NCBI GenBank assembly: GCA_964509885.1
Contig: CAZDZL010000004.1
Span: 12,167 to 76,166, forward strand
Length of the DNA stretch: 64,000 bases
Reading direction: 5' to 3'
Source: an uncultured Opitutaceae bacterium
GTDB taxonomy: Bacteria > Verrucomicrobiota > Verrucomicrobiia > Opitutales > Opitutaceae
Both the position numbers and the translations under genes were made by a program. This document shows positions 1 to 64,000 of the stretch, one piece after another. Under the pieces are notes generated by a model. The model had not been told where the DNA came from. It saw nothing but the letters and a program-made list of their open reading frames with translations, and made no database searches. Numbering within the stretch: the stretch's first letter is position 1; each line of letters opens with the position of its first letter.

Positions 1-399
1 GCCCGCGCGGCCGATGATGAAAAGCTGGTCACCATTGTGGCCAACGACTCCCTCAAGTTCGACGTCAAGGAGATCGATGCAACCCCCGGACAGAAGATCC
101 GCGTTCAACTCACGAACAAGGGTACCCTGCCCAAGGATGGGATGGGACACAACTGGATCCTCCTGGACAGCGAGTCCGAGGCCGGCCCCTATGCGACGAC
201 GGCACTCTCGGCCCGGTCTACCGAGTATGAGCCCAAGGCTTTGGCATCGCACGTGCTGGCTTCCATCCCGCTGCTGGGGCCCAAGGAAACGGGTGAAGTC
301 ACATTTTGCGCGCCCATGAAGCCCGGCAAGTACCCCTATATCTGCTCGTGCTCCGGCCACTCGATGGCGGGGATGAAGGGCTACCTGATCGTAAAGTAA
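1..399 (+). CDS. azurin-like type-1 copper protein, 5-prime end cut by the window edge
   Basis: The frame is open from nt 1 (..KLVTIVANDSLKFDV..), so the GTG at 37 is probably internal. Cupredoxin ligand motifs are present: MGHNWIL and YICSCSGHSMAGMKG. Clear paralog of the next ORF. Confidence 0.85.
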   Translation, partial: ARAADDEKLVTIVANDSLKFDVKEIDATPGQKIRVQLTNKGTLPKDGMGHNWILLDSESEAGPYATTALSARSTEYEPKALASHVLASIPLLGPKETGEVTFCAPMKPGKYPYICSCSGHSMAGMKGYLIVK

Positions 400-412
400 C
401 TTGAATCCACAC

Positions 413-895
413 ATGAAGACGCGCCTCCGCTTTGCCATCGCCCTTGCCTCCCTATTCGCCGCCGGCTGCGGCCAGAAGGACACCTCCACGACAGCCGCGG
501 CCGCCCCCGCCGGCCCCAGAGAGATCGACATCACGGCCGGCGACACGATGAAATTCGACGTCACGCAGATCGCCGCCAAGCCAGGCGAGGACCTGAAGGT
601 CGTCCTGACAAACAACGGCACGCAGCCGGTCCAGGTCATGGGCCACAATTGGGTTCTCTTGAAGGCGGGCACCGATGTGGATGCGTACGTCGCGGCCGCT
701 ATATCAGCGAAGGACTCGGGCTACCTTCCCGCGGCGCTTGCCGACGAGGTGGTCGCACACATCGACATCCTCGGGCCCCGGAAGTCGGGGGAAGCCGACT
801 TCAAGGCGCCCACGACCCCGGGCGACTACCCGTTTCTCTGCACATTTCCCGCGCACTACCAGAGCGGAATGAAGGGCGTCCTGACGGTCAAGTGA
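413..895 (+). CDS. azurin-like blue copper lipoprotein
   Basis: ATG at 413 (the track ORF begins at TTG 401). Signal peptide with lipobox LFAAGC. Azurin signatures MGHNWVLL and FLCTFPAHYQSGMKGVLTVK supply the His/Cys/His/Met ligands. Confidence 0.9.
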   Translation: MKTRLRFAIALASLFAAGCGQKDTSTTAAAAPAGPREIDITAGDTMKFDVTQIAAKPGEDLKVVLTNNGTQPVQVMGHNWVLLKAGTDVDAYVAAAISAKDSGYLPAALADEVVAHIDILGPRKSGEADFKAPTTPGDYPFLCTFPAHYQSGMKGVLTVK

Positions 896-1006
896 TGCGG
901 GCCGAGCAAGCGCCGGCACCAGCTCTTCATCTGGGCCTGGAACCGGCCAACGGAGTCAACAGGGTAACAGCGGCCGGACGAGGCCAATATTCTTGACCAG
1001 GCGTGC

Positions 1007-1447
1007 CTAGGGAACCTTCAGCACGAGTGCTGCGAAGCCATCAGCTTCGATCGTCACCGTGTCGCCTGTCGAGAGCCCGTAGATAGTCCAGGACTCAGCC
1101 CGGGCGACAATGTGCTCGGGAATCTCCTTTGTCTTGCCGTGGGCGTCGGACCCCATGTTCAGGAGCACGATTCCGCCGGCCTTGACCGAATTGCCGGAAG
1201 TGTTCTTGAGGGTGAGTCCAAAAGGTCCGTTGTCGCCGTCTTCCTTTTCGAAAGTTCCGGACAATGGAAGGGCGGGAAGGCTGGCATCCATGCGCCTTAG
1301 CTCGACCCCAATGGCGCCTGCCCTCGATGCCGGGACAAGGACCGTGGCGAGGCTGAAGATGCAGCCCAGAGCGGTCACCGTGACTTTGCCCATGGCCGGG
1401 CGGGCCCGCATGGACGTTGAACGCCTCAATAGTCGGAGATTCGTCAT
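1007..1447 (-). CDS. hypothetical secreted protein
   Basis: N-terminal hydrophobic signal-like segment (VTALGCIFSLATVLVPASRAGA). GC-rich third codon positions. No recognisable domain. Several in-frame Met, so the start is uncertain. Confidence 0.5.
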   Translation of the reverse strand: MTNLRLLRRSTSMRARPAMGKVTVTALGCIFSLATVLVPASRAGAIGVELRRMDASLPALPLSGTFEKEDGDNGPFGLTLKNTSGNSVKAGGIVLLNMGSDAHGKTKEIPEHIVARAESWTIYGLSTGDTVTIEADGFAALVLKVP

Positions 1448-2019
1448 TCGGTCATTCCTTCGCCCGATTCACGTGAGTCGCGCTTCTAGAATGCATGCGG
1501 AGGGTACACCGCCGCCGGGTTTGCTAGCAATGGGGTGTTACCCATCCGCCACGTAGATGCTCCCAGCCATTCCACTGCAGGGTCCAGGCATACCGATCGA
1601 CGCCTAAAGTACTTTCGACGATCGGCTGAATATCTTGCGGGACGATCGGTGTGCCTTCTTGAGTTGCATTCTTTCCAGCCGAACGCCGAAGAAACATTTC
1701 CAAAATCACGGCCACCGGTTTGAGTCCGCAAGCATCCGCCATCGCGATTGGCTCTTCCGGCGGGTTTTGCGATCTGGACTGACCACGAATCGTTTTAACC
1801 CAAGGCCGTTTTGCCATTGAGAAATCGTGCAATCAGCCGGCGATTGGGCGCTGGTTCTTGGCGGCTCGTCGCTCAATTCCCGCGGATAGGCGGAGCTGGA
1901 TCGCGAATAGTCCGGTCTGGCGCCAGCGTGGCGAGGTTGGCTGGACTCCGGACTCCTCTTTCGAATGCCCGAGGTATCCACCCTCAGATTAGCCATAATC
2001 CCGCCACCAACGAGAATTT

Positions 2020-2535
2020 ATGCCTTCCATGCCCCTCAAGACGCTGGTCGTCGGAATCCTGATGTTGGGCGGATCAGCCGTCGCGGCACAGACTTCGAGT
2101 CCCCAGTCTTCGGAGTTTCGCCAGTTCGACTTCTGGCTCGGCGACTGGGACGTCTTTGACGCGCAGGGTAACCCGGGTGGGAAAAGCCGCATTGAGAGCA
2201 TCGCCGATGGACACGGCATCCTTGAGAACTGGACGGATTCCAATGGGACGACTGGAAAGAGCCTGAACACCTATAACCCTGAAAAAAGATGCTGGCAGCA
2301 GTTCTGGGTCGGCGACGGGACTCCCGTCCTGGAGTTGTCCGGGGGCATCGTCGACGGCAACATGGTGCTGACCGGCACTCGGCAGGGAAAGGGGGACATC
2401 AAGGTCACGGACCGAATTGCGTGGACACCGAACGCCGACGGATCGGTGCGCCAGCGCTGGCAGTCCTCGGTTGACGGCGGAAAGACGTGGAAGGATGACT
2501 TCGACGGGATATATCGGCGTCGGCCGGCGCATTGA
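2020..2535 (+). CDS. secreted protein of unknown function (FDFWLGDW motif, DUF1579-like)
   Basis: ATG start with signal peptide LVVGILMLGGSAVAAQ. The FDFWLGDWDV .. ENW .. W pattern is recalled from small beta-barrel DUF1579-type proteins. The family call is tentative. Confidence 0.6.
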   Translation: MPSMPLKTLVVGILMLGGSAVAAQTSSPQSSEFRQFDFWLGDWDVFDAQGNPGGKSRIESIADGHGILENWTDSNGTTGKSLNTYNPEKRCWQQFWVGDGTPVLELSGGIVDGNMVLTGTRQGKGDIKVTDRIAWTPNADGSVRQRWQSSVDGGKTWKDDFDGIYRRRPAH

Positions 2536-2613
2536 CCCTCGAGCCGATCGGCCAGCCGACTTGATACTCGGCGAGCTTCTTGGGTCTCGCGGTCCAGGCG
2601 CCATGGAATCATT

Positions 2614-3486
2614 ATGGGACTCTTGCCGGCGAAGCCGGTAAGACTCAGTGGCAGTCCTGTCTCGACGGCCGAGCAGGTGTCGACAGCCTCTCGCGGTATG
2701 AGCGAAGCCGCCCCACCCACATGGACGGGCGCCCATGTCAGGGAACGATTCAACGCGATTGCCTCGATCCTGTACTACACCCGTGCTGCCCACTCGCTCG
2801 GCCTCTGGGATTCAGAGCGCATCCTGATCGAGCGGTATCTCCCGAGGCGCGACACGCGGCTGATCGAGGCCGGATGCGGTTCCGGCCGCGTGACGCTTGC
2901 CCTGTGGAAAATGGGCTACCCCGACATCTCGGCATTCGACTTTGCCGATGAGTTGCTGGACCAGGCCCAGAGCCTCGCAGGCAAGGAGGAGGCCCACTCC
3001 ATAGTTTTCAGGTGCGCCGATGCCACCCGGATCGATCGGTCCGACTTCGCGCTGGCGGACGGCGAAGGGTTCGGAGGTGCGCTGATGATGTTCAACGGGC
3101 TCATGCAGATTCCCGGGCGCCGGAATCGGGCCGAGGCGCTTCGACGGCTCCATAGCCTTTGCAAGCCCGGGGCTCCCCTAATCTTTACCACACACGACCG
3201 GGATGAACCCGCGGCGGACAAGGCCTGGTGGGAGGCAGAGGCCCTTAAATGGGAGCGTGGGGAACGAGATCCGCGCCTGGCGGATTTTGGGGACCGAATT
3301 TTTGAGAACGAGAGCGGCGAGGTATTCATCCATATTCCAGATCGCGGCGAGATTCTCGCCGACCTTGCAGGCTCCGGCTGGACCCACAGGTACGACGCAA
3401 TGAGAAGCGAAATCGCGGTCGAGAACCGGGCGGTGTCCGATTTCTCAGACGAGTGCCGGTTCTGGGTTGCCGAGCGAGGTTCCTGA
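2614..3486 (+). CDS. class I SAM-dependent methyltransferase
   Basis: Motif I LIEAGCGSGRVTLAL followed by an acidic loop (FDFADE) and GGALMMFNGL. An alternative start is the Met at 2698 (MSEAAPP). Confidence 0.8.
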   Translation: MGLLPAKPVRLSGSPVSTAEQVSTASRGMSEAAPPTWTGAHVRERFNAIASILYYTRAAHSLGLWDSERILIERYLPRRDTRLIEAGCGSGRVTLALWKMGYPDISAFDFADELLDQAQSLAGKEEAHSIVFRCADATRIDRSDFALADGEGFGGALMMFNGLMQIPGRRNRAEALRRLHSLCKPGAPLIFTTHDRDEPAADKAWWEAEALKWERGERDPRLADFGDRIFENESGEVFIHIPDRGEILADLAGSGWTHRYDAMRSEIAVENRAVSDFSDECRFWVAERGS

Positions 3487-3547
3487 ACGGGGCCCAGCGG
3501 GAAGGCTTACCCGCTCCCTGGAGCAGTCCTCACGGGCTGACCCAGGT

Positions 3548-4822
3548 TCAGTCTTCCAGCGAGGAATAATAGCCCGACGTGAAGGTGGCTATGATGTCAT
3601 CCTCGTTGAAGGTGAAATGCTGGCAGAGCAGGAGGGCCACCGTGCGCTCCTTCGGGTCGATCTGGACGTTGGTGGTGGCGGCTCCGTCCCATCCAAAGGT
3701 CCCGACACTCCCGGGTGTCGGGCTTTCGCCGAGGTCGGTGATGACGCGCACGCCCAGCCCGAACCCCTGCTCGCTCTTTCCATTCGGGTGGGGATCGGCC
3801 AGGTGGGCGATGTGGTTCTGCGTCATCAGCTCGACTGTCTTGCGGCTGAGGATGCGCACGTCCCCCAGCTTTCCCCCATTGAGGAGCATCTGGGAGAAGC
3901 GCGCGTAGTCCGCGGCAGTGGAGTACAGCCCTCCCCCGCCGCTCTCGAACCCGTGGCCTGGGCCCACGTCGTTGTTGTTCGCCTCATCAACGGGGCCAAG
4001 GGTGCCGTCGGCACCCCGCCTGTAGACCAGGGCGAGCCGGCTGCGCTTTTCCGGGGGAACCCAGAAGCCGGTGTCCTTCATTCCCAGCGGCCCGAGGATC
4101 TTCTCCTGAAAGAACAGATCGAGCCTCTCGCCGGAGACCTTCTCGACGACCGCGCCGAGAATGTCCGTGCTGATGCTGTACCGAAACGCGGTCCCCGGCT
4201 GCTGGCGCAGGGGCAGCAGCGCGGCATGGGCGATGAAATCGTCCATGCTTGTCGATTTCCGTGTCTTTGACCGGGTGAGCAACTCGGCTACGACAGCGGA
4301 GTCGGTATTCCATTCGTAGTAGTAGCCCGACGTATGCGTGAGGAGATCGTTGAGGGTGATGGGCCGGGACGCAGCCACCAGAACGGGCGCGTCGGCTGTC
4401 CCGCCCATGAACACCTTTCGGTCCCTCAGGGCGGGCAGGTACTGCTCAACGGGGTCGGTCAGCTTCAGCCGGCCGTCCTCCAGGAGCTTCAGCACCGCTG
4501 TCGTGGTGATCAGCTTCGACATCGAGTAGATCCGGACAATGGAATCCTTCTGCATCGGTTTCTTGGCTGCGATGTCCTGCCACCCGTAGGCGCGCCAGTC
4601 GGCGATCTTGCCGTCGCGGGCGAGCAGGAAGATGTATCCGGAAAACTTCCCCTGGTCGACGACCTGCTCCAGGTTGCGGTGCATGACATCGAGGCGCGCG
4701 GACGAGATTCCCTCGGCCGCGGGGGTGGCCGTCGGCAGCGGCCAGGCGGGGTCGGCGCGGGCCGCAAGGACGGCCACGGCAAACCCAAGGATGACAGCTC
4801 CTGTCGATTTGAGTCGGTTCAT
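3548..4822 (-). CDS. serine hydrolase, beta-lactamase / penicillin-binding-protein family (class C-like)
   Basis: Signal peptide. SxxK active-site motif (YSMSKLITT). Length and overall pattern are typical of the family. Confidence 0.9.
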   Translation of the reverse strand: MNRLKSTGAVILGFAVAVLAARADPAWPLPTATPAAEGISSARLDVMHRNLEQVVDQGKFSGYIFLLARDGKIADWRAYGWQDIAAKKPMQKDSIVRIYSMSKLITTTAVLKLLEDGRLKLTDPVEQYLPALRDRKVFMGGTADAPVLVAASRPITLNDLLTHTSGYYYEWNTDSAVVAELLTRSKTRKSTSMDDFIAHAALLPLRQQPGTAFRYSISTDILGAVVEKVSGERLDLFFQEKILGPLGMKDTGFWVPPEKRSRLALVYRRGADGTLGPVDEANNNDVGPGHGFESGGGGLYSTAADYARFSQMLLNGGKLGDVRILSRKTVELMTQNHIAHLADPHPNGKSEQGFGLGVRVITDLGESPTPGSVGTFGWDGAATTNVQIDPKERTVALLLCQHFTFNEDDIIATFTSGYYSSLED

Positions 4823-4933
4823 GGGGAGATTCGGGGTTGAACCGGAACGGTGCGGATAAACCTTGCCCGTGGATTGGGGGTTGTCACATGAATTTGTCGC
4901 CCGGCTGGGGTTGCGGTCCTCCCGGGCCGGCAG

Positions 4934-6982
4934 TCAGAAATCGTGAATCACCTTCGGAGGAAGCGCGGCTCGCAATGCATTCAGAATTGCCAGCACGTCG
5001 ATGATCTCCTGCGCGATGGCGCCGCTTACGGGATTCAGGTGCCCCGTCGCCGCGAAGCCCATGCCGAAGATACTCAGGGCCATGCCGCCCACCGCGCTCT
5101 GCAGCGCGATAACGCGCATGCGCCGGCTGATGTGCATGACCTCATCCACCTTGGTGAGTGAGTTGTCCATGATGACGATGCCCGCCGCCTCGGACGTCAC
5201 GTCGCTGTTCTGGCCGATGGCCACCCCGACCGTGGCGGCCATCATCGCGGGTGCGTCGTTTATCCCGTCGCCAACGTAAAGGGTCTTCGCCTTGGCGGTC
5301 TCCTCGCGAACAATGGCAAGCTTCTGCTCCGGGCTCCTCTCCGCATATATCTCGGTGATGCCCACCTGCTCGGCAAGATACCGCACCTCCGACTCACGGT
5401 CGCCCGAGACCAGCATGACGCGCGCAAAGTGGTGCTTCGGGCCCAAATGGCCCACGAATGCGCGGCTGTCGCCGCGTGGGGCGTCCCGGAATCGCAGCAA
5501 CGCGGCGTACCTGCCGTCGATCGCCACGACGCATTCGAGTCCACCGGCAACCGGCGGGATCTTCTCGCTACCCGGAACAGCTTGTGCCGCCAGTTTGCCC
5601 CGACTCGTCACCTGCACGGATCGGCCGGCAACTGTCCCGCGCAGGCCTTGACCCGGGGCCTCGCTCACCTCGGCGGCCTCAGGAATCTCGATGCCAGCCT
5701 CGCTCGCCGCGGCCAGGACCGCCCTGGCCAGCGGGTGCCTGGAGTAGCGCTCCAGTCCCGCAACGAGGGTCAGCATCTCTCGCTGCCCGATGCCTGGGGC
5801 GAGGATCTGGTCGGTCAGCCTCGGTTCCCCGTAGGTCAGCGTCCCGGTCTTGTCGAAGATGGCGGTGCGGCATCCGGCGATCTGCTCGATCACCGCCGAG
5901 CTTTTGACAATGATCGCTCGGCGCGCGCAGAGGGAGATGGATCCAATAATGGCTATGGGGATAGCGAGCAGCAGCGGGCACGGCGTGGCGATCACGAGCA
6001 CGGCGAGGAATCGGGTTGAGTCGCCGCTGAACGCCCAGGCAAGCGAGGCGCCCACAAGGGCCACCGGCGTGTAGATCGCGCCAAGCTGGTCACCGAGCCT
6101 CCTCAGCCTGGGCCGCTTGCTCTGCGACTCGCGCATCACCTCCATGATCCTTGCGTAGCGCGAGTCGGCCGCGAGATGCGTCGCGCGTATCGTAAGGGCC
6201 GACTCTCCGTTGATGGCACCCGAGATCACGGCCGATCCGCTTGTCTTCGTTATCTGGAACGGCTCGCCCGTCAGATAGGATTCATCCATCGTTCCATGGC
6301 CCTCGATGACCACGCCATCGACCGGGCATATCTCATGCGGGTATACCGCGATCATGTCGTCCAGGGCGATCTCCTGCAACGCGATGTCTGCGATTGCAGG
6401 TCCCTGTTTTCGGTGGGCTACCGAAGGCATCCTCTTGGCCAGGGCCGCCAAGGCCGACGAGGCCCTGCGCAACGCAAAGCTCTCGAGAGCCTCCCCTCCG
6501 GAGAGCATCAGGACGATGATCGAGCCCGCGAGATACTCGCCCAGCACGAGCGAGGTGACGATCGAGATGCCGCCGAGAAGGTCGGAGCCGAACTCCCGCC
6601 TCAGGACCCTTTTCGACAGGTCATAGATAAGGGGGATCCCCCCGATGACGAGAGTGGCGAGCAGAGGCAATCGGCACAGGCGCGGTGGCGCCTGGAACCC
6701 GAAGCGGAGCATCAAATAGGCGAGGATCCCGCCGGCGGAGATAGCCGCAATGACCGTCGTTCGGCGCTGCCAGAGGGCGCCCATCCAAGCCCAGGAGGTG
6801 CCTGTCAGGTTCCCTTGGCTCGGATCGCTTGGCGGGGTCTTGCGAGGTTCGGCTGAAGCTGCAGGCGTCATTGAAGTCTGGGGAAGGATAGCATGTTTCA
6901 CTCGCCCCGTTAGACCACTTGTTGCCAAAAGAGATGCATTGCTTGGCCGCCACCCATGCGGTGGCGGGACTGCAGCATCCAT
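4934..6982 (-). CDS. heavy-metal translocating P1B-type ATPase with a TPCP transmembrane motif and no N-terminal metal-binding domain
   Basis: DKTGTLT phosphorylation site, GDGINDAPA hinge, TGEP actuator motif, and [13 protein letters not shown] in the TM4-equivalent helix. No CxxC HMA domain. An alternative start is the Met at 6871. Confidence 0.9.
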
Positions 6983-7001
6983 AGGGTCATGGACCAGGAG
7001 G

Positions 7002-7700
7002 CTATCCCTTACCTTGGGCCAGCTCGCCCGCGTAGAATTCCTGCGCAGTCCGCAGCAGTTGCGCCTCGGTGAGGTGGTGCTGGTCCACGACTATGGATCC
7101 GATCACCCTCCGGGATATCTCCGGATGCTTGGAGTCGAGCCATTTGGTGAATTCGCCCATCTCGCTACCGGTTCCCTTTCCGCTGCCCACAACGAGGATA
7201 GCCCCATTCCTTCCCAGCACTTCGGCGACCGGCCCGAAGAAACTGTTCGGGTCGGGTCTCTCGCGACCCCGGGCGAAGTCCTTCGAGTTGTGCGCGTGAC
7301 GGAAGTGGTCCTCTGGCTTGTGCGGCATTATCCGCGAGGGAACGGACCCGTGCATCACGGAACGGAATACCCGGGCCTCGTGGTGGTTGATAACCACCAG
7401 CCAGTGGGCCTCCTTCTCTGCGGCATCGGCCAAGGGCGCCTCGGAACCCTCGAGGAAATGCCTGAGCTCCATCAGGCGCTCCACATCCACGGTCTCGCCC
7501 GGCTGGTGGCCCCGGATGACAAGGACGTTGCCATTGCGGCCAAATCTCAGGCATCCGTTCGGCTCCTCCACGACCGTTCCAAGCCGCTTGAGAAGTGCTC
7601 GGGTCTCCCGCCAGCCCAGGTTGTGCGAGATGGGGTGGCAAAAAATCTTTCGATAGCTGCGCAGATGTGCGCCGCTCAGTTCTGTTTCCATGGGTGACAT
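7002..7700 (-). CDS. uncharacterised two-domain protein (copy 1): HicA-like N-terminal region plus host-attachment/eRF1-like C-terminal region
   Basis: 232-aa ORF with GC-rich third positions. By-eye alignment to the ORF at 53618-54304 shows roughly half or more of residues identical. Shared blocks include HPxSHNLxWR, [29 protein letters not shown], GKGTxSEM and HHL(T/S)EAQLL. Confidence 0.8.
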
Positions 7701-7731
7701 ATTTGGGAGGCTCAGGGGTTGGAGATGCAGT

Positions 7732-8022
7732 CTAGGCTGCGAACCCGAACCGGAACCGCTCCTCCTCCGGCCTGATGTTGAGTGTGACGCAGATCATCCG
7801 GGAAGCGGCTCCGGAGGCCGCCACCTTCACCATCCGGTCAAAGTCCGCCTTCGGGAGATCCGCCCCCTCGCGTCGGATCGCGTGGAGACCGAATCCGCGC
7901 TCCAGGAGGAGCTGGAGGAACTCCTCGCAGGCAACGGGGTCATCCGTCACGTACTGGTGCTTCTCGGGCTGCGAATGCTTCCGGAGCTGCAGGCTGTATT
8001 CGATGGAGTATTTCTTGAGCAT
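7732..8022 (-). CDS. hypothetical 96-aa protein
   Basis: First gene of the minus-strand operon, 31 nt upstream of 7700. Coding-like third-position GC. No recognisable motif. Confidence 0.55.
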   Translation of the reverse strand: MLKKYSIEYSLQLRKHSQPEKHQYVTDDPVACEEFLQLLLERGFGLHAIRREGADLPKADFDRMVKVAASGAASRMICVTLNIRPEEERFRFGFAA

Positions 8023-8068
8023 GGTGGTGTCCTCTGGTTGTTAGACCGGGGAGGGCGCCCCCTTTGGA

Positions 8069-9364
8069 ATGTCCTCTCCCGTCGGGCACAATCTAGCGCA
8101 ACCGGCTCCTGCTCGCTGGGCACTTCTTGGCGTTTCCCTCCCGGATCTTGCCAATTGGTTTCGGCCTGCCCCGAGGGCGCGCGACATGACGGATCGCCTC
8201 CCCCGCCTCTCTCCCGTGGGGCCGAGGGGCCTTGCAGCGGGGCGCCTTAACGTTCATTGTCAGGCCCTGTTGCCCAACGAGGATTTCACGTCCCTGACCA
8301 AGAACGCGCTCATCGCCCGGCTCCGGGACCTGAAGCGGGAACGGCTGGTGACGAACAAGGAGCTACGCGACGTAAAGGCGGCGCTCGACCAGCACTCAAT
8401 CGTGGCCATAACCGATGCGTCGGGGAAGATAACCCACGTCAACGACAAGTTCTGCGCGATCTCGAAGTATTCGAGGGACGAGCTTCTCGGGAAGGACCAC
8501 CGCATCATCAACTCCCACCACCATCCGAAGGAGTTCTTCCGGAACCTTTGGTCCACCATCGGCCGAGGCGAGGTCTGGTGCGGGGAGCTCAGGAACCGGG
8601 CAAAGGACGGCTCGATCTACTGGGTGGACACGACCATATTTCCCTTCGTCAACGAGTCGGGCAAGCCCGTCAAGTACGTGGCCATCCGGACCGACATAAC
8701 GAAGCGGAAGGCGGACGACGAGGAGCACCTGAGGCTCGAGGCCGAGCTTCTCGCGTCCAGCGAAAGGGAAAGGCTCAGCATAGGCTCGGACCTCCATGAC
8801 GGCCTCGGACAGCAGCTGACGGCCGTCGAGTTCATGTGCGCCGCGCTTAGGGAGGACATCGCGCAGAGGCATCCCGAGCTTGCCAGGCGCGTCGGGCAGG
8901 TCGGCGCCAGGCTCAGGGAAGCCGTCGCGTTGACGCGAAACCTCTCGCGAGGGCTGGTGCCCGTTGGCACCGGCCCGGACGCCCTCCAGAACGGGCTCGC
9001 GGACCTTGCCGAGCGCACAAGCGAGATTGGCGGCGTCCTCTGCCGATTCGAGTGCCGCGGTCCGCTGCCGGCGCTCGACCCCTCGACCGCGGGCCATGTC
9101 TACAGGATCGCGCAGGAGGCGACGAACAACGCGGTGAAGCACGCCCGCGCCGGGAGGGTCGCCGTTCGCCTGGAAAAGAGGGACGGCAGCCTGATGCTGG
9201 AGGTCGCGGACAACGGCACCGGAATGGGCAAGCAGAACCTCGAACGACGGGGCCTTGGCCTCGGCCTTATGCGCCACCGTGCCAACGTGATCGGGGGCGA
9301 ACTCTCCATAGTCTCGGTTCCTGGCCAGGGCGTCACGGTGACATGCACGGTGCCGATCCGATGA
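8069..9364 (+). CDS. PAS-domain sensor histidine kinase (HisKA_3 / NarL-partner type)
   Basis: PAS core (IVAITDASGKITHVNDKFCAISKYSRDELLGKDHRII..). H-box SDLHDGLGQQLTA. HATPase N/G boxes (EATNNAVKHA, DNGTGM, GLGLMRHR). An alternative ATG is at 8186. Confidence 0.9.
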   Translation: MSSPVGHNLAQPAPARWALLGVSLPDLANWFRPAPRARDMTDRLPRLSPVGPRGLAAGRLNVHCQALLPNEDFTSLTKNALIARLRDLKRERLVTNKELRDVKAALDQHSIVAITDASGKITHVNDKFCAISKYSRDELLGKDHRIINSHHHPKEFFRNLWSTIGRGEVWCGELRNRAKDGSIYWVDTTIFPFVNESGKPVKYVAIRTDITKRKADDEEHLRLEAELLASSERERLSIGSDLHDGLGQQLTAVEFMCAALREDIAQRHPELARRVGQVGARLREAVALTRNLSRGLVPVGTGPDALQNGLADLAERTSEIGGVLCRFECRGPLPALDPSTAGHVYRIAQEATNNAVKHARAGRVAVRLEKRDGSLMLEVADNGTGMGKQNLERRGLGLGLMRHRANVIGGELSIVSVPGQGVTVTCTVPIR

Positions 9365-10074
9365 TGAAGAAGAAGGCAAAGGTGCCCTCCGCGCCTTCCC
9401 GGCCCGCCCCGGTCCGCCGGCGCATAGCGATCGTGGACGACCATCCCTTCATGAGGGCGGGGCTCGCACAGCTCATAGGCCGCCAGCCCGACATGGAGGT
9501 GGCCGGGGAGGCCGGTGACCCCGCGGAGGCCATCAAGGCCTTCGCAAGATGGGCGCCTGACCTCGTGCTCGCCGACATGACCATGCCGGGAAGAAGCGGC
9601 CTCGAGTTCATCAGGGACATCCTCGCCGTGTATCCCGGCATGGCCGTGCTCGTGTTCTCGATGCATGACGAGGCGATCTACGCCGAGCGCGTCCTGCGCG
9701 CGGGGGGTCGCGGCTACATCATGAAGGAGTCGGGCGGCGAGAACCTCCTCGCTGCCATCCGCCAGGTGCTGCGCGGGGAGGTCTACGTGAGCGAGCGGAT
9801 GTCACTGCGGATCCTGGAGACATTCTCGGGGCGGCTCCCGAGGGGCTCGAGCTCCCCGATCGGCAAGCTCACGGACCGCGAGTTCGAGGTCTTCCAGCTG
9901 ATCGGCGCCGGCAGGAGCACAAAGGAAATCGGCGTCCTCCTGGGCCTGAGCAGCAAGACCGTCGACGTCCACAGGGGCCACATAAGGGAGAAGCTCGGGC
10001 TCAAGGACACGACCGCGCTGGTGCGGCACGCGGTGCGCTGGGTCGAGGCCGAGGGCGGGCCGGGCAAATCCTAG
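9361..10074 (+). CDS. NarL/FixJ (LuxR-type HTH) response regulator
   Basis: The ATG overlaps the kinase stop (ATGA). Receiver motifs IAIVDDHP .. LVLADMTMPG. C-terminal LuxR HTH (LTDREFEVFQLIGAGRSTKEIGVLLGLSSKTVDVHR). Confidence 0.95.
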   Translation: MMKKKAKVPSAPSRPAPVRRRIAIVDDHPFMRAGLAQLIGRQPDMEVAGEAGDPAEAIKAFARWAPDLVLADMTMPGRSGLEFIRDILAVYPGMAVLVFSMHDEAIYAERVLRAGGRGYIMKESGGENLLAAIRQVLRGEVYVSERMSLRILETFSGRLPRGSSSPIGKLTDREFEVFQLIGAGRSTKEIGVLLGLSSKTVDVHRGHIREKLGLKDTTALVRHAVRWVEAEGGPGKS

Positions 10075-10667
10075 GATTGGGGCGATCCGGTCTGGTCAGC
10101 GGCGCCCTCGTCCCAGGTCATGACATCCGGCTCCTGCCTTGGGGGCGCCTCCGGCTGCCCATGTGGCCAGCCGATCGCTATGGGCATGACAGCGACACAT
10201 GACTCCGGGACGTCCAGCTCGCGCTTCATTTCGGGAAGATCGAGCCATGCCCGCACGAAGCCCACGGGGCAGGCTCCCAGGCCCAGCCCATGGGCGGCAA
10301 GCAGCAGGTTCTGGGCGGCCATGCAGCAGTCTCTGGCGGGGTCGTATTGGGCCGGCTTGGCATAGATGACGACCAGTACCGGGGCATGGTGGAAGGCGTG
10401 GTAGCCCGGATCCGCGAGCGCCTCTGCCCTCCTGTGCATCGAGAGCGCCCCGGGAAGGGCCGCGAACATGTACTGCTTGGCCCGATCTGAGTATTCATCC
10501 AGGCGCCGCGCGTTGCGGATGACCACAAAGGCCCAAGGCTGCTGGTTCACGGCGCTCGGAGCCCAGGTGGCGGCCCGGACCAGCTCCGCGATGGACTCCT
10601 TGGCAACTGGGCGGCGGGTGAAGCTGCGCACCGATCTCCTGGTGAGTATTGCATCCATGAGTTCCAT
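10071..10667 (-). CDS. nitroreductase family protein
   Basis: N-terminal ILTRRSVRSF..P and APSAVNQQPW motifs. About 198 aa. Paralog of 20710-21273. Confidence 0.9.
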   Translation of the reverse strand: MELMDAILTRRSVRSFTRRPVAKESIAELVRAATWAPSAVNQQPWAFVVIRNARRLDEYSDRAKQYMFAALPGALSMHRRAEALADPGYHAFHHAPVLVVIYAKPAQYDPARDCCMAAQNLLLAAHGLGLGACPVGFVRAWLDLPEMKRELDVPESCVAVMPIAIGWPHGQPEAPPRQEPDVMTWDEGAADQTGSPQS

Positions 10668-10689
10668 AAGTGCCTCCTGTTAATTCTTG

Positions 10690-11265
10690 TTATTCCTCGG
10701 GTCCGCAGCGACCGATTTTTGGGCGTTCTGCGCGAAAGGGGAGCTGCGGGTTCACGTCGACGCGGTCCAGCCAGGAATCCGCCATCTCGCGCGTCATCGG
10801 GAAGAACTCCAGTGTGCCCCCCTCCCCGTTGGCCGATGCCGCCGCCGAGGTCCCGTACCGACAGAGGGAGCAGAAGGTCGCCACTTCCCGGCTGGCGATG
10901 GAGCGGATGATGGCCTGGACCTCGGCGACCGCGGTCTGGCTCGCCTCGTCCGTGAGTCCCACGGCCTCCCCGAGCAAGCAAAGCACCGCCTCCTCGCAGG
11001 AGGGGAAATAGGCCAGGAGAGGATTGCGCCCGCACGCGCATGTCCCCCAGATCGCCTCCTGGGTCGGGACCGGCGCAAACGGATGCGTGCCGGGCAGAGC
11101 GCGCACCCTCCTGAAGACCTCATCGAGGGTGGACCCAAAGAGACGCTCGAGTATCTCGGGATCGGCAAGCGGGGAGTTCACCAGCCTTGAACGAAGGAGA
11201 GCGGCCCAGCGCGCCGAGATTTGGGCCTTGGAGCGCTGGAGGTACTGAAGGGGTGCGGGTTCCAC
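10690..11265 (-). CDS. hypothetical Cys-rich protein (RsbRD_N-like N-terminus)
   Basis: 191 aa, 22 nt upstream of the nitroreductase. The N-terminal pattern (QISARWAALLRS...) resembles RsbRD N-terminal domains from memory. Cys motifs are CxC, C-x5-C and CxxC. Confidence 0.6.
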   Translation of the reverse strand: MEPAPLQYLQRSKAQISARWAALLRSRLVNSPLADPEILERLFGSTLDEVFRRVRALPGTHPFAPVPTQEAIWGTCACGRNPLLAYFPSCEEAVLCLLGEAVGLTDEASQTAVAEVQAIIRSIASREVATFCSLCRYGTSAAASANGEGGTLEFFPMTREMADSWLDRVDVNPQLPFRAERPKIGRCGPEE

Positions 11266-11481
11266 GGTGCCAACTATGCCACCTGGTCAGTGCTCTTGCT
11301 GCGCGGTGCTTGGCCAAGCATCCGCATCTCTTGCGATGCGACCCGTCCCGCAGGCCAATTAACGCGCATTGGGGGCCAAGGACTGCGGAGCCATCCGCAC
11401 CATGATCCTGTAAGCTGAGCCCATGTCTCCCGAATATCCCTTAGCGGGCTCCTCACCGGGGCTCGCCTGACCCCGTCCCCC

Positions 11482-11712
11482 ATGTCCGCCTTCCCCATCA
11501 CGCTCACCATCAGCCTCTGCCTCGCGTTCACTTTTGTCCTCTTCTTCCTCTGCGAGCGCCTGAACGGCCGCAGGGGAAGCGCGGAGCACGACTCGCTCCT
11601 CCCGCTGGCCGACGAGTCCCCCCGCCTGGCGCGGGCCAGGAGCGAAGCGGATGAGGGCTGCACGTCCGGATGCCGTTGCGACGATTGCCCGAACCGCGCC
11701 TGCCGGCCGTGA
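11482..11712 (+). CDS. ccoS: CcoS/FixS-like cbb3 maturation protein with a Cys-rich C-terminal tail
   Basis: Single N-terminal TM helix (ITLTISLCLAFTFVLFFL) followed by G..(acidic)..LLPLADE, like the CcoS G-Q-Y-D-D..L..DD pattern. Located directly before ccoN. Tail is CTSGCRCDDCPNRAC. GC-rich third positions. Confidence 0.55.
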   Translation: MSAFPITLTISLCLAFTFVLFFLCERLNGRRGSAEHDSLLPLADESPRLARARSEADEGCTSGCRCDDCPNRACRP

Positions 11713-11720
11713 CCACGGCT

Positions 11721-14051
11721 ATGCCCGAAATGCCCTCCAGGACCGTCACGGTCGAGTTTAACGACAGGGTTGTCAGGCAGTTCCTCGTCGCCTCCCTTGT
11801 CTGGGGCGCCGTGGCCATGACGGTCGGCGTCCTGATCGCCGCGCAGCTCAACTACTGGCAGCTCAACTTCGCCACGCCCTGGCTGACGTGGGGGCGCCTG
11901 CGCCCCCTTCACACAAACGCGGGCATCTTCGCCCTCGTCGGGAACATGATGTTCGCGGGCATCTACTATTCGACGCAGCGCCTGGTAAGGGCCCGTCTGG
12001 CGAGCGACTTCCTTTCGGCGGTGCACTTCTGGGGCTGGCAGATGATCATCGTCGCCGCCGCCATCACGCTCCCCCTCGGTTTCTCCCGGGGGAAGGAATA
12101 CGCGGAGCTTATTTGGCCGATCAACATCGCCGTGACCCTCATCTGGGTCGTCTTCGGCGTGAACTTCTTCTGGACGCTCGCGAGGCGCCGGGAGCGCAGC
12201 CTCTACGTCGCCATCTGGTTCTACATCGCGACCATCGTGACGGTGGCGATGCTCTACATCGTCAACCACCTCTCGATCCCGACGAGCTTCACCCACAGCT
12301 ACCCGCTCTTCGGCGGCGTGCAGGACGCGCTGGTGCAGTGGTGGTACGGGCACAACGCCGTGGCGTTCTTCCTCACCACGCCGATCCTCGGCATCATGTA
12401 CTACTTCCTGCCGAAGGCGGCGGAGCGGCCCGTGTACTCCTACAGGCTCTCGGTGATCCATTTCTGGTCCCTGGTCTTCGTCTACATCTGGGCCGGTCCC
12501 CACCACCTTCTGAACACCGCCATCCCCGGCTGGCTGCAGTCCCTCGGCACAACGTTCTCGCTCATGCTCTGGGCCCCGTCCTGGGGCGGCATGCTGAACG
12601 GCCTCCTCACCCTTCGGGGCGCATGGGACCGCGTGAGGACGGACCCCGTGCTCAAGTTCTTCGCGGCGGCCGTGACCTTCTACGGCATGGCGACGCTCGA
12701 GGGGCCCCTCCTCTCGATCCGGAGCGTCAACGCGCTGGCGCACTACACCGACTGGATCATCGGGCACGTGCACATCGGCACCCTCGGCTGGAACGGGTTC
12801 ATGGCGGCGGGGATGATCTACTGGCTCCTGCCCCGCCTCTGGAACAAACCGCTTTATTCGACACAGCTCGCCAACCTCCATTTCTGGGTGGGGACCGTCG
12901 GCATCCTTCTCTACGTCGCGGCGATGTGGACGAGCGGCATCACCCAGGGCGTCATGCTGAGCGCGACGACCGAGCACGGCACGGTCCTGGCCTACCCCAA
13001 CTTCCTCGACACGCTGAACACCATCCGGCCGATGATGCTCATGCGCATGATCGGAGGCGCGCTCTACCTCACGGGGTGGCTGCTCATGGCCTACAACTTC
13101 TGGCGGACGGTGCGCGGGGCCAAGGCGGTCAACGGGACCATAGAGGTCTTTGCGGACGAGCCCGCCGCAAAGGAGGAGACGGTCACCCTCGTGGGGACAT
13201 TCCTGAACCCCCCGGTCGTGTTCTCGCTCCTCGGGGTCTGCTTCGCCAGCGTCTGGATGTTCGGGGGCAACCTGCTGAGCATCGCGGGGCTCATGGCCAT
13301 GGGCGTCGTCGTCTGCCTGGCCTACGTCCACTTCGAGATCCGGGGCTACAAGTGGTCCGCATGGTACGACCGCCTTCTCGCCAACCCCGTCCCCTTCACG
13401 ATTCTTGTGATTCTCGCGGTCTTCGCGGGAGGCATGATACAGATCATCCCGACGGTGGTCGCCCACCAGGCGGCAAACGTCGAGGACCGCCGGCAGATCC
13501 CCTACACGCCCCTCGAACTCGAGGGCCGGGACCTGTACGTGCGCGAGGGGTGCTACCTGTGCCATTCCCAAATGATACGCACGCTGGTGCCCGACGTCCT
13601 GCGGTACGGGGACTACTCGCGCCTTGGGGAGTCGATCTACGACCACCCCTTCCAGTGGGGCTCGAAGCGCAACGGCCCCGACCTCGCGCGCGTCGGCGCA
13701 AAGTACCCGAACGTCTGGCACCTGCGGCACCTGGAGGATCCCCGGTCGGTCTCCGTGGGCTCAAACATGCCGACCTACCCCTGGCTCCTCGCCAATCCCC
13801 TGGATACCTCCACCCTCATGAGGAAGCTGGCCGTCATGCGCACGCTGGGCGTGCCCTATCCGAACTGGACGCCGGAGCAGGTGGACGCGCGGGTAAACGA
13901 GCAGGCCAAGGCCATCGCCCTCGACCTGCGCGGCGCCGGCGCCTACGTCGCCCCCGACCGCGAAGTCATCGCCCTCATCGCCTACCTCCAGGGCCTCGGG
14001 AAGTATGAGAAGATCCCCGCGAAGGCGCCCTCCGATGTGGACCCCCCCTGA
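11721..14051 (+). CDS. ccoNO: cbb3-type cytochrome c oxidase, fused subunits I and II (CcoN-CcoO)
   Basis: Heme-copper oxidase subunit I pattern with multiple TM helices and conserved His (HFWSLVFVYIWAGPHH, GHVHIGTLGW). The C-terminal part carries the CcoO heme-c site EGCYLCHSQMIR. One uninterrupted frame. An alternative ATG is at 11670. Confidence 0.95.
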   Translation: MPEMPSRTVTVEFNDRVVRQFLVASLVWGAVAMTVGVLIAAQLNYWQLNFATPWLTWGRLRPLHTNAGIFALVGNMMFAGIYYSTQRLVRARLASDFLSAVHFWGWQMIIVAAAITLPLGFSRGKEYAELIWPINIAVTLIWVVFGVNFFWTLARRRERSLYVAIWFYIATIVTVAMLYIVNHLSIPTSFTHSYPLFGGVQDALVQWWYGHNAVAFFLTTPILGIMYYFLPKAAERPVYSYRLSVIHFWSLVFVYIWAGPHHLLNTAIPGWLQSLGTTFSLMLWAPSWGGMLNGLLTLRGAWDRVRTDPVLKFFAAAVTFYGMATLEGPLLSIRSVNALAHYTDWIIGHVHIGTLGWNGFMAAGMIYWLLPRLWNKPLYSTQLANLHFWVGTVGILLYVAAMWTSGITQGVMLSATTEHGTVLAYPNFLDTLNTIRPMMLMRMIGGALYLTGWLLMAYNFWRTVRGAKAVNGTIEVFADEPAAKEETVTLVGTFLNPPVVFSLLGVCFASVWMFGGNLLSIAGLMAMGVVVCLAYVHFEIRGYKWSAWYDRLLANPVPFTILVILAVFAGGMIQIIPTVVAHQAANVEDRRQIPYTPLELEGRDLYVREGCYLCHSQMIRTLVPDVLRYGDYSRLGESIYDHPFQWGSKRNGPDLARVGAKYPNVWHLRHLEDPRSVSVGSNMPTYPWLLANPLDTSTLMRKLAVMRTLGVPYPNWTPEQVDARVNEQAKAIALDLRGAGAYVAPDREVIALIAYLQGLGKYEKIPAKAPSDVDPP

Positions 14052-14073
14052 CGGATCACACAAGCCCGCCCCC

Positions 14074-14274
14074 ATGTTCCAACGACTCATCTACGAGGAT
14101 TCCGCCGCGCTCTTCACGCTCGCGGCGTTCATCACAGCGGCCTCGATATACTGCGCCATCAGCTGGCGCGCGCTACAAATGAAGCGACCCCAGCTCGAGC
14201 ACTTCGAGAACCTGCCGTTCGCCACAGAGACGCCCCCCGCCCGCCATGCCGATACCGCCAAATCCGACGCCTGA
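14074..14274 (+). CDS. ccoQ: CcoQ/FixQ-like small membrane subunit
   Basis: ATG at 14074. One TM helix (LFTLAAFITAASIYCAISW). Position between ccoO and ccoP. Confidence 0.5.
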   Translation: MFQRLIYEDSAALFTLAAFITAASIYCAISWRALQMKRPQLEHFENLPFATETPPARHADTAKSDA

Positions 14275-14833
14275 GGACCCCCTGCGCGAGCATGCGTACG
14301 ACGGGATCCGGGAATTCGACCGGCGACTGCCCAACTGGTGGCTCCTCACCCTCTATGCGAGCATAGTCTACTGGCTGGGCTTCTGGTCCTATTATGAGTG
14401 GATCCATGCCGGCCCGGACGGCCCCCACCGCGTCGACGCCGAGATGGCCCGCATCGAGGCCGACAGGCTCGCCTCGTCCCCCGCCCTGGACGACGCCGGT
14501 CTCTGGAAATCGAGCCGCAATGCCGTCATGGTGGACGCGGGCCGGGCGACCTTCAACTCCACCTGCGCGGCCTGCCACCTTGCGAGCCTCCGGGGCAAGG
14601 ACGAGAACCCGGCCGCGATCGGGCCCAACCTGACCGACACGACGTGGATCCATGGCGGCCGGCCGACCGAGGTCTACGACACGGTCACAAAGGGTGTCCT
14701 TGCCAAGGGAATGCCGGCGTGGGGGCCGGTCCTCGGCCAGAGGAGGATCTCCGAGGTGGTCGCCTACGTGATGAGCCACCACACGGAGGGTGAGCCCATC
14801 GTGGCGGCGCCCGCGGACCCGGCGCCCCGATGA
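14246..14833 (+). CDS. ccoP: cbb3 oxidase subunit III (CcoP), monoheme form
   Basis: N-terminal FixP signature DGIREFDRRLPNWWL plus a TM helix. Only one CxxCH (CAACH) in 195 aa. Confidence 0.85.
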   Translation: MPIPPNPTPEDPLREHAYDGIREFDRRLPNWWLLTLYASIVYWLGFWSYYEWIHAGPDGPHRVDAEMARIEADRLASSPALDDAGLWKSSRNAVMVDAGRATFNSTCAACHLASLRGKDENPAAIGPNLTDTTWIHGGRPTEVYDTVTKGVLAKGMPAWGPVLGQRRISEVVAYVMSHHTEGEPIVAAPADPAPR

Positions 14834-14836
14834 AGC

Positions 14837-16270
14837 ATGGCCTCAAACCTTCCAAACCTGGACGCCGTCACGACGATCCGCAGCGACGGCTCGCGGCCCT
14901 TCGTCCATCCGGCTGACGTTCACGGCCGGTTCGCCCGGGCCAGGCGGATGTCCGCGTACCTCCTGATTGTGACCTACCTGGCTCTGCCCTGGGTCAGGGT
15001 GCGGGGATACCCCGCCGTGTTCTTCGACGTCGCCAACCGGCGCTTCCACCTGTTCGGCGCCACCCTCGCCGCCCAGGACATGTGGCTGCTCTTCTTCGCC
15101 ATCACGGGCCTCGGCTTCTCGCTTTTCCTCGTCACGGCCCTCCTCGGGCGCGTCTGGTGCGGCTGGGCCTGCCCGCACACCGTGTTCCTGGACCACGTCT
15201 ACCGCCGCATCGAGCGCTGGATCGACGGGGACGCGGTGCGCCGGCGCGCGCTCGACGCGGCCCCCTGGTCCCCCGGGAAGCTGGCCCGGCGCGCCGCCAA
15301 GGGCGCCCTGTTCCTCCTGGTCTCGGCGGCGATCGCCCACCTCTTCCTGGCGTACTTCGTGTCGATCCCCGACCTCTGGGGGATGATGGGCGCGGCGCCC
15401 GCCGAGCACTGGGGCCTCTTCGTGTTCATGGCCGTGTTCACGGGCGCGCTCTATTTCAACTTCGCCTGGTTCCGCGAGCAGCTCTGCATCGTCATCTGCC
15501 CCTACGGGAGGCTCCAGTCGGCGCTCATCGACGACAATTCGCTCGTGATCGGCTACGACAAGGCCCGCGGGGAACCCCGCGGAAAGGCGGGCACGGCCGG
15601 CGCGGGCGACTGCGTGGCCTGCAACCGCTGCGTGCATGTCTGCCCGACGGGCATCGACATACGCCAGGGCCTCCAGATGGAGTGCGTCGGCTGCACCGCC
15701 TGCATCGATGCATGCGACGAGGTGATGTCCCGGCTCGCCCGCCCGAGGGGCCTCATCCGCTATGACTCCCAGAACGCATTCGCGGCGCGCGCCACCCGCT
15801 GGATCCGGCCGCGCACGGTGCTCTACGCGGCGCTTCTGCTCGCCGGGGCGGGAGTGTCCACCTGGGCGCTCTCGACGGTGCACCCCGTCAGCTTCGGCGT
15901 GACCCGCATCACCGGGGCGCCGTACATTGTCGACGCCGCCTCGGTCCGCAACCAGTTCCTCATCAGGCTCGTGAACAAGCGGCCGGGGCCGTCCTCGTTC
16001 ATCCTCACCCTCTCCGGACTGCCCGGGAACATCCGCCTGAGCGGCTTCGAGCAGGCCGTCGTCGTGCCCCCGATGGGCGAGGAGGTCCGCCCTCTCATCC
16101 TGCAGCAGCCGCGGGAAAGCTACGCCGCGCCTTTCGTGTTCGAGGTGCACCTCAGGGATGTCGCCGGGAACTACGAGCTGAAGCGCGCGGCTGAATTCCT
16201 CGGGCCCGATGCGAGGCTCCTGCGCGAGGAGGAGCAGGAAAGACATGAGCAACCCAAAACCCGCCCCTAG
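14837..16270 (+). CDS. ccoG: cytochrome c oxidase accessory protein CcoG/FixG (4Fe-4S ferredoxin type)
   Basis: CGWACPHTVF motif, CVACNRCVHVCPTGIDIR and CVGCTACIDAC ferredoxin clusters, and TM helices. Confidence 0.9.
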   Translation: MASNLPNLDAVTTIRSDGSRPFVHPADVHGRFARARRMSAYLLIVTYLALPWVRVRGYPAVFFDVANRRFHLFGATLAAQDMWLLFFAITGLGFSLFLVTALLGRVWCGWACPHTVFLDHVYRRIERWIDGDAVRRRALDAAPWSPGKLARRAAKGALFLLVSAAIAHLFLAYFVSIPDLWGMMGAAPAEHWGLFVFMAVFTGALYFNFAWFREQLCIVICPYGRLQSALIDDNSLVIGYDKARGEPRGKAGTAGAGDCVACNRCVHVCPTGIDIRQGLQMECVGCTACIDACDEVMSRLARPRGLIRYDSQNAFAARATRWIRPRTVLYAALLLAGAGVSTWALSTVHPVSFGVTRITGAPYIVDAASVRNQFLIRLVNKRPGPSSFILTLSGLPGNIRLSGFEQAVVVPPMGEEVRPLILQQPRESYAAPFVFEVHLRDVAGNYELKRAAEFLGPDARLLREEEQERHEQPKTRP

Positions 16271-16400
16271 CGGGGGCCGCATGCGGCCCTGGTTCTGGGT
16301 CCTCGCCGTGTTCGCGCTCCAGATCGCGGCATGGACGGCATGGATGATGCTCGCCGCGCGCCATCCCGTCGCCGAGGTGCCGCTCACCACGTCCCGCTGA
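16245..16400 (+). CDS. small single-TM protein in the position usually held by CcoH/FixH
   Basis: ATG at 16245 preceded by GGAGCAGGAA. TM helix WFWVLAVFALQIAAWTAWMMLAA. Overlaps the end of ccoG. Confidence 0.4.
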   Translation: MSNPKPAPSGGRMRPWFWVLAVFALQIAAWTAWMMLAARHPVAEVPLTTSR

Positions 16401-16405
16401 CCGGC

Positions 16406-17101
16406 ATGGACCTCGCCGCCGTCAACTCGCCGGAGACAGCCTTTGTCGCGGGGCTCATCACCAGCCTGCACTGCGCCGGCATGTGCGGGCCGCTCGCCTG
16501 CTCGCTCATGCCGATGCGGGGCGACCGCTCGGACGCCCAGGTCGTGAGCACGGTCTACCACTCCACCCGCCTCGGCGCCTACACGGTCCTCGGCGCCGTG
16601 GCGGGCGGGCTGGGAGGCGCCCCCCTGTCCTGGTTCACCCACTCCGCGCTGAGGTGGCTCCCCTGGGTGATGGTGCTCTTCTTCCTCGCCCTCGCGCTGC
16701 GATGGGACCGGTACATCCCCAGGCCGTCCTTCCTCGGAAGGTGGGTGCTCCGCCTTCAGGGGAGCCTGCGCGGCATGCCCCGCACCCGGGCCGCGGCGGC
16801 GCTCGGACTGGCCACGCCGCTCCTGCCCTGCGGGCCGCTCTACTTCCTGGTGGCCCTGGCCCTGCTGTCAGGTTCCGCGCTGCGCGGGGCGGAGTTCATG
16901 CTGGCGTTCGGCCTTGGGACGGTGCCGCTCCTCTGGCTCGTGCAGACGCAGTTCTACCGGGTGAACGCATGGCTGTCGCCGGCATGGGCCGCCCGGGGGC
17001 GCATAGTTCTCTCCCTAACGGCCGCGGCCGTCATCGCATGGCGCCTTCGGGCCACGCTCGGGTTCCCGGGCCCGGACCCGGCCTCGCTGATCTGCTTCTG
17101 A
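16406..17101 (+). CDS. DsbD_2 / TauE-like membrane protein of the cco maturation cluster
   Basis: ATG at 16406. N-terminal FVAGLITSLHCAGMCGPLA motif and about 6 TM helices. Confidence 0.8.
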   Translation: MDLAAVNSPETAFVAGLITSLHCAGMCGPLACSLMPMRGDRSDAQVVSTVYHSTRLGAYTVLGAVAGGLGGAPLSWFTHSALRWLPWVMVLFFLALALRWDRYIPRPSFLGRWVLRLQGSLRGMPRTRAAAALGLATPLLPCGPLYFLVALALLSGSALRGAEFMLAFGLGTVPLLWLVQTQFYRVNAWLSPAWAARGRIVLSLTAAAVIAWRLRATLGFPGPDPASLICF

Positions 17102-17102
17102 G

Positions 17103-19544
17103 ATGCCCGCGCCCCTCTTAGAGCCCGCCCCCGCGGCCCCCCGGCGAGCACACCCTGGGTGCCGCCACTGCGGCGCCCCGCTCATCGACACCCGGATGCA
17201 GGAGACGGGATTTTGCTGCACGGGCTGCGCCTACGTCCACCGGCTGGTGGCGGAGCACGGGCTGTCGAAATTCTACCGGATAAAGGATCCCGTCACCGCG
17301 CCGACGGACCCGGCCGTTTTCCAGCCTCGGGACTACACGTGGCTCGGGGAGGCTCAGGCGCAGGCCGAGGACGCGATCCCCGCACCAGGGATCCCCTGCC
17401 TCACCCTCGGGATCCAGGGAATTTCCTGCGCGGGCTGCGTCTGGCTGATCGAGCGGCTCTATGGCCAGCAGCGGGGCGCCAGGGACGTGGTGGTCAACGC
17501 GCAGCTCGGCACGATGCATCTGCGCTGGGTCCGCGGGGAGTTCTCGGCGGTCGACTTCGCGCGAAGACTGCAGTCGTTCGGATACCTGACCGGACCCTCC
17601 GATAGCGGGGCCGATGGGCCCGCGAGCCGCGGAATGGCCACCCGCATAGGGCTTTGCGCGGCATTCGCAATGAACGTGATGCTCTTCACCCTTCCGACGT
17701 ATTTCGGGATGGCGCCCACGTCGGAATATGCGCGGCTCTTCAGCCTTCTCTCGGCGGTCTTCGCGACGCTTAGCTTCCTCGTCGGGGGGACCTATTTCCT
17801 GCGGCGCGCGGCGCAGGCCCTTCGCGAGGGGGCGGTGCACATCGACCTGCCGATCGCGCTCGGGGTCATCGGTGCCTATGTCGGCTCCCTGGCCGGATGG
17901 CTGCTGGGCGACGCCCGGTTCGTCTACTTCGACTTCGTCTCGGCGTTCATCCTTCTGATGCTTGTCGGCCGGTGGGCCCAGGTGGCGGCGGTTGAGCGCA
18001 ACCGGCGGCGCCTGCTCAGCCTGCAGCCGGTGCCGCAAAGGGTGCGTGTTGTCGCGCCGGACGGCCTTATAAGCGAGGTCCCCCCGCAGCGCATATCCAA
18101 TGGGCAGGTCCTCATCGCGGCTCCCGGCCAGGTCGTTCCCGTGGACTCGCGGCTCGACGCCGCGACCGCCGACTTCTCGCTGGCCTCGATCAACGGCGAG
18201 GCCGAGGCGAGGACCTTCCGCCACGGCCAGCGCGTCCCCGGGGGTTCCGTCTGCCTCAGCCTCGGAGGGATCCGCCTCGTGGCGCAGCAGCCGTGGGGCG
18301 AGTCGCTTCTGGCGCAGCTGACGGCGCCCGCGTCGCGCGGCGGATGGCACCAGAGATTCCTCGAGTCCGTGATCCGGGTCTACCTGGTCTCCACGATCGC
18401 CGTCGCCGCCCTCGCCGGCCTTGGCTGGTGGCTCTCGAGCGGCGACGTGCAGCGCACATGGTCCGTCGTCATCTCGGTGCTCGTCGTGTCGTGCCCGTGC
18501 GCCATAGGGCTGGCCATCCCCCTTGCCGACGAGATAGCGACCGTCGCCGTCCGCCGGCACGGGGTGTTTGTCCGCGAGGGCGACCTCTGGGCTAGGCTCG
18601 GGCACGTGCGAAAGCTGGTCTTCGACAAGACGGGCACGCTCACGCTGGAATGCCCCGAGCTTGAGAATCCGCAGTCGCTGCGGGCCCTTGACCACGAGGC
18701 GCGGTGCGCGCTTCTCGCGCTCGTGCGCGACAATCCCCACCCCGTCAGCCAGAGTCTCTGCGGCAACCTATTGGCCGACGGGGCGCACCAGCCAGCCGAC
18801 GGCGACATTCGGGAGACGGTGGGCATGGGCGTCGAGATCACCGCTGCCAACGGGCGCACCTGGTCGCTTGGCCGGCCGGGATGGACCCATGCCGGCGCCG
18901 GCCATGGGAACGGGTCCACCGGCCAAGGCGACGACGGGACCTCGGCCATCCTGGCTTGCGATGGAAGAGCCGTCGCCCGGTTCAGCTTCTCAGACCGGGC
19001 CCGCCCGGATGCACAGGCGGAGTTGGCCGCGCTCTCATCGCAGGGATATGCAACCTACATCCTGAGCGGGGACAGGAGCTCCAAGGTGGCCGCACTGGCC
19101 GCCGAGCTCGGCCTGCCCGCTGGGAGATGCCTGGGGGAGCTCAGTCCCCAGGGCAAGGCCGACTGGCTGTGCGAACACGGCGCGGGCGACGCACTTATGC
19201 TCGGCGACGGTGCCAATGACAGCCTTGCTTTCAACCAAGCGCTCTGCAGGGGCACACCGGTCATCCATCGGGGGCTGCTCGAACAAAAGGCCGACTTCTA
19301 CTACCTGGGCCGCGGGATCGCGGGGATAAGGGCCCTGTTTGAGGTCAACGCCACCCGCCGCCGCGTCCGGGGCGTGATCCTCGCGTTTTCAGTGGCCTAC
19401 AACCTAGTTGTCGTCGGACTCGCCGTCACCGGCCGCGTGAATCCCCTGGTGGCCGCGGTCCTCATGCCGGCGAGCTCGCTGGCCACACTGGCGATCGTGG
19501 GTCTCGGCATGCGCCGCGCGCTGACGATGTCCCGGCGCGACTGA
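17103..19544 (+). CDS. ccoI: copper-translocating P1B-type ATPase CcoI/FixI
   Basis: N-terminal Cys-rich ATPase cation-binding region (CRHCGAPL..CCTGCAYVH), HMA-like GISCAGCVWLIE, CPC motif (VSCPCAIGLAIP), DKTGTLT and GDGANDS. Confidence 0.9.
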   Translation: MPAPLLEPAPAAPRRAHPGCRHCGAPLIDTRMQETGFCCTGCAYVHRLVAEHGLSKFYRIKDPVTAPTDPAVFQPRDYTWLGEAQAQAEDAIPAPGIPCLTLGIQGISCAGCVWLIERLYGQQRGARDVVVNAQLGTMHLRWVRGEFSAVDFARRLQSFGYLTGPSDSGADGPASRGMATRIGLCAAFAMNVMLFTLPTYFGMAPTSEYARLFSLLSAVFATLSFLVGGTYFLRRAAQALREGAVHIDLPIALGVIGAYVGSLAGWLLGDARFVYFDFVSAFILLMLVGRWAQVAAVERNRRRLLSLQPVPQRVRVVAPDGLISEVPPQRISNGQVLIAAPGQVVPVDSRLDAATADFSLASINGEAEARTFRHGQRVPGGSVCLSLGGIRLVAQQPWGESLLAQLTAPASRGGWHQRFLESVIRVYLVSTIAVAALAGLGWWLSSGDVQRTWSVVISVLVVSCPCAIGLAIPLADEIATVAVRRHGVFVREGDLWARLGHVRKLVFDKTGTLTLECPELENPQSLRALDHEARCALLALVRDNPHPVSQSLCGNLLADGAHQPADGDIRETVGMGVEITAANGRTWSLGRPGWTHAGAGHGNGSTGQGDDGTSAILACDGRAVARFSFSDRARPDAQAELAALSSQGYATYILSGDRSSKVAALAAELGLPAGRCLGELSPQGKADWLCEHGAGDALMLGDGANDSLAFNQALCRGTPVIHRGLLEQKADFYYLGRGIAGIRALFEVNATRRRVRGVILAFSVAYNLVVVGLAVTGRVNPLVAAVLMPASSLATLAIVGLGMRRALTMSRRD

Positions 19545-19585
19545 CCCACGGGGACGTGCCCCTGATGGACGCGGCCGTCGTCGAA

Positions 19586-20551
19586 TCATGCCGCCCTGGT
19601 GAGGGCGCCGTTGCGGCCGGTCGGCGAGATCCCGCGGTGCAGCCTTTCGCGGAAACTCGACGGAGCCTCGCCGGCCACGCGCCGGAAGACCCGGTTGAAC
19701 TGCGAAAGCGACTGGAAGCCCGCCTCGTAGGCGGCCTCGCTGACGCGCTTGTGTGGATCCAGGAAAAGTTTCTTGAGCGTCTCCACGCGGATCCTCGCAA
19801 GGTAGTCCACGAACGTCAGGCCCGTCTCCCTCTTGAACATCTTGCAGAAGTAGAACTCGCTCAGGTTCACCGCGCGGGCGACCACGGCCAGCGACAGCTC
19901 CTCCGACTGGTGCTCGGCAATATAGGAGCGGGCCCTGGCGATCACGGGCGCCTCCGACAGGTTCTGGGTGACCACGATCTGGTTGCTGATCGCCGAGAGA
20001 TGCTGGCCGAAGACCGAGAGCAGCCTGAGGGCCGAATCATACTGGCGCCGGGCAAGGATGCGCGTGCCGAAGTACGCCTTCTCAAGCGCGGACCTGTTCA
20101 CTTGGACCTTCCATTCGGCGAGCTGGGCGAGAATCCTCCCGAAACGGGCCTTGGTCGGCTTGCTAAGCATGACCTGCCCCGTCTGGAGGTAGCCCACGAC
20201 CGTGGCGCCCACGCGGATCGGCACGGAGGACTCGCTCAACCCGGCGAAGCACTCCAGCGTCTTGGTCCCATGGTTGGCCTCCTGCTCCACCCTCTGCTGC
20301 AGCTGCAGGCAGGCCGCGCACGTCCTGTTCGTCCCGGCCATCAGCTCGCAGAAGGCGTTCCTGCGCCTCGACCCCTGAAGGGAGGCCTGGAAGGATCCCG
20401 TTGCCCTCATCCCCAGCGGGAGGCCGGTGGTTCCCTCAAAGGCCCCGTGGTAGTCGCGGTAGACCTCCGACTTCTCAAGCTGCGCGATCGTGTGCCGGTT
20501 GTTGCGATCGGCCGCGTCCGCTTCGGGCGGGTGTGAGGGCGTTGGGTGCAT
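19586..20551 (-). CDS. AraC-family transcriptional regulator with a PocR-like sensory domain
   Basis: The N-terminal half has the PocR-type Cys pattern (FCELMAG..RTCAACL.. ECFAGL). The C-terminal half has AraC double-HTH motifs (LSEFYFCKMFKRETGLTF.., GFQSLSQFNRVFRR). Confidence 0.85.
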   Translation of the reverse strand: MHPTPSHPPEADAADRNNRHTIAQLEKSEVYRDYHGAFEGTTGLPLGMRATGSFQASLQGSRRRNAFCELMAGTNRTCAACLQLQQRVEQEANHGTKTLECFAGLSESSVPIRVGATVVGYLQTGQVMLSKPTKARFGRILAQLAEWKVQVNRSALEKAYFGTRILARRQYDSALRLLSVFGQHLSAISNQIVVTQNLSEAPVIARARSYIAEHQSEELSLAVVARAVNLSEFYFCKMFKRETGLTFVDYLARIRVETLKKLFLDPHKRVSEAAYEAGFQSLSQFNRVFRRVAGEAPSSFRERLHRGISPTGRNGALTRAA

Positions 20552-20709
20552 GCGCCCACCCTACCAGAAACGTGATGGCGCGAGAATTGGTGCGGCCGCT
20601 GAATCTCAATAGGTAAAATCCCTAGCCGAAGGAAGCCCTCCGCCTATCGAGGGGCTGCGGCCGGTGCGCCTCCCCGATCCCTCGCGCGGTCCCCGGTCGC
20701 CGGATGCGC

Positions 20710-21273
20710 TCAGGTCCAGCTTGAGATGTCCGGCTCCTTCCGGGACACCTCGTGGGTGATTCCCGCCGGATAGCCGACGATGATCGGGAGCACGGCCGTA
20801 TAGTCGACCGGAACGCGAAGTTCCGCCTTCACCTCGGCAGTTTCAAACCAGCCCTGCGCGAACCCGATGGGGCAGGTGGCAAGACCCTTGTCGACAGCCG
20901 CGAGCATAAGGTTCTCCGCCGCCAGGCAGCAGTCCACCGATGCGAACTGGCCCTTCGGCATGGCGTAGACCACCACGAGCGTGGAGGCGTTGTAGAACAG
21001 GTTGTACTTTGGGTCGGCAAGGGGCTCGCGGTGCATCGCGTGGGGATCCCGACCAGGGTCGAAGACGCGCAGGAAGTGCATCTTGGCCCTGTCGGAATAG
21101 TCCTTCAGGCGGCTCGGCCCCTCGATCACGGCGAAGGACCAGGGCTGCGCATCCATGCCCGAGGGCGCCTGGACGGCCGCCCGAAGCAGATCCATGAGGA
21201 GCGGGTGCGGAACAGGGGCTGGCGTGAAGTCGCGGCAGGAGCGCCGCTGGTAAATGGCCTTGATCAGCTCCAT
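20710..21273 (-). CDS. nitroreductase family protein (paralog 2)
   Basis: IYQRRSCRDF and APSGMDAQPW motifs. Aligns with 10071-10667 over its full length. Confidence 0.9.
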   Translation of the reverse strand: MELIKAIYQRRSCRDFTPAPVPHPLLMDLLRAAVQAPSGMDAQPWSFAVIEGPSRLKDYSDRAKMHFLRVFDPGRDPHAMHREPLADPKYNLFYNASTLVVVYAMPKGQFASVDCCLAAENLMLAAVDKGLATCPIGFAQGWFETAEVKAELRVPVDYTAVLPIIVGYPAGITHEVSRKEPDISSWT

Positions 21274-21291
21274 GGGGGTCGCACACCGCCG

Positions 21292-22326
21292 CTACCCGCT
21301 CGTGAGGATCACCTTCAGGGCCTTCTGCGTGGCTGCATCGCCGAACGTGTCGTAGGCCCTCATGATATCGCTCAGGGCAAAGTGGTGGGTGATGAGGCAC
21401 TGGGGCTCCAGCTTCCCTGCGAGGACGGTCTTGAGCAGGAGCGGCGTCGTGACCGTGTCGACAAGTCGGGTCGTGATCGTGATGTTGCTCGCCCAAAGCT
21501 TGTCCAGGCGGAGCTCGACGCTCTTGCCGTGGACGCCGACGTTCGCGATGCGGCCGCCCGCGGCAACGATGGACTGGCAGATGGAGAAGGTCTCCGGCAC
21601 ACCGACGGCCTCGATCGCGACGTCGACACCCTTTCCGCCCGTGAGCCTCATGATCTCCCCGACCGCGCCGCTGCTGAAGGTCCTTGTGGCCCCGAAGGTC
21701 CTCGCGACCTCAAGCCGGTTCTCGTCGGGGTCGACCATGATGATCTCCGCGGGCGAGTAGAAGTTGGCCGTGAGAAGCGCCGACAGCCCCACGGGCCCCG
21801 CCCCGATGATGGCAACCGTGTCGCCCGGCTTGACCTGCCCGTTGATCACGCCGCATTCGTATCCCGTGGGAAGGATGTCGCTCAGCATCACGAGCGGCTC
21901 CTCGTCGCGGACGCTGTCAGGGATGTGGTAGAGGCTCGAGTCCGCGTGGGGTATTCGGACAAACTCAGCCTGGGTCCCGTCGATCAGGTGGCCCAGGATC
22001 CAGCCGCCGTCGCCGCAGTGGGAGTACATCCCCCGCCGGCAGGCGTCGCACCTGCCGCAGGAGGTGATGCATGAGATGAGGACCCTGTCGCCCGGCTTGA
22101 ACGAGGACACGGCGGCGCCGGTCTCGCTCACGATCCCCACCCCCTCGTGGCCGAGGATGCGGCCGTCGGTCACCTCGGGGACGTCGCCCTTCATGATGTG
22201 CAGGTCGGTCCCGCATATCGTCGTCTTCGTGATCCTTACCACGGCGTCCGTGGGCCTCTGGATCGAAGGCATCGGCCTGTCCTCCCAGGCCCGGGCATTC
22301 GGGCCGTGGTAGACGAGCGCCTTCAT
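21292..22326 (-). CDS. zinc-dependent alcohol dehydrogenase (MDR family)
   Basis: MKALVYHG start, CGTDLH, GHEGVG, structural-zinc CxxCxxCxxxxxxxC (CGRCDACRRGMYSHC), and Rossmann GAGPVG. The track ORF extends to 22410; I prefer the Met at 22326. Confidence 0.9.
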   Translation of the reverse strand: MKALVYHGPNARAWEDRPMPSIQRPTDAVVRITKTTICGTDLHIMKGDVPEVTDGRILGHEGVGIVSETGAAVSSFKPGDRVLISCITSCGRCDACRRGMYSHCGDGGWILGHLIDGTQAEFVRIPHADSSLYHIPDSVRDEEPLVMLSDILPTGYECGVINGQVKPGDTVAIIGAGPVGLSALLTANFYSPAEIIMVDPDENRLEVARTFGATRTFSSGAVGEIMRLTGGKGVDVAIEAVGVPETFSICQSIVAAGGRIANVGVHGKSVELRLDKLWASNITITTRLVDTVTTPLLLKTVLAGKLEPQCLITHHFALSDIMRAYDTFGDAATQKALKVILTSG

Positions 22327-22595
22327 CCTGGTTTGCTGCTTTCCGGCGGAGCGGACGGGGGCGGGCATCTCTTGTGTGGTCATGGTGGCTTGGGATCCTT
22401 TAGGTCCCACTCTATCCCAATGGGCCGCGCCGCGCTGCGCAGTTCTTGGCTTCCATGGCGCGGCCCTTGGCTGGCCGGTTGAGCCTTATAGCCCGGGAAT
22501 GTTCGCCATGCGCAAGAGATGCCCATTCATTCGCAAGGGCTGCGCAGCCCGAAGGGGATTTCCGCGGTATCCTTGGCGTTCAAGAGTCAAAAACC

Positions 22596-22862
22596 ATGAA
22601 AACAGAAACCATCCCCTTGTCGGCCCCGGCGCATCCCAGCGACGAGCAGATACGCGACTTCGCCTACCACCTTTACCTTCAGAGTGGCGGGATCCAGGGC
22701 CGCGACCTCGAAAACTGGCTGGAGGCCAAGGCGTGCCTCCTCGCCAACATTCCCATCTACAGGGCCCATGTGCGCCTGCACAGCCACGCCGCGAGGCGCG
22801 GTGCGGGGAGGCGCTCAGCCGCCCGGATCCCCTTGGTCGGTCCTATGGGCGCCGCAGCCTGA
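22596..22862 (+). CDS. DUF2934-like small protein
   Basis: ATG at 22596. The motif [27 protein letters not shown] matches the DUF2934 pattern as I recall it. Confidence 0.6.
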
Positions 22863-22896
22863 CCGCGCCGGGTCCCAAGGCTTTCCGCGCCGCCGA

Positions 22897-25572
22897 ATGC
22901 TCGATTTCCTTTTCAATCCGAGTGCCGTTGCCGTCATAGGGGCGACGGAGAGGAAGGGTAGCGTCGGGCGGGCTGTGATGGAGAACCTGCGGGCCTTTGG
23001 CGGCAAGGTCCACCCGGTCAACCCGAAACACACGACAGTGCTCGGGCTGCCCTCTTATCCGGCGATTTCCTCGGTCCCGGGAAAGGTTGACCTCGCCGTC
23101 ATAGTGACGCCGGCGGCCTCTGTCCAAGGCATCATCCGCGAATGCGCGGCCGCTGGAGTGCGGGGAGCCGTCATCCTTTCCGCGGGCTTCAGCGAAACGG
23201 GCCCGCTGGGCGCCAAACTGGAGGCGGATGTCCGTCGCGAGGCCTCCAAGACTGGAATGCGGATCGTCGGACCCAACTGCCTCGGCCTGATGGTGCCCGG
23301 CCGCGCCCTGAACGCGACGTTCGCCGGCGCCATGGCGCGCAAGGGCAACATCGCCTTCATCAGCCAGAGCGGGGCGCTCTGCACCGCGATCCTGGGCTGG
23401 AGCCTCCAGAGGAACCTCGGCTTCAGCGCCTTCGTCTCGGTCGGGTCCATGCTGGATGTCGGCTGGGGCGACCTGATCGACCACCTGGGGGACGATCCCG
23501 CGACGCAGAGCATCGTGATCTACATGGAGTCGATCGGCGACGCGCGCTCCTTCCTGTCGGCGGCCCGCCAGGTCGCCCTCAAGAAGCCGATCATCGTCAT
23601 CAAGGTCGGCCGCACCGAGGGCGCCTCGCATGCGGTGGCCTCCCACACAGGGGCGCTGACGGGTAGCGACGACGTCCTCGATGCCGCGTTCCGGCGGGTG
23701 GGCGTGCTTCGCGTCGACACGATCGAGGAGCTCTTCGCGCTGGCAGACATTCTTTCGAAGCAGCCGACACCCCGGGGGCCGCGCCTGAGCATCGTGACCA
23801 ACGCAGGGGGGCCCGGGGCGCTGGCGGCCGACGCGCTCCTCGGCTCGGGCGGGGAGCTCGCCCAGCCTTCGCCCTCGACCATCGCGGGATTGAACAGGCT
23901 CCTGCCGGCGACCTGGAGCCGGGGGAACCCCATCGACATCCTGGGCGACGCCGACCCCTTGCGCTACCTCGCAGCCGTCGAGGCGGCCGCCTCCGATCCC
24001 GAGAGCGACGGCGTCCTCGTCGTCCTCACGCCGCAGGCGATGACGGACCCGCTGGCGACCGCCGAGGTCGTCCGGCTGTACGCCAAGGTTCCCGGCAAGA
24101 CCATGCTCGCCAGCTGGATGGGCGGGGCCGAGGTGGACGGCGGTCGCGACATCCTCACCCAGTGTGGCCTGCCGGTCTTCGACTATCCCGATATCGCGGC
24201 AAGGGCCTTCAGCTCGATGTGGCTGCGCAGCTCGAACCTGCGCGCCCTCTATGAGCTACCCTCGATGTCCTCGGCTTCGGATGAGGGGCCGGGGGCGCGC
24301 GAACGGGCCGCCGAGATCATAGGCCTCGCCCAAAAGGACGGCCGGACGCTCCTGAGCGAGTTCGAGGCCAAGCAGGTGATCTCCGCATACGGCATCCCGA
24401 CCGTGGAGACCCGTGTCGCCCTCAGCGAGGACGACGCGGTGTCGGCGGCGTCACGCCTCGGCTTTCCCGTCGCGGTCAAGCTGCACTCGGAGAGCATCAC
24501 CCACAAGACGGACGTCGGGGGCGTGCGCCTGGGCGTCGGCGATTCGGACGCCGTGCGCGAGGCATGGCGCTCCATAGAATCCTCCGTCGAGGCCAAGGTC
24601 GGACGGCGGCACTTCCTCGGCGTCACCGTTCAGAGGATGGTTCCACGCGAAGGATATGAGCTCATCCTTGGGAGCAGCGTCGACGCCCAGTTTGGGCCCA
24701 TCCTGCTTTTCGGAGCCGGCGGCGAACTCGTCGAGGTCCTGATGGACCGCGCCGTAGCCCTGCCGCCCCTCACGGCAAACCTCGCTCGCCTTCTCATCGA
24801 GCGGACGAAGATCCACGCGGCGCTGAGGGGTGTCCGCGGACGGAAACCCGTGAACCTCCCCGCCCTCGAGCGGCTGCTCGTGCGCTTCAGCCACCTCGTT
24901 GCCGAGCAGCCAAGGATCAAGGAGATAGAGATCAACCCCCTCCTTGTCTCGGACAGCCAGATGACGGCGCTGGACGCCCGGATCATCCTGCACGGGTGGG
25001 ACGTCCCGGATGCGATGCTCCCCAAGCCCTGCATACGCCCTTACCCCCAGGCGTATGTCAACGCGCAGACGCTGGCCGATGGCACGCATTTCACGCTTCG
25101 GCCCATTCGGGCGGAGGATGAGACCCTTCTCGCCCAGTTCCACTGCTCCCTGTCCAGCGAAAGCGTCTACAACCGGTACTTCCAATACCTGAATCTCGAG
25201 CAGCGAATAGACCATGAACGGCTGTCCCGCCTCTGCTTCATCGACTATGACAGGGAAATGGCGCTCGTCGCGGAGCACTGCGACCTTGTCTCGGGCGAAC
25301 GGACCCTCATCGGCGTCGGCCGTCTCATAAAGGTGCCGGGAACACGCGACGCGGAGTTTGCCCTGATAGTCGGCGACAAATGGCAGCGCCGTGGGCTGGG
25401 AAGCCGGCTTCTCAGTTCGCTTGTACAGTTCGGCCGCGATGAGCACCTCGACACCATCTTTGCGGAGATCCTTCCCGACAACCTGGCGATGAGGAACGTC
25501 TCCCAGCTGAGCGGCTTCCAGCTGGTTCACCGAGCCGGCCAGGACACCGTCAGGGCGACACTCGAGCTCTGA
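22897..25572 (+). CDS. Pat-like bifunctional ADP-forming acyl-CoA synthetase-family / GNAT acetyltransferase
   Basis: ATG at 22897 ([17 protein letters not shown], CoA-binding). Succinyl-CoA-ligase-like and ATP-grasp regions follow. C-terminal GNAT ([18 protein letters not shown]). About 891 aa. Confidence 0.9.
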
Positions 25573-25613
25573 AACCCAGGGTCCGCCGGGAGGTTGGGCG
25601 CTCGCCGGCTTGC

Positions 25614-26183
25614 TCAGGCAGGGGGCGCCTTCGGCAGCCTAAGGTCTATCCTCATCTCGCCCAGGCGACGCAGCAGGGCGGCGCGGCGCCACAGTGGCCA
25701 CCAGTCGTAGAGGTAGATCTCCATGGGCCTCCACATCGCGACCCATCCCCCAATCGTGAGGCCCTCGCGGGTGATCGTGCTGGCGGCACCCATGTCGCTC
25801 GGCGCGATCATCCGACTCAGCAGCAGGCAGCCCGCGAGAAAGACCGTGCCTATGAGAAGGCTCACGCGCCCCTGCTTGAAGAGCTGCCGAAGCTCGAGCC
25901 CGGTGATGCCGGCTCGGTACTTGAAGTAGTGGTGGACCGCCTCGATGACGCTGGCACTGTCTCGGCCGTCGGGAAGGGGCTGCTCAAGGTGCAGCACGAG
26001 GCGAAGGGGCCTGCGCCGGGGGAGCTCCCGCGCCCACCCCACGATGAACTCCTCCGCATCCCTGTCGAGGTCCTGCTCGTTGAACGGGGAGGGATCCAGG
26101 GAATTGAAGAGCTGTGAAATCTCGCGCAGCCGAAGCTCGATGGCGTGCGCGCCAGTGGCTGACTCTACGATCGGCCTGGACAT
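25614..26183 (-). CDS. hypothetical membrane protein
   Basis: Met at 26183 (alternative 26201). Two predicted TM helices in the C-terminal half. Last gene of the minus-strand trio with the STAS-like protein and the azurin. Confidence 0.55.
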   Translation of the reverse strand: MSRPIVESATGAHAIELRLREISQLFNSLDPSPFNEQDLDRDAEEFIVGWARELPRRRPLRLVLHLEQPLPDGRDSASVIEAVHHYFKYRAGITGLELRQLFKQGRVSLLIGTVFLAGCLLLSRMIAPSDMGAASTITREGLTIGGWVAMWRPMEIYLYDWWPLWRRAALLRRLGEMRIDLRLPKAPPA

Positions 26184-26296
26184 GGGTTCACCGGCCAGCA
26201 TGCCGGAGATTGGGACAATGGGAATCCATTTTGGCCCGCGCTTCCCGGAGCACGGCCAATCCGAAACTGCGGGCCGGGACGGGCCCGCCCGCCGCC

Positions 26297-26743
26297 TCAA
26301 AGCACCCTCTCGGCCTCGGCCTGGTTCTGACAGGTGAGCACGCGAACGCCGCGACTGTAGTGAATGATGGAGAGGATGTTCAACCCAATGTCCTTCCGTG
26401 GATCGGGGACGATCCGCACCACCGTTCCGATCCCCGCCGCATTGCACGCGTCCATGATCTTCGTTATGCTGGTCATGCAATCCAGCTCCATCGATTCCAG
26501 GCTGCTAAGGTCGGCCAAGAACGTGAAGCCCTTGCGCATCTTTGGAAGCAGATCCAGGACTTTCCCGTGTACCTCCCCCACCTCCTCGGCGGTGACGCGT
26601 CCCCGGTACCGCACCTCGATGATGTTGCGGGAATCGTGTCCCAGAATCACGTAGCTGAATTTCTCGTCCATCGCGGCGCGGTCGAATTTGGAAACGTCGG
26701 GTATCGCCTTTGGAGGCAAATTTTTTGGGGAGGGCATGGACAC
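26297..26743 (-). CDS. STAS/SpoIIAA-like fold protein (tentative)
   Basis: 148 aa. The pattern IIEVRYRGRVTAEEV..FTFLADLSSLESMELD..I resembles STAS-type domains. No search was run. Confidence 0.55.
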   Translation of the reverse strand: MSMPSPKNLPPKAIPDVSKFDRAAMDEKFSYVILGHDSRNIIEVRYRGRVTAEEVGEVHGKVLDLLPKMRKGFTFLADLSSLESMELDCMTSITKIMDACNAAGIGTVVRIVPDPRKDIGLNILSIIHYSRGVRVLTCQNQAEAERVL

Positions 26744-26772
26744 CGTGCCGACGGCAGCCTTGTATCAATTCC

Positions 26773-27228
26773 TCATTTTACCGTCATGATGCCGTGCATT
26801 CCCATCTGAAAATGGGCCGGAAATGAGCAGATGTAGACGTAGTTTCCCGGAACGATGGGTGCCGTGAACGTCACATCTCCGTTCTGCCGCGCACCGAGCA
26901 AGCCGATCCTCGCCATCACGTCGCCCGCAAGGGCTTTCGGCTCATACTCCTCTTCCTTGGCATTTGCGGCGGCCGACGAGTAGGCCGAGCCGTCCTTTCC
27001 CGCCTTCAGCAGAATCCAGTTGTGCCCCATGACCGTCTTCGGAAGCGTGCCGACATTGCTCAGCGAGACGTGAACCACCTCGCCGGGCTTCACGGTGAAA
27101 TTCGTGACGTCGAACTTCATGGCGTCGTTCCCCGAGATTTCAATCGAGGTCGTGGCCGTTTGGGCGCTCAGGGAGGCTGCGCCTACAATCGAGAACGCGA
27201 TGCCGACATAGAGTGCCTTGATTCTCAT
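26773..27228 (-). CDS. azurin-like blue copper protein (third copy)
   Basis: Met at 27228 with a signal peptide. MGHNWILL and YICSFPAHFQMGMHGIMTVK ligand motifs. Confidence 0.9.
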   Translation of the reverse strand: MRIKALYVGIAFSIVGAASLSAQTATTSIEISGNDAMKFDVTNFTVKPGEVVHVSLSNVGTLPKTVMGHNWILLKAGKDGSAYSSAAANAKEEEYEPKALAGDVMARIGLLGARQNGDVTFTAPIVPGNYVYICSFPAHFQMGMHGIMTVK

Positions 27229-27544
27229 GGTGATGCCTTTGGGTCCAACATAGGGATGATAGCGTTTGTCGCGCCCCACCGCTTTGCATATCCTGTAAAT
27301 TGCTGCGCATTAGTTGCCCGACCTTCGGAGTGAGCCCTGATCGACCCAGGGAGCGGGAATACGACCTGCGCATGGCAGGCCTGTCATCCGCAACGCTGAA
27401 TGGGGTGTTCAGTGTAGCCTAACCCCCTGTGCGGGTTCCAGATGACAATACCTGAGGTCGGGACTCGTCGGCAGGAACAATCCGGGATCGCATCGTGTCG
27501 GAATTCCACCGATGCTCTGGCATGTGTTCCCCAGCTAATCTATC

Positions 27545-28678
27545 GTGAGCAAAAGGCTGATCATCGCCGGAGGCGGTATAGGCGGAATGACCGCGGCGCT
27601 CGCGCTGCATCGCGCCGGCATAGACGTCACCGTCTACGAGCAGGCTCCCGCGTTCACCGAGATCGGCGCGGGCATGAGCGTTTGGCCCAATGCGACCCGG
27701 ATACTGGGGACACTGGGGGTGCTTGAGCCGGTGCTTGCCGGAGGTGAAACCGTCCGGCAGTTCGACCTGCACCGTCCCAACGGGACGCTGATTTCCTCGA
27801 TCCCCATGGAGGGGTTTCCGACCCCGGCGCTGTGCATCCACCGGGCGGACCTGCATCAGGCGGTGCGCGCCCAACTCCCTAGCGAATGCGTGGTATCGGG
27901 TCATCGCCTGGCCGGGTTTGTGCAGCATCACGACCGCGTCATCGCACGGTTCTCCGGCGGCCTCGAGGCCACAGCCGACGGTCTGGTCGGAGCCGACGGC
28001 ATCAATTCGGCCGTAAGGGCGCAGATTCACGGACCCAGTGAGCCGATTTACCGGGGCTACCGCATCTGGCGGGGCATCGCGCCGGAAACGCCCGGGACCG
28101 TGCGCGGCCATATCAGCGAAACCTGGGGGCCCGGGCGCCGGTTCGGCATTATGCCCATGGGACGGGGCCGCGTCTGCTGGTATGCCACGCGCAACGGCAA
28201 GTCCTCCGAGGCCGACGCCCCGCTTGGCCGCAAGGCCGAGGTGCGGGCCCTGTTCGGGGACTGGCACGCCCCTATCGGGGCGTTGATCGAGTCGACCGAC
28301 CCGGCCGACATCATCAGGACCGATGCCCAGGACAGGAAACCGCTGACGAGGTGGGGCGAGGGACTTGTCACGCTTCTTGGCGACGCAGCCCATCCCATCA
28401 CCCCCAATGTCGGCCAAGGCGCATGCATGGCGATCGAGGACGGGGCCTGCCTCGCCAAGTGCCTGATCGGGTCGCCCGACATCGCGGCGGCCTTTCGCTC
28501 CTACGAGGCAAAGCGGGGGCCCCGGACAGGGTACATTTCGCGCCAGGCTCGCCGCATTGGCGTCATCGGACAGTGGGAGCATCCCTGGGTCGTGAGGTGG
28601 CGGGACTTTGTCACGCGGCTCGTCCTTTCGCGGAACCTGGAGATGCGGCTCAATGCAATCTATGCCTACGAGGTCTAG
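27545..28678 (+). CDS. FAD-dependent monooxygenase (salicylate hydroxylase / UbiH-like)
   Basis: GTG start. GxGxxG (IIAGGGIGGMTAA), DG motif (GADGINSAVR), and GD..H motif (LLGDAAHPITPNVGQGA). Confidence 0.9.
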   Translation: MSKRLIIAGGGIGGMTAALALHRAGIDVTVYEQAPAFTEIGAGMSVWPNATRILGTLGVLEPVLAGGETVRQFDLHRPNGTLISSIPMEGFPTPALCIHRADLHQAVRAQLPSECVVSGHRLAGFVQHHDRVIARFSGGLEATADGLVGADGINSAVRAQIHGPSEPIYRGYRIWRGIAPETPGTVRGHISETWGPGRRFGIMPMGRGRVCWYATRNGKSSEADAPLGRKAEVRALFGDWHAPIGALIESTDPADIIRTDAQDRKPLTRWGEGLVTLLGDAAHPITPNVGQGACMAIEDGACLAKCLIGSPDIAAAFRSYEAKRGPRTGYISRQARRIGVIGQWEHPWVVRWRDFVTRLVLSRNLEMRLNAIYAYEV

Positions 28679-29000
28679 CCAGACCCCGCCTGCACGCCCT
28701 CGGCACTTGTTCACAGTGGACATGTTCTCGCGGGCCGGCGGCCCAGTGAACGCTTTGTGGGACGGGCCGCGTTTCGGATAGGACTGATCCGGCGGTAACG
28801 GTCCGCTATTCCTTCCATCCGCGTTGGTTGGCCACGTCAATTCCATGGGGTGCGGAGTTGTGCACAGTGGGTGCATGCAACCAAATTGGAGCGTCGCGGG
28901 CCGTCGAGGGCGAATCTGCTATATTTGTTACATGTTAACCCTAAACATATTGGACCGATGGGATGCCCCGTGGCACAGCGCGTGCGATTGGAGGCGGCGC

Positions 29001-31280
29001 ATGACCCCACGCTGCGGCGCGCCCGCGAACCCCACCCAAGGCATCCGCGCCAAAGCGGCATCCCTCCTGCTCGCTGCAGGCCTCCTCGCCGCCGGCCCCG
29101 GGGCCCGCGCCCAGGTGGTCACCACGTCGATCCCGACGGCCTCCGGAGCCTCGGCCATCGCGGTCAACCCGACGAACAACAAGGTCTACGTCGCGAGCGG
29201 CACGAAGAACGTCGTCACGGTGATCGACGGCGCCACCTATGCGACGAGCACCGCGAACATCGGGGCCGGGGCGGTGGCGATCGACGTCGACACCTCCACG
29301 AACAAGGTCTTCGTCGCGAACCACACGGACAGCACCGTCACGGTGATCGACGGCGCGACGAACGCCGCGACGACGATCACCCTGAACGGGACGCCCACCT
29401 CCATCGCCGTGGACTCGGTGACCCACAAGGTCTATGCGCCCACGGACACCTTCAAGGGCAGCTATTCCTACGGCGCGGTCGAGCTCATCGACGAGGCCTC
29501 GGGCACCGTCACCGACCTCGACCTGGGGATCATCGGCATGGGGGTCACGATCAACCCGGTTACCGACAGGATCTACGTCGCCAACTCGATCCAGACCGTC
29601 ATCAGCATCACGGAGTTCAACGGCACCGACAACTCCTATGACTACTTGAGCGACGCCACAGGCGAGATCGCCATAGACACTGCCGCGAACAAGGTCTTCG
29701 TCGCGGACCTCGACGGCGGCCTCACCTACATCGACGGCGCGACGGGCCTCTATTCCTCGGTCGGCTTCGGCGGCCGCTACTACACTGTCGCCGTCAATCC
29801 CGTGACGCACAGGGCCTATGCGGCCGGGGGCGAGGACGGGATAACCGTCTTCGACGAGGCGGCGGGGACCTCGGTCAACCTTCCCATGGACACCCTGGGC
29901 GCGGTCGAGGTCTGCGACGCGCAGACGAACCAGATATTCGTGTCGACCTTCGAGACGCCCGGAACCCTGGTAACGATCGACGGCGCGACCAACATCACGA
30001 GCTCGATCGCGGTGGCGCCCCTGGTCTTCGCGATGGTGCAGAACCCGGCGACGGGCTTCCTCTTCCTCGCGAGCGGGGACGCCGCGGGGACCGTGACGGT
30101 GGTGGACGGCCGGGCCCAGGCGACGGAGGCGATTTTCGCCGAGCAGCCGGCCTCCGTCACGGCGGCGGCGGGCTCGTCCGTCGCGCTGAACGCAGTCGCG
30201 GGCGCCGCCATCGGGACGTCGCCGACCTACCGGTGGTCCTTTGACGGGGCGCCGCTGACGGACGGCGCCGGGATCACGGGCTCCGCCTCCCCCACCCTCT
30301 TCCTGAGCGCCGCGGGCGCCGCCTCCGCGGGCACCTACACCTGCACCGTGTCCGGGAACCTCGGCAGCGCCACGAGCAACCCCGCCACGCTCACAATCTC
30401 CGCCGGCGCGGCGCCGGGCCACCTCGTCAACCTTTCCAGCCGGTCCTACGTCGGCACGGTCGGGAACACGGCGCCCACCTACATCATCGCCGGCTTCGTC
30501 GTGGCGGGATCGGGAACCAAGGACGTCATCCTGCGCGGCGTCGGGCCCACCCTGTCCACGTTCGGCGTGGGGGACGCGGTGCCCTCGCTCTCGCTCGCGC
30601 TCTACGACGCCGCGGCCCCCGCCAACCTCATCACCACGGACGCGGCGTGGCAGACGCCGCCGACGGCCCCCACGGGGCCGTGGACGGGCCTGGTCTCGCC
30701 GCAGGACGCGACGTCCACGGACTTCGCGCAGGTCGGCGCCTTCGCGCTGCCGCTTGGTTCCGCCGACGCGGCGGTCAAGGTGACCCTTCCCACGGGCGGC
30801 TACACGTCGATCCTGAGCGTGCCGGCGAGCGTCCACGGGGGCGAGGCCCTGGCCGAGGTCTACGACGCGGACACGTCAAACACCGGCTCCCACCTCTCCA
30901 ACCTTTCCGCGCGGTCCTTCGTGGACGCCGGGATCCCGATCACCGCCGGCTTCGTGATCGCGGGGCCCGCCTCCCAGACGATCCTCGTTCGGGCCTCGGG
31001 GCCGGCCTTGGTCCCCTTCGGCCTGAGCGGCGTCCTCCCCGCCATGAAGCTCCAGCTCTTCGACTCGACCCAGGCCCCGGTGGCCTCGAATTCGGGATGG
31101 CAGGGCAACGCCTCCGTGGTCGCGGCGGCCGCGGGCGCCGGCGCGTTCCCGTGGGGCGACCCCGCGAGCGCGGACTCCGCCCTCCTCATCACGCTTCCGC
31201 CCGGGAGCTACACCGCGCAGGTGTCGGCGCTCAACGGGGGCGGGGGCACGGCCCTGGTGGAAGTCTACGGGCTTCACTGA
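29001..31280 (+). CDS. secreted YVTN beta-propeller repeat protein with Ig-like region and two C-terminal unknown repeats
   Basis: Signal peptide after the Met at 29001. Repeated NKVYVAS..VTVIDGAT units. The C-terminus holds two copies of an approx 130-aa module (LxNLSxRS..GF(V/I)(V/I)AG..EVY). Confidence 0.85.
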   Translation: MTPRCGAPANPTQGIRAKAASLLLAAGLLAAGPGARAQVVTTSIPTASGASAIAVNPTNNKVYVASGTKNVVTVIDGATYATSTANIGAGAVAIDVDTSTNKVFVANHTDSTVTVIDGATNAATTITLNGTPTSIAVDSVTHKVYAPTDTFKGSYSYGAVELIDEASGTVTDLDLGIIGMGVTINPVTDRIYVANSIQTVISITEFNGTDNSYDYLSDATGEIAIDTAANKVFVADLDGGLTYIDGATGLYSSVGFGGRYYTVAVNPVTHRAYAAGGEDGITVFDEAAGTSVNLPMDTLGAVEVCDAQTNQIFVSTFETPGTLVTIDGATNITSSIAVAPLVFAMVQNPATGFLFLASGDAAGTVTVVDGRAQATEAIFAEQPASVTAAAGSSVALNAVAGAAIGTSPTYRWSFDGAPLTDGAGITGSASPTLFLSAAGAASAGTYTCTVSGNLGSATSNPATLTISAGAAPGHLVNLSSRSYVGTVGNTAPTYIIAGFVVAGSGTKDVILRGVGPTLSTFGVGDAVPSLSLALYDAAAPANLITTDAAWQTPPTAPTGPWTGLVSPQDATSTDFAQVGAFALPLGSADAAVKVTLPTGGYTSILSVPASVHGGEALAEVYDADTSNTGSHLSNLSARSFVDAGIPITAGFVIAGPASQTILVRASGPALVPFGLSGVLPAMKLQLFDSTQAPVASNSGWQGNASVVAAAAGAGAFPWGDPASADSALLITLPPGSYTAQVSALNGGGGTALVEVYGLH

Positions 31281-31387
31281 GTTCGGACCGATCGCGGCGA
31301 CGGAGCGCCCCACGGTGCCCGCGGGGCCGCTTGCGCCGGTATCGACAAAGCCGGGCATTTCAGCGACACACGTGGACCTTGATTGGA

Positions 31388-32362
31388 ATGAAAACTGGGC
31401 CCGAACTGATCGCGGCCACAAAGCGCTTCGCGAAAGAGGACCCCCTGCGAAGCTGGTGGAGCCTGCTCTCCACCTGGTTTCTGCTGATCGCGGCGCTTGC
31501 GGGCACCCTCTGGAATGTCGGCTGGGCGGCCAAGGCCGCGTGCAGCGTGCTTGCGGGCCTGCTTTTCCTACGCTCCTTCGTGATCTACCATGACCACCAG
31601 CATGACGCGATCCTGCACCGCTCGCGGGCCGTCTCCTGGCTGATGAGGATCTTCGGGATCCTGGCCCTCAGCCCGAACAGCATCTGGCGCAGCTCGCACA
31701 ACCACCATCACCACCACAACTCCAAGCTGCGCGGGTCGCACATCGGGTCGTTCCCGATCATGACCAAGGACCAGTTCAGGAAAAGCTCCCGCCTCGAGCG
31801 CCTCTCCTACCTCTCCATACGCCATCCCCTGACGATCCTGTTCGGCTACGTCTTCATGTTCATCTACGGCATGTGTTTGAACCCGTTCTTCACCAGCCCG
31901 AGGAAGCACTTCGACTGCCTGCTCGCGCTCATCGTGCACTTCTCGATCAGCGCGGCGCTCCTGGTCTACGGCGGGTGGCCCGCACTCCTTCTCACGCAGG
32001 TCGTCCCGCATTTCATCATGTACGCGATCGGGAGCTACCTCTTCTACGCCCAGCACAACTTCCCGGGGGTCTCGTTCAGCGACCACGCCGGCTGGACCTA
32101 CGAGAAGGCGGCGCTGGAATCCTCAAGCTTCCTGCGCACGAGCGCGGTCATGGGTTACTTCACGGCCAACATCGGCTACCACCACATCCACCATCTGAAC
32201 GCCAAGATTCCCTTCTACCGCCTTCCCGAGGTGATCCGGGAGGTGCCCGAGCTGCAGAACCCCAAGGTCACCTCGCTGCGGCCCTCCGACATCGCCCGAT
32301 GCCTGAGGCTGAAGGTCTGGGACGTGCAGGCCCAGAGCATGGTCGGCGTGGGCAACCTATGA
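31388..32362 (+). CDS. membrane fatty-acid desaturase family protein
   Basis: Three His boxes (HDHQH, HNHHHHH, HHIHH) and TM helices. ATG at 31388. The upstream part of the 571-aa track ORF is not coding. Confidence 0.9.
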   Translation: MKTGPELIAATKRFAKEDPLRSWWSLLSTWFLLIAALAGTLWNVGWAAKAACSVLAGLLFLRSFVIYHDHQHDAILHRSRAVSWLMRIFGILALSPNSIWRSSHNHHHHHNSKLRGSHIGSFPIMTKDQFRKSSRLERLSYLSIRHPLTILFGYVFMFIYGMCLNPFFTSPRKHFDCLLALIVHFSISAALLVYGGWPALLLTQVVPHFIMYAIGSYLFYAQHNFPGVSFSDHAGWTYEKAALESSSFLRTSAVMGYFTANIGYHHIHHLNAKIPFYRLPEVIREVPELQNPKVTSLRPSDIARCLRLKVWDVQAQSMVGVGNL

Positions 32363-33417
32363 TACCTCCCCTGTCCTTCACCGCCGGGCACCTCGCGCAG
32401 TTCCTCGGGGGCGACGTGGTCGGGGACGCCCAGGTGCGCCTGACCGGATTTGCGTCGGCCGAGAGGGCCCGCGCCGGCGACCTGACGTTCGCCGAGAAGG
32501 AGTCCTACTTCGAGGCCGCCGCGAAGAGCGCGGCCTCCGCCATCCTCGTGGGAGCTGCATCCGCGCCCACCGCCAAGGTGCTGATCCGCGTCGCGAACCC
32601 GCGCGTGGCCGCCGCGAAGGTGATCCCGCTCTTCTTCCCGCAGGAGGCCGACACGCCGGGGATAGATCCCCGCGCCGTGGTCGCCCCCTCGGCGCGCGTG
32701 GACGCCACCGCGCACGTCGGCCCCGGGTGCGTCGTCGGGGCGGGGGCCGCGATCGGCGCCCGCTCGGTCCTCACCGGCGGAAACCACGTCGGGCGCGACT
32801 GCGAGATCGGGGAGGACACGCGCCTCCTTCCCAACGTCGTCCTCTATGCCCGCACCAAGGTGGGCCACCGCGTCACCATCCACGCGGGGACCGTCATCGG
32901 GTCGGACGGCTACGGCTATGTGTTCGACGAGGGCAGGCACCTGAAGATCCCGCAGGTCGGCAACGTGGTCATCGGCGACGACGTCGAGATAGGCGCCAAT
33001 GCGGCCATCGACCGCGCCGCGCTCGGCTCGACCGTGATCGGCCAGGGCACGAAGATCGACAACCTGGTGCACGTGGCGCACAACGTCGTCATGGGGCGGC
33101 ACTGCCTGGTCATGGGCCAGGTGGGCTTCGCCGGGAGCACGGAGCTCGGCGACTACGTCGTCATCGCCTCCCAGTCGGGCATCGCCGGCCACCTGAAGCT
33201 CGGCCGGCAGTCGGTCGTCGGGGCCAAGTCGGGCGTGATGCGGGACGTCCCGGAGAAGGAGACAGTGCTCGGCATCCCCGCCGCGCCCGACAAGCAGGCG
33301 AAGCGGCAGTGGGTCGCCATCCAGAGGCTTCCCGACATGATCGTGAGGATGCGCGAACTTGAAAAGAAGGTGGCGGAGCTCTCGGCGAAGGGCCTCCCCG
33401 CAGCGGGCGGCACGTAG
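32359..33417 (+). CDS. lpxD: UDP-3-O-acylglucosamine N-acyltransferase
   Basis: N-terminal LpxD domain (LAQFLGGDVVGD..) followed by left-handed beta-helix hexapeptide repeats. The ATG overlaps the desaturase stop (ATGA). Confidence 0.9.
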   Translation: MIPPLSFTAGHLAQFLGGDVVGDAQVRLTGFASAERARAGDLTFAEKESYFEAAAKSAASAILVGAASAPTAKVLIRVANPRVAAAKVIPLFFPQEADTPGIDPRAVVAPSARVDATAHVGPGCVVGAGAAIGARSVLTGGNHVGRDCEIGEDTRLLPNVVLYARTKVGHRVTIHAGTVIGSDGYGYVFDEGRHLKIPQVGNVVIGDDVEIGANAAIDRAALGSTVIGQGTKIDNLVHVAHNVVMGRHCLVMGQVGFAGSTELGDYVVIASQSGIAGHLKLGRQSVVGAKSGVMRDVPEKETVLGIPAAPDKQAKRQWVAIQRLPDMIVRMRELEKKVAELSAKGLPAAGGT

Positions 33418-33655
33418 CGCGCGGGCGACCGCGCCCGGGGGGCGCGAACCTTGACGACGCTTGAAGCTAAGTCACTTGCCCAACGTGGGCTTAGTCGATG
33501 GTTATTGTCTTAGAACAAGCAGGAGGGCGAGGCGCAATGCGCCGTGAAAGCCGCCCCGAATACCGACCATAGGTCGGCTTCTGTGGCCAACCGGCGGGCG
33601 AGATCTCAAACTCCTGATGCCGTCTTAGGGTAATGGAACGGCTTCACCTTCCCGC

Positions 33656-34384
33656 TCAGCCTTTGTATTCGTCATGACGGCGCACCCATGAGGGGCCGCG
33701 ATCACCCTCATCCCGGCCCCTTGGCACAAGATCGAGATAGTTGTATGCCGTGTTTACCAAGTCGAGGCCGCGGGCGTATGCTGAATAGGTGTGAAAAATC
33801 TTCCCTGAGGAGTCTCTGGCAAACACGCTCAGTCCGGGCATTTCCGTCTGCCGCGGATCCTGAATCTCATAGTTGTAGTCGCCCTTCCTCGCGGCGACCT
33901 CTTTTGCGGTGAACGAGACTTTGTAATCGAGGTTGAAATCGGTATTGCCCGATGAAACCCAATGGAAGGTCCAACCCATGCGTTTCGAATAGGCCGCGAT
34001 CTTCGAGTAGGGCGCACGTGAGACTGCAACCATTGTCACGTCGCGGTGGTTCAGATGTACGATGATGCCGTTGAAGTTGTCGGCCCAGAACGAACAACCC
34101 ATGCATGCCGCGTCACGCGTCCAAGGAGTCGACTTGGACGCTGTCGCCGGGTCGAACATGGCATGGTAGACGATGAGCTGGCTTCGTCCGTCAAACAGCT
34201 CGTCCATCGTCTCGCGGCCGTCAGGACCATCAAAGACATACTCTTTCCCCACTGGCTCCCACGGGAGTTCGCTGCGCACCTTGGTCAGGCGGTCGCGGAG
34301 CCGGGTAAAAGTTTTCTCCTTCACGAGGAGAAGCTTGCGGGCAGCTAGCCACCTCTCATGCGATACGATTTTGTGATGTTTCAT
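33656..34384 (-). CDS. DUF899 thioredoxin-like family protein
   Basis: The pattern W..AR..LL..EK..TR..D......LPW..V...Y.F.G..G...L..LF.G...L..YH.M and a conserved Cys (CMGCSFWAD) match DUF899 as I recall it. Lower GC than the flanks. Confidence 0.85.
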   Translation of the reverse strand: MKHHKIVSHERWLAARKLLLVKEKTFTRLRDRLTKVRSELPWEPVGKEYVFDGPDGRETMDELFDGRSQLIVYHAMFDPATASKSTPWTRDAACMGCSFWADNFNGIIVHLNHRDVTMVAVSRAPYSKIAAYSKRMGWTFHWVSSGNTDFNLDYKVSFTAKEVAARKGDYNYEIQDPRQTEMPGLSVFARDSSGKIFHTYSAYARGLDLVNTAYNYLDLVPRGRDEGDRGPSWVRRHDEYKG

Positions 34385-34609
34385 TTAATTTCTTCGTTGG
34401 ATGCTACGTCACTACGAACCAGCCGCTCGCTATGTGCTGCGTCTCGCAAAGCCGCCGCTCGACCCGTTCCAGGGGTTCGCGTGAGGCGATTCTCAGAGAT
34501 ACCCTCCGCTTTGCGGTTCGTAGCTAAGACAGTTTGGGTTGCTGGCAGCGTTGATTTTGCTTTTGAAACTTTTAAGGCAAGCGGTTTTGAACGTCGGCCG
34601 CGACGACTC

Positions 34610-35131
34610 TCAATTTTCAGGCGGTTGGCTGTGAGGGCGGTAGAGATTCATGTCTTCGCTGTTGGCCGCCAAACGATAGACTTGGCCCCCTGGAGCCTGA
34701 AAATAGAAATGCTCCTTATCCTCGTGTGCCACTTCTCTGAGGCCAAACTTTAGGATACTCTGCTTCAGCTCGATGGGATCATTTGTTCTAAGCTCCAGCC
34801 AAATGGATCTGAGCATATCCGGCTCACTCAATGCCGAATTGTCGTAGACTACTCCAATGTAGAAATCAGGGCGCAGCCAGACGAGATCGGCGTGCGGTTT
34901 AACGTCGATTTTGCAGCCCAAGACGTCTCGGTAGAATCTCTGGATTCTTTCCCGCTCCGATGGCAAAACGACCATTTTTGAATTCGCGCCCAATGTCGCC
35001 TTATTTGATTTCATATTCAATTCGTCCCGAAGCGGTCCTTCATTTGTGGGGCTGCTAATCGCGTCCGCTGCTTTCACAGCGCCTGCCGCTGTTATTGCGG
35101 CCAACAGTATCAACGTTGGGGAGAGTTTCAT
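34610..35131 (-). CDS. secreted VOC/glyoxalase-like protein (tentative)
   Basis: Met at 35131 with a signal peptide (LILLAAITAAGAVKA). FYRDVLGC..HFYFQAPGGQVYRL resembles the vicinal-oxygen-chelate fold. Clearly AT-richer. Confidence 0.6.
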   Translation of the reverse strand: MKLSPTLILLAAITAAGAVKAADAISSPTNEGPLRDELNMKSNKATLGANSKMVVLPSERERIQRFYRDVLGCKIDVKPHADLVWLRPDFYIGVVYDNSALSEPDMLRSIWLELRTNDPIELKQSILKFGLREVAHEDKEHFYFQAPGGQVYRLAANSEDMNLYRPHSQPPEN

Positions 35132-35697
35132 TTTCGTTGCTCTTGCGGTGTCCAGCCGCGAGTTCAGGTCAACTCGAAGACGATACGCTACTGAGCGGTA
35201 GGTTGAAATGGGGTGTAATCCCCCACACAAATCGAGATGCCGGGCGATATGTTTTAGGTATACCGACTGCCGAAATGCGTGGCGCGATTGCGTGCTAGCG
35301 GCGAGCTGCCACGACATTGTGCTGTGACGCCGGGAGGCCCGTGCAACTATGGACGAATGCCTGACCAACGGGCCGCCCACCTGATTCATGCCTTCGATTT
35401 TCGCGGACTTGATGAATGCATGTTCAGGATTTGTCACCAGCACGCTGCCAATGCGCACCTCCATCCATGCCCAGATCGCATCGCAATGCACCTAGGTGCC
35501 TCTTGTTTCCTATCATCGGGCCCCATGGGGCGCACTAAACTTTGGCCAGTCTCTCGGTGGCAACAGCGCCGGCGTCCCCAAGGGTTTCGAATCCCGCGGG
35601 CACCCTACCTGTTCGTGGGCAAGGCTATAGGCGATGCCCCTGGCCGGAAGGCGCGTCTTGTCGGCCGGTCGCCCTTGCGGTACAATGCCGCGAACCC

Positions 35698-38097
35698 GTG
35701 GAACATCTCGTCCCAGCGGAATCCCGGTCATTGCGCCAACGCTCGTCGCTGGTCCTCGCGGGGCTTTGTTGCATGTTCCTTGCGGTCCAAAGCGCGCGCG
35801 CGCAGCTCGTCTGGACGGGTGCGGGGGCCAACGCCAACTGGAGCACGGCAGGAAACTGGAACTCGGGCGTCCCGAGTTTGACGGTGGGGAGCACCCAGAC
35901 CCTGGACTTCACCGGGACTACCGGCCTCACGTCCACGATGAACAACAGCTACTCCGTGGGCTCGCTGACCTTCGACTCGGCCGCCGGGGCGTTTGCGATT
36001 GGCCTCGGCGCCAAGGTGCTCACGTTCGACGGCGCGACGCCGTCGATTCTCCAGCAGTCCGCCAACGGCGAGGCGATCAGCTCCGGCACGATCTCGTTCG
36101 CCTCCGACACCGTCGTCGACGTCACGGGGGCGGGGCTCCTGGCCATCTCGTCGAAGCTGAGCGGGACGGGCGCCCTCACCTTCCAGGGGGGAGGCAACCT
36201 GTCGCTGTCGGGCGCGGGCACCGCGTACAGCGGGAACGTGACGGTCGCCTCCGGGATGCTTCAGGTCTCCACGAGCAACACCGTCCTCGGCACGGGGACG
36301 ACCACGGTGGACACCGGCGCCATGCTGCAGATCACCGACGGCCGCAACCTCGGGAACGCGATGACCCTCGCGGGCTCCGGCATCGCCGGGGCCGGGGCCG
36401 TCCAGAGCTCGGGGGCCGGGACGGCGACGCTCTCGGGCGCGCTGACGCTCAGCGGGGGCACCACCCTGGACTCCGAGGGCACGCTGAAGGTGACGGGCGG
36501 GGTCTCGGGCTCGGGCACGAACCTCATACTGAACGGGGGGGGCGGATTCACGGTAAGCAGCGCGATCGCCACGGGATCCGGCGGCGTCACGATCAACGCC
36601 CTGGGCACCACGGCCTTCTCCGGCGCGAACACCTACACCGGGCTGACCACGGTCAACGCCGGGACGCTCAACCTGAGCTCCAACATCAACGGCGACATGG
36701 CGATCTACGGCGGCATCGTTGTCGACAAGGTCTCGGGGCAGTTCGCGGGCACGTCCAACCTCATCATCAACGGCGGGGAGTTCAACCTGAGCAACAAGAC
36801 GGAGTCGATAGGCAGCCTATCCGGGTCGTCCGCGGGCGCGGGGATCCTGGCGCTCGGCTCCGGCACGCTCACGGACTCGCAGTCCTCGGTCACCTCGTTC
36901 GACGGCACCCTCACGGGGACGGGCACGCTGGCCATGCAGGGGACCGGCGAACTCGACCTGGTTTCCTCAAACTCGGGCTACACAGGCAAGTTCACCCTCA
37001 GCAGCGGGACCATCAACGCGTCCGCCGTGGATGCGACCGGCACGGGCACCGTCACCGTTTCCAGCCTCGGGAACTTCCAGGTGGAGGGGGGCGTCTCCCT
37101 CTCCAGCAAGTTCAACGTGTCCAACCTCGGCGGGGCGACGAACAACGGGGCCATCGAGAACGTGTCCGGCAGCAACTCGATCTCCGGCGCTCTGACCGTC
37201 TCCGGGGCCTCGCGGATCCAGTCGGACTCGGGGACGCTGACGTTCGGCGGGACCACGGCGCTGGCGGGCAACAGCCTCAACGTGGGGGGCAGCGGCAACA
37301 CCGCGTTCGGCGGCGCCATCACCGGGACCGCGGCGAGCTCCATCACCAAGGACGGATCGGGGACCATGTCCCTGGGCGCGGCCAGCGCGGCGTTCCTGGG
37401 CACCGTGGCGATCAACGGCGGCACGCTCCAGCTGACGGTCGCCAACGCCTTCAAGAACACGGCCGCAATCACGTTCACCTCGGGCAGCGTCCTCGACCTC
37501 TTCGGCACGAGCCAGGCGATCGGCACACTCAACGGGGCGGGCACCGTGGCCTTCGGGAGCGGCGGGGCGCTCACGCTCACCTCCGGCACCGACCTTCTGA
37601 GCGGCGCGTTCACGGGCTCCGGCACGCTCACCCTCTTGGCCGGCACCACGCTCACGCTCGGGGCCAACTTCAACGACGCTAACCTGAACATCGTGCTCGC
37701 GGGGGGCACCCTCAAGCTGAACGGGACCCAGGACACGTTCGGGAACCTGAGCGTCACCGCCAACTCGATCATCGATTTCGCCAACCCCTCGACCAGCATC
37801 ATCAGCGTGAACGGCGTGTCCCTCACGGGGACGTCCCAGCTCTCCGTCACCAACTGGGCCAACACGGTCGACTATTTCTACAGCAACACGAGCCCCGGGA
37901 CGCAGGGAACGGCCCCCATAGACCAGATCATCTTCACCGGGTTTGCGGGCAGCCAGACCCACTGGAACACGTCGCCGTCGGGCCCCGACTCGCTCAACGA
38001 GATCAGCCCCATCCCCGAGGCCCGCACGTACGGCGCCCTCATGGTGGGGGCGGCGCTCCTGGCGATCCTCGCCGCGCGCAGGCAGGTCCGGCCCTGA
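35698..38097 (+). CDS. PEP-CTERM-anchored autotransporter-associated beta-strand repeat protein
   Basis: Signal peptide ..LVLAGLCCMFLAVQSARAQ. Dozens of Gly/Thr/Ser-rich about 30-aa repeats (W.G...W.....NW, GAGTLTLSG..). C-terminal PEARTYGALMVGAALLAILAARRQ sorting signal. The start (GTG 35698) is uncertain. Confidence 0.85.
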   Translation: MEHLVPAESRSLRQRSSLVLAGLCCMFLAVQSARAQLVWTGAGANANWSTAGNWNSGVPSLTVGSTQTLDFTGTTGLTSTMNNSYSVGSLTFDSAAGAFAIGLGAKVLTFDGATPSILQQSANGEAISSGTISFASDTVVDVTGAGLLAISSKLSGTGALTFQGGGNLSLSGAGTAYSGNVTVASGMLQVSTSNTVLGTGTTTVDTGAMLQITDGRNLGNAMTLAGSGIAGAGAVQSSGAGTATLSGALTLSGGTTLDSEGTLKVTGGVSGSGTNLILNGGGGFTVSSAIATGSGGVTINALGTTAFSGANTYTGLTTVNAGTLNLSSNINGDMAIYGGIVVDKVSGQFAGTSNLIINGGEFNLSNKTESIGSLSGSSAGAGILALGSGTLTDSQSSVTSFDGTLTGTGTLAMQGTGELDLVSSNSGYTGKFTLSSGTINASAVDATGTGTVTVSSLGNFQVEGGVSLSSKFNVSNLGGATNNGAIENVSGSNSISGALTVSGASRIQSDSGTLTFGGTTALAGNSLNVGGSGNTAFGGAITGTAASSITKDGSGTMSLGAASAAFLGTVAINGGTLQLTVANAFKNTAAITFTSGSVLDLFGTSQAIGTLNGAGTVAFGSGGALTLTSGTDLLSGAFTGSGTLTLLAGTTLTLGANFNDANLNIVLAGGTLKLNGTQDTFGNLSVTANSIIDFANPSTSIISVNGVSLTGTSQLSVTNWANTVDYFYSNTSPGTQGTAPIDQIIFTGFAGSQTHWNTSPSGPDSLNEISPIPEARTYGALMVGAALLAILAARRQVRP

Positions 38098-38182
38098 CAA
38101 GCGCCGGGCCATGGAACCGTTTCCTCAGGGGGGACACTGTGAGCCTGCACAGGCAGGCAACTCAACAGCAACCCCGATTCCC

Positions 38183-38299
38183 ATGCATCTCATCCTTCCC
38201 CTCGCAGCAGCCGGATACTCGCTCGTGTACCTCCTCGCCGGCGGCGGCCTGGGCGGCGCCGTCGTGATCTTCATCGTCGCGAAGCTCCTCGGAAAGTAG
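38183..38299 (+). CDS. possible 38-aa membrane peptide
   Basis: ATG at 38183. Hydrophobic Gly-rich sequence MHLILPLAAAGYSLVYLLAGGGLGGAVVIFIVAKLLGK. GC-rich third positions. No other support. Confidence 0.35.
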   Translation: MHLILPLAAAGYSLVYLLAGGGLGGAVVIFIVAKLLGK

Positions 38300-38312
38300 C
38301 GGCGCCCCGCCC

Positions 38313-39281
38313 TCAGGCGCGGCGCCGGCGCAGGAAACTCGCGATCTCAGCGGCCGTCGGCATGGACGGCGCCGTGCCGAACCGGGTCACGGAGAGGGCG
38401 GCGACCGCGTTGCCGTGCCGCGCGGCGGCCACGATGTCGCCCCCGGACCGGACGAACCCGGCCGCGAAGCCGCCCACAAACGCGTCGCCCGCCCCCGTCG
38501 TGTCGACGACCCTGAGGCCCCTGTGCCCGGCGACGGCCGTCCACGTGCCGTCCGCGAGCGACACGAGGCAGCCCCTTCGCCCCAGGGTGACGATCACGGT
38601 TGGGACGCCCAGGGCCCGGCAGAGGCGGTGGAGGTCCGCGCCGCCCATGGCGTCGAGCGCGGAGGCGGCCAGCCGGCCGCGGGTGAGCGCGGCGCATCCC
38701 GGCAGCCTGTTCGCGAGGGCGAGGAACTCGGACTCGTTCGGGACCAGCACGTCCGTGAGGCCCAGTATGCCCGGGTCAAAGTCGTCGCGCATCGGCGCGG
38801 GGTTGAGGAGGGTTGTCACGCCCGCCCTGCGCGCCATCCGGAAAACGTGCGCGTTGACCGGGAGGTTGGCCTCATGCTGGCAGACCACGATCCTCGCGCC
38901 GCGCACCAGGGCGGGATCGACGTCGGCCGGGCGCAGGCGCTCGCTGGCCCCGAGGGCGACGATGATCTCGTTCTCCCCGGCGGCGTTCACGATGATAGCC
39001 GCGGTGCCGGTCGCATGCGCCCGCTTGACAGCAAAGCGCGCGCCGATGCCCTCGGCCGCGTAGAACCTCCGCGCCCCGTCGGCGAAGACGTCGTCGCCCA
39101 CGGCGCCGATGAACACGGTGGGAGCGCCCGCGCGGCCCGAGGCCACGGCCTGGTTGGAGCCCTTGCCCCCGGGGCCCGTGACGAAGGTGCCGATCAGCGT
39201 CTCCCCGACCCGCGGGAATTGGGGGCACTTCCACGTGAGGTCCTGGACGAAGCTGCCGACGACGACGACGCTCGGTTTCAT
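38313..39281 (-). CDS. rbsK: ribokinase / PfkB-family sugar kinase
   Basis: VVVVGSFVQDL, GGKGSNQAVA and DTTGAGDAFVGGF motifs. Met at 39281. Confidence 0.85.
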   Translation of the reverse strand: MKPSVVVVGSFVQDLTWKCPQFPRVGETLIGTFVTGPGGKGSNQAVASGRAGAPTVFIGAVGDDVFADGARRFYAAEGIGARFAVKRAHATGTAAIIVNAAGENEIIVALGASERLRPADVDPALVRGARIVVCQHEANLPVNAHVFRMARRAGVTTLLNPAPMRDDFDPGILGLTDVLVPNESEFLALANRLPGCAALTRGRLAASALDAMGGADLHRLCRALGVPTVIVTLGRRGCLVSLADGTWTAVAGHRGLRVVDTTGAGDAFVGGFAAGFVRSGGDIVAAARHGNAVAALSVTRFGTAPSMPTAAEIASFLRRRRA

Positions 39282-39390
39282 GCCGGGACAGCTTTCACAG
39301 CGCGGGGTCCGCGACAACACCCGAGCGGCCGGCGCCCCCGCCCTGAAAAGTTTGAATCCGCCGGCGGCGCCCTCCAGTATCCTGCGCCCC

Positions 39391-40980
39391 ATGAACCCCT
39401 TTCACGGCCCGGCGCCCAGTTTCCCCTGGATGTTCCTGCGCGGCTCGCTCCCCTGGATCGGACTCCTGATGTGCGCCGCGGTCGGCACGCTCCGGGCGGC
39501 GCCGGAGCCCGACCCTGTCGTGGGCGTGACCGGGGGCCTGGTCCGGGGAAGGCTCCTGCCTGGAGGCGCCGGGGCAGTCTACAGGGGGATCCCGTTCGCC
39601 CAGCCCCCGGTCGGGGAGCTGCGCTGGCGCGAGCCCATGCCCGTCGTTCCGTGGCCGGGCACCCGCGAGGCTGACCGCTCGGGTCCCCCGGCCGCGCAGC
39701 CCCCGCTCGGCTGGAACGACCGCTCCGCCGCGGCCAGCAGCGAGGACTGCCTCTATCTCGACGTCTGGGCTCCCGCGAAGGCCGCCGGCGCGCTGCCCGT
39801 CATGGTCTGGATCCACGGGGGAGGCAACGTGGCCGGCGCCGGTGGGTTCGACACCCTCTATGACGGGAGGGCGCTCATCGCCCGAGGGGTCGTCCTGGTC
39901 GTGATCGAGTACCGCCTCGGCGTCTTTGGGTTCCTCTCCCACCCCGCGCTGACGCGGGAGTCGCCGCACCACGCCTCCGGCAACTACGGCATCCTGGACC
40001 AGGTCGCGGCGCTGCAATGGGTCCGCGGCAACATCGCGGCGTTCGGCGGCGATCCCGGGAACGTCACGGTCTTCGGGCAGTCGGCGGGTGCCGAGGACAT
40101 CCTCGCCCTGATGGCCACGCCCCTCTCCGCGGGACTCTTCCACCGTGCGATCTCGGAGAGCGGCCCCCTGCCCCCCACGAGCCCCGCTCTCGCCGAGGCC
40201 GAGAAGGCCGGGGTCACCGCGCTCGGGAAGCTGGAGGGGCCCCCTGACAGGGACCTCGCGTACCTGCGCTCCGTGCCGGCCGGCGACCTCCTCAAGTCCG
40301 TGCAAGGGACAAGCGCCTTCACCGTAGACGGCTGGGTCTTCCCCGTGTCGCCGCTAGAGGTCTGGAAGTCGGGCCGGGAGCACGCCGTGCCCCTGATCCT
40401 CGGAAGCTGCGCCGTGGAGTTCCCGTTCGACGGCCCCCCCGAGGCCCTCGCCAAATCCTTCCGCGACATCTTCGGGAGCCTGGCTCCGCGGGCGATGGCG
40501 CTCTACGGCCTGGACGGGAAGCCGGCGGCTTCCGACCCCCTCTACGGCAGCGGCATGGACCAATGGGGCAGCGACCTCTTCCGGTGCATCCCGATCCTCC
40601 TCGGCGAGTGGCACGCCTCGCGGGGGATCGCCTCGTGGGAATACGAGTTTGCCCGGGCCATCCCGCCCAACGCCCGTGTAGCCCACTCCGACGACCTGCC
40701 CTACGTCTTCGGGAACCTCCTCGAGGGCGGAAGCAAGGGCGGCAAGTTCCGGGCCGAGGACCACGCGCTCTCGGGGACGATCCAGGGCTACTGGACGAAC
40801 TTCGCGAAGACCGGCAACCCGAACGGCGCGGGCCTGCCCGCGTGGGAGAAGCACGACGCCGCCGGGAGGAGGTACCTCGCCTTCACGACCGAGGCCGCGG
40901 TGGCCGCCCGGGAGAACGAGCGGGGGCCCTTCTGCGACCTGTTCCGCGAGGCCCTGGCCGGCCCGGGGGCCGCTCGCTGA
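39391..40980 (+). CDS. secreted carboxylesterase, type B family
   Basis: Signal peptide. GIPFAQPPVGELRW, EDCLYLDVW, WIHGGG, and nucleophile elbow FGQSAGA. Confidence 0.9.
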   Translation: MNPFHGPAPSFPWMFLRGSLPWIGLLMCAAVGTLRAAPEPDPVVGVTGGLVRGRLLPGGAGAVYRGIPFAQPPVGELRWREPMPVVPWPGTREADRSGPPAAQPPLGWNDRSAAASSEDCLYLDVWAPAKAAGALPVMVWIHGGGNVAGAGGFDTLYDGRALIARGVVLVVIEYRLGVFGFLSHPALTRESPHHASGNYGILDQVAALQWVRGNIAAFGGDPGNVTVFGQSAGAEDILALMATPLSAGLFHRAISESGPLPPTSPALAEAEKAGVTALGKLEGPPDRDLAYLRSVPAGDLLKSVQGTSAFTVDGWVFPVSPLEVWKSGREHAVPLILGSCAVEFPFDGPPEALAKSFRDIFGSLAPRAMALYGLDGKPAASDPLYGSGMDQWGSDLFRCIPILLGEWHASRGIASWEYEFARAIPPNARVAHSDDLPYVFGNLLEGGSKGGKFRAEDHALSGTIQGYWTNFAKTGNPNGAGLPAWEKHDAAGRRYLAFTTEAAVAARENERGPFCDLFREALAGPGAAR

Positions 40981-40986
40981 CGCCCC

Positions 40987-42063
40987 ATGAGCACCCCTCG
41001 CCTCCTCTCCTGCGCCCTCGGGATTGCTGTGATCCTTCCCGCGCTCGGCGCCGGCGCCTCCTTCGTCCCGGCCTCCGATCCCCACATTCGCTACGACGGC
41101 CGGTTCGACTTCAGCCAGCCCGCGCACCCGGTCGCGATCTGGGAGGCGAGCACGATCGCCGTGGACTTCGAGGGGGACCGGGCCGCGGTGCGGTTCGGCA
41201 GGGTCACCGGGCAGGTGTTCTTCAACGCGGCCGTGGACGGGGTGGGCACGGTCGTCGCCCTCGCGGAGGGGGCCCCCGCCAAGGCCGCGGCGCTTCCCGT
41301 CCGCGGCCCCGGCCCCCACCACCTCGTGCTCTTCAAGCGGACCGAGGCGAGCGCGGGGACGGCCGTGTTCGAGGGGCTCGAGGTCGCGGCGGGCGCGCGG
41401 GTCTCCACGCCGGCCCTCCCCTCCTACCGCATGAGGATGGAATTCTTCGGCGACTCGATCACGGCCGGGGCGTGCGACGAGGACGGGCCCAAGGACCAGT
41501 GGGAGGACCGCAGCACGCACAACGCGGCGCAGAGCTACGCCGCGCTGACGGCGGCGGCCTTCTCGGCCGACTACCGCAACACCTCGATCAGCGGGATCGG
41601 GCTGGCCGCGGGATATGACGACGTCCTCATGGGCCAGGTGTGGGACAGGACATACCCCGAGGCGTCGTCGCCCAGGGCGGACCTCGCCGCGTGGGTCCCC
41701 GACGTCGCCCTGGTGCTCCTGGGCGACAACGACGACTCCTATCCCCGTTCCAAGCACCTGCCCTTCCCCGCGGACTTCGACGGGAAATACGCCTCGCTCA
41801 TCCATGCGATCCGCGCCGCCTATCCCAGGGCCCGCATCGTCCTGCTGAACGGGGGAATGTGGGCCGGGACGAACAGCAGGGAGCTGGGTGCGGCCTGGGC
41901 GAAGGTGGTGTCCCGCCTTGAGTCCGCGGATCCCGCCATCAGCGACTACACCTTCGCGCACTGGACGGACAACCACCCCAGGATCGCGGACCACCGGGCG
42001 CTGGCCGACGAGCTGGACGCATGGCTCATGAGGCAGCCGTTCATGGACGCGGGAAGGGGCTAG
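40987..42063 (+). CDS. SGNH/GDSL hydrolase with N-terminal beta-sandwich (CE2-like esterase)
   Basis: Signal peptide. GDSITAG block I, GDND block, C-terminal D..H region. Confidence 0.8.
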   Translation: MSTPRLLSCALGIAVILPALGAGASFVPASDPHIRYDGRFDFSQPAHPVAIWEASTIAVDFEGDRAAVRFGRVTGQVFFNAAVDGVGTVVALAEGAPAKAAALPVRGPGPHHLVLFKRTEASAGTAVFEGLEVAAGARVSTPALPSYRMRMEFFGDSITAGACDEDGPKDQWEDRSTHNAAQSYAALTAAAFSADYRNTSISGIGLAAGYDDVLMGQVWDRTYPEASSPRADLAAWVPDVALVLLGDNDDSYPRSKHLPFPADFDGKYASLIHAIRAAYPRARIVLLNGGMWAGTNSRELGAAWAKVVSRLESADPAISDYTFAHWTDNHPRIADHRALADELDAWLMRQPFMDAGRG

Positions 42064-42166
42064 GGCCGCGCCCGGCCCGGGCGCGAAAACGGGTAGATTC
42101 TGCCATGCCCCGTTTCTTGCATTCCCGCCGGGATGCGCTCATCTCTTTTTCATCACGACCCCACTG

Positions 42167-45100
42167 ATGACGCTGCGCATTTGGCCGGTCCTAGGGCTGT
42201 TCACCGCCGCACTGGCCGGCGCGGCCCCGGCGCAGGCGCCCCTTCCGGCCGCCGTGCAGTTCAACCGCGACGTGCGGCCGATCATGGCGAACACCTGCTT
42301 CAAGTGCCACGGGCCCGACCTGAAGGCAAACAAGGCGGACCTTCGCCTCGACCTGCCCGAGAACGCCCGCATGGCGCGCAAGGACAAGACCGGCCGGGTC
42401 AGCACGCCGATCGTCCCGGGCAAGCCCGAGGCGTCCGAGGTCTGGCGGCGCGTGAGCTCCGCGGACGCGACGCAGGCGATGCCGCCCCCCGACTCGCTGC
42501 ACCTGCTCTCGGCCCGGGACAAGGAGGTCATCCGGCGCTGGATCGAGCAGGGCGCCGTCTACGAGCCGCACTGGGCCTACATCGCCCCGAGGAAGGCCGA
42601 GCCCCCGGCAGGGATCGCAGCGGCCAACCCGGTGGACCGCTTCGTCCTGCGCGAGCTCCGGGAGCGCGGCATCTCCCCCTCCCCCGAGGCCGACCGCCGC
42701 ACGCTGATCCGGCGGCTCAGCCTGGACCTGGTCGGGCTCCCGCCCACGGTCGCGGAGACCGAGGCCTATGTCGCGGACAGCCAGCCGGGCGCCTACGAGC
42801 GCCTTGTCGACAGGCTCCTCGCCTCGCCGCACTACGGCGAGCGGATGGCGGTCGCGTGGCTCGACCTCGCGCGGTTCGCGGACACCGTGGGGTTCCACGG
42901 CGACCAGCTTTACAACAACTTCCCGTACCGCGACTACGTGATCGACAGCTTCAACCGCAACGAGCCGTTCGACCAGTTCACGCGGGAGCAGATCGCCGGC
43001 GACCTCCTGCCGAACGCCACGGACGCGCAGCGGACCGCGAGCGGCTTCAACCGGCTGAACATGGTGACGCGCGAGGGCGGCGCGCAGCCCAAGGAGTACA
43101 TCGCAAAGTACGCCGCGGACCGCGTCCGCACGGTCTCCACGACCTGGCTCGGTTCCACGATGGGCTGCTGCGAGTGCCACGACCACAAGTATGACCCGTT
43201 CAAGTCGCGGGACTTCTACGCGATGGGCGCCTTCTTCGCGGACATCAAGCAGTGGGGCGTCTACCAGAACTACGACTACACGCCCGAGCCCGAGCTCAAG
43301 GGATTCACGAACGACTCCCCCTTCCCGCCGGAGATCGAGGTCGACAGCCCCTACCTCAGGGAGCGGGGGGCCCGGCTTAAGAGGGAGTGCGCGGACATGG
43401 TGGAGCGGACGGCGAAGGCCATCGCCGCCGCCCCCGCCGAGGCGGCCGCCGCCCGCGAATGGGCCGCAAGGGCCGCGGTCGGCGCGGCGACGGTGCCCGG
43501 CGGCTGGTCGGTCCTGCCGATCGCCGAGGCCAAGCCGAGGAAATTCGGCACGGTCACGGTCCTTCCGGACCAGAGCGCCCGCTTCGCGCGGAGCCCGGAC
43601 ATGAAGCCCAACAGCTCGGACGACGGGCTCATTGTGACCGTGGCGGTCCCGGCGGGGCCCGTGGCGAGGATCCGCCTGGAGGTCCTTCCCGACGAGGCCT
43701 ACGGCGGGAGGGTCACCTGCAACGGCGACGAGGCGTTCACGCTGACCTTTGACGCGACGCTCCAGCACGACGGGCAGTACGAGCCCGAGCCCGTCAACAT
43801 CTCGGACGGCTACCCCTCCCAGCCGGCGAACAGCTACGTGAACGGGCAGTTCCAGACCTCCATTCCCGGCAGCTGGACCTCGACGCGCGACTTCGCGCGA
43901 AAGGCCCAGACCATGGACTACGTCCTCGCGCCTCCGCTCGGCTTCCGCGCGGGGGACCGGCTGGTCGCCCGCATCACGAGCGAGAACGTCGCCCGTGTGC
44001 GGCTCTCGGTGTCGCCCATCGGCCTCAGGGTCCCCGGCGCCCTCCCGGACGACGAGGTCGCCGAGGCCCTCGCCGCGAAGGACCCCACGCCGGGGCAGAT
44101 GGAGCGGATCGCTGCGGAATACTTCAAGGGCACGGGGATCGGCCACCCCTACGAGTTCGGGGTGATCCTGGACGACGTGCGGCAGATCGCGGCGTGCCGC
44201 GACGGCCGCGTGTTCACGACCGTGACGGTCGCCGCGACCCCGCGCGTGACGCGCGTCCTCGCCCGCGGCAACTGGCAGGACGAGTCCGGGGAGGTCGTGG
44301 ACCCCTCGCCCCCGCGCTTCCTCGTCCCGGCGAGCGCGTCGCCCGCGCGGGGCGCCCCGCGCCAGACCCGGCTCGACCTCGCGAACTGGATCGTGTCGCG
44401 CGGCAACCCGCTCACCGCTCGGGCCTTCGTCAACCGGCTGTGGAGGCAGTTCTTCGGCACGGGGCTCTCGTCCATCGTCGACGACCTGGGCACACAGGGC
44501 GAGTACCCGAGCCACCCCGAGCTGCTCGACTGGCTCGCGGTCGACTTCATGGAGCGCGGATGGGACGTGAAGGCGATGGTGCGGACGATCGTGACCTCGT
44601 CGACGTACAGGCAGAGCTCGACCTACCGGGCGGACCTGGCGGAGGTGGACCCCAACAACCGGCTCCTGGCCCGGCAGTCGCCCCGGCGCCTCGAGGCCGA
44701 GTTCGTCCGCGACAACGCGCTGTTCGCCTCGGGGCTCATCAGCCTGGACATGGGCGGGCCGAGCGTGCACCCGTACCAGCCCGCGGGCTACTACTCCGCC
44801 CTGCAGTTCCCGGACCGGGACTACCTCGCCGAGTCCGACGAGCGCCAGTACCGGCGCGGCCTCTACATCCACTGGCAGCGCACCTTCCTGCATCCCATGC
44901 TCGCCAACTTCGACGCCCCCTCCCGCGAGGAATGCACGGCGTCGCGCAACATCTCGAGCACCCCCCAACAGGCGCTCACGCTCCTGAACGACCCCACGTT
45001 CGTGGAGGCCGCCCGGGCGCTCGCCGAGCAGTCCCTCGCGGCCCATGCCGGGGGCGACTTCAGGGCCGGCCTCGACGAGGCCTTCAGGCGCCTCCTCGCC

Positions 45101-45310
45101 CGCCCGCCGACCGGGCGCGAGAGCGAGTCGCTCGAGTCGTTCTACAAGGGCCAGCTGGCCTACTACGCCGGCAAGCCCGACGAGGCCCTGAAGGCCATCT
45201 CCGTCGGCAACCACGCGCAGACGGGCGTCGTGGAGCCGGCCGCGCTCGCGGCGTGGACGTCGGTCGCCCGCGTCCTGCTGAACTTGAACGAGACGATCGT
45301 GCGCTACTGA
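42167..45310 (+). CDS. PSCyt1 + DUF1549 (PSCyt2) + DUF1553 (PSD1) protein
   Basis: Signal peptide. Planctomycete cytochrome c motif CFKCHGPD. NPVDRFVLREL (DUF1549). CCECHDHKYDP and a C-terminal DUF1553-like region. Confidence 0.9.
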   Translation: MTLRIWPVLGLFTAALAGAAPAQAPLPAAVQFNRDVRPIMANTCFKCHGPDLKANKADLRLDLPENARMARKDKTGRVSTPIVPGKPEASEVWRRVSSADATQAMPPPDSLHLLSARDKEVIRRWIEQGAVYEPHWAYIAPRKAEPPAGIAAANPVDRFVLRELRERGISPSPEADRRTLIRRLSLDLVGLPPTVAETEAYVADSQPGAYERLVDRLLASPHYGERMAVAWLDLARFADTVGFHGDQLYNNFPYRDYVIDSFNRNEPFDQFTREQIAGDLLPNATDAQRTASGFNRLNMVTREGGAQPKEYIAKYAADRVRTVSTTWLGSTMGCCECHDHKYDPFKSRDFYAMGAFFADIKQWGVYQNYDYTPEPELKGFTNDSPFPPEIEVDSPYLRERGARLKRECADMVERTAKAIAAAPAEAAAAREWAARAAVGAATVPGGWSVLPIAEAKPRKFGTVTVLPDQSARFARSPDMKPNSSDDGLIVTVAVPAGPVARIRLEVLPDEAYGGRVTCNGDEAFTLTFDATLQHDGQYEPEPVNISDGYPSQPANSYVNGQFQTSIPGSWTSTRDFARKAQTMDYVLAPPLGFRAGDRLVARITSENVARVRLSVSPIGLRVPGALPDDEVAEALAAKDPTPGQMERIAAEYFKGTGIGHPYEFGVILDDVRQIAACRDGRVFTTVTVAATPRVTRVLARGNWQDESGEVVDPSPPRFLVPASASPARGAPRQTRLDLANWIVSRGNPLTARAFVNRLWRQFFGTGLSSIVDDLGTQGEYPSHPELLDWLAVDFMERGWDVKAMVRTIVTSSTYRQSSTYRADLAEVDPNNRLLARQSPRRLEAEFVRDNALFASGLISLDMGGPSVHPYQPAGYYSALQFPDRDYLAESDERQYRRGLYIHWQRTFLHPMLANFDAPSREECTASRNISSTPQQALTLLNDPTFVEAARALAEQSLAAHAGGDFRAGLDEAFRRLLARPPTGRESESLESFYKGQLAYYAGKPDEALKAISVGNHAQTGVVEPAALAAWTSVARVLLNLNETIVRY

Positions 45311-45317
45311 AGGCCCC

Positions 45318-46787
45318 ATGAACCTGCCCTTTGACCCCAACCTGATCCGGCGCCAGCAGCAGGCCTGGTCGCGGCGCACGTTCCTCGGCAAGTCGGCCCA
45401 GGCGCTCGGGACGCTGGCGCTCGGCTCGCTCCTGAACCCGCGCCTGCTGAAGGGAATGGACGCCGCGCCGGCGCCGGGCGGCCCCTGGATGGGGACCCTG
45501 GGGTCACCCCAGTTCGCGCCGCGCGCCAAGCGCATCATCCACCTCTACATGGCGGGGGGGCCGTCCCACGTGGACCTCCTGGACTACAAGCCCGAGCTCA
45601 ACCGGATCCACGGCCAGCCCTTCCCCGCCTCGTTCACGAGCGGCCAGCAGCTGGCCCAGCTGCAGAACACCAAGCTCCTGGCCCGCGGCTCCTCGTTCGG
45701 CTTCAGCCGGTGCGGCCTGTCGGGCCAGATGATCTCGGACCTGCTGCCGTACACGCAGCAGATCGCCGACGACATCTGCATCATCCGCTCCATGCACACG
45801 GAGCAGATCAACCACGACCCGGCGCACGCCTTCATGAACTCGGGCTCGGTCGTCAAGGGGCGGCCGAGCTTCGGCTCGTGGATGCTCTACGGCCTCGGCG
45901 CCGAGGCGGACAACCTGCCCGGCTTCGTCGTCCTCATGTCGCACGGCCCGTCGGGCGGCGAGCAGCCCGTCTCGGCCCGGCAGTGGTCGGCGGGGTTCCT
46001 GCCCAGCCGCTTCCAGGGCGTGCAGTTCCAGAGCAAGGGCGTGCCGGTCCACTACGTCGGGAACCCGGACGGCGTGTGCCAGAGCACGCAGCGCCAGGTG
46101 ATCGACGAGATCGCGCGCCTCAACGGGTTCCACGAGGAGGAGACCCTGGACCCCGAGGTCCAGACGCGGATCGCGCAGTACGAGCTGGCGTTCAAGATGC
46201 AGACGAGCGTCCCCGACCTGACGAACCTGGCCGACGAGCCCCAGTCGATCCGGGACATGTACGGCGTGAAGGAGATCGGGGACGGGTCCTTCGCCTCCAA
46301 CTGCCTCGTCGCCCGCAGGCTCGCCGAGCGCGGGGTGCGCTTCATCCAGCTCTACCACCGCGGCTGGGACCAGCACGGCTACCTGGACCGCGACATCCAG
46401 GACGTCTGCAAGCGCATCGACCAGCCGACGGCCGCCCTCGTGAAGGACCTGAAGCAGCGCGGCATGCTCGACGACACCCTCATCCTCTGGGGCGGGGAGT
46501 TCGGCCGCACGCCGATGGGCCAGGGAAGCGGCCGGGACCACCACATCAACGCCTTCTCCGTGTGGATGGCCGGGGGCGGGATCCGCGGGGGCCTGACGTG
46601 GGGATCGACGGACGAGCTCGGCTACCGCTACGTGGAGGACGAGCAGGCGATGCACGTCCACGACCTGCACGCCAACATGCTCGCGGCCTTCGGGATCGAC
46701 CACGAGAAGCTGATCTACCGGTTCCAGGGGCGCGACTTCCGGCTGACGGACGTGCACGGCAGGGTGTCGAGGGGCATCTTCGCCTGA
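45318..46787 (+). CDS. DUF1501 (sulfatase-fold) protein with a TAT signal
   Basis: RRTFLGKSAQALGTLALG twin-arginine leader. GGPSHVDL and GGEFGRTP motifs typical of DUF1501. Confidence 0.9.
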   Translation: MNLPFDPNLIRRQQQAWSRRTFLGKSAQALGTLALGSLLNPRLLKGMDAAPAPGGPWMGTLGSPQFAPRAKRIIHLYMAGGPSHVDLLDYKPELNRIHGQPFPASFTSGQQLAQLQNTKLLARGSSFGFSRCGLSGQMISDLLPYTQQIADDICIIRSMHTEQINHDPAHAFMNSGSVVKGRPSFGSWMLYGLGAEADNLPGFVVLMSHGPSGGEQPVSARQWSAGFLPSRFQGVQFQSKGVPVHYVGNPDGVCQSTQRQVIDEIARLNGFHEEETLDPEVQTRIAQYELAFKMQTSVPDLTNLADEPQSIRDMYGVKEIGDGSFASNCLVARRLAERGVRFIQLYHRGWDQHGYLDRDIQDVCKRIDQPTAALVKDLKQRGMLDDTLILWGGEFGRTPMGQGSGRDHHINAFSVWMAGGGIRGGLTWGSTDELGYRYVEDEQAMHVHDLHANMLAAFGIDHEKLIYRFQGRDFRLTDVHGRVSRGIFA

Positions 46788-46801
46788 CAGACGGGACCCC
46801 C

Positions 46802-48319
46802 GTGCACGAGCTCGTCCTCTTCCTCGGCCGCTTCCACCCGGTCCTCGTCCACCTGCCGATCGGGATCCTCCTCGTCCTCGGCCTCCTCGAGGCGGCCGGC
46901 CTCGCCGCGTACTTCCCCGGGCTCAAGTGGCTGCCGGCCCTGACGCCCCGCCAGCGCACGCTGATCCTGGTCGTCGGCGCCGCCGCGGCCGTCCTCACGG
47001 CCGGCCTCGGCTGGCTCCTCGCCCACGGGGGCGACTACGACCTGGCCCTGGTGAGGAGGCACCAAGTGCTCGGGATCTGCGCGGCCGGGGCCGCGGTGCT
47101 CCTCCTCATTGTCCACAGGTGGTGGTGGCTCTACGGGCCCCTCCTGGCGGCGTCGCTCGTCCTCCTCGCCGCGGCGGCGCACGCCGGCGCCGGGATCACC
47201 CACGGCAGCGACTACCTTACGGCGCACATGCCCCGCTCCCTCGCCCGGGTGCTCGGGCTCACGCCCGCGCCGGTCCCCGTGCCGCGGGTCGTGACCCTCG
47301 ACAACGCGGTCGTCTACGGCGATCTCGTGCAGCCCCTGCTCCAGGAGCGCTGCGTCAGCTGCCACGGCCCCTCGAAGAGCAACGGCGGCCTGCGCCTCGA
47401 CGCCTGGGAACTCATCGAGAAGGGCGGCAAGCACGGCGCGGTCCTGAAGCCCGGCGACGCGGCCGCGAGCGCGCTCATAAGGAGGATCGACCTCGCCGCC
47501 GACGAGAAGGAGCACATGCCCCCCCGCGGCAAGCCGCAGCTCTCGGACGACGACCTGACACTCCTGGAGTGGTGGGTGGCCGCCGGTGCCCCGCGCGAGA
47601 GGCGGGTCGCCGAGCTGGAGCTTCCCCCCTCCGTGCAGGTGATCCTCGACGCCCGCCTGGCGCATGGCCCGGCGGACCTCCCGCCGGAGCGCGCCGCCAC
47701 CCTCGCGGCCGCGGCGCGCCTCGCGGCGGCGCTCGGCATCCTCATCCGGCCGCTGTCACCGGACGGCCCCTGGGTCGACGTGACCGCGCGGATGGCCGGC
47801 GCGAGATTCGGGGACGGGGAGCTGGCGCAGCTGGCCCCGATAGCCGCCGCGGTGCAGTGGCTGGACCTCGGGGGCACGTCGGTCACCGACGCGGGGCTCG
47901 CCGGGCTCGCGCGCATGCGCCGCCTCGAGCGCCTTCATCTCGACGGGCTCAAGGTCACGGACGACGGGCTCGCCCGGCTCTCCCCGCTCAGGCAGCTCGA
48001 GTACCTCAACCTGCGCGGGACCCTGGTCACCGACAAGGGCATGCCGGCGCTGCGCTCCCTGCCCCGCCTGCGCTCGCTCTACGTCTGGCAGACCGCCGTC
48101 ACCCCGGCCGCCGTTCAGGCGCTGGGCGACGCCCTCGTGGACAAGAGGAGGGTCGCCCGCTGGAGGCAGGGCCAGGACGACCTCGAGCGCAGGATCCGCC
48201 GCGACCGCTTTGACGGCAACACGGGCGAGGCGCTGGTCCCCGCCGAGATGAAGCCCCTCCCCGTCTCCTCTCCCGATGACAACAAGCCGGCCACGCCGGA
48301 CAAAACAAAGGCACCCTAA
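46802..48319 (+). CDS. membrane-anchored planctomycete-cytochrome-c + leucine-rich-repeat protein
   Basis: GTG 46802. N-terminal TM bundle with HPVLVHLPIG (DUF2231-like). CVSCHGPSKSNGGLRLD. C-terminal LRRs (LDLGGTSVTDAGL.. LNLRGTLVTDKGM). The upstream 364 codons of the track ORF overlap the DUF1501 gene in another frame. Confidence 0.8.
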   Translation: MHELVLFLGRFHPVLVHLPIGILLVLGLLEAAGLAAYFPGLKWLPALTPRQRTLILVVGAAAAVLTAGLGWLLAHGGDYDLALVRRHQVLGICAAGAAVLLLIVHRWWWLYGPLLAASLVLLAAAAHAGAGITHGSDYLTAHMPRSLARVLGLTPAPVPVPRVVTLDNAVVYGDLVQPLLQERCVSCHGPSKSNGGLRLDAWELIEKGGKHGAVLKPGDAAASALIRRIDLAADEKEHMPPRGKPQLSDDDLTLLEWWVAAGAPRERRVAELELPPSVQVILDARLAHGPADLPPERAATLAAAARLAAALGILIRPLSPDGPWVDVTARMAGARFGDGELAQLAPIAAAVQWLDLGGTSVTDAGLAGLARMRRLERLHLDGLKVTDDGLARLSPLRQLEYLNLRGTLVTDKGMPALRSLPRLRSLYVWQTAVTPAAVQALGDALVDKRRVARWRQGQDDLERRIRRDRFDGNTGEALVPAEMKPLPVSSPDDNKPATPDKTKAP

Positions 48320-49375
48320 ATGAACCCCATTACCCGCAGATCCTTCCTCACCCGCTGCGCCGCGCTCACAGCCGCGGCCACCGTGCCGACCTTCTTCGTC
48401 CGCGCCTCCGACAAGTCGGGGACCGGCAGCCTGGTCGTCGGCTCGGGCGAGCACACGTACGAGTGCGTCCACGACTGGCTCCTGCCCCCCGACGGCCTCG
48501 TCTGGGGCGACACCCACGGCCTCTGCCAGGACGCCGCGGGCAACATCTACGTCGCGCACACCGTCAACAAGTCGAGCATGCGCGGCGAGGCCGTCGTCGT
48601 CTACGACGCCCAGGGCAAGTTCGTGCGCGCCTTCGGCGAGGAGTTCCGGGGGGGCGCCCACGGCCTCGCCCTGCGCACCGAGGGGGGCGCCGAGCACCTC
48701 TGGCACTGCGACATCAACCGCTGCAAGGTCGTGAAGACGACGCTGGAGGGCGAGGTGCTCTGGCAGCACGGGTACCCCCGCGAGGACCCCGCGTACTCGG
48801 CCGCGCCGATCAACTTCGTCCCCACCAACGTCGCCTTCGCGCCGAACGGGGACTTCTACGTCGGCGACGGGTACGGGTCGAGCCACGTGCTGCGCTTCGG
48901 CGCCACGGGGTCCTTCCTCGGCGAGGTCGGGCGCCCCGGGCACGGCGATGGCGAGTTCGACACGCCCCACGGCCTGTGGGTCGACGCCCGCGGGCCCGAG
49001 CCCGTGCTCGTGGTCGCGGACCGCGGCAACCGCCGGATCCAGGTCTTCACGCTCGGCGGCACGTTCATCCGGACCGTCAAGGACGAGGCGCACCTGAGGA
49101 TGCCCTGCTACTTCCACGTGCGCGGCGACCTCATGGTCTGCCCCGACCTCGACAGCCAGGTGTGCCTCCTCGGCCGGGACTACAACGTCGTCGCGCAGCT
49201 CGGGGACGGGCAGGCGCTGAACGGCAAGGTCGGCTCGAGGCGCGACCAGGCCCGCCCGGCGTTCACGCCGGGCAAGTTCATCACGCCGCACGCGGCCATC
49301 TTCCTCGCGAGCGGGGACATCCTGGTCGCGGAATGGCTGCCCATCGGACGGCTGACCCTCCTGAGGAAGGTGTGA
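48320..49375 (+). CDS. TAT-secreted NHL-repeat beta-propeller protein (peptidyl-alpha-hydroxyglycine lyase-like)
   Basis: RRSFLTRCAALTAAA leader. NHL-type blades (FDTPHGLWVD.., VVADRGNRRIQVF). The ATG follows the preceding stop with no gap. Confidence 0.8.
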   Translation: MNPITRRSFLTRCAALTAAATVPTFFVRASDKSGTGSLVVGSGEHTYECVHDWLLPPDGLVWGDTHGLCQDAAGNIYVAHTVNKSSMRGEAVVVYDAQGKFVRAFGEEFRGGAHGLALRTEGGAEHLWHCDINRCKVVKTTLEGEVLWQHGYPREDPAYSAAPINFVPTNVAFAPNGDFYVGDGYGSSHVLRFGATGSFLGEVGRPGHGDGEFDTPHGLWVDARGPEPVLVVADRGNRRIQVFTLGGTFIRTVKDEAHLRMPCYFHVRGDLMVCPDLDSQVCLLGRDYNVVAQLGDGQALNGKVGSRRDQARPAFTPGKFITPHAAIFLASGDILVAEWLPIGRLTLLRKV

Positions 49376-49401
49376 CGCCGGGCCCAGCCCTAGGAGACGG
49401 A

Positions 49402-49608
49402 CTAGAGCGACTTTGACCCGCGCGTCACGCCTACCAGGCCCACGAGGGCGGCGGCGATGCCGCCGATCAGGAACCAGGCCGTCTTGTCGGTCGGGTTGCC
49501 CGTGAACGTGCGCGAGACGCTCGACGCGACGGAGTTGGAGGCATTGATGCCGTAGATGATCAGGACGATCCCTGCGACGACGAGGGCTATTGAGATGGCT
49601 TTATTCAT
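49402..49608 (-). CDS. DUF3185-like two-TM small protein
   Basis: Met at 49608. ALVVAGIVLIIYGINASNS...TGNPTDKTAWFLIGGIAAALVGLVG matches my recollection of DUF3185. Confidence 0.6.
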   Translation of the reverse strand: MNKAISIALVVAGIVLIIYGINASNSVASSVSRTFTGNPTDKTAWFLIGGIAAALVGLVGVTRGSKSL

Positions 49609-49668
49609 GTGTATTTGGGTTTTTCGGAGCATGCGCCCCACCTGTCAGTTGAATGGACCCTGCAATCC

Positions 49669-49701
49669 AAAAAAAGTGCGGCCGGCGTGAGCCGGCCGCA
49701 C
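49669..49701 (-). terminator. rho-independent terminator downstream of the BON-domain gene
   Basis: Perfect 11-bp GC-rich stem (GTGCGGCCGGC / GCCGGCCGCAC) with a 4-nt loop. On the minus strand it is followed by a run of 7 T (plus-strand A7 at 49669-49675). Confidence 0.75.
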
Positions 49702-49723
49702 CGTTGGAGTGATAACGGATGGC

Positions 49724-50464
49724 TTAGCTCTTGACCGTCATGTCATTGACGACCGACTTCACGCCGCGCGTGTCCTGGGCCAGCTTGGTGACAAGCGACT
49801 TCTCGGCGTCGGAGGACGCGACACCCGTGATGCTGACGACCGCGTTCTCGGTGACGACCTTGGTCGAGAGGGCGCTCGTCGAGCGGTGGCTCAGCAGCGC
49901 GTACTTGACCTGGCTGGTGATCGAGGCGTCGTCCATGTCGTCGCCGATCGTGGTCGAGCCGGGCTCCGGGGCCACGATGACGAGCTCGTTCCTGACCGAC
50001 TTGACGTTGTCGATTTCCTTCGCGTAGACCTCGGTGAGGTCCTTCTGGGCGCGGTTCTGGACGGTGCCCGTTAGGGTGACGATGCCGTCCCTTACGTCCA
50101 CCTTGGTGGAGGTCGCGCTGACGTTGGCCTTGACCAGCAGCTGGCCGCGGACCTTCAGGGCGATCCACTCGTCCGAGTGCTCCTTGTACTCGGACTTGAC
50201 GACGATCTCATTGTCGACGCTGACGACGCCGGGGAGGTTCTCCACGGTGTCCTCGGCGAGGGCCTTGTCGTCGCGGTCGGCGACCGTGCCCGTCAGGGTG
50301 ACGACGCCGTCGTTCGACTTGACGGTGACGTGGTCGGAAAGGACCGTCTTGTAGTTATAGGAGGATTTGGCCGCGTCCTCGATCTTGCGATCGTTTGAGG
50401 AGGCGAAGAGCGCGACCGGGAAGGTCGCGGCGAGCAGGCATGCAATACGGACGTGTGTGTTCAT
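49724..50464 (-). CDS. secreted triple BON-domain protein (OsmY-like)
   Basis: Met at 50464 with a signal peptide. Three repeats of the V.V.V.DG.VTLTG.V......K..A......V.GV..V.N.. pattern. Confidence 0.85.
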   Translation of the reverse strand: MNTHVRIACLLAATFPVALFASSNDRKIEDAAKSSYNYKTVLSDHVTVKSNDGVVTLTGTVADRDDKALAEDTVENLPGVVSVDNEIVVKSEYKEHSDEWIALKVRGQLLVKANVSATSTKVDVRDGIVTLTGTVQNRAQKDLTEVYAKEIDNVKSVRNELVIVAPEPGSTTIGDDMDDASITSQVKYALLSHRSTSALSTKVVTENAVVSITGVASSDAEKSLVTKLAQDTRGVKSVVNDMTVKS

Positions 50465-50629
50465 TTGTTTTGTTTTTGGGGAGATGGGACCCCGGCCGGA
50501 AACGCCGTACGGGAGCTTCAATACCAAAGTGTCTCTGTCAGGCGGCGCTTCCCCCGGCCCTGCGGGCGCCGCGGGCGGCTTTCTCGCACCCTTGCGGGGC
50601 GGGGGCATGGGCGGGTGTCTGATGCGTTG

Positions 50630-50716
50630 CCATGGGGGGACTCTACAGGGAACGCGCCCGCGCCGCCATGGGGTGTAGGACCGATAGTAGTTCACCCCAT
50701 GGGACTTCACCCCATT
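50630..50716. promoter_or_regulatory. cluster of CCATGGGG / CCCCATGG motifs in the BON-sigma intergenic region
   Basis: CCATGGGG at 50630 and 50666. Reverse-oriented CCCCATGG at 50695. TTCACCCCAT is repeated directly at 50691 and 50706 (15-nt spacing). Confidence 0.3.
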
Positions 50717-50753
50717 TCAGTCCGCACCCATCGCGTGTACCTTCCACCTCGCA

Positions 50754-51500
50754 ATGGTCGCTTCCAACTCACAGCTAGGCTCACCTACAAAGACAGCGCC
50801 CGGGGGAAAGGGTCCCACCAATCGCTCCATAATCTCGCGGCAGGAGGCCGAGTACGACGCCAAGCTCGTGCGCCGCTTCAACGCGGGGGACGAGGAGGCC
50901 TTCGTCGAGATCATCTCCAGGTACCGCAGCAAGATGTTCTCCATCGCGCTCTGCCACCTGCGCAACCACTCCGACGCCGAGGAGATCACCCAGGACACGT
51001 TCATACGGGCCCACCGGGGCCTGGCGCGCTTCAGGGGCGACTCCTCCCTCGCGACATGGCTGCACCGCATCGCCTTCAACCTCTCGCGCAACCGCTTCAA
51101 GTACTACTACTGCCGGCGCCGGCACGCGATGCTGTCGCTTGACTGCGCGTTCAGCGACGACAACCAGGCCACCTTCTCGGACCTCATCGCGAGCGACGCC
51201 CCCAGCCCGGCCCGCGAGGCGGCCTCCGGCGAGTTCTCGGAGCTCGTCTCCGGGTGCATGGAGAAGCTCGGGTCGCGCCAGCGCGAGATCCTCATCCTGC
51301 GCAACGGCCTGAACAAGTCCTACGGTGAGATCGCCCGCTCTCTGAAGATCAGCATCGGCACCGTGAAGAGCCGCATCGGGCGCGCCCGCGAGAAGCTTCG
51401 CCAGCTCCTCTCCGAGGCCTACCCCGACCTGCCCGCGGACGCCTCCCCCTTCGACTGGTTTGAGCCGATCCGCTCGGCCGGCCGCATCGAGGTCGCCTGA
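50754..51500 (+). CDS. ECF-type RNA polymerase sigma-70 family factor
   Basis: Region 2 (AEEITQDTFIRAHRGLARFRGDSSLATWLHRIAFN) and region 4 HTH (SYGEIARSLKISIGTVKSRIGRAREKL). Confidence 0.85.
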   Translation: MVASNSQLGSPTKTAPGGKGPTNRSIISRQEAEYDAKLVRRFNAGDEEAFVEIISRYRSKMFSIALCHLRNHSDAEEITQDTFIRAHRGLARFRGDSSLATWLHRIAFNLSRNRFKYYYCRRRHAMLSLDCAFSDDNQATFSDLIASDAPSPAREAASGEFSELVSGCMEKLGSRQREILILRNGLNKSYGEIARSLKISIGTVKSRIGRAREKLRQLLSEAYPDLPADASPFDWFEPIRSAGRIEVA

Positions 51501-51554
51501 GCCCGCCGCGGGGGCTGCGGCTACCCTCCCCGGGCAGGCGCCGGGACCGGCCGC

Positions 51555-52232
51555 TCAGACGATCGTCACCTGGACGCTGCTCTCGATGATCCCCTGCGCG
51601 ATGGCGTAGCGGGTGAGGCCCGCCGTGTCGTGGATGTTCAGCTTGTCCATCAGGTGCTGCCTGTGCTTCTCGACCGTCTTGATGCTGATCTTCAGCCCGT
51701 CGGCCACCTGCTTGTTGGCGTGGCCCTCGGCGACAAGCTGGATGACCTCCAGCTCGCGCGACGTGAGGCCCGTGGCCTTCTTGATCATCAGGCCGCCGAT
51801 CTTGTCCGGCTTCTGGTAGTGGTCGCGCAGGCGCTTTGAGACCTGCGGGCTGTAAAACGCGTTGCCCGCCATGATCTCGTGGATCGCCTTCGCCAGGATC
51901 TGGGCGGACGTCTGCTTTATGAGGAAGCCGACCGCGCCGACGGCGATCACCCTGTCGATGTAGGCGTCGTCGCTGTGCGCCGATAGGATCAGCACCTTCG
52001 TCCCAGGCTTCTTCGCCAGAATCTGGCGCGTGGCCTCGAGGCCGTTGAGCAGCGGCATCGCGATGTCCATGACGACGACGTCGGGACTCAGCGACAGGGC
52101 CATGTCCACGGCCTCGCGCCCGTTGTGGGCCTCTCCCACGACGGCGATGCCGGCGTCGGCGGCGAGGAGGGCCCTGAGCCCCTCCCTGACAATGGTGTGG
52201 TCGTCTGCGAGAAGGGTCTTGATGGTTTTCAT
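51555..52232 (-). CDS. NarL/FixJ (LuxR-type HTH) response regulator
   Basis: Receiver (LLADDHTIVREGL.. VVVMDIAMPLLNG) plus LuxR HTH (LTSRELEVIQLVAEGHANKQVADGLKISIKTVEKHR). Confidence 0.95.
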   Translation of the reverse strand: MKTIKTLLADDHTIVREGLRALLAADAGIAVVGEAHNGREAVDMALSLSPDVVVMDIAMPLLNGLEATRQILAKKPGTKVLILSAHSDDAYIDRVIAVGAVGFLIKQTSAQILAKAIHEIMAGNAFYSPQVSKRLRDHYQKPDKIGGLMIKKATGLTSRELEVIQLVAEGHANKQVADGLKISIKTVEKHRQHLMDKLNIHDTAGLTRYAIAQGIIESSVQVTIV

Positions 52233-52246
52233 AATGGATTTGGGGC

Positions 52247-53371
52247 TTACTGGCGATTGAAGGGTATAGTGGCGAAAATCGTGGTGCCGCGGCCGGGCAT
52301 GGAATCGACCTGGAAGGTGCCGCCGACCATCTCGACGCGCTCGCGCATCCCGATGAGACCAAGGCGCTTGTTCTTCCTGGAGTCGAGTACCTTCGCGACG
52401 TCGAAGGACCTGCCGTTGTCCTTGATCTCCATGACGACGGCCTGGGGCAGCTCCTTGATTTCGACGCTCACCTTGCTCGCCTTCGCATGCTGCGAGATGT
52501 TGACGAGCGCGGCCTGCGCCACTCGGTAGAGCACCGTCCGCTTGTCGTTGCTCAGCCTCTCGACGCCGGCGAAGATCTTGAAGCCGACATGCAGCCCCGT
52601 CCTCGCGGTGAACGCATTCATGTAGGCGTGCAGGGCGGGAATGAGCCCCAGGTCGTCAAGGAGGGTCGGGCGCAGGTCCCGGGCGAACTGGTGGACGATG
52701 TTGACCGACTTTTCCACGAGGCGCTGCGTGTAGCTGATGTGCTTTGAGAAGCTCTCCTTGCTGACGCCGGACTCGATCTTGAGCGACGCGAGCTGGACGT
52801 TTATCCCCGTGAGCGTCTGGACGATCTCGTCATGGAGCTCGCGGCTGATCTCCTTGCGCTCCTCCTCCTGGGCGGAGAGCACCTGGTGGGAGAGGTGCCG
52901 CAGCCGCAGCTGCATCTGGCGGGCCTCCCTGAGGAGGACCTTGTGGTGCTTCTCGCTCAGCCGGAGCGAGCTATCCGCGGACTTCCTGTGGAGCACCTCG
53001 ACCTTCAGCCGCCTGTTGGAGGCGGCCAGCTCGTTGGTCCGCCGCAGGAGCGCCAGGTTTGAGAGCCTCAGCTCGGATATGCTCTCGAGCATCGCCCTGT
53101 GGGTCTTCTCGACGGGGGTGAGCACGTCGAGGAAGAAGACGCCCGCGCGCTTGACCGTCTGCGTCCGCATGGCCGCCGTGCACCCGGGGGGCATGAGCGT
53201 GATGAGCGAACGGCCGTGGATGTCGGCGAGGTCAAGCGTCTCCAGCCCCTCTGAAACCGCCCTGCGTCCCAGCGCCGCCGCCCCTGCCGAGGGGACCCGC
53301 CAGCCTCCGCCCAGGTGCCTGCGCAGGTGCCTGTGGTAGCTCCTTGAAAGGCTGAGCAGCTTTTTCTTCAA
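52247..53371 (-). CDS. cytoplasmic sensor histidine kinase (HisKA_3) with an RsbU_N-like N-terminus and a coiled coil
   Basis: No TM helices. H-box ISRELHDEIVQTLTG. HATPase motifs (NISQHA, DNGRSF, GLIGMRER). Confidence 0.9.
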   Translation of the reverse strand: MKKKLLSLSRSYHRHLRRHLGGGWRVPSAGAAALGRRAVSEGLETLDLADIHGRSLITLMPPGCTAAMRTQTVKRAGVFFLDVLTPVEKTHRAMLESISELRLSNLALLRRTNELAASNRRLKVEVLHRKSADSSLRLSEKHHKVLLREARQMQLRLRHLSHQVLSAQEEERKEISRELHDEIVQTLTGINVQLASLKIESGVSKESFSKHISYTQRLVEKSVNIVHQFARDLRPTLLDDLGLIPALHAYMNAFTARTGLHVGFKIFAGVERLSNDKRTVLYRVAQAALVNISQHAKASKVSVEIKELPQAVVMEIKDNGRSFDVAKVLDSRKNKRLGLIGMRERVEMVGGTFQVDSMPGRGTTIFATIPFNRQ

Positions 53372-53617
53372 GATGTGGTCGGTTCCGCGGGGATTTATCC
53401 GTCACGCGTCCCTGGGCCCGGCGGCTTGCGCGCTGCCGGGACACGATCCGAACCCCAATCCTCGAAAATATCAGGGGGCGCCGACCAGGTCGATGGGGTA
53501 AAACCCCACCCCTCCCCCGTCCCACGCGGGTGAACACCCCATTCCCACCCCCCAGCACCGCTGCTATTGTGGTCTGCCCGGCGGCCAAAGTCGCTGAGCC
53601 AACATCCCTTACACACC

Positions 53618-54304
53618 TTGAACCCCACCCACACCCTCAGCGGCTCGCACCTGCGTACCTACACGGCGATCCTCCAGCACCCCGCCTCGCACAACCTCGA
53701 GTGGCGCGACGTCCGGAGCCTCTTCAACCACATCGCCGACGTCGTCGAGCAGCCGAATGGCAACCTGAGGGTGACCCGCAACGGCCAGGTCCTCGTCATG
53801 CACACGCACAGGACGAAGGACGTGGCCGAGATCGAGGAGCTGATGGAGCTGCGGCACTTCATCGAGCGCTCCGAGGCCGCGGCCCCGGCGGCCGAGGCGG
53901 GGGCCGCCCAGTGGCTCGTCGTCATCAACCACCATGAGGCCCGGATCTACCGCTCGGAGATGGCCGGCACCCTTCCCGAGCGGATCATGCCCCACGAGCC
54001 GACGGATTTCTTCAGGCACGCCCACAACTCGAAGGACTTCTCGAGGGGCAAGGAGAAGCCGGACCCCAACACCTTCTTCGAGCCGGTCGCCGAGGCCCTC
54101 GCGGGGACCGCCAGGATCCTCGTCTTCGGCACGGGCAAGGGCACGAGCAGCGAGATGGAGCAGTTCGTCTCCTGGCTGGGACAGCACCATGCCGGCACGG
54201 CCGCCCGCATCATAGGCACGCAGGTGATCGATGAGCACCACCTGAGCGAGGCCCAGCTCCTGTCAAAGGCGCGCGGGTTCCACTCGGGACTCCCCGCGAC
54301 CTAG
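53618..54304 (+). CDS. uncharacterised two-domain protein (copy 2), paralog of 7002-7700
   Basis: The track ORF starts at GTG 53567. TTG 53618 gives an N-terminus colinear with copy 1 (..LSGSHLRTY vs ..LSGAHLRSY). The same conserved blocks run throughout. Confidence 0.8.
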   Translation: MNPTHTLSGSHLRTYTAILQHPASHNLEWRDVRSLFNHIADVVEQPNGNLRVTRNGQVLVMHTHRTKDVAEIEELMELRHFIERSEAAAPAAEAGAAQWLVVINHHEARIYRSEMAGTLPERIMPHEPTDFFRHAHNSKDFSRGKEKPDPNTFFEPVAEALAGTARILVFGTGKGTSSEMEQFVSWLGQHHAGTAARIIGTQVIDEHHLSEAQLLSKARGFHSGLPAT

Positions 54305-55272
54305 ACGCCCCTGCCCTCGGCGAAGCCGAACTCGCGGTAGTGGGCCTCCCCCGAGGCGAACAGGCCCGCGTCGACGGCCTCGCGCACGTCCGGATACCGC
54401 CCGAGGTAGGTCTCCTCCGGGAACGGGCACCCCGGGCCGAATGCGGACGGGTCCGCGGCCACCGGCTGGGCCAGGCGCCGCATCCAGTAGCCCTGGTGCA
54501 GGGGGACGATGTCCGCGCCCCGCTCCATGCAGTCGGACTCGGTGAAGTAATGGCAGACGAGCGAGGAACGGGTCCGCCGGGGGTCCGCGATCGGGCTGCC
54601 CCCGTGGACGAGGTCGGAGTGCCATATGAAGACGTCCCCCTTCCTCGCGAGGAACGTCCTCTCCTTCAGGCCGCGCAGCCGGATCTGGACGTCGATGTAG
54701 TCATACCAGTCCGCCCCCTCCTCGCGGGTCGCGTGGTGGGTGCCGTCGTTGAACGTGTACAGGGGGATCCTGTGGCTGCCCGGGACGTAGACGAGGGGCC
54801 CGGCGTCCGGGTGCACGTCCTCCAGCGCCACCCATGCGGCGATCAGCGCGTGGGGCGTGCGGGGCGTCATGTACAGCGAGTCGATGTGCTTCGGCTGGGA
54901 GCTGCCCTTCTCGAAGTTGATGCTGTTGCACAGCACGGCGGGCTCGCCGAGCAGGTCCCCGAGGATCGCCGTCAGCTCGGCGTCCAGCGCCAGCGCGCGG
55001 ACCTCGTCGCTCATGAGGTAGAGGTCGTTGAACTTGAAATGCCGGGTCTGCGGGTGGGAGGCCTGGGCCCAGAAGGTGCGCCTGCCCGTGTGGAGGCTGT
55101 CGACCACGACCTCGTTGGACCTCTCCTCGAGCAGATTGCGGACCGCGGACGTGGCCCGGTCGATCTCCTGGGCCGAGAAGAACCCCTCCAGGGCGGCATA
55201 GCCGTCCCGCTCGAACGTTTGGCCGGCGCCGGCGCCGCGGGCTGGGTGCATCGCAAGGTTCACGCCCTGCAT
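54301..55272 (-). CDS. phytanoyl-CoA dioxygenase (PhyH) family Fe(II)/2-oxoglutarate oxygenase
   Basis: N-terminal FERDGYAALEGFFS. H-x-D (KHIDS) and distal His (WHSDLVHG) pattern. Its 3-prime end overlaps the convergent gene by 4 nt. Confidence 0.8.
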   Translation of the reverse strand: MQGVNLAMHPARGAGAGQTFERDGYAALEGFFSAQEIDRATSAVRNLLEERSNEVVVDSLHTGRRTFWAQASHPQTRHFKFNDLYLMSDEVRALALDAELTAILGDLLGEPAVLCNSINFEKGSSQPKHIDSLYMTPRTPHALIAAWVALEDVHPDAGPLVYVPGSHRIPLYTFNDGTHHATREEGADWYDYIDVQIRLRGLKERTFLARKGDVFIWHSDLVHGGSPIADPRRTRSSLVCHYFTESDCMERGADIVPLHQGYWMRRLAQPVAADPSAFGPGCPFPEETYLGRYPDVREAVDAGLFASGEAHYREFGFAEGRGV

Positions 55273-55327
55273 GACAACCGACCCCCCAAGAGCCGCTACT
55301 CCCCGGAAGAAATCGGGGCGACCCGGC

Positions 55328-55519
55328 CTATTTCACCACCGGCATGCGGACCTGGCCGTTGGAGATGATGCCGAAGCCGTACAGGAGCCAGAGGATGACC
55401 GCGGCCACGACGACGAAGTTTATGATCGCCTTTATCGTCGACTGCATGGGGATCAGGTTGATCAGCCAAAGGACCACGCCGATGACAATGAGGGTGAGGA
55501 CGGTGTTCGTGAGGGGCAT
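55328..55519 (-). CDS. small two-TM membrane protein (Thivi_2564-like)
   Basis: 63 aa. LTLIVIGVVLWLINLIPM...AIINFVVVAAVILWLLYGFG is a pattern recalled from that family. Confidence 0.6.
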   Translation of the reverse strand: MPLTNTVLTLIVIGVVLWLINLIPMQSTIKAIINFVVVAAVILWLLYGFGIISNGQVRMPVVK

Positions 55520-55682
55520 GGGCGTTCTTTCTTGGCGATGGAGGAAGGGTGAGCCCCCGAGAGTACTCTTGATCGCCCCCGCGCGGTATGGGGTTTAACC
55601 CGAGGGAATGGGCTCCCCCCGGGACGGGACCTCGGGAGGCCGTTGGTGTCAGTGGGTGTCCGGACAGCCGCACCCCCAAAAC

Positions 55683-55898
55683 ATGAACGAAGACCTTGAA
55701 CGCATTCGGAAGCATCAGGGCGGCCCCCATACGGACGGCGCCAGCCCCCGGAAGCCCTATTGGAAGCGCATGCACCACACCCCGTTCTTCTGGGTGGCGG
55801 CCTTCTTCATACTCCTGGCCATGACCATATTCGTTATGACCGACGGGTTCCTCCTGAGGAGCCGCGGGCAGCCGGCGCCGGCCTCCCGCGCCCCCTAG
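55683..55898 (+). CDS. hypothetical single-TM protein
   Basis: ATG at 55683. PYWKRMHHTPFFWVAAFFILLAMTIFVMTD. Confidence 0.45.
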   Translation: MNEDLERIRKHQGGPHTDGASPRKPYWKRMHHTPFFWVAAFFILLAMTIFVMTDGFLLRSRGQPAPASRAP

Positions 55899-55907
55899 CG
55901 GGTCGGG

Positions 55908-56720
55908 CTAGATCTGCGAGAACGCGGCCGGCACGAGGAACCGGCTCGTGATCTTCTGGACCGTGTCCGCGTACTGGGGGTCGGCCTTCAGCTTGACCCA
56001 GACGGGATGCGCCAGGAACCGCGCCCAGTTCCTCTTGTGCGTCTCCATGTCGGCGCTGCAGAGCATGTAGGTGAGGTGTGGCAGGTCGCGGCCCATGAGG
56101 GCCTCGCCGTAGAACACCGGCGAGAGGTCGACCTCCTGCATGACGCCGATCTCCCCGGCGTTGAACATGTCCACCTTCTTGAGCGCCTTCAGCTCGCTGA
56201 AGCTCTCGTAGGTGCGCATCTCGAAGACCCGGGGCTTGCCGGCGCGCGCGAGCGCGGGGACGGCCAGCTTCGGGAGCCCGGCGAACGGCAGGAGGAGCCA
56301 GGTGTCGAGCCGGTCGAAGCCGGGCTGCTCCTTGGTCAGCGACGTGAGGTACTCCGCCCCCGCCGCCTGGACTGCGGGATCGAGGTTGATCGACGCGTTG
56401 ACGCTCCCGACGGAGTCCAGCGAGGGATGGGGGATCAGCACCCACACGGCGGGGCCGTCCTTCGAGTCGGGCTCGGTGAAGACGCCCACCGCCTCGACGC
56501 CGCGCGCGTTGAGGGCGGGTATCAGGGCCTTCTCAAGGTAGGAATCGAGGAGGGCGTGCGGCGCCCCGGGCCTCAGGCGGTAGGCGCGCAGCTCGAGGTA
56601 TTGGCCGCTGGCGGAGGGCGCGCCGGCCGCCCTGGCGGTCGAGGGCATGCTGGCGAGGGCGGCGGTGGCCGTGGCGGCTAGGGTGGTCTTCAAGAAATCG
56701 CGGCGGTTCAGGTTATTCAT
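55908..56720 (-). CDS. NIPSNAP-domain protein with a TAT signal
   Basis: RRDFLKTTLAATATAALA leader. Two NIPSNAP-like halves (YLELRAYRLRPG, VFEMRTYES). Confidence 0.8.
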   Translation of the reverse strand: MNNLNRRDFLKTTLAATATAALASMPSTARAAGAPSASGQYLELRAYRLRPGAPHALLDSYLEKALIPALNARGVEAVGVFTEPDSKDGPAVWVLIPHPSLDSVGSVNASINLDPAVQAAGAEYLTSLTKEQPGFDRLDTWLLLPFAGLPKLAVPALARAGKPRVFEMRTYESFSELKALKKVDMFNAGEIGVMQEVDLSPVFYGEALMGRDLPHLTYMLCSADMETHKRNWARFLAHPVWVKLKADPQYADTVQKITSRFLVPAAFSQI

Positions 56721-56736
56721 GGGGTCGTGATGGGCC

Positions 56737-57828
56737 TCAGTGTCCGGGAAAAAGCCGGCCTAGTCCAGCCTCCGAGGCCTCGGCGACGCCGCGCTCGGTG
56801 ATGAGGCCCGTCACGAGGCGCGCCGGCGTCACGTCGAACGCCGGGTTCGCGGCGGCGCTCCCCTCGGGCGTGAGCGCGACCGTCGCGACGGTCCCGTCGG
56901 GAAGCCTCCCCGAGAGGTGGGTCACCTCCCGCGCGGAGCGGTTCTCGATCGGGATCCCGCGGACGCCGTCCCTCACGCCCCAGTCGATCGACGGCGACGG
57001 GACGGCGACGTAGAAGGGCACGCCGTTGTCGGCCGCCGCCAGGGCCTTCAGGTAGGTGCCGATCTTGTTGCACACGTCGCCGGTCGCCGTCGTCCGGTCC
57101 GTGCCGACGATGACCATGTCCACCCGCCCGTGCTGCATGAGGTGGCCGCCCGCGTTGTCCGAGATCACCGTGTGCGGGACGCCGTGGTTCAGGAGCTCCC
57201 AGGCCGTCAGGCTCGCCCCCTGGTTGCGCGGGCGCGTCTCGTCGACCCAGACGTGCACGGCGATGCCCGCGTCGTGCGCCGCGTAGATGGGCGCCGTGGC
57301 CGTGCCGATGTCGACCGTGGCGAGCCACCCCGCGTTGCAGTGGGTGAGGATGTTCACGGGGACCCCGGGTTCCTTCTTGGCGGCGAGCGCGCGGATGAGC
57401 GGCAGGCCGGCCTCCCCGATCGCCCGGTTGATGCCGACATCCTCCTCGCAGATCTGCGACGCCCTTTGCAGGGCCGCCTCGGCGCGCTCCGCGGGGGGCA
57501 GAGGGAGGAGCCAGGCCGTCATCCGGTCGATCGCCCACCTGAGGTTCACCGCCGTGGGGCGGGTGGCGAGCAGGGTCGCCCCGGCGGCCCGGAGCGACGC
57601 GTCCGAGGGATCGGCACGAAGCGCGAGCCAGAGGCCATAGGCGGCGGTCGCCCCGATCAGGGGCGCGCCCCGCACCAGCATCGAGCGGATGGCGTGGGCC
57701 GCGCTGCCGAGCGTCTCCAGGCGCGCGACGACAAACTCATGCGGAAGGCGCGTCTGGTCGATGATCTCGACCGAGGCGCCGTCGGCGCCCGGCCAGATCG
57801 TGCGCTGGGGGATGTCCTTGACCTTCAA
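56737..57828 (-). CDS. mtnA: S-methyl-5-thioribose-1-phosphate isomerase family (MtnA / eIF-2B-like)
   Basis: IIDQTRLP, RGAPLIGATAAYG, THCNAGWLAT, DETRPRNQGA, IVGTDRTTATGDVCNKIGTY and VPFYVAVPSPSID motifs. The start is inferred as TTG 57828, which overlaps the upstream stop. Confidence 0.9.
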   Translation of the reverse strand: MKVKDIPQRTIWPGADGASVEIIDQTRLPHEFVVARLETLGSAAHAIRSMLVRGAPLIGATAAYGLWLALRADPSDASLRAAGATLLATRPTAVNLRWAIDRMTAWLLPLPPAERAEAALQRASQICEEDVGINRAIGEAGLPLIRALAAKKEPGVPVNILTHCNAGWLATVDIGTATAPIYAAHDAGIAVHVWVDETRPRNQGASLTAWELLNHGVPHTVISDNAGGHLMQHGRVDMVIVGTDRTTATGDVCNKIGTYLKALAAADNGVPFYVAVPSPSIDWGVRDGVRGIPIENRSAREVTHLSGRLPDGTVATVALTPEGSAAANPAFDVTPARLVTGLITERGVAEASEAGLGRLFPGH

Positions 57829-59798
57829 ATGACCCTTTCGTTTCCGCCGTCGACGGGGATCTGCGCGCCTGTCGTCTTCGCGAACAGCGGGCCGCAGAGC
57901 TCGGCGGCGAGCGCCGCGACGTCGCGGCTCGCGACCTCGACCTTCAGCACGTTGTTCGTCTTGTAGGCCTCGACGCTCAGGCCGTAGCTGCGCGCCCGCG
58001 ACTCCAGGATATCCCTCGTCCAGAGCGCCGTGTCGAAGACCATGTTGGGGTGCAGCGAGTTGATGCGGATGCGGTCCGGCCCCCATTCCAGGGCCGCGAC
58101 CCGCGCGAGCTGGTTCACCGCCGCCTTCGACGCCGAGTACGCGGCGGCGCCGGGGCCGGGCGCCGGGACGTTCTTGGATCCGATGACCACCACGCGGCCG
58201 CCCTTGGGCGCCAGTTTCAGGAGCGGGTGGCACTCGCGCATCATCATGAAGGTCGCGTCTAGGTTCACCGACATGACCTTGCGCCAGGCGTCCGTCCCCA
58301 GGTCCCCGATCGGCTTTCCGCCCGGGAAAATCCCCGCGTTCAGGACCAGCATGTCGACCCCGCCGAAGGCCCGCACGGCCTCGTCGAGCGCCCTCGCCAC
58401 GTCGGCCTCGCTCGTCAGGTCGCACGCGATCCCCCGGAACTCCGGGCGGTCGTGCATCCGCGCGACGTCCGGGTTCACGTCGAGGCCGGCCACGGCGGCG
58501 CCGCGCCCGAGGAGCGCCTCGACGCAGGCCTTGCCTATCCCCGAGGCGGCGCCCGTCACGAGGGCGATCTCGCCCGTGAAGACGGGCGCCGGGCCCCCGC
58601 GGCGCAGCTTAGCCTGCTCCAGGTCCCAGTATTCGACCTCGAAAATGTCCTGCGCCGGAAGCGCCTTCCACCCGCCGAGCGCGGTCGAGCGCGCGATGAT
58701 GTCCATCGTGTGAGAGTAGAGCTCGCCTGCGATCGCGGCGTCCCGGGCCGTTCGCCCGGCGGCGAGCATGCCCCACTCGGGGTCCAGGACGATGCGCGGC
58801 GCGGGGTCGAGCATCGTGGGCCGGGGCGACAGCGCCTTCGCGTTCGCGCTGAAATACGCACGGTAGGCCTCGCCGTAGGCCCTCAGGCCGCGCCCGAGGA
58901 GGGGCAGCCGCTTGGTGCGGATGACGTGGTCGGGCGTCGCGGGTCCCTGCTGCGAGAGGACCGCGGCATCCGGCCTCGCGATGAAGCCGAGGCTCCGCGG
59001 GTCGCGGTGCGAGGCCAGGATTGCCGGCGCGCCCATCTCCGACGAGAGGTCGCGCCGGAAGGCCGCGAGCTCGGTTCTCACCGTCTTCGGGGACGCCTTC
59101 ATTTCGGGCCACGAGACGACCCATGCCTTCCTCCCGGCCAGGTACTCCTCGGCAAGCGTGACGAGCTCGATCATCCGCGCGTAGGACTCCTCGGCCGTCT
59201 CTCCGAAGCTGATGAGTCCGTGGTTCATCAGCACGACGCCGATCGCCCCCGCGGGCTTCGTCCCCGGAAACTGGGCCGCGCACGCGCGCGCGAGAACGAA
59301 CCCGGGCATGACATAGGGGACGACCGCCACGCGGTCCCCGTAGATCTCGCGGATGCGGGCCTCGCCGCCGGGCGTGTTCGACACCGAGATCAGCGCGTCG
59401 GCGTGGGTGTGGTCCACGAACTTGGCCGGCAGGAGCGCGTGGAGGATGGCCTCCACGGAGGGTGCGGGCGCGGACGGGTCGGTCATGCAACCCGTGAGCT
59501 CCGCCGCCATGCGCACGTCCGGGAGTTCGCCGAGGCCGGCGAGCCGCAGCAGGTGCTGCATCCGGCAAGGCGAGAATCCGGCCGCCTCGATCGTCGCCAG
59601 GTCCCAGCCGCTACCCTTGATGTGGAGGATGGCCTCCTCCTCGCCGAAGACGTTCCTTTCCAGAGTCTTTACGGAGGTATTTCCTCCGCCGTGGAGGACG
59701 AGGGTGGTGTCCCGGCCGAGGAGCCTCGAGGTGTAGACCCTCTGGGCCAGGTCCCCGGGGAACGCGGCCGCCTCCGAGCGGTTCCATAGGTTCTTCAC
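57825..59798 (-). CDS. bifunctional class II aldolase / short-chain dehydrogenase (rhamnulose-1-phosphate aldolase/alcohol dehydrogenase-like)
   Basis: N-terminal LVLHGGGNTSVK aldolase region. C-terminal SDR (VTGAASGIGKA, NAG, YSASKAA). Confidence 0.9.
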   Translation of the reverse strand: MKNLWNRSEAAAFPGDLAQRVYTSRLLGRDTTLVLHGGGNTSVKTLERNVFGEEEAILHIKGSGWDLATIEAAGFSPCRMQHLLRLAGLGELPDVRMAAELTGCMTDPSAPAPSVEAILHALLPAKFVDHTHADALISVSNTPGGEARIREIYGDRVAVVPYVMPGFVLARACAAQFPGTKPAGAIGVVLMNHGLISFGETAEESYARMIELVTLAEEYLAGRKAWVVSWPEMKASPKTVRTELAAFRRDLSSEMGAPAILASHRDPRSLGFIARPDAAVLSQQGPATPDHVIRTKRLPLLGRGLRAYGEAYRAYFSANAKALSPRPTMLDPAPRIVLDPEWGMLAAGRTARDAAIAGELYSHTMDIIARSTALGGWKALPAQDIFEVEYWDLEQAKLRRGGPAPVFTGEIALVTGAASGIGKACVEALLGRGAAVAGLDVNPDVARMHDRPEFRGIACDLTSEADVARALDEAVRAFGGVDMLVLNAGIFPGGKPIGDLGTDAWRKVMSVNLDATFMMMRECHPLLKLAPKGGRVVVIGSKNVPAPGPGAAAYSASKAAVNQLARVAALEWGPDRIRINSLHPNMVFDTALWTRDILESRARSYGLSVEAYKTNNVLKVEVASRDVAALAAELCGPLFAKTTGAQIPVDGGNERVI

Positions 59799-59936
59799 GT
59801 GTGGGGTTGCGGTTCTCGCCCGCCTGCGGCGGACTCTGCACAGAGGTGCCTTCGCCGCAGCGGGGAGTCAAGAGCCCCAACCTTGCAGACCGCGGGCAAC
59901 CCCGCCATGCCTTGCCAGGGCAGAATCCCATCCACC

Positions 59937-60926
59937 ATGAGCATGCAATACCGCCAACTCGGAAAATCGGGCCTGAAGGTGAGCGCCCTGTCCTTCGGGG
60001 CATGGGTCACCTTCGGCAAGCAGATCGGGGATCCCGTCGCGAAGAAGCTCCTCCACGCGGCCTATGACGCGGGTATCAACTTCTTCGACAACGCCGAGTC
60101 CTACGCGGACGGCCAGGCCGAGGTGGTGATGGGGGCCATCCTAAGGAAGTCCGGGTGGCGCCGGGGCAGCTACATGGTCTCGAGCAAGGTGTTCTTCGGC
60201 GCCGAGGGCGACCGGCCGAACGAGGACGGCCTTTCCAGGAAGCACGTCGTCGAGGCCTGCCACGACGCCCTGCGCCGCCTCGAGGTCAGCTACCTCGACC
60301 TCTACTACTGCCACCGGCCCGACCCGTCGGTGCCGGTCGAGGAGACCTGCAGGGCCATGCACGACCTCATCACTCAGGGCAAGGTGCTCTACTGGGGCAC
60401 GAGCGAGTGGAGCGCGGCGCAGATCGAGGCCGCCCACGCGGTGTGCGACCGGCTGGGCCTTCACCACCCGATCGTCGAGCAGCCGCAGTACAACCTCTTC
60501 CACCGCTCGCGCGTGGAGAAGGAGTACGCCCCCCTCTACCGCAGCCCCGGCCTCGGCACGACGATCTGGTCGCCCCTTGGCTCCGGCCTCCTGACGGGAA
60601 AATACAACAAGGGCGTGCCCAAGGGCGCCCGGCTCGACACGGCCGGCCTGGAGTGGCTGCGGGACGAGGTGCTCAAGAAGCCCGGGACCGAGAAGAGGCT
60701 GGCCGCCGTCCCGAAGCTTGCCGCGGTCGCGAGGGGCCTGGGCGCGACGCTCCCCACCCTCGCGATCGCCTGGTGCCTGAAGAACCCGAACATCAGCACC
60801 GTCATCCTCGGCGCGTCGAAGGTCGAGCAGCTGCAGGAGAACCTGGGCGCCCTCGACGTCCTCGCGAAGCTGACGCCGCAGGTCATGAAGGACCTGGACG
60901 CGATCTCGGCGCCGCTCGCGGACTGA
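59937..60926 (+). CDS. aldo/keto reductase (Kv-beta-like)
   Basis: MQYRQLGKSGLKVSALSFGAW, FDNAESYA, DLYYCHRPD and WGTSEW motifs. ATG at 59937. Confidence 0.9.
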   Translation: MSMQYRQLGKSGLKVSALSFGAWVTFGKQIGDPVAKKLLHAAYDAGINFFDNAESYADGQAEVVMGAILRKSGWRRGSYMVSSKVFFGAEGDRPNEDGLSRKHVVEACHDALRRLEVSYLDLYYCHRPDPSVPVEETCRAMHDLITQGKVLYWGTSEWSAAQIEAAHAVCDRLGLHHPIVEQPQYNLFHRSRVEKEYAPLYRSPGLGTTIWSPLGSGLLTGKYNKGVPKGARLDTAGLEWLRDEVLKKPGTEKRLAAVPKLAAVARGLGATLPTLAIAWCLKNPNISTVILGASKVEQLQENLGALDVLAKLTPQVMKDLDAISAPLAD

Positions 60927-60946
60927 CGCCGGGCCGCCCCACCCGG

Positions 60947-61402
60947 ATGAAGACGGCCGCGGCATGCCTGGTGTGCCTCCTCCTGCTCGCGGGATGCGAG
61001 AACCCGAAGGTGAAGAGGACGGAGGCCGACCGGGCCGCGGTCGACGCGCGCCTGCACCGGTACGAGGCGCTCATGCTGGCGATGGACTTCCCGGGGATCG
61101 CGGCCATGTTCGCTCCCGACGGCGAGATGGTGAATCCCAAGCAGGCGGCCGTGCACGGCCGCGCCACGATCGCCCGGTTCCTCGCGGGGTTCTCGGACTA
61201 CAAGGTGCTCGCCAACACCGACACGGCGACAAGCACGCTGATCGACGGCGACACCGCGGAGCAGATCGGGACCTACCAGCAGAGGGTCCGCTCGCCGGGG
61301 GGCAAGGTCTTCGAGGCCTCGGGCAGGCTCGAGATCGAGTGGGTGCGCGGCGCGTCGGGCGAGTGGCTGATCTTCCAGCTGGCCACGTTCCCGGTGAACT
61401 GA
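60947..61402 (+). CDS. SnoaL/DUF4440-like lipoprotein
   Basis: ATG 60947. Lipobox LLLAGC. NTF2-like pattern (..LHRYEALMLAMDFPGIAAMFAPDGEM..). Confidence 0.7.
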   Translation: MKTAAACLVCLLLLAGCENPKVKRTEADRAAVDARLHRYEALMLAMDFPGIAAMFAPDGEMVNPKQAAVHGRATIARFLAGFSDYKVLANTDTATSTLIDGDTAEQIGTYQQRVRSPGGKVFEASGRLEIEWVRGASGEWLIFQLATFPVN

Positions 61403-61438
61403 CGGGGCCCGGCCCGCGGGGGCCAATGTTTCGTATGT

Positions 61439-61451
61439 GTTACATTGTAAC
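61439..61451. promoter_or_regulatory. perfect 13-bp palindrome GTTACATTGTAAC upstream of the MFS transporter gene
   Basis: Read directly in an AT-rich patch about 95 nt before ATG 61545. It shares the octamer TGTTACAT with 28926-28933, upstream of the YVTN gene. Confidence 0.3.
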
Positions 61452-61544
61452 CCCTTCGTCACAATTGGCTGGAATAGTCCCCCTCCATTATCCTGACTTT
61501 CCCCCGTCAGGCAGGTCCGAGGCTTCAACCCCAACCCCACGATT

Positions 61545-62891
61545 ATGCCCTCCTTCCTTGATCGGGAGAAGACGGTAGCCGAGCCCGGCTTCAGCCGCTG
61601 GCTCGTTCCCCCGGCGGCGATCGCCGTCCAGATGTGCGTCGGAGAGATCTACGGCTTCAGCGTCTTCAACATACCCCTGACGCGGGCCATCGGGATCACG
61701 AAATCCATCCCCGACCAGGACTGGACCGTCCCGCGCGTCGTGCTCTGCACCTATTCGCTCGGCCTCGTCATACTGGGGCTCTCCGCGGCCTTCCTCGGCA
61801 AATGGGTCGAGCGGGTGGGCCCGAGGAAGACCATGTTCGCCAGCTCATGCTGCTTCTGCGGCGGCCTCCTCGTTGCGAGCCTGGGCGTCCACCTCCACAA
61901 CCTGGCCGTCGTCGCGCTGGGCTACGGCCTGATCGGCGGCATCGGCCTCGGCCTCGGCTACATCGCCCCGGTGTCCACCCTCGTGAAGTGGTTCCCCGAC
62001 AAGCCCGGCATGGCGACGGGGCTCGCGATCATGGGCTTCGGCAGCGGGGCCCTCGTCGGCTCGCCGCTCGGCGTCGAGCTCATGAACCACTTCAAGACCG
62101 CGACCTCCGTCGGGGTCGAGGAGACCTTCATCGTGATGGCGGCCTGCTACTTCGTCATGATGAACTTCGGGGCCTGGATCGTGCGGGTGCCCGCCCCGGG
62201 CTGGAAGCCGGAGGGATTCGTGGCGGCGACGACGGAGGGCAAGCTCATCACGACCCACCAGGTGCTCGCAGACGAGGCGATCAAGACGCCCCAGTTCTAC
62301 CTCCTCTGGGGCGTCCTCTGCTGCAACGTGACGGCCGGCATCGGCATCCTGGCCCAGGCGTCGCCGATGTGCCAGGACATGTTCGGCGTGACGCCCGTCG
62401 TGGCGGGAGGTTTTGTCGGCCTCCTGAGCATATTCAACATGGTGGGCCGCTTCGTGTGGTCCTCGACGTCGGACTTCACCGGCAGGAAGGCGATCTACGT
62501 CGTCTACTTCCTCCTCGGCTGCGTGCTCTACTGCCTCATCCCCTATGCCCAGAAGATCGGGAGCGTCGCGCTCTTCGTGGCGTGCGCCTGCATCATCATC
62601 TCCATGTACGGCGGCGGGTTCGCGACGATCCCCGCGTACCTTCGGGACCTCTTCGGGACGGTCCAGGTGGGCGCGATCCACGGGCGCGTGATCACCGCAT
62701 GGTCCATGGCGGCCATACTGGGGCCCCAGATCGTGACCAACCTCTCAAGCTACCAGAAGGCGCACGGCGTGCCGAAGAGCGAGGCCTACAACACCACGCT
62801 CTACATCATGGCGGGGATCCTGCTCGTCGGCCTGGCCTGCGACCTCCTCGTGAGCCCCGTCGACCCGAAGCACCACCTCAAGGAGTCCTGA
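61545..62891 (+). CDS. MFS transporter, oxalate/formate antiporter (OFA) family
   Basis: N-terminal RWLVPPAAIAVQMCVGEIYGFSVF signature and 12 TM helices. Confidence 0.9.
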   Translation: MPSFLDREKTVAEPGFSRWLVPPAAIAVQMCVGEIYGFSVFNIPLTRAIGITKSIPDQDWTVPRVVLCTYSLGLVILGLSAAFLGKWVERVGPRKTMFASSCCFCGGLLVASLGVHLHNLAVVALGYGLIGGIGLGLGYIAPVSTLVKWFPDKPGMATGLAIMGFGSGALVGSPLGVELMNHFKTATSVGVEETFIVMAACYFVMMNFGAWIVRVPAPGWKPEGFVAATTEGKLITTHQVLADEAIKTPQFYLLWGVLCCNVTAGIGILAQASPMCQDMFGVTPVVAGGFVGLLSIFNMVGRFVWSSTSDFTGRKAIYVVYFLLGCVLYCLIPYAQKIGSVALFVACACIIISMYGGGFATIPAYLRDLFGTVQVGAIHGRVITAWSMAAILGPQIVTNLSSYQKAHGVPKSEAYNTTLYIMAGILLVGLACDLLVSPVDPKHHLKES

Positions 62892-62894
62892 CCC

Positions 62895-63071
62895 ATGAAA
62901 AAGACATCCCCGCTCACGGTCGCCCTCGCGTTCCTCGTGGTCGCCACGCCCCTCGGCTGGGGGCTCTACAGGAGCGTCAAGAATTCGATGCCCCTCTTCA
63001 CCGCGGCAAAGGCGCCCGCGGCGGCGCCGGCCGCCGTTCCCGCGCCTGCACCCACGGCCCCAGCGAAGTAA
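62895..63071 (+). CDS. 58-aa single-TM protein, candidate MFS-transporter small subunit
   Basis: Not in the ORF track (<60 aa). The ATG lies 3 nt after the MFS stop. My translation is MKKTSPLTVALAFLVVATPLGWGLYRSVKNSMPLFTAAKAPAAAPAAVPAPAPTAPAK. GC-rich third positions. Confidence 0.55.
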   Translation: MKKTSPLTVALAFLVVATPLGWGLYRSVKNSMPLFTAAKAPAAAPAAVPAPAPTAPAK

Positions 63072-63072
63072 C

Positions 63073-63735
63073 CTAGAGCGTCCTGAACCCCAGCTCCCCG
63101 AGCTCGTTCATGTTGAACGGGGCGCTGTCCAGGACCTCCTGGAGCTTGGCGAACGCCTCCCGCATGTCGGCCGCGTCGAAGACCGCGGCGCCGTCGTCGC
63201 TGTCGTGGACCTGGACCGCCCACGGGCCGGGCGCCGCCTCCGTTCCCAGCTGGAGCACGGAGCCGAAGAGGTAGTTGCCCGGGATGCCCGGGTGCGGCCC
63301 CGCGCCGGGGACGAGGAAAAGGGAATGCGTGAGGTCGTGGGCCACGTGGACCTTCTCGCCCACGACGTGCTTCCTGTGGTGGACCGGGCGGCCGGCCACC
63401 TTGACCCTGAAGCCCTCGGCCCGGGCGCGCAGCGGGGGCGGCAGGGAGCCGACGTAGCGGTCAAAGATGCTGAAGTTGCCCTCGAGCGCGGGCGCGTCGA
63501 TCGCGCCAGAGAGGAGCGCCCCGAGGTTCTCCGCGTGGAAGCTGGGCAGCCGCGCGAGGGCCCGGGCCGTGACATGGCCGTCCCTGTGGTCCGCGTCGGC
63601 GTAGACCTTGTGCGCGGCATAGAGGCGCTTCAGCGCGTCCTGGTACGACGGCGTGCTCGGCACGGCGCCCACCGGGCTGTGCTCGATCATGTCGAGGACG
63701 GTGCTGTCAAAATGGGCGTTGGGGTCCTGGGACAT
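63073..63735 (-). CDS. hypothetical protein
   Basis: Met at 63735 (MSQDPNAHF..). Coding-like composition and no recognised domain. The longer track ORF extension looks non-coding. Confidence 0.55.
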   Translation of the reverse strand: MSQDPNAHFDSTVLDMIEHSPVGAVPSTPSYQDALKRLYAAHKVYADADHRDGHVTARALARLPSFHAENLGALLSGAIDAPALEGNFSIFDRYVGSLPPPLRARAEGFRVKVAGRPVHHRKHVVGEKVHVAHDLTHSLFLVPGAGPHPGIPGNYLFGSVLQLGTEAAPGPWAVQVHDSDDGAAVFDAADMREAFAKLQEVLDSAPFNMNELGELGFRTL

Positions 63736-63838
63736 GGGGCAATCCCGATGCATAGGCGCTCTTCGGGTCCAACACGAACCAATCTTGTTGCACGGGCCGC
63801 ATTTTCGCGCAACCGTCCCGGAAGACTTGAACAAAGCC

Positions 63839-64000
63839 ATGGCACGGTTGAGGCAGACTCTAGCGGCGGCCGCTTTCGTGATGGTCGCCGCGTGCGCCCT
63901 GGCGGCGCCGCCCACCAGGCAGGACGCGATGCAGGCCATCTCCGTCCTGGAGAAGAACCTGCTCGGTCCCGCCGCGGCGGACGCCGCGAGGACGATCGTG
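63839..64000 (+). CDS. partial ORF for a secreted protein or lipoprotein, 3-prime end cut by the window edge
   Basis: ATG 63839. MARLRQTLAAAAFVMVAACALA signal/lipobox-like. The frame is open to nt 64000. Confidence 0.4.
   Translation, partial: MARLRQTLAAAAFVMVAACALAAPPTRQDAMQAISVLEKNLLGPAAADAARTIV

Follow-up and report, generated by a model that had tools for sequence, protein, structure and literature searches.

A possible compact aeRF1-like stress factor encoded twice in a stretch of Opitutaceae DNA

The window, a 64,000-nucleotide stretch of DNA from an uncultured Opitutaceae bacterium, encodes two copies (X1 and X2) of a protein belonging to an unnamed and unannotated family, here called X. 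Our best explanation, held tentatively and with slightly less than even confidence, is that X is a compact, aeRF1-like stress factor without the GGQ motif, probably directed at the ribosome and belonging to a general-stress regulon. It draws on predicted structures, gene neighborhoods, and a recurrent promoter box.

The X genes and their family

An earlier note on this DNA described a 232-amino-acid (aa) open reading frame (ORF) at positions 7002 to 7700 and a clear paralog farther along. Both are present. X1, a two-domain protein by family alignment, AlphaFold model, and Foldseek search, lies on the minus strand at 7002 to 7700. X2 lies on the plus strand at 53615 to 54304, within an ORF that opens at 53567 and also ends at 54304. 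The two are 56% identical over 225 aa (E = 5e-93). Where do they begin? A database protein of 229 aa is 100% identical to X1, which suggests that the true start is the ATG at 7691. The likely start of X2, consistent with the rest of the family, is the TTG at 53615, which would give a protein opening with MNPTHTLSGSHL. X1 consists of an N-terminal domain (approximately residues 1 to 88) and a C-terminal domain (approximately residues 98 to 228).

X1 was also said to have no obvious assigned function, correctly so, because neither X1 nor X2 has a match in Pfam (up to an E value of 1) or NCBIfam (up to an E value of 10). PADLOC yields no match either, nor do the sequences of the PDB, including any aeRF1, Pelota, or Balon protein. 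The family comprises 1445 clusters at 50% identity, mostly from Verrucomicrobiota, and its proteins are about 230 aa long with a near-neutral median pI of 6.5.

The C-terminal domain

The earlier note likened the C-terminal 135 or so aa of X1 to an eRF1-like fold, a reading that the predicted structure and the family's distant members support. In the AlphaFold (AF2) model of X1 (pLDDT, 82.5), the C-terminal domain has an RNase H-like fold, and the first 33 PDB matches of the full model in Foldseek are, without exception, Pelota, aRF1, eRF1, Dom34, or Balon, with 3oby scoring best (E = 2e-6; probability, 1.00). Balon itself (8v9j) matches at an E value of 3.7e-3, and the isolated M domain of eRF1 (2hst) at a TM score of 0.50. 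In this predicted structure, the domain can be superimposed on the M domain of aeRF1/Pelota, and the alignment places several features of that domain in register: beta1 (LVVIDHHEAR), a loop followed by a helix (FFxPVAxAL), and beta4 (ILVFGTGxG).

Pfam, searched up to an E value of 1, gives neither X1 nor X2 a significant match among its curated baeRF, Host_attach, and eRF1_2 profiles. Distant members of the family give matches to baeRF_family10, baeRF_family12, baeRF_family2, and Host_attach that are co-linear with the C-terminal domain and below threshold, at 14 to 21 bits where about 27 would be required. The baeRF_family10 match spans residues 114 to 229 of one such protein (E = 5.9e-4), and baeRF_family12 is matched in three. 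Because X1 and X2 themselves fit no baeRF model, the proposed homology to aeRF1 rests on the predicted fold and on these weak matches among relatives.

What about the catalytic motif? The conserved glutamine of GGQ is absent. Among the 40 diverse members aligned, an invariant Gly145 is followed by Q, R, K, E, or M, which is consistent with the noncatalytic families of the baeRF-1 clade (described below). Neither the decoding domain nor the GTPase-binding domain of aeRF1 is present in X. The N and C domains of aeRF1-type factors position them in the A site, and the M domain, with its RNase H fold, is the part that reaches the peptidyl-transferase center (PTC) in eRF1, Pelota, and the hibernation factor Balon.

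From Foldseek rank 34 onward, the matches include other RNase H-like/ASKHA enzymes, such as Ppx/GppA and YqgF. Could X instead be an enzyme induced by stress, or a metal/redox-binding protein, built on an RNase H-like scaffold, working with a co-translated oxidoreductase and playing no role at the ribosome? We consider this unlikely, though it deserves to be taken seriously. Mean column identity in the 40-member alignment is 57%, with many invariant His, Arg, and Asp/Asn positions that include H22, H26, H106, H127, H209, and a DxHHL motif, and His makes up 7% of all residues. A quinone-oxidoreductase-like gene (ADH_N/ADH_zinc_N) lies directly 3' of X in 23 of 74 loci, overlapping it by 4 nucleotides (nt) in 16 of these. 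X1 is itself adjoined by a gene for a P-type cation ATPase (4934 to 6982, minus strand; Pfam E1-E2_ATPase and Hydrolase), which begins 19 nt past the X1 stop codon and, to judge from this junction, is probably co-transcribed with it; the same ATPase cluster occurs near X in 12 loci. The conserved His-rich motifs and the coupling to an oxidoreductase gene would suit an enzyme or metal/redox protein equally well. However, the best structural matches are all of the aeRF1 type, with the enzymes appearing at E values of 0.017 or worse, and the His residues are not conserved across the wider family, where only P23, W30, R80, and L188 reach 90% conservation. The Asn that takes the place of the beta1 Asp in both window copies speaks against an acidic active site of the RNase H type, and neither Pfam nor NCBIfam reveals a cofactor-binding motif or an enzyme family in either copy.

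Gene neighborhoods and a shared promoter box

Besides the oxidoreductase gene, the usual neighbors of X are other stress genes, encoding DnaJ/DnaJ_C, MerR_2 (CbpM-like), DnaK, PRC-barrel, BON, ECF sigma factor, YflT, and DUF883 (ElaB/YqjD-like) proteins. In about 60% of loci (39 to 45 loci), X2 included, X is preceded by a promoter box, GGGTTACACCCCAT, of the form GGGT-N3-ACCCCAT. The box is centered near -43 of a sigma-70-type promoter, with a TAnnnT hexamer at a constant spacing of about 22 nt after it. Sites scoring at least 14 bits number 161 in 877 kb, where 1.8 would be expected, and 7 in the window, where 0.03 would be expected.

X2 sits in an island of such genes. Part of it is a gene for a BON-domain (OsmY-like) protein (49724 to 50710, minus strand; three Pfam BON domains, E = 6e-44), whose cluster, c9, is present in 11 X loci. 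Two overlapping variants of the box (50685 to 50717, plus strand; position weight matrix [PWM] scores of 14.7 and 16.6) lie 5' of an ECF-type sigma factor gene (50754 to 51500, plus strand; Pfam Sigma70_r2, Sigma70_r4_2, and Sigma70_ECF), and orthologous sigma genes have a box 33 to 40 nt upstream in six other loci (L004, L005, L020, L055, L060, and L066). Next come the genes of a two-component system on the minus strand: RR2 (51555 to 52232), a NarL-type regulator with the Pfam domains Response_reg and GerE that is 84 to 97% identical to proteins of other Opitutaceae (tblastn), and HK2 (52247 to 53371), a HisKA_3 and HATPase_c kinase whose N-terminal 170 or so aa have no assigned Pfam domain. 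Between HK2 and the divergent X2 are two boxes. One, TGGGGTTTTACCCCATCG (53491 to 53508, minus strand; PWM, 16.7), lies 120 nt 5' of HK2 and is followed by a -10-like hexamer, TATTTT. The other, CGGGTGAACACCCCATTC (53527 to 53544, plus strand; PWM, 14.3), lies upstream of X2 and is followed by a -10-like hexamer, TATTGT, at 53565 to 53570. A further strong box, TCGGGTTAAACCCCATAC (55586 to 55603, minus strand; PWM, 23.1), faces an ORF for a 63-aa membrane protein (55328 to 55519) and a PhyH-family gene (54301 to 55272; Pfam PhyH).

Which factor acts on the box? Many stress genes are preceded by it, PRC-barrel, BON, YflT, and ECF-sigma genes among them, and so is the HK2-RR2 operon, both in the window and in locus L004. 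HK2 orthologs on three other contigs (L125, L089, and L117) have it 98 to 129 nt upstream, and HK2/RR2 orthologs occur on 10 of 120 contigs chosen solely for an exact box, a strong enrichment near it. From this co-occurrence, RR2 is the best candidate for a box-binding activator; the ECF sigma factor or another regulator of the island is an alternative candidate. The commonest identified genes 3' of the box in an unbiased scan are those for BON proteins. None of the 130 sites in that scan recovered an X gene, so within what is a large box regulon X has only a minor place.

The surroundings of X1 are different. No box is found upstream of it. Directly upstream and in the same direction is small96 (7732 to 8022, minus strand), a conserved 96-aa ORF without a Pfam, NCBIfam, or PADLOC match, homologs of which (35 to 45% identity by tblastn) adjoin X in L041, L052, L057, L060, L065, L067, and L077. 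It is from the small96-X1 pair that HK1 diverges, not directly from X1 as the earlier note had it. HK1 (8069 to 9364, plus strand) is a histidine kinase with PAS, HisKA_3, and HATPase_c domains in Pfam and may start at an internal ATG near 8183. Its gene does overlap, as claimed, that of the NarL-type regulator RR1 (9361 to 10074, plus strand; Pfam Response_reg and GerE) in the sequence ATGA at 9361 to 9364. Beside RR1 is a nitroreductase-family gene (10071 to 10667, minus strand; Pfam Nitroreductase, E = 7.8e-34), followed by a cbb3-type cytochrome oxidase locus (11670 to 19544, plus strand) in which Pfam identifies a fused CcoN-CcoO, CcoP, a FixG-like protein, DsbD_2, and a FixI-like P-type ATPase. 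This locus is a conserved context of the X/small96 type, and the order fixG, c23, ATPase, (PocR-AraC), X recurs in L002, L041, and L070. X1 is probably a low-oxygen-linked copy under different control.

Both X copies in the window face a HisKA_3 kinase paired with a NarL-type regulator, and the same pairing is seen in L004, L005, and L075. The earlier note took the two pairings in the window as a sign of a functional link and proposed a tabulation of neighborhoods as its test. Does X, then, serve such systems as their own accessory or output, an effector tied physically or genetically to each phosphorelay? The divergent, box-containing promoter region that X2 shares with HK2-RR2 would fit, and for this copy a narrower link, a box at both promoters, stands. 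Across the family, the link does not: of 74 X genes, 10 lie within 3 kb of a HisKA_3 or NarL gene, and with such genes accounting for 37 of the 963 ORFs in these loci, this is no enrichment. The most frequent neighbors of X are unrelated stress genes, and the box-selected contigs with HK2-RR2 orthologs contain no X gene. Most X genes do not sit beside a two-component system, and we regard a dedicated partnership as quite improbable.

The N-terminal domain

The predicted topology of the N-terminal domain is alpha-beta-beta-beta-alpha, as in HicA and double-stranded RNA-binding (dsRBD) domains. A HicA-like reading of the N-terminal 90 or so aa, proposed in the earlier note, is plausible for the model: the topology agrees, the spacing of the first 60 or so residues is similar to that of the HicA toxin (PF07927), and the best geometric match is a HicA chain (6g26_E; TM, 0.68; root mean square deviation, 2.3 Å). 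The match is not significant, however, with a Foldseek E value of 0.42 and an hhalign probability of 0.7% against a HicA sequence. HicA_toxin is matched in Pfam by two distant family members (best E = 0.021), one of which, P0224, matches over residues 28 to 51 and keeps a GSGH motif. Elsewhere the catalytic GSH of HicA is replaced, as had been remarked, and the 40-member alignment has PNG(N/C) where the catalytic His would be. Unlike HicA, the domain is also fused to a larger one. A role for X as an mRNA interferase toxin of the HicA type with an extra C-terminal domain is hardly credible, given these scores, the missing His, the absence of a HicB-like partner or two-gene toxin-antitoxin layout from X neighborhoods and of any PADLOC match, and the chromosomal, vertically conserved character of X genes under a stress promoter.

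Comparison with known factors

With the baeRF-1 clade (baeRF_family1 to baeRF_family12 and Host_attach, PF10116), X shares an RNase H-fold core with a loop at the GGQ position, a bacterial distribution, stress contexts, and, in its distant members, the weak profile matches described above (PMC6514570). The clade includes stand-alone, core-only families that, like X, have neither the catalytic Gln nor the N and C domains that flank the core in aeRF1; such families are predicted to bind ribosomes noncatalytically (PMC6514570). There are also differences. The core of X is fused to the HicA-like domain, a fusion unmentioned in the main text of PMC6514570, and its GGQ-position loop, far from being poorly conserved, is better conserved than any other segment of the protein. 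Burroughs and Aravind (2019) describe arginines and lysines in the helix after the loop as an rRNA-contacting signature (PMC6514570), whereas in the X alignment this helix has no conserved Arg or Lys. Nor is an HPF/RaiA gene seen among the annotated neighbor clusters of X.

The work on Balon established that bacteria use eRF1-like proteins for ribosome hibernation (Helena-Bueno et al. 2024, PMC10901736). Balon, Rv2629, and Msmeg1130 have, as X is predicted to have, an aeRF1-like fold without GGQ, and Balon homologs occur in several copies per genome in a similar context, with DnaJ/DnaK, alternative sigma factors, and OsmY-like proteins (PMC10901736). Among them is the hypoxia-induced Rv2629, controlled by the NarL-type regulator DosR, a setting that resembles the surroundings of X1 and X2, with their NarL-type systems, nitroreductases, P-type ATPase, and cbb3 oxidase genes. 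Balon, however, has three aeRF1 domains: N with an HP motif, M with a lasso loop and a bL27 trap, and C with a beta-hairpin for EF-Tu. The X model has two, an M-like domain and an unrelated small N-terminal domain, with no C domain, and at about 230 aa X is shorter than the Balon-homolog chains in the PDB (362 to 375 residues). There is no detectable sequence similarity.

The DosS/DosT-DosR system of Mycobacterium tuberculosis offers a functional analogy only. Like the X2 island, it couples a HisKA_3 kinase to a NarL-type regulator, has a palindrome-cored box near the -35 region of many stress genes, and carries that box at the regulator's own operon. We take its regulon to include, as here, an aeRF1-like protein, nitroreductases, a P-type ATPase, and chaperone/stress proteins. 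The boxes differ, GGGT-N3-ACCC here and presumably GGGAC-N4-GTCCC for DosR, as do the sensor domains and the phylum, and the pairing of RR2 with the box is a putative one.

Proposed role and significance

How might X act as an aeRF1-like stress factor? The trigger would be stress, plausibly low oxygen or stationary phase, upon which an activator would bind the box and switch on X together with chaperone and other stress genes; RR2, once phosphorylated by HK2, is the leading candidate for that activator. X would then bind the ribosome noncatalytically, its M-like domain and a basic, His-rich loop lying at the A-site/PTC side and its N-terminal domain serving as an RNA-binding anchor. Translation would be dampened or protected, as with Balon or Dom34. 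Several observations weigh against this explanation: the sequence matches no aeRF1, Pelota, or Balon protein in the PDB, the domains that place aeRF1-type factors in the A site are missing, the helix after the loop has no conserved Arg or Lys, the pI is near neutral, the annotated neighbor clusters include no HPF/RaiA gene, and the unbiased box scan yields no X gene.

A bolder version, which we hold as a possibility with a good deal more doubt, has two parts. First, the X family would constitute a new and widespread type of compact hibernation/rescue factor, a "mini-Balon" made of an aeRF1 M-like domain, an invariant His-rich loop, and a HicA-like RNA-binding domain. It would also be the translational arm of an undescribed general-stress regulon of Verrucomicrobiota, defined by the GGGTTACACCCCAT box and driven by the conserved HisKA_3/NarL system.

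To our knowledge, the Balon-type examples described so far all keep three eRF1 domains. X, with more than 1400 clusters, has just the domain that reaches the PTC, fused to a different small domain, and is invisible to current profile libraries. If the proposed role is true, X would add to the means by which bacteria are known to silence or protect their ribosomes under stress. Whatever X does, the box, found 161 times where about 2 sites would be expected, offers a way of defining a general-stress regulon in these organisms that can be tested directly. Verrucomicrobiota are an abundant and poorly studied phylum of soil and freshwater, and the X family would also provide a handle on their stress physiology.

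Two members of one family in the window

As the earlier note had claimed, a 232-aa open reading frame (ORF) is present at 7002-7700 (-), and a database protein of 229 aa with 100% identity indicates that this gene, X1, starts at the ATG at 7691. The paralog proposed for it is present as well. X2, at 53567-54304 (+), shares 56% identity with X1 over 225 residues (E 5e-93), and the family alignment and the DNA indicate a TTG start at 53615, giving MNPTHTLSGSHL. Each gene lies beside a two-component system, with the predicted domains in place. Beside X1, the kinase HK1 (8069-9364) carries PAS, HisKA_3, and HATPase_c domains, and the regulator RR1 (9361-10074), whose gene overlaps that of HK1 (ATGA), carries Response_reg and GerE. 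Beside X2 are HK2 (52247-53371; HisKA_3 and HATPase_c) and RR2 (51555-52232; Response_reg and GerE). X1 is indeed divergent from the PAS kinase, but the two are not immediate neighbors, as a conserved ORF of 96 aa that had been overlooked, small96 (7732-8022, -), sits between them. Pfam, NCBIfam, and PADLOC scans gave no match for small96, which has no family assignment. Here and in seven further loci it adjoins an X gene and runs in the same direction. It precedes X1 in the window but follows X elsewhere, and one X subtype may have it as a partner. Also overlooked was a P-type ATPase gene (4934-6982, -) that begins 19 nt past the X1 stop codon. Its product has a TPCPL motif and no recognizable N-terminal metal-binding domain, and it may resemble the P1B-5-type (PCP) ATPases.

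The X1 locus also has a conserved context of its own. The order is small96, X1, and the P-type ATPase; HK1 and RR1; a nitroreductase (10071-10667, -); a complete cbb3-type oxidase operon (11670-19544, +) encoding a fused CcoN-CcoO, CcoP, a FixG-like protein, DsbD_2, and a FixI-like ATPase; a PocR-AraC regulator (19586-20551, -); and a second nitroreductase (20710-21273, -). The order fixG-like gene, cluster c23 gene, ATPase, (PocR-AraC), X is repeated in three other loci (L002, L041, and L070), with small96 after X in L041. This context suggests that X1 is linked to low oxygen. HK1, a PAS kinase, and RR1 appear FixLJ-like in their position by the cbb3 locus.

How large is the family, and has it been named? 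The note saw no obvious function for X1, and the databases agree: neither X1 nor X2 has a match in Pfam (E up to 1), NCBIfam (E up to 10), PADLOC, or PDB sequences, where searches with X1 and with the profiles A1, A2, and A3 gave chance-level matches only. The family, referred to here as X, comprises 396 clusters at 90% identity with E up to 1e-3, all of the named ones being "hypothetical protein" and none having a Pfam domain; an exhaustive profile search yields 1445 representatives at 50% identity. Among GTDB species genomes, X is found mainly in Opitutaceae and other Verrucomicrobiota and in a few bins of planctomycetes, cyanobacteria, and other groups, several bins having two copies on separate contigs. 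Mean column identity among close members is 57%, and the best-kept stretches are LVVI(D/N)HHEAR and a second segment of 27 residues. In one distant member, P0179, a DUF2934 domain (E 3.9e-8) replaces or extends the N-terminal region; stand-alone DUF2934 genes (cluster c19), which themselves follow the promoter box described below, are neighbors of X in several loci.

A predicted eRF1/Pelota-like C-terminal domain

The structural evidence on X comes throughout from predicted models, the main one being an AlphaFold model built from a 40-sequence alignment (mean pLDDT, 82.5). It has an N-terminal domain of three helices, three strands, and one helix, in that order, followed by an RNase H-like C-terminal domain (beta-beta-beta-alpha-alpha-beta-alpha-beta-alpha). 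The note likened the latter to the eRF1 fold, and the model bears this out, as ranks 1 to 33 of the Foldseek search of the PDB are all Pelota, aRF1, eRF1, Dom34, or Balon, a ribosome hibernation factor. The top match is Pelota 3oby (E 2e-6, probability 1.00); Balon 8v9j is matched at an E of 3.7e-3, and the isolated M domain of human eRF1 (2hst) at a TM score of 0.50. Foldseek alignments across two domains have a high rmsd, a consequence of differing domain orientations. The landmarks of the fold occur in the expected order in the X alignment: a beta1 ending in D/N-x-x-x-A, a long loop, the helix FFxPVAxAL, and the strand ILVFGTGxG. A few of 40 distant members (23 to 34% identity to X1) also have sub-threshold Pfam matches that begin exactly at the C-terminal domain, to baeRF_family10 (P0225, residues 114-229; E 5.9e-4), baeRF_family12 (three members), and baeRF_family2 and Host_attach. 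Unrelated RNase H-like proteins, among them Ppx/GppA and YqgF, first appear at rank 34. An RNase H-type nuclease was rejected, the acidic residue of beta1 being Asn in both X1 and X2 and nuclease folds ranking far below aeRF1.

At the position equivalent to the GGQ of release factors, after the invariant Gly145, X has Q, R, K, E, or M; the catalytic glutamine is therefore not conserved. We conclude that the C-terminal domain, as predicted, is a divergent, stand-alone, and probably noncatalytic aeRF1 M-like domain. [quoted passage not shown] That clade is the closest known group to X, which appears to share its fold but fails every curated profile and differs from the clade as described there in an additional N-terminal domain and a loop of unusually high conservation. 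Nor is X a Balon, because it does not have the three domains that define one.

A possibly HicA-like N-terminal domain

The N-terminal domain, which was also modeled alone (pLDDT, 71), had been likened to HicA. Its alpha-beta-beta-beta-alpha core does fit, but the match scores are not significant. In geometry, HicA 6g26_E comes closest (TM 0.68, HicA normalized; rmsd, 2.3 Å over 59 columns; E 0.42), and HicA_toxin matches two distant members (best E, 0.021), of which the one examined, P0224, retains a GSGH motif. Comparison of the N-terminal profile with an E. coli HicA sequence by hhalign gave an in-register but likewise nonsignificant alignment. A HicA-like fold is thus reasonable but unproven. 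X has PNG(N/C) at the position of the catalytic His of HicA, and a HicA-type toxin is the least credible function for X, a very improbable one. The domain also has a near-invariant His-Pro (IFxHPxSHNLxW, X1 residues 19-30), whose Pro is kept in at least 90% of the distant set. The decoding-center contact of Balon is likewise named the "HP motif," though the likeness is perhaps a coincidence.

Gene neighborhoods of X

From the two pairings in the window, the earlier note argued for a functional link between X and two-component systems. Does the pairing hold across the family? ORFs were called (heuristically, by length and GC3), clustered, and annotated by cluster in 80 genome loci. Of 74 X genes, only 10 have a HisKA_3 or NarL gene within 3 kb, which is no higher than the background density of such genes in these loci (37/963 ORFs), and family-wide pairing therefore fails. 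That X is a dedicated accessory of two-component systems, as its place beside HK1-RR1 and HK2-RR2 might suggest, is accordingly unlikely.

Directly 3' of X in 23 of 74 loci is instead a Zn-ADH/quinone-oxidoreductase-like gene. In 16, the two overlap by 4 nt at the stop and start codons (e.g., L014, L016, L017, and L023), an arrangement that, judged from the sequence, implies translational coupling. This partner is absent beside both X1 and X2. Other recurrent neighbors are a DnaJ plus DnaJ_C protein with a MerR_2 protein (a CbpA/CbpM-like pair), a double PRC-barrel protein, a class I aldolase, acetate kinase, BON (OsmY-like) proteins, ECF sigma factors, nitroreductases, and P-type ATPases; also found are YflT, DUF883 (ElaB/YqjD-like), DnaK, KaiC-like, glyoxalase, and DUF2934 genes. 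By their annotated domains, these are a general-stress gene set. A defense-system or toxin-antitoxin reading was rejected on these neighborhoods and the PADLOC scan. The context resembles that reported for Balon homologs, which occur with DnaJ/DnaK, alternative sigma factors, and OsmY, in several copies per genome, and of which Rv2629 is induced by hypoxia (PMC10901736).

A promoter box shared with general-stress genes

Of 81 regions upstream of X, 44 contain, about 100 nt before the gene, a box with the consensus tAGGGTTACACCCCATag and a palindromic core, GGGT-N3-ACCC. About 22 nt further downstream is a conserved (C/T)AnnnT hexamer. The gap accommodates a weak -35 hexamer 17 nt before the (C/T)AnnnT hexamer, which would put the box center near -43, like an activator site adjoining a sigma-70 promoter. 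An ECF-sigma or sigma-54 promoter was rejected as the identity of the box, given this downstream element and its spacing; neither a GGAAC/CGTC nor a GG-N10-GC pattern is conserved.

A weight matrix trained on the sites upstream of X (threshold, 14 bits; expectations from first-order Markov resamplings) finds 161 sites in the 877 kb of pooled loci plus window, where 1.8 are expected, and 7 in the window alone, where 0.03 are expected. Those in the window lie upstream of an ECF sigma gene (two, at 50685 and 50700, spanning 50685-50717), 120 nt upstream of HK2-RR2 (53491-53508, -), upstream of X2 (53527-53544, +, with TATTGT at 53565-53570), and at 55586-55603 (-), 35206-35223 (-), and 1528-1545 (-). 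The last is in front of an ORF of 146 aa (1007-1447, -) that has no Pfam match, as is also true of a 191-aa ORF at 10690-11265 (-). A box was looked for upstream of small96-X1 and is absent. Sites outside X precede PRC-barrel genes (18), ECF sigma genes (8), BON genes (4), and kinase/regulator operons (4), all with the TAnnnT hexamer at the same distance. An unbiased scan of metagenome contigs with the exact 17-mer AGGGTTACACCCCATAG (120 contigs, 676 kb, 130 sites) found BON (9), PRC-barrel (4), and YflT (4) among the identifiable downstream genes, a superoxide-dismutase-like ORF and lipoprotein-like ORFs recognized by eye, and no X gene. This points to a large regulon, in which X is one of many members. 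The box precedes general-stress genes across Verrucomicrobiota and is massively overrepresented, and it is a sharply defined and apparently undescribed stress-promoter element of these bacteria.

What binds the box? An ortholog of HK2 and/or RR2 (50 to 66% identity) is encoded on 10 of the 120 contigs chosen by the exact 17-mer, a strong enrichment near boxes if the operon is taken as single copy. As in the window, a box variant lies upstream of the kinase in three other loci (L125, L089, and L117), at a distance of 98 to 129 nt. RR2 is 84 to 97% identical in other Opitutaceae (L004, L005, L020, and L043), and its neighbors are much less so (HK2, 67 to 72%; X2, 58 to 71%), the pattern one would expect of a global regulator whose DNA target is fixed. 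For these reasons RR2 is the best candidate for an activator that binds the box, with positive autoregulation, although an ECF sigma factor or another factor could bind it instead.

What X may do

Our tentative preference is for X as a compact, GGQ-less, aeRF1-like stress protein. A general-stress regulon would switch it on, and it would act noncatalytically on the ribosome in the manner of Balon or Dom34, with the conserved basic, His-rich loop standing in for the GGQ or lasso loop and the N-terminal domain serving as an RNA-binding anchor. Of these elements, the gene context and the promoter have been observed and the fold is seen in predicted models, and both the binding to the ribosome and the identity of the regulator are inferred. 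Several features speak against such a role: X does not have the N and C domains of aeRF1 or the arginine-rich helix, its pI is near neutral, no HPF gene is linked to it among the annotated neighbor clusters, and an oxidoreductase gene is tightly coupled to it. The chief rival reading, in which the same scaffold serves an enzyme or a metal/redox protein, is possible though doubtful. In function, and by analogy only, the arrangement resembles the DosR dormancy regulon of mycobacteria, which holds the Balon homolog Rv2629. X is a large unannotated family for which a role at the ribosome can be put forward as a testable hypothesis.

What the first reader, a model, noticed from the sequence alone, without database searches (positions are those of the whole stretch)
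51555..54304. Second copy of the unknown protein, paired with a different cytoplasmic kinase/NarL regulator and an ECF sigma factor
ORF 53618-54304 aligns with 7002-7700 along its whole length, with many identical blocks. Here it is divergent from a TM-less HisKA_3 kinase (RsbU_N-like N-terminus plus coiled coil) and its LuxR-type regulator. An ECF sigma gene lies convergent to these. The sensor domains of the two kinases differ (PAS versus RsbU_N-like) while the partner protein is conserved. This looks like one output module plugged into two input pathways. The likely start is a TTG (53618), so automated annotation may mis-start it.
Basis: partly seen in the sequence, partly recalled or inferred. 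Interest (0 to 1): 0.65.

Follow-up and report, generated by a model that had tools for sequence, protein, structure and literature searches.

The report
Stress-regulon release-factor-like protein, two copies
The "unknown protein" present twice in this window belongs to a large unannotated bacterial family whose core is predicted to fold like the middle domain of the release and ribosome-rescue factors eRF1, Pelota and Balon. It looks like a stress-induced target gene of the neighbouring regulators rather than a signalling partner of the kinases.

Summary
ORF 53618-54304 (+) and ORF 7002-7700 (-) are paralogs, 56% identical over 225 aa (E 8e-96). Each lies divergent from a HisKA_3 kinase and NarL-type regulator pair, and an ECF sigma gene lies convergent to the pair at copy B.

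The protein family is large: 710 clusters at 50% identity, across Verrucomicrobiota, Planctomycetota, Armatimonadota and other phyla. It has no Pfam or NCBIfam model.

An AlphaFold model (pLDDT 82) shows two domains. The C-terminal RNase-H-fold domain matches Pelota, aRF1, eRF1, Dom34 and Balon (Foldseek E down to 4.6e-6). It lacks a GGQ motif. The small N-terminal domain has a HicA-like topology, but that match is not significant.

In 98 loci a HisKA_3 kinase lies within 2 kb in only 8. More frequent neighbours are DnaJ/CbpM-like, PRC-barrel, YflT, BON and ECF genes.

A conserved promoter-like motif, GnnnWWYACCCCAT-N22-TAnTnT, precedes copy B, the kinase operon, the ECF sigma gene and the BON gene. 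The four window sites are among 46 exact sites in the window and related loci, against 0-3 in shuffles of the loci.

The two kinase/regulator pairs were not co-duplicated with the paralogs. The TTG start at 53618 is supported.

Most likely function, which is inferred: a non-catalytic ribosome-binding stress factor.

The parts
53618..54304 (+). Copy B coding sequence (228 aa, TTG start, stop included). The N-terminal domain covers about aa 1-90. The aeRF1-type RNase-H-fold domain covers about aa 98-228.
   Evidence: Start codon.
7002..7700 (-). Copy A coding sequence (232 aa, or 229 aa from the second Met). It is 56% identical to copy B.
   Evidence: Purifying selection.
53529..53570 (+). Promoter-like motif before copy B. 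G at 53529, CACCCCAT at 53535-53542, TA at 53565-53566, invariant T at 53570. It lies 83 nt upstream of the TTG start.
53465..53506 (-). The same motif on the minus strand before the kinase and regulator operon (TACCCCAT at 53493-53500).
50702..50743 (+). The same motif before the ECF sigma gene (CACCCCAT at 50708-50715). The start codon follows 15 nt after the TA, so the transcript would have almost no leader.
50640..50681 (-). The same motif on the minus strand before the BON (OsmY-like) gene (CACCCCAT at 50668-50675).
52247..53371 (-). Cytoplasmic HisKA_3 and HATPase_c histidine kinase. The N-terminal 150 aa are weakly RsbU_N-like.
51555..52232 (-). NarL/LuxR-type response regulator (REC and GerE domains).
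50754..51500 (+). ECF-type sigma factor (248 aa). No anti-sigma gene lies next to it.
49724..50467 (-). Protein with three BON domains, OsmY-like. The probable start at 50467 gives 247 aa, the length called in the orthologues.
7732..8022 (-). Conserved 96-aa ORF directly upstream of copy A on the same strand. It has a conserved AGAGGA ribosome-binding site and no known family.
4934..6982 (-). Heavy-metal P1B-type ATPase, 19 nt downstream of copy A on the same strand. Its start codon is uncertain.
8069..9364 (+). PAS, HisKA_3 and HATPase_c kinase, divergent from the 96-aa ORF and copy A operon. Its start codon is uncertain.
9364..10074 (+). NarL-type response regulator paired with the PAS kinase.

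Best explanation
**What the protein is.** Both copies encode members of a large, unannotated two-domain family. The C-terminal 130 aa form the RNase-H-fold 'central' domain typical of the archaeo-eukaryotic release factor superfamily (eRF1, aRF1, Pelota/Dom34, bacterial Balon and the baeRF-1 families). The loop that carries GGQ in true release factors here reads RG-K/R. The protein is therefore predicted not to hydrolyse peptidyl-tRNA. The N-terminal 90 aa form a small helix, three-strand, helix module that also occurs as a separate gene.

**How it is controlled.** The genes are stress-regulon members, not signalling proteins. Copy B has a conserved promoter-like motif, GnnnWWYACCCCAT-N22-TAnTnT. 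The same motif precedes the divergent kinase and regulator operon, the ECF sigma gene and an OsmY-like BON gene. Whichever locus-encoded regulator reads this motif, the ECF sigma or the NarL-type regulator, would switch all four on together. Copy A sits in an operon with a conserved 96-aa ORF and a heavy-metal P-type ATPase, next to a different PAS kinase and NarL pair. Its upstream sequence is different.

**What it probably does (inferred, not shown).** By analogy with Dom34 and Balon, the protein binds ribosomes under stress as a non-catalytic factor that silences, protects or rescues them.
For: **Fold**
- The AF2 model has pLDDT 82.4.
- The 29 best Foldseek PDB hits are all Pelota, aRF1, eRF1, Dom34 or Balon, with E 4.6e-6 to 5e-3.
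- The isolated eRF1 middle domain 2hst matches over 137 columns with TMt 0.52.

**Sequence signal.** Scanning 126 family members one by one gives 11 sub-threshold hits, all to related Pfam models: baeRF_family12 x5, family10 x2, family2, family3 and Host_attach x2.

**Motifs**
- Strand 1 'LVVIDHHEAR' parallels the eRF1 strand 'FIVIDGSGAL'. The eRF1 sequence was checked against the PDB.
- The loop has no conserved Gln: Q follows G144 in 13 of 62 members, and the window copies have GK and GR.

**Neighbourhood in 98 loci.** DnaJ in 21, MerR/CbpM-like in 30, PRC-barrel in 24, YflT in 15, BON in 11, ECF in 11.

This resembles the stress-operon contexts reported for Balon: DnaJ, alternative sigma factors, OsmY (PMC10901736).

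**Shared motif**
- It is conserved in phylogenetic footprints.
- There are 4 exact sites in the window, arranged as two divergent pairs.
- There are 42 sites in 1.08 Mb of related loci, against 0-3 in shuffles.
- Positions not used in the search are also fixed: T at +35 in 46/46 and G at -6 in 43/46.
- Genes downstream of the sites: ECF 12, BON 9, the family gene 8, PRC-barrel 4, kinase operon 3.

**Selection.** Both copies are under purifying selection.
Against: - No sequence-level homology reaches significance. There is no Pfam or NCBIfam hit for the window copies, no PDB profile hit, and hhalign against the eRF1 middle domain finds nothing.
- The aeRF1 assignment therefore rests on a predicted structure plus weak hits.
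- The helix after the loop lacks the conserved Arg/Lys residues that Burroughs and Aravind take as the rRNA-binding signature of baeRF-1 (PMC6514570).
- The flanking aeRF1 domains that contact the decoding centre and the GTPase are absent.
- No HPF/RaiA gene was found near any of the loci (the BLAST search has low sensitivity).
- Nothing here shows ribosome binding.
- Many conserved His and Asp residues (D104, H105, H134, H136, D205, H208) could instead mark a metal or catalytic site.
Confidence: 0.5

Rival explanations
1. The protein would be an accessory or output protein that physically works with NarL-type two-component systems, for example as a connector binding the kinase or regulator, and has been plugged into two different sensor pathways.
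For: - Two diverged paralogs each sit beside an unrelated HisKA_3 kinase and NarL pair.
- The pairing is kept in orthologues.
- It recurs in other arrangements: L043, L058, L080, L093, L077, L036.
- A stand-alone N-domain gene lies beside homologues of the copy B kinase and regulator in L014.
Against: - About 90% of 98 family loci have no kinase or regulator within 2 kb.
- The commonest neighbours are chaperone and stress genes.
- The fold is that of a translation factor, not of a known signalling module.
- The shared promoter-like motif explains the adjacency as co-regulation.
Confidence: 0.15
2. The RNase-H-fold domain would be an enzyme, a metal-dependent nuclease or phosphohydrolase, that uses the conserved Asp and His residues. 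The HicA-like N-domain would guide it to RNA. That would make it a stress-induced RNA-processing or toxin-like protein.
For: - Conserved D104 and H105 sit at the end of strand 1, D205 and H208 after strand 5, and H134 and H136 in the loop. Asp residues at such positions are catalytic in RNase-H-fold nucleases (general knowledge).
- Weak HicA signals: 6hpb_A TMt 0.54, rmsd 3.2 A over 54 columns, E 0.65. HicA_toxin hits 1 of 64 members at E 0.021.
Against: - The best structural matches are non-nuclease aeRF1 and Pelota domains. RuvX and other nucleases rank far lower.
- There is no adjacent antitoxin-like gene.
- The HicA signals are not significant.
Confidence: 0.15
3. The protein would be a His-rich metal-binding protein, a metallochaperone or a sensor, that works with heavy-metal P-type ATPases.
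For: - Copy A lies 19 nt upstream of a P1B ATPase gene (TIGR01525, 492 bits).
- P-type ATPases lie within 6 kb in 11-12 of 98 loci.
- One of these is an ATPase 71% identical to the window's, beside a family member that is only 36% identical, in a Chthonomonadaceae genome (L011).
- Several His residues are conserved.
Against: - Most loci have no ATPase.
- There is no Cys or known metal-binding motif.
- Copy B and most relatives sit among chaperone and stress genes.
- In L107 the copy A orthologue lacks the ATPase.
Confidence: 0.08

Closest known systems
Balon, Rv2629 and Msmeg1130 (bacterial aeRF1-like ribosome hibernation factors; PMC10901736)
   Same: - The predicted core fold matches: Balon structures 8v9l, 8rd8 and 8v9j are among the Foldseek hits.
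- GGQ is absent.
- Several copies per genome sit in different loci.
- Genes lie in stress contexts with DnaJ, alternative sigma factors and OsmY-like proteins.
- From general knowledge, Rv2629 belongs to the regulon of DosR, a NarL-type regulator paired with HisKA_3 kinases.
   Different: - Balon has three domains and about 360 aa. The Balon study discarded homologues under 300 aa.
- This family has 228 aa, only the central domain and an unrelated N-terminal domain.
- It has no sequence-level similarity to Balon and no RaiA/HPF neighbour.
- Ribosome and EF-Tu binding are untested.
baeRF-1 clade families that keep only the RNase-H-fold core: Pfam Host_attach PF10116, baeRF_family12 and family10 (Burroughs and Aravind 2019, PMC6514570)
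   Same: - A bacterial aeRF1-type core without the flanking domains.
- A variable catalytic loop without Gln.
- A patchy distribution across phyla.
- Sub-threshold hits to exactly these models in 11 of 126 members.
   Different: - No member of the window reaches any model's threshold.
- The family has its own conserved N-terminal domain and its own loop motif, P-[HY]-D-P..R-H-x-H..G-[KQR]..P.
- It lacks the conserved basic residues in the helix after the loop.
- It has no HPF association.
Pelota/Dom34 (non-catalytic ribosome rescue factor)
   Same: - It is the best structural match: 3oby_B E 4.6e-6 and 2qi2.
- It has no GGQ.
- Its Gly-rich turn after strand 4 resembles 'FGxGxGxSS' here. The Pelota motif is recalled from memory and was not tested.
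   Different: Pelota has an Sm-like N-domain and an eRF1_3 C-domain, and it works with a GTPase. None of these is present here.
HicA toxin (N-terminal domain only)
   Same: - The same order of helix, three strands and helix.
- 6hpb_A superposes at 3.2 A over 54 columns with 26% identity.
- One member gives a weak HicA_toxin hit.
   Different: - The match is not significant (E 0.65).
- By eye, the catalytic His position of HicA is not conserved.
- There is no HicB partner.

Membership tests
aeRF1 superfamily / baeRF-1 clade | RNase-H-fold release-factor core domain (strand-strand-strand-helix-strand-helix-strand-helix) | tested here: met
   The AF2 model shows E98-103, E107-116, E119-125, H150-160, E166-171, H179-196, E198-203, H211-223. 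The top 29 Foldseek PDB hits are all aeRF1-superfamily chains. The eRF1 M domain 2hst gives TMt 0.52. This is a predicted structure, not an experimental one.
aeRF1 superfamily / baeRF-1 clade | Significant match to a curated sequence model (eRF1_2, baeRF_family1-12, Host_attach) | tested here: not met
   The window copies give no hit at E<=10. Among 126 members there are only sub-threshold hits (best 5.9e-4). The PDB profile search and hhalign against the eRF1 M domain are negative.
aeRF1 superfamily / baeRF-1 clade | GGQ or another conserved catalytic Gln in the loop after strand 3 (catalytic members only) | tested here: not met
   Position 145 after the conserved G144 is K in 13, Q in 13 and R in 7 of 62 members. 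Copy B has GK and copy A has GR. This is as in Dom34, Balon and most baeRF-1 families.
aeRF1 superfamily / baeRF-1 clade | Conserved Arg/Lys in the helix after the loop (proposed rRNA contact) | tested here: not met
   Helix 150-161 conserves F153, F/Y154, E155, A158 and L161. Positions 159 and 162 are only variably basic.
aeRF1 superfamily / baeRF-1 clade | Gene neighbourhood with HPF/RaiA | tested here: not met
   BLASTP with E. coli RaiA and HPF found nothing in the ORFs of about 100 loci. The queries came from memory and the search has low sensitivity.
Balon | Three-domain aeRF1 architecture (over 300 aa) | tested here: not met
   The protein has 228 aa and two domains. The N-domain model gives no aeRF1 hit.
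Balon | Location in stress-response operons | tested here: met
   Neighbours are DnaJ, CbpM-like, PRC-barrel, YflT, BON/OsmY-like and ECF sigma genes. Compare.
Balon | Binds the ribosomal A site and EF-Tu and inhibits translation | not testable with these tools
   This needs biochemistry or cryo-EM.
HicA toxin (N-terminal domain) | HicA / dsRBD-like fold with a catalytic His, paired with HicB | tested here: inconclusive
   Foldseek 6hpb_A gives E 0.65, TMt 0.54. HicA_toxin hits 1 of 64 members at E 0.021. No HicB-like neighbour was seen.
Dedicated two-component accessory protein | Consistent genomic linkage to the kinase or regulator across the family | tested here: not met
   A kinase lies within 2 kb in 8 of 98 loci and a regulator in 10 of 98. 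Linkage is conserved only inside the two sub-clades and in a few other loci.
ECF sigma regulon member | Promoter motif shared with the autoregulated promoter of the sigma gene | tested here: met
   The same motif precedes 12 of 12 neighbouring ECF genes at a fixed distance, and also copy B.
ECF sigma regulon member | Typical ECF geometry (-35 AAC, 16-17 nt, -10 CGT) | tested here: not met
   The -10-like part is TAnTnT, and the conserved block ends 22 nt upstream of it. This fits a primary-type -10 with an activator site centred near -41 at least as well.

The most novel reading that the evidence does not exclude
The family would be a previously unrecognised class of small ribosome-silencing or rescue factor, a 'mini-Balon'. 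It would consist of a HicA-like RNA-binding module fused to the bare aeRF1 core. It is widespread in Verrucomicrobiota, Planctomycetota and Armatimonadota. It would be switched on by a NarL-type two-component system and ECF sigma stress circuit through the GnnnWWYACCCCAT promoter element.
Probability: 0.3. Interest if true: 0.7.

Novelty: new variant of a known kind. Interest (0 to 1): 0.52.

Why it matters
**Translation under stress.** Bacterial relatives of eRF1 and Pelota were shown only in 2024 to act as ribosome hibernation factors (Balon). That study set aside all homologues shorter than 300 aa. This family has hundreds of sequence clusters across several poorly studied phyla and no database model. 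It would extend the theme to a minimal two-domain form. If it binds ribosomes, it would show that the central domain alone, helped by a different N-terminal module, is enough.

**A defined regulon.** The work also defines a sharply conserved promoter or operator motif. This motif ties together a sigma factor, a kinase and regulator pair, an OsmY-like protein, PRC-barrel proteins and this family in Opitutaceae. That gives a concrete, testable general-stress regulon for a group with almost no experimental genetics.

Tried and rejected
**Searches with no result**
- Pfam and NCBIfam scans of both copies and of the 96-aa ORF gave nothing.
- A PDB sequence-profile search with the 62-sequence alignment gave only noise, E >= 0.26.
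- hhalign of the family profile against the human eRF1 middle domain gave no alignment.
- Foldseek of the isolated N-domain gave no significant match.
- A PDB sequence search with the 96-aa ORF gave nothing.
- The sigma-70 consensus scan and inverted-repeat search upstream of copy B gave nothing useful. The conserved motif emerged only from alignment of orthologous intergenic regions.
- The search for related loci with the 62-sequence alignment failed because no stretch was conserved enough. It was repeated with 18 closer sequences.
- BLAST for RaiA/HPF, IbpA and UspA in all loci gave nothing.

**Ideas rejected or only partly kept**
- Co-duplication of the kinase and regulator pairs with the paralogs is rejected. 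Kinase cores are 26% identical and regulators 33-34%, against 56% for the copies.
- A GGQ-like 'GQ' motif as a family feature is rejected. It occurs in only 13 of 62 members.
- The idea that locus A mirrors the mycobacterial DosR regulon is kept only as an analogy. The parallels are a NarL regulator, a nitroreductase, a P-type ATPase and an aeRF1-like protein. The ATPase here is a heavy-metal P1B type.
- The motif found at copy B does not occur upstream of copy A.
Full report
**1. The observation**

The window holds two intact paralogs, copy B at 53618-54304 (+) and copy A at 7002-7700 (-). BLASTP gives 56% identity over 225 residues with one gap, E 8e-96.

Copy B is divergent from a gene with HisKA_3 and HATPase_c domains (52247-53371, -). 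That gene is followed by a REC and GerE regulator (51555-52232, -). An ECF-type sigma gene (50754-51500, +) converges on the regulator.

Copy A is divergent from a PAS, HisKA_3 and HATPase_c kinase (8069-9364, +) and its REC and GerE regulator (9364-10074, +).

The copy B kinase has no hydrophobic segment. Its first 150 residues hit RsbU_N only weakly, at E 0.054 and below the Pfam cut-off.

Third-codon-position differences exceed first and second positions by 2- to 6-fold against orthologues of both copies. Both genes are therefore under purifying selection.

**2. The start codon**

- Most homologues are 228 aa.
- In an alignment of five orthologous upstream regions, the start column is TTG in four and GTG in one. 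Conservation upstream of it is confined to promoter-like blocks.
- The alternative in-frame TTG at 53567 lies inside the conserved -10-like element.

The TTG at 53618 is therefore the start. About a fifth of the listed public homologues are called longer than 236 aa.

**3. What the protein is**

Neither copy matches any Pfam or NCBIfam model. The family is nevertheless large.
- 1140 clusters at 90% identity match at E <= 1e-3.
- 710 representatives at 50% identity match, all without names.
- 199 species-representative genomes matched one peptide pattern.
- The family spans Verrucomicrobiota, Planctomycetota, Armatimonadota, and some Chloroflexota, Actinomycetota and Proteobacteria.

An AlphaFold2 model built on 62 diverse members has mean pLDDT 82 and shows two domains.

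*C-terminal domain (about 98-228).* It has the order strand-strand-strand-helix-strand-helix-strand-helix.
- The 29 best Foldseek PDB matches are all Pelota, aRF1, eRF1, Dom34 or Balon, E 4.6e-6 to 5e-3.
- The isolated eRF1 middle domain matches over 137 columns, TMt 0.52.

Sequence evidence is weak but points the same way. Scanning 126 members one by one gives 11 sub-threshold hits: baeRF_family12 (5), family10 (2), family2, family3 and Host_attach (2). These related models make up a tiny fraction of 24,736, so this concentration is unlikely to be noise.

A PDB profile search and hhalign against the eRF1 middle domain were negative. The eRF1 sequence was confirmed against the PDB.

The loop that holds GGQ in release factors carries P125, [H/Y]126, D127, P128, R133, H134, H136, G144 and P148. 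After G144 come K, Q or R in 13, 13 and 7 of 62 members. The window copies read GK and GR. The protein is therefore predicted to be non-catalytic as a peptidyl-tRNA hydrolase, like Dom34, Balon and most baeRF-1 families (PMC6514570).

*N-terminal domain (about 1-90).* It is a helix, helix, three-strand, helix module.
- Modelled alone (pLDDT 78) it has no significant structural match.
- The most compact superposition is with HicA: 3.2 A over 54 columns, E 0.65.
- One member gives a weak HicA_toxin hit.
- In L014 the domain exists as a separate gene.

**4. Genomic context across the family**

I called ORFs in 98 loci from different species, clustered them and named the recurrent clusters with Pfam.

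| Neighbour (within the fetched flanks, usually 6 kb) | Loci of 98 |
|---|---|
| MerR/CbpM-like | 30 |
| PRC-barrel | 24 |
| DnaJ/CbpA-like | 21 |
| Acidic protein, no family | 16 |
| YflT | 15 |
| MpsC (planctomycetes) | 12 |
| P-type ATPase | 11-12 |
| ECF sigma | 11 |
| BON | 11 |
| Class I aldolase | 10 |
| Acetate kinase | 8 |
| RpiB | 8 |

The DnaJ and CbpM-like genes are mostly downstream on the same strand.

HisKA_3 kinases lie within 2 kb in 8 loci and NarL-type regulators in 10. Both lie within 3 kb in 6.

The family is thus embedded in general-stress and chaperone neighbourhoods. These are very like the contexts reported for Balon. A two-component system is an occasional neighbour.

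**5. The pairing with kinases is nevertheless not an accident of one genome**

- Copy B orthologues (72-77% identical) keep the whole order NHL, BON, ECF, regulator, kinase, copy B, PhyH, NIPSNAP in four other contigs.
- Kinases sharing the copy B kinase's N-terminal domain (35-58% identity) flank family genes in L043 (twice) and L058. Kinases 50-56% identical to its DHp-catalytic part flank family genes in L080 and L014. The arrangements differ from the window's.
- Copy A orthologues (83-86%) keep nitroreductase, regulator, PAS kinase, 96-aa ORF and copy A.
- PAS kinases 66-69% identical in the sensor region lie within about 4 kb of family genes in L093, L077 and L036.
- The two kinases share only 26% identity in the catalytic core and the two regulators 33-34%, against 56% for the copies. 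The pairs were recruited separately, not co-duplicated.

**6. A shared regulatory motif**

Aligning the kinase to copy B intergenic region of five orthologous loci shows conserved blocks. The BON to ECF intergenic region shows the same blocks.

- YACCCCAT occurs 10 times in the window (2.7 expected, maximum 6 in shuffles). Five of these lie in the two intergenic regions.
- With a TA required 30 nt after the Y, exactly four exact sites remain. They form two divergent pairs, before copy B, the kinase operon, the ECF gene and the BON gene.
- The same pattern occurs 42 times in 1.08 Mb of related loci, against 0-3 in shuffles.
- In the 46 sites, positions that were not part of the search are also fixed: G at -6 (43/46), A/T at -2 and -1, and T at +35 (46/46). 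This gives GnnnWWYACCCCAT-N22-TAnTnT.
- Genes downstream of the sites: ECF sigma genes 12 (always with the start codon 11-18 nt after the TA), BON genes 9, the family gene 8 (four of them outside the copy B synteny group), PRC-barrel genes 4 and the kinase operon 3.

This defines a co-regulated set.

Which protein reads the motif cannot be settled here.
- Its presence before every neighbouring ECF gene fits sigma autoregulation.
- TAnTnT fits the TAnnnT pattern of primary-type sigma factors. The conserved block is centred about 41 nt upstream of a start site assumed 7 nt after the last T. ACCCCAT also resembles NarL heptamers. The heptamer comparison and the assumed start site rest on general knowledge, not on a test.
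- So the NarL-type regulator acting as an activator is at least as good a candidate.

Copy A has no such motif. The region upstream of its 96-aa ORF partner carries a different conserved block and a conserved AGAGGA ribosome-binding site.

**7. Mechanism**

*Shown*
- Paralogy.
- The predicted fold and the absence of GGQ.
- The stress-gene neighbourhood.
- The shared conserved motif.
- Conservation of each paralog's own locus.

*Inferred*
- The genes are transcriptional targets of the locus-encoded regulators.
- The protein acts on ribosomes as a non-catalytic silencing, protecting or rescue factor, in the manner of Dom34 and Balon.

*Points against the ribosome role*
- The flanking aeRF1 domains are missing.
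- The basic helix residues are missing.
- There is no HPF neighbour.

*Rivals*
- A physical two-component accessory protein.
- An RNase-H-fold enzyme using the conserved Asp and His residues.
- A metal-related partner of P1B ATPases.

**8. Comparison with known systems and novelty**

The closest known things are Balon/Rv2629 and the 'core-only' baeRF-1 families, including Host_attach. This family works like them in fold and context. It fails their sequence models, has a different N-terminal domain and a loop motif of its own, and lacks the HPF link.

I file it as a new variant within the aeRF1 superfamily, not as a member of any curated family. No paper in the searchable library mentions it.

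Noticed in passing
window 7732-8022 (-); also L105 2738-3028, L107 3731-4021, L106 4586-4876, and next to family genes in L077, L079 and L093: A conserved 96-aa ORF with no family or PDB match always sits directly beside members of the copy A sub-clade (57 bp or less in the species-representative loci). It has a conserved AGAGGA ribosome-binding site. It is the most stable partner of copy A, more stable than the kinase or the ATPase.
   Followed up: partly
window 4934-6982 (-) and L011 1130-3019: The heavy-metal P1B ATPase downstream of copy A is 71% identical to an ATPase in a Chthonomonadaceae (Armatimonadota) genome. That ATPase also lies next to a family member, but the member is only about 36% identical. 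This suggests the ATPase moved horizontally and became linked to the family independently.
   Followed up: partly
window about 50467-50640 (minus-strand leader of the BON gene); alignment A5 columns 100-200: The roughly 170-nt region between the BON promoter-like motif and the probable BON start is highly conserved in five genomes. It includes a CCATG at a fixed distance (about 12 nt) after the TA of the motif. It could be a leader RNA element or a small upstream ORF.
   Followed up: no
L014 8001-8261: This is a stand-alone gene for the N-terminal domain only (about 87 aa, with a stop right after the domain). It lies beside homologues of the copy B kinase (56%) and regulator (61%) in a Methylacidiphilales genome. 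Similar N-only matches occur in L015, L016, L021 and L022.
   Followed up: partly
family members P0121-P0270 (alignment A6): Five of 64 further family members carry a DUF2934 domain (best E 2.2e-8). This indicates an occasional fusion.
   Followed up: no
window 8023-8190 (reverse strand); alignment A7: Upstream of the 96-aa ORF there is a conserved block, GAATTGGCAAGAT ... GCCAAGAAGTGCCCAGC. It is shared with L105 and L107 and with the more distant L106. It is unlike the copy B motif and may be the operator or promoter of the copy A operon.
   Followed up: no
window 54301-54304: The stop codon of copy B overlaps the stop codon of the convergent PhyH-family dioxygenase gene (54301-55272, -) by 4 nt. 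The same tail-to-tail overlap is kept in L102, L103 and L104.
   Followed up: no
window 10690-11265 (-): A 191-aa ORF next to the nitroreductase gene has no Pfam match.
   Followed up: no
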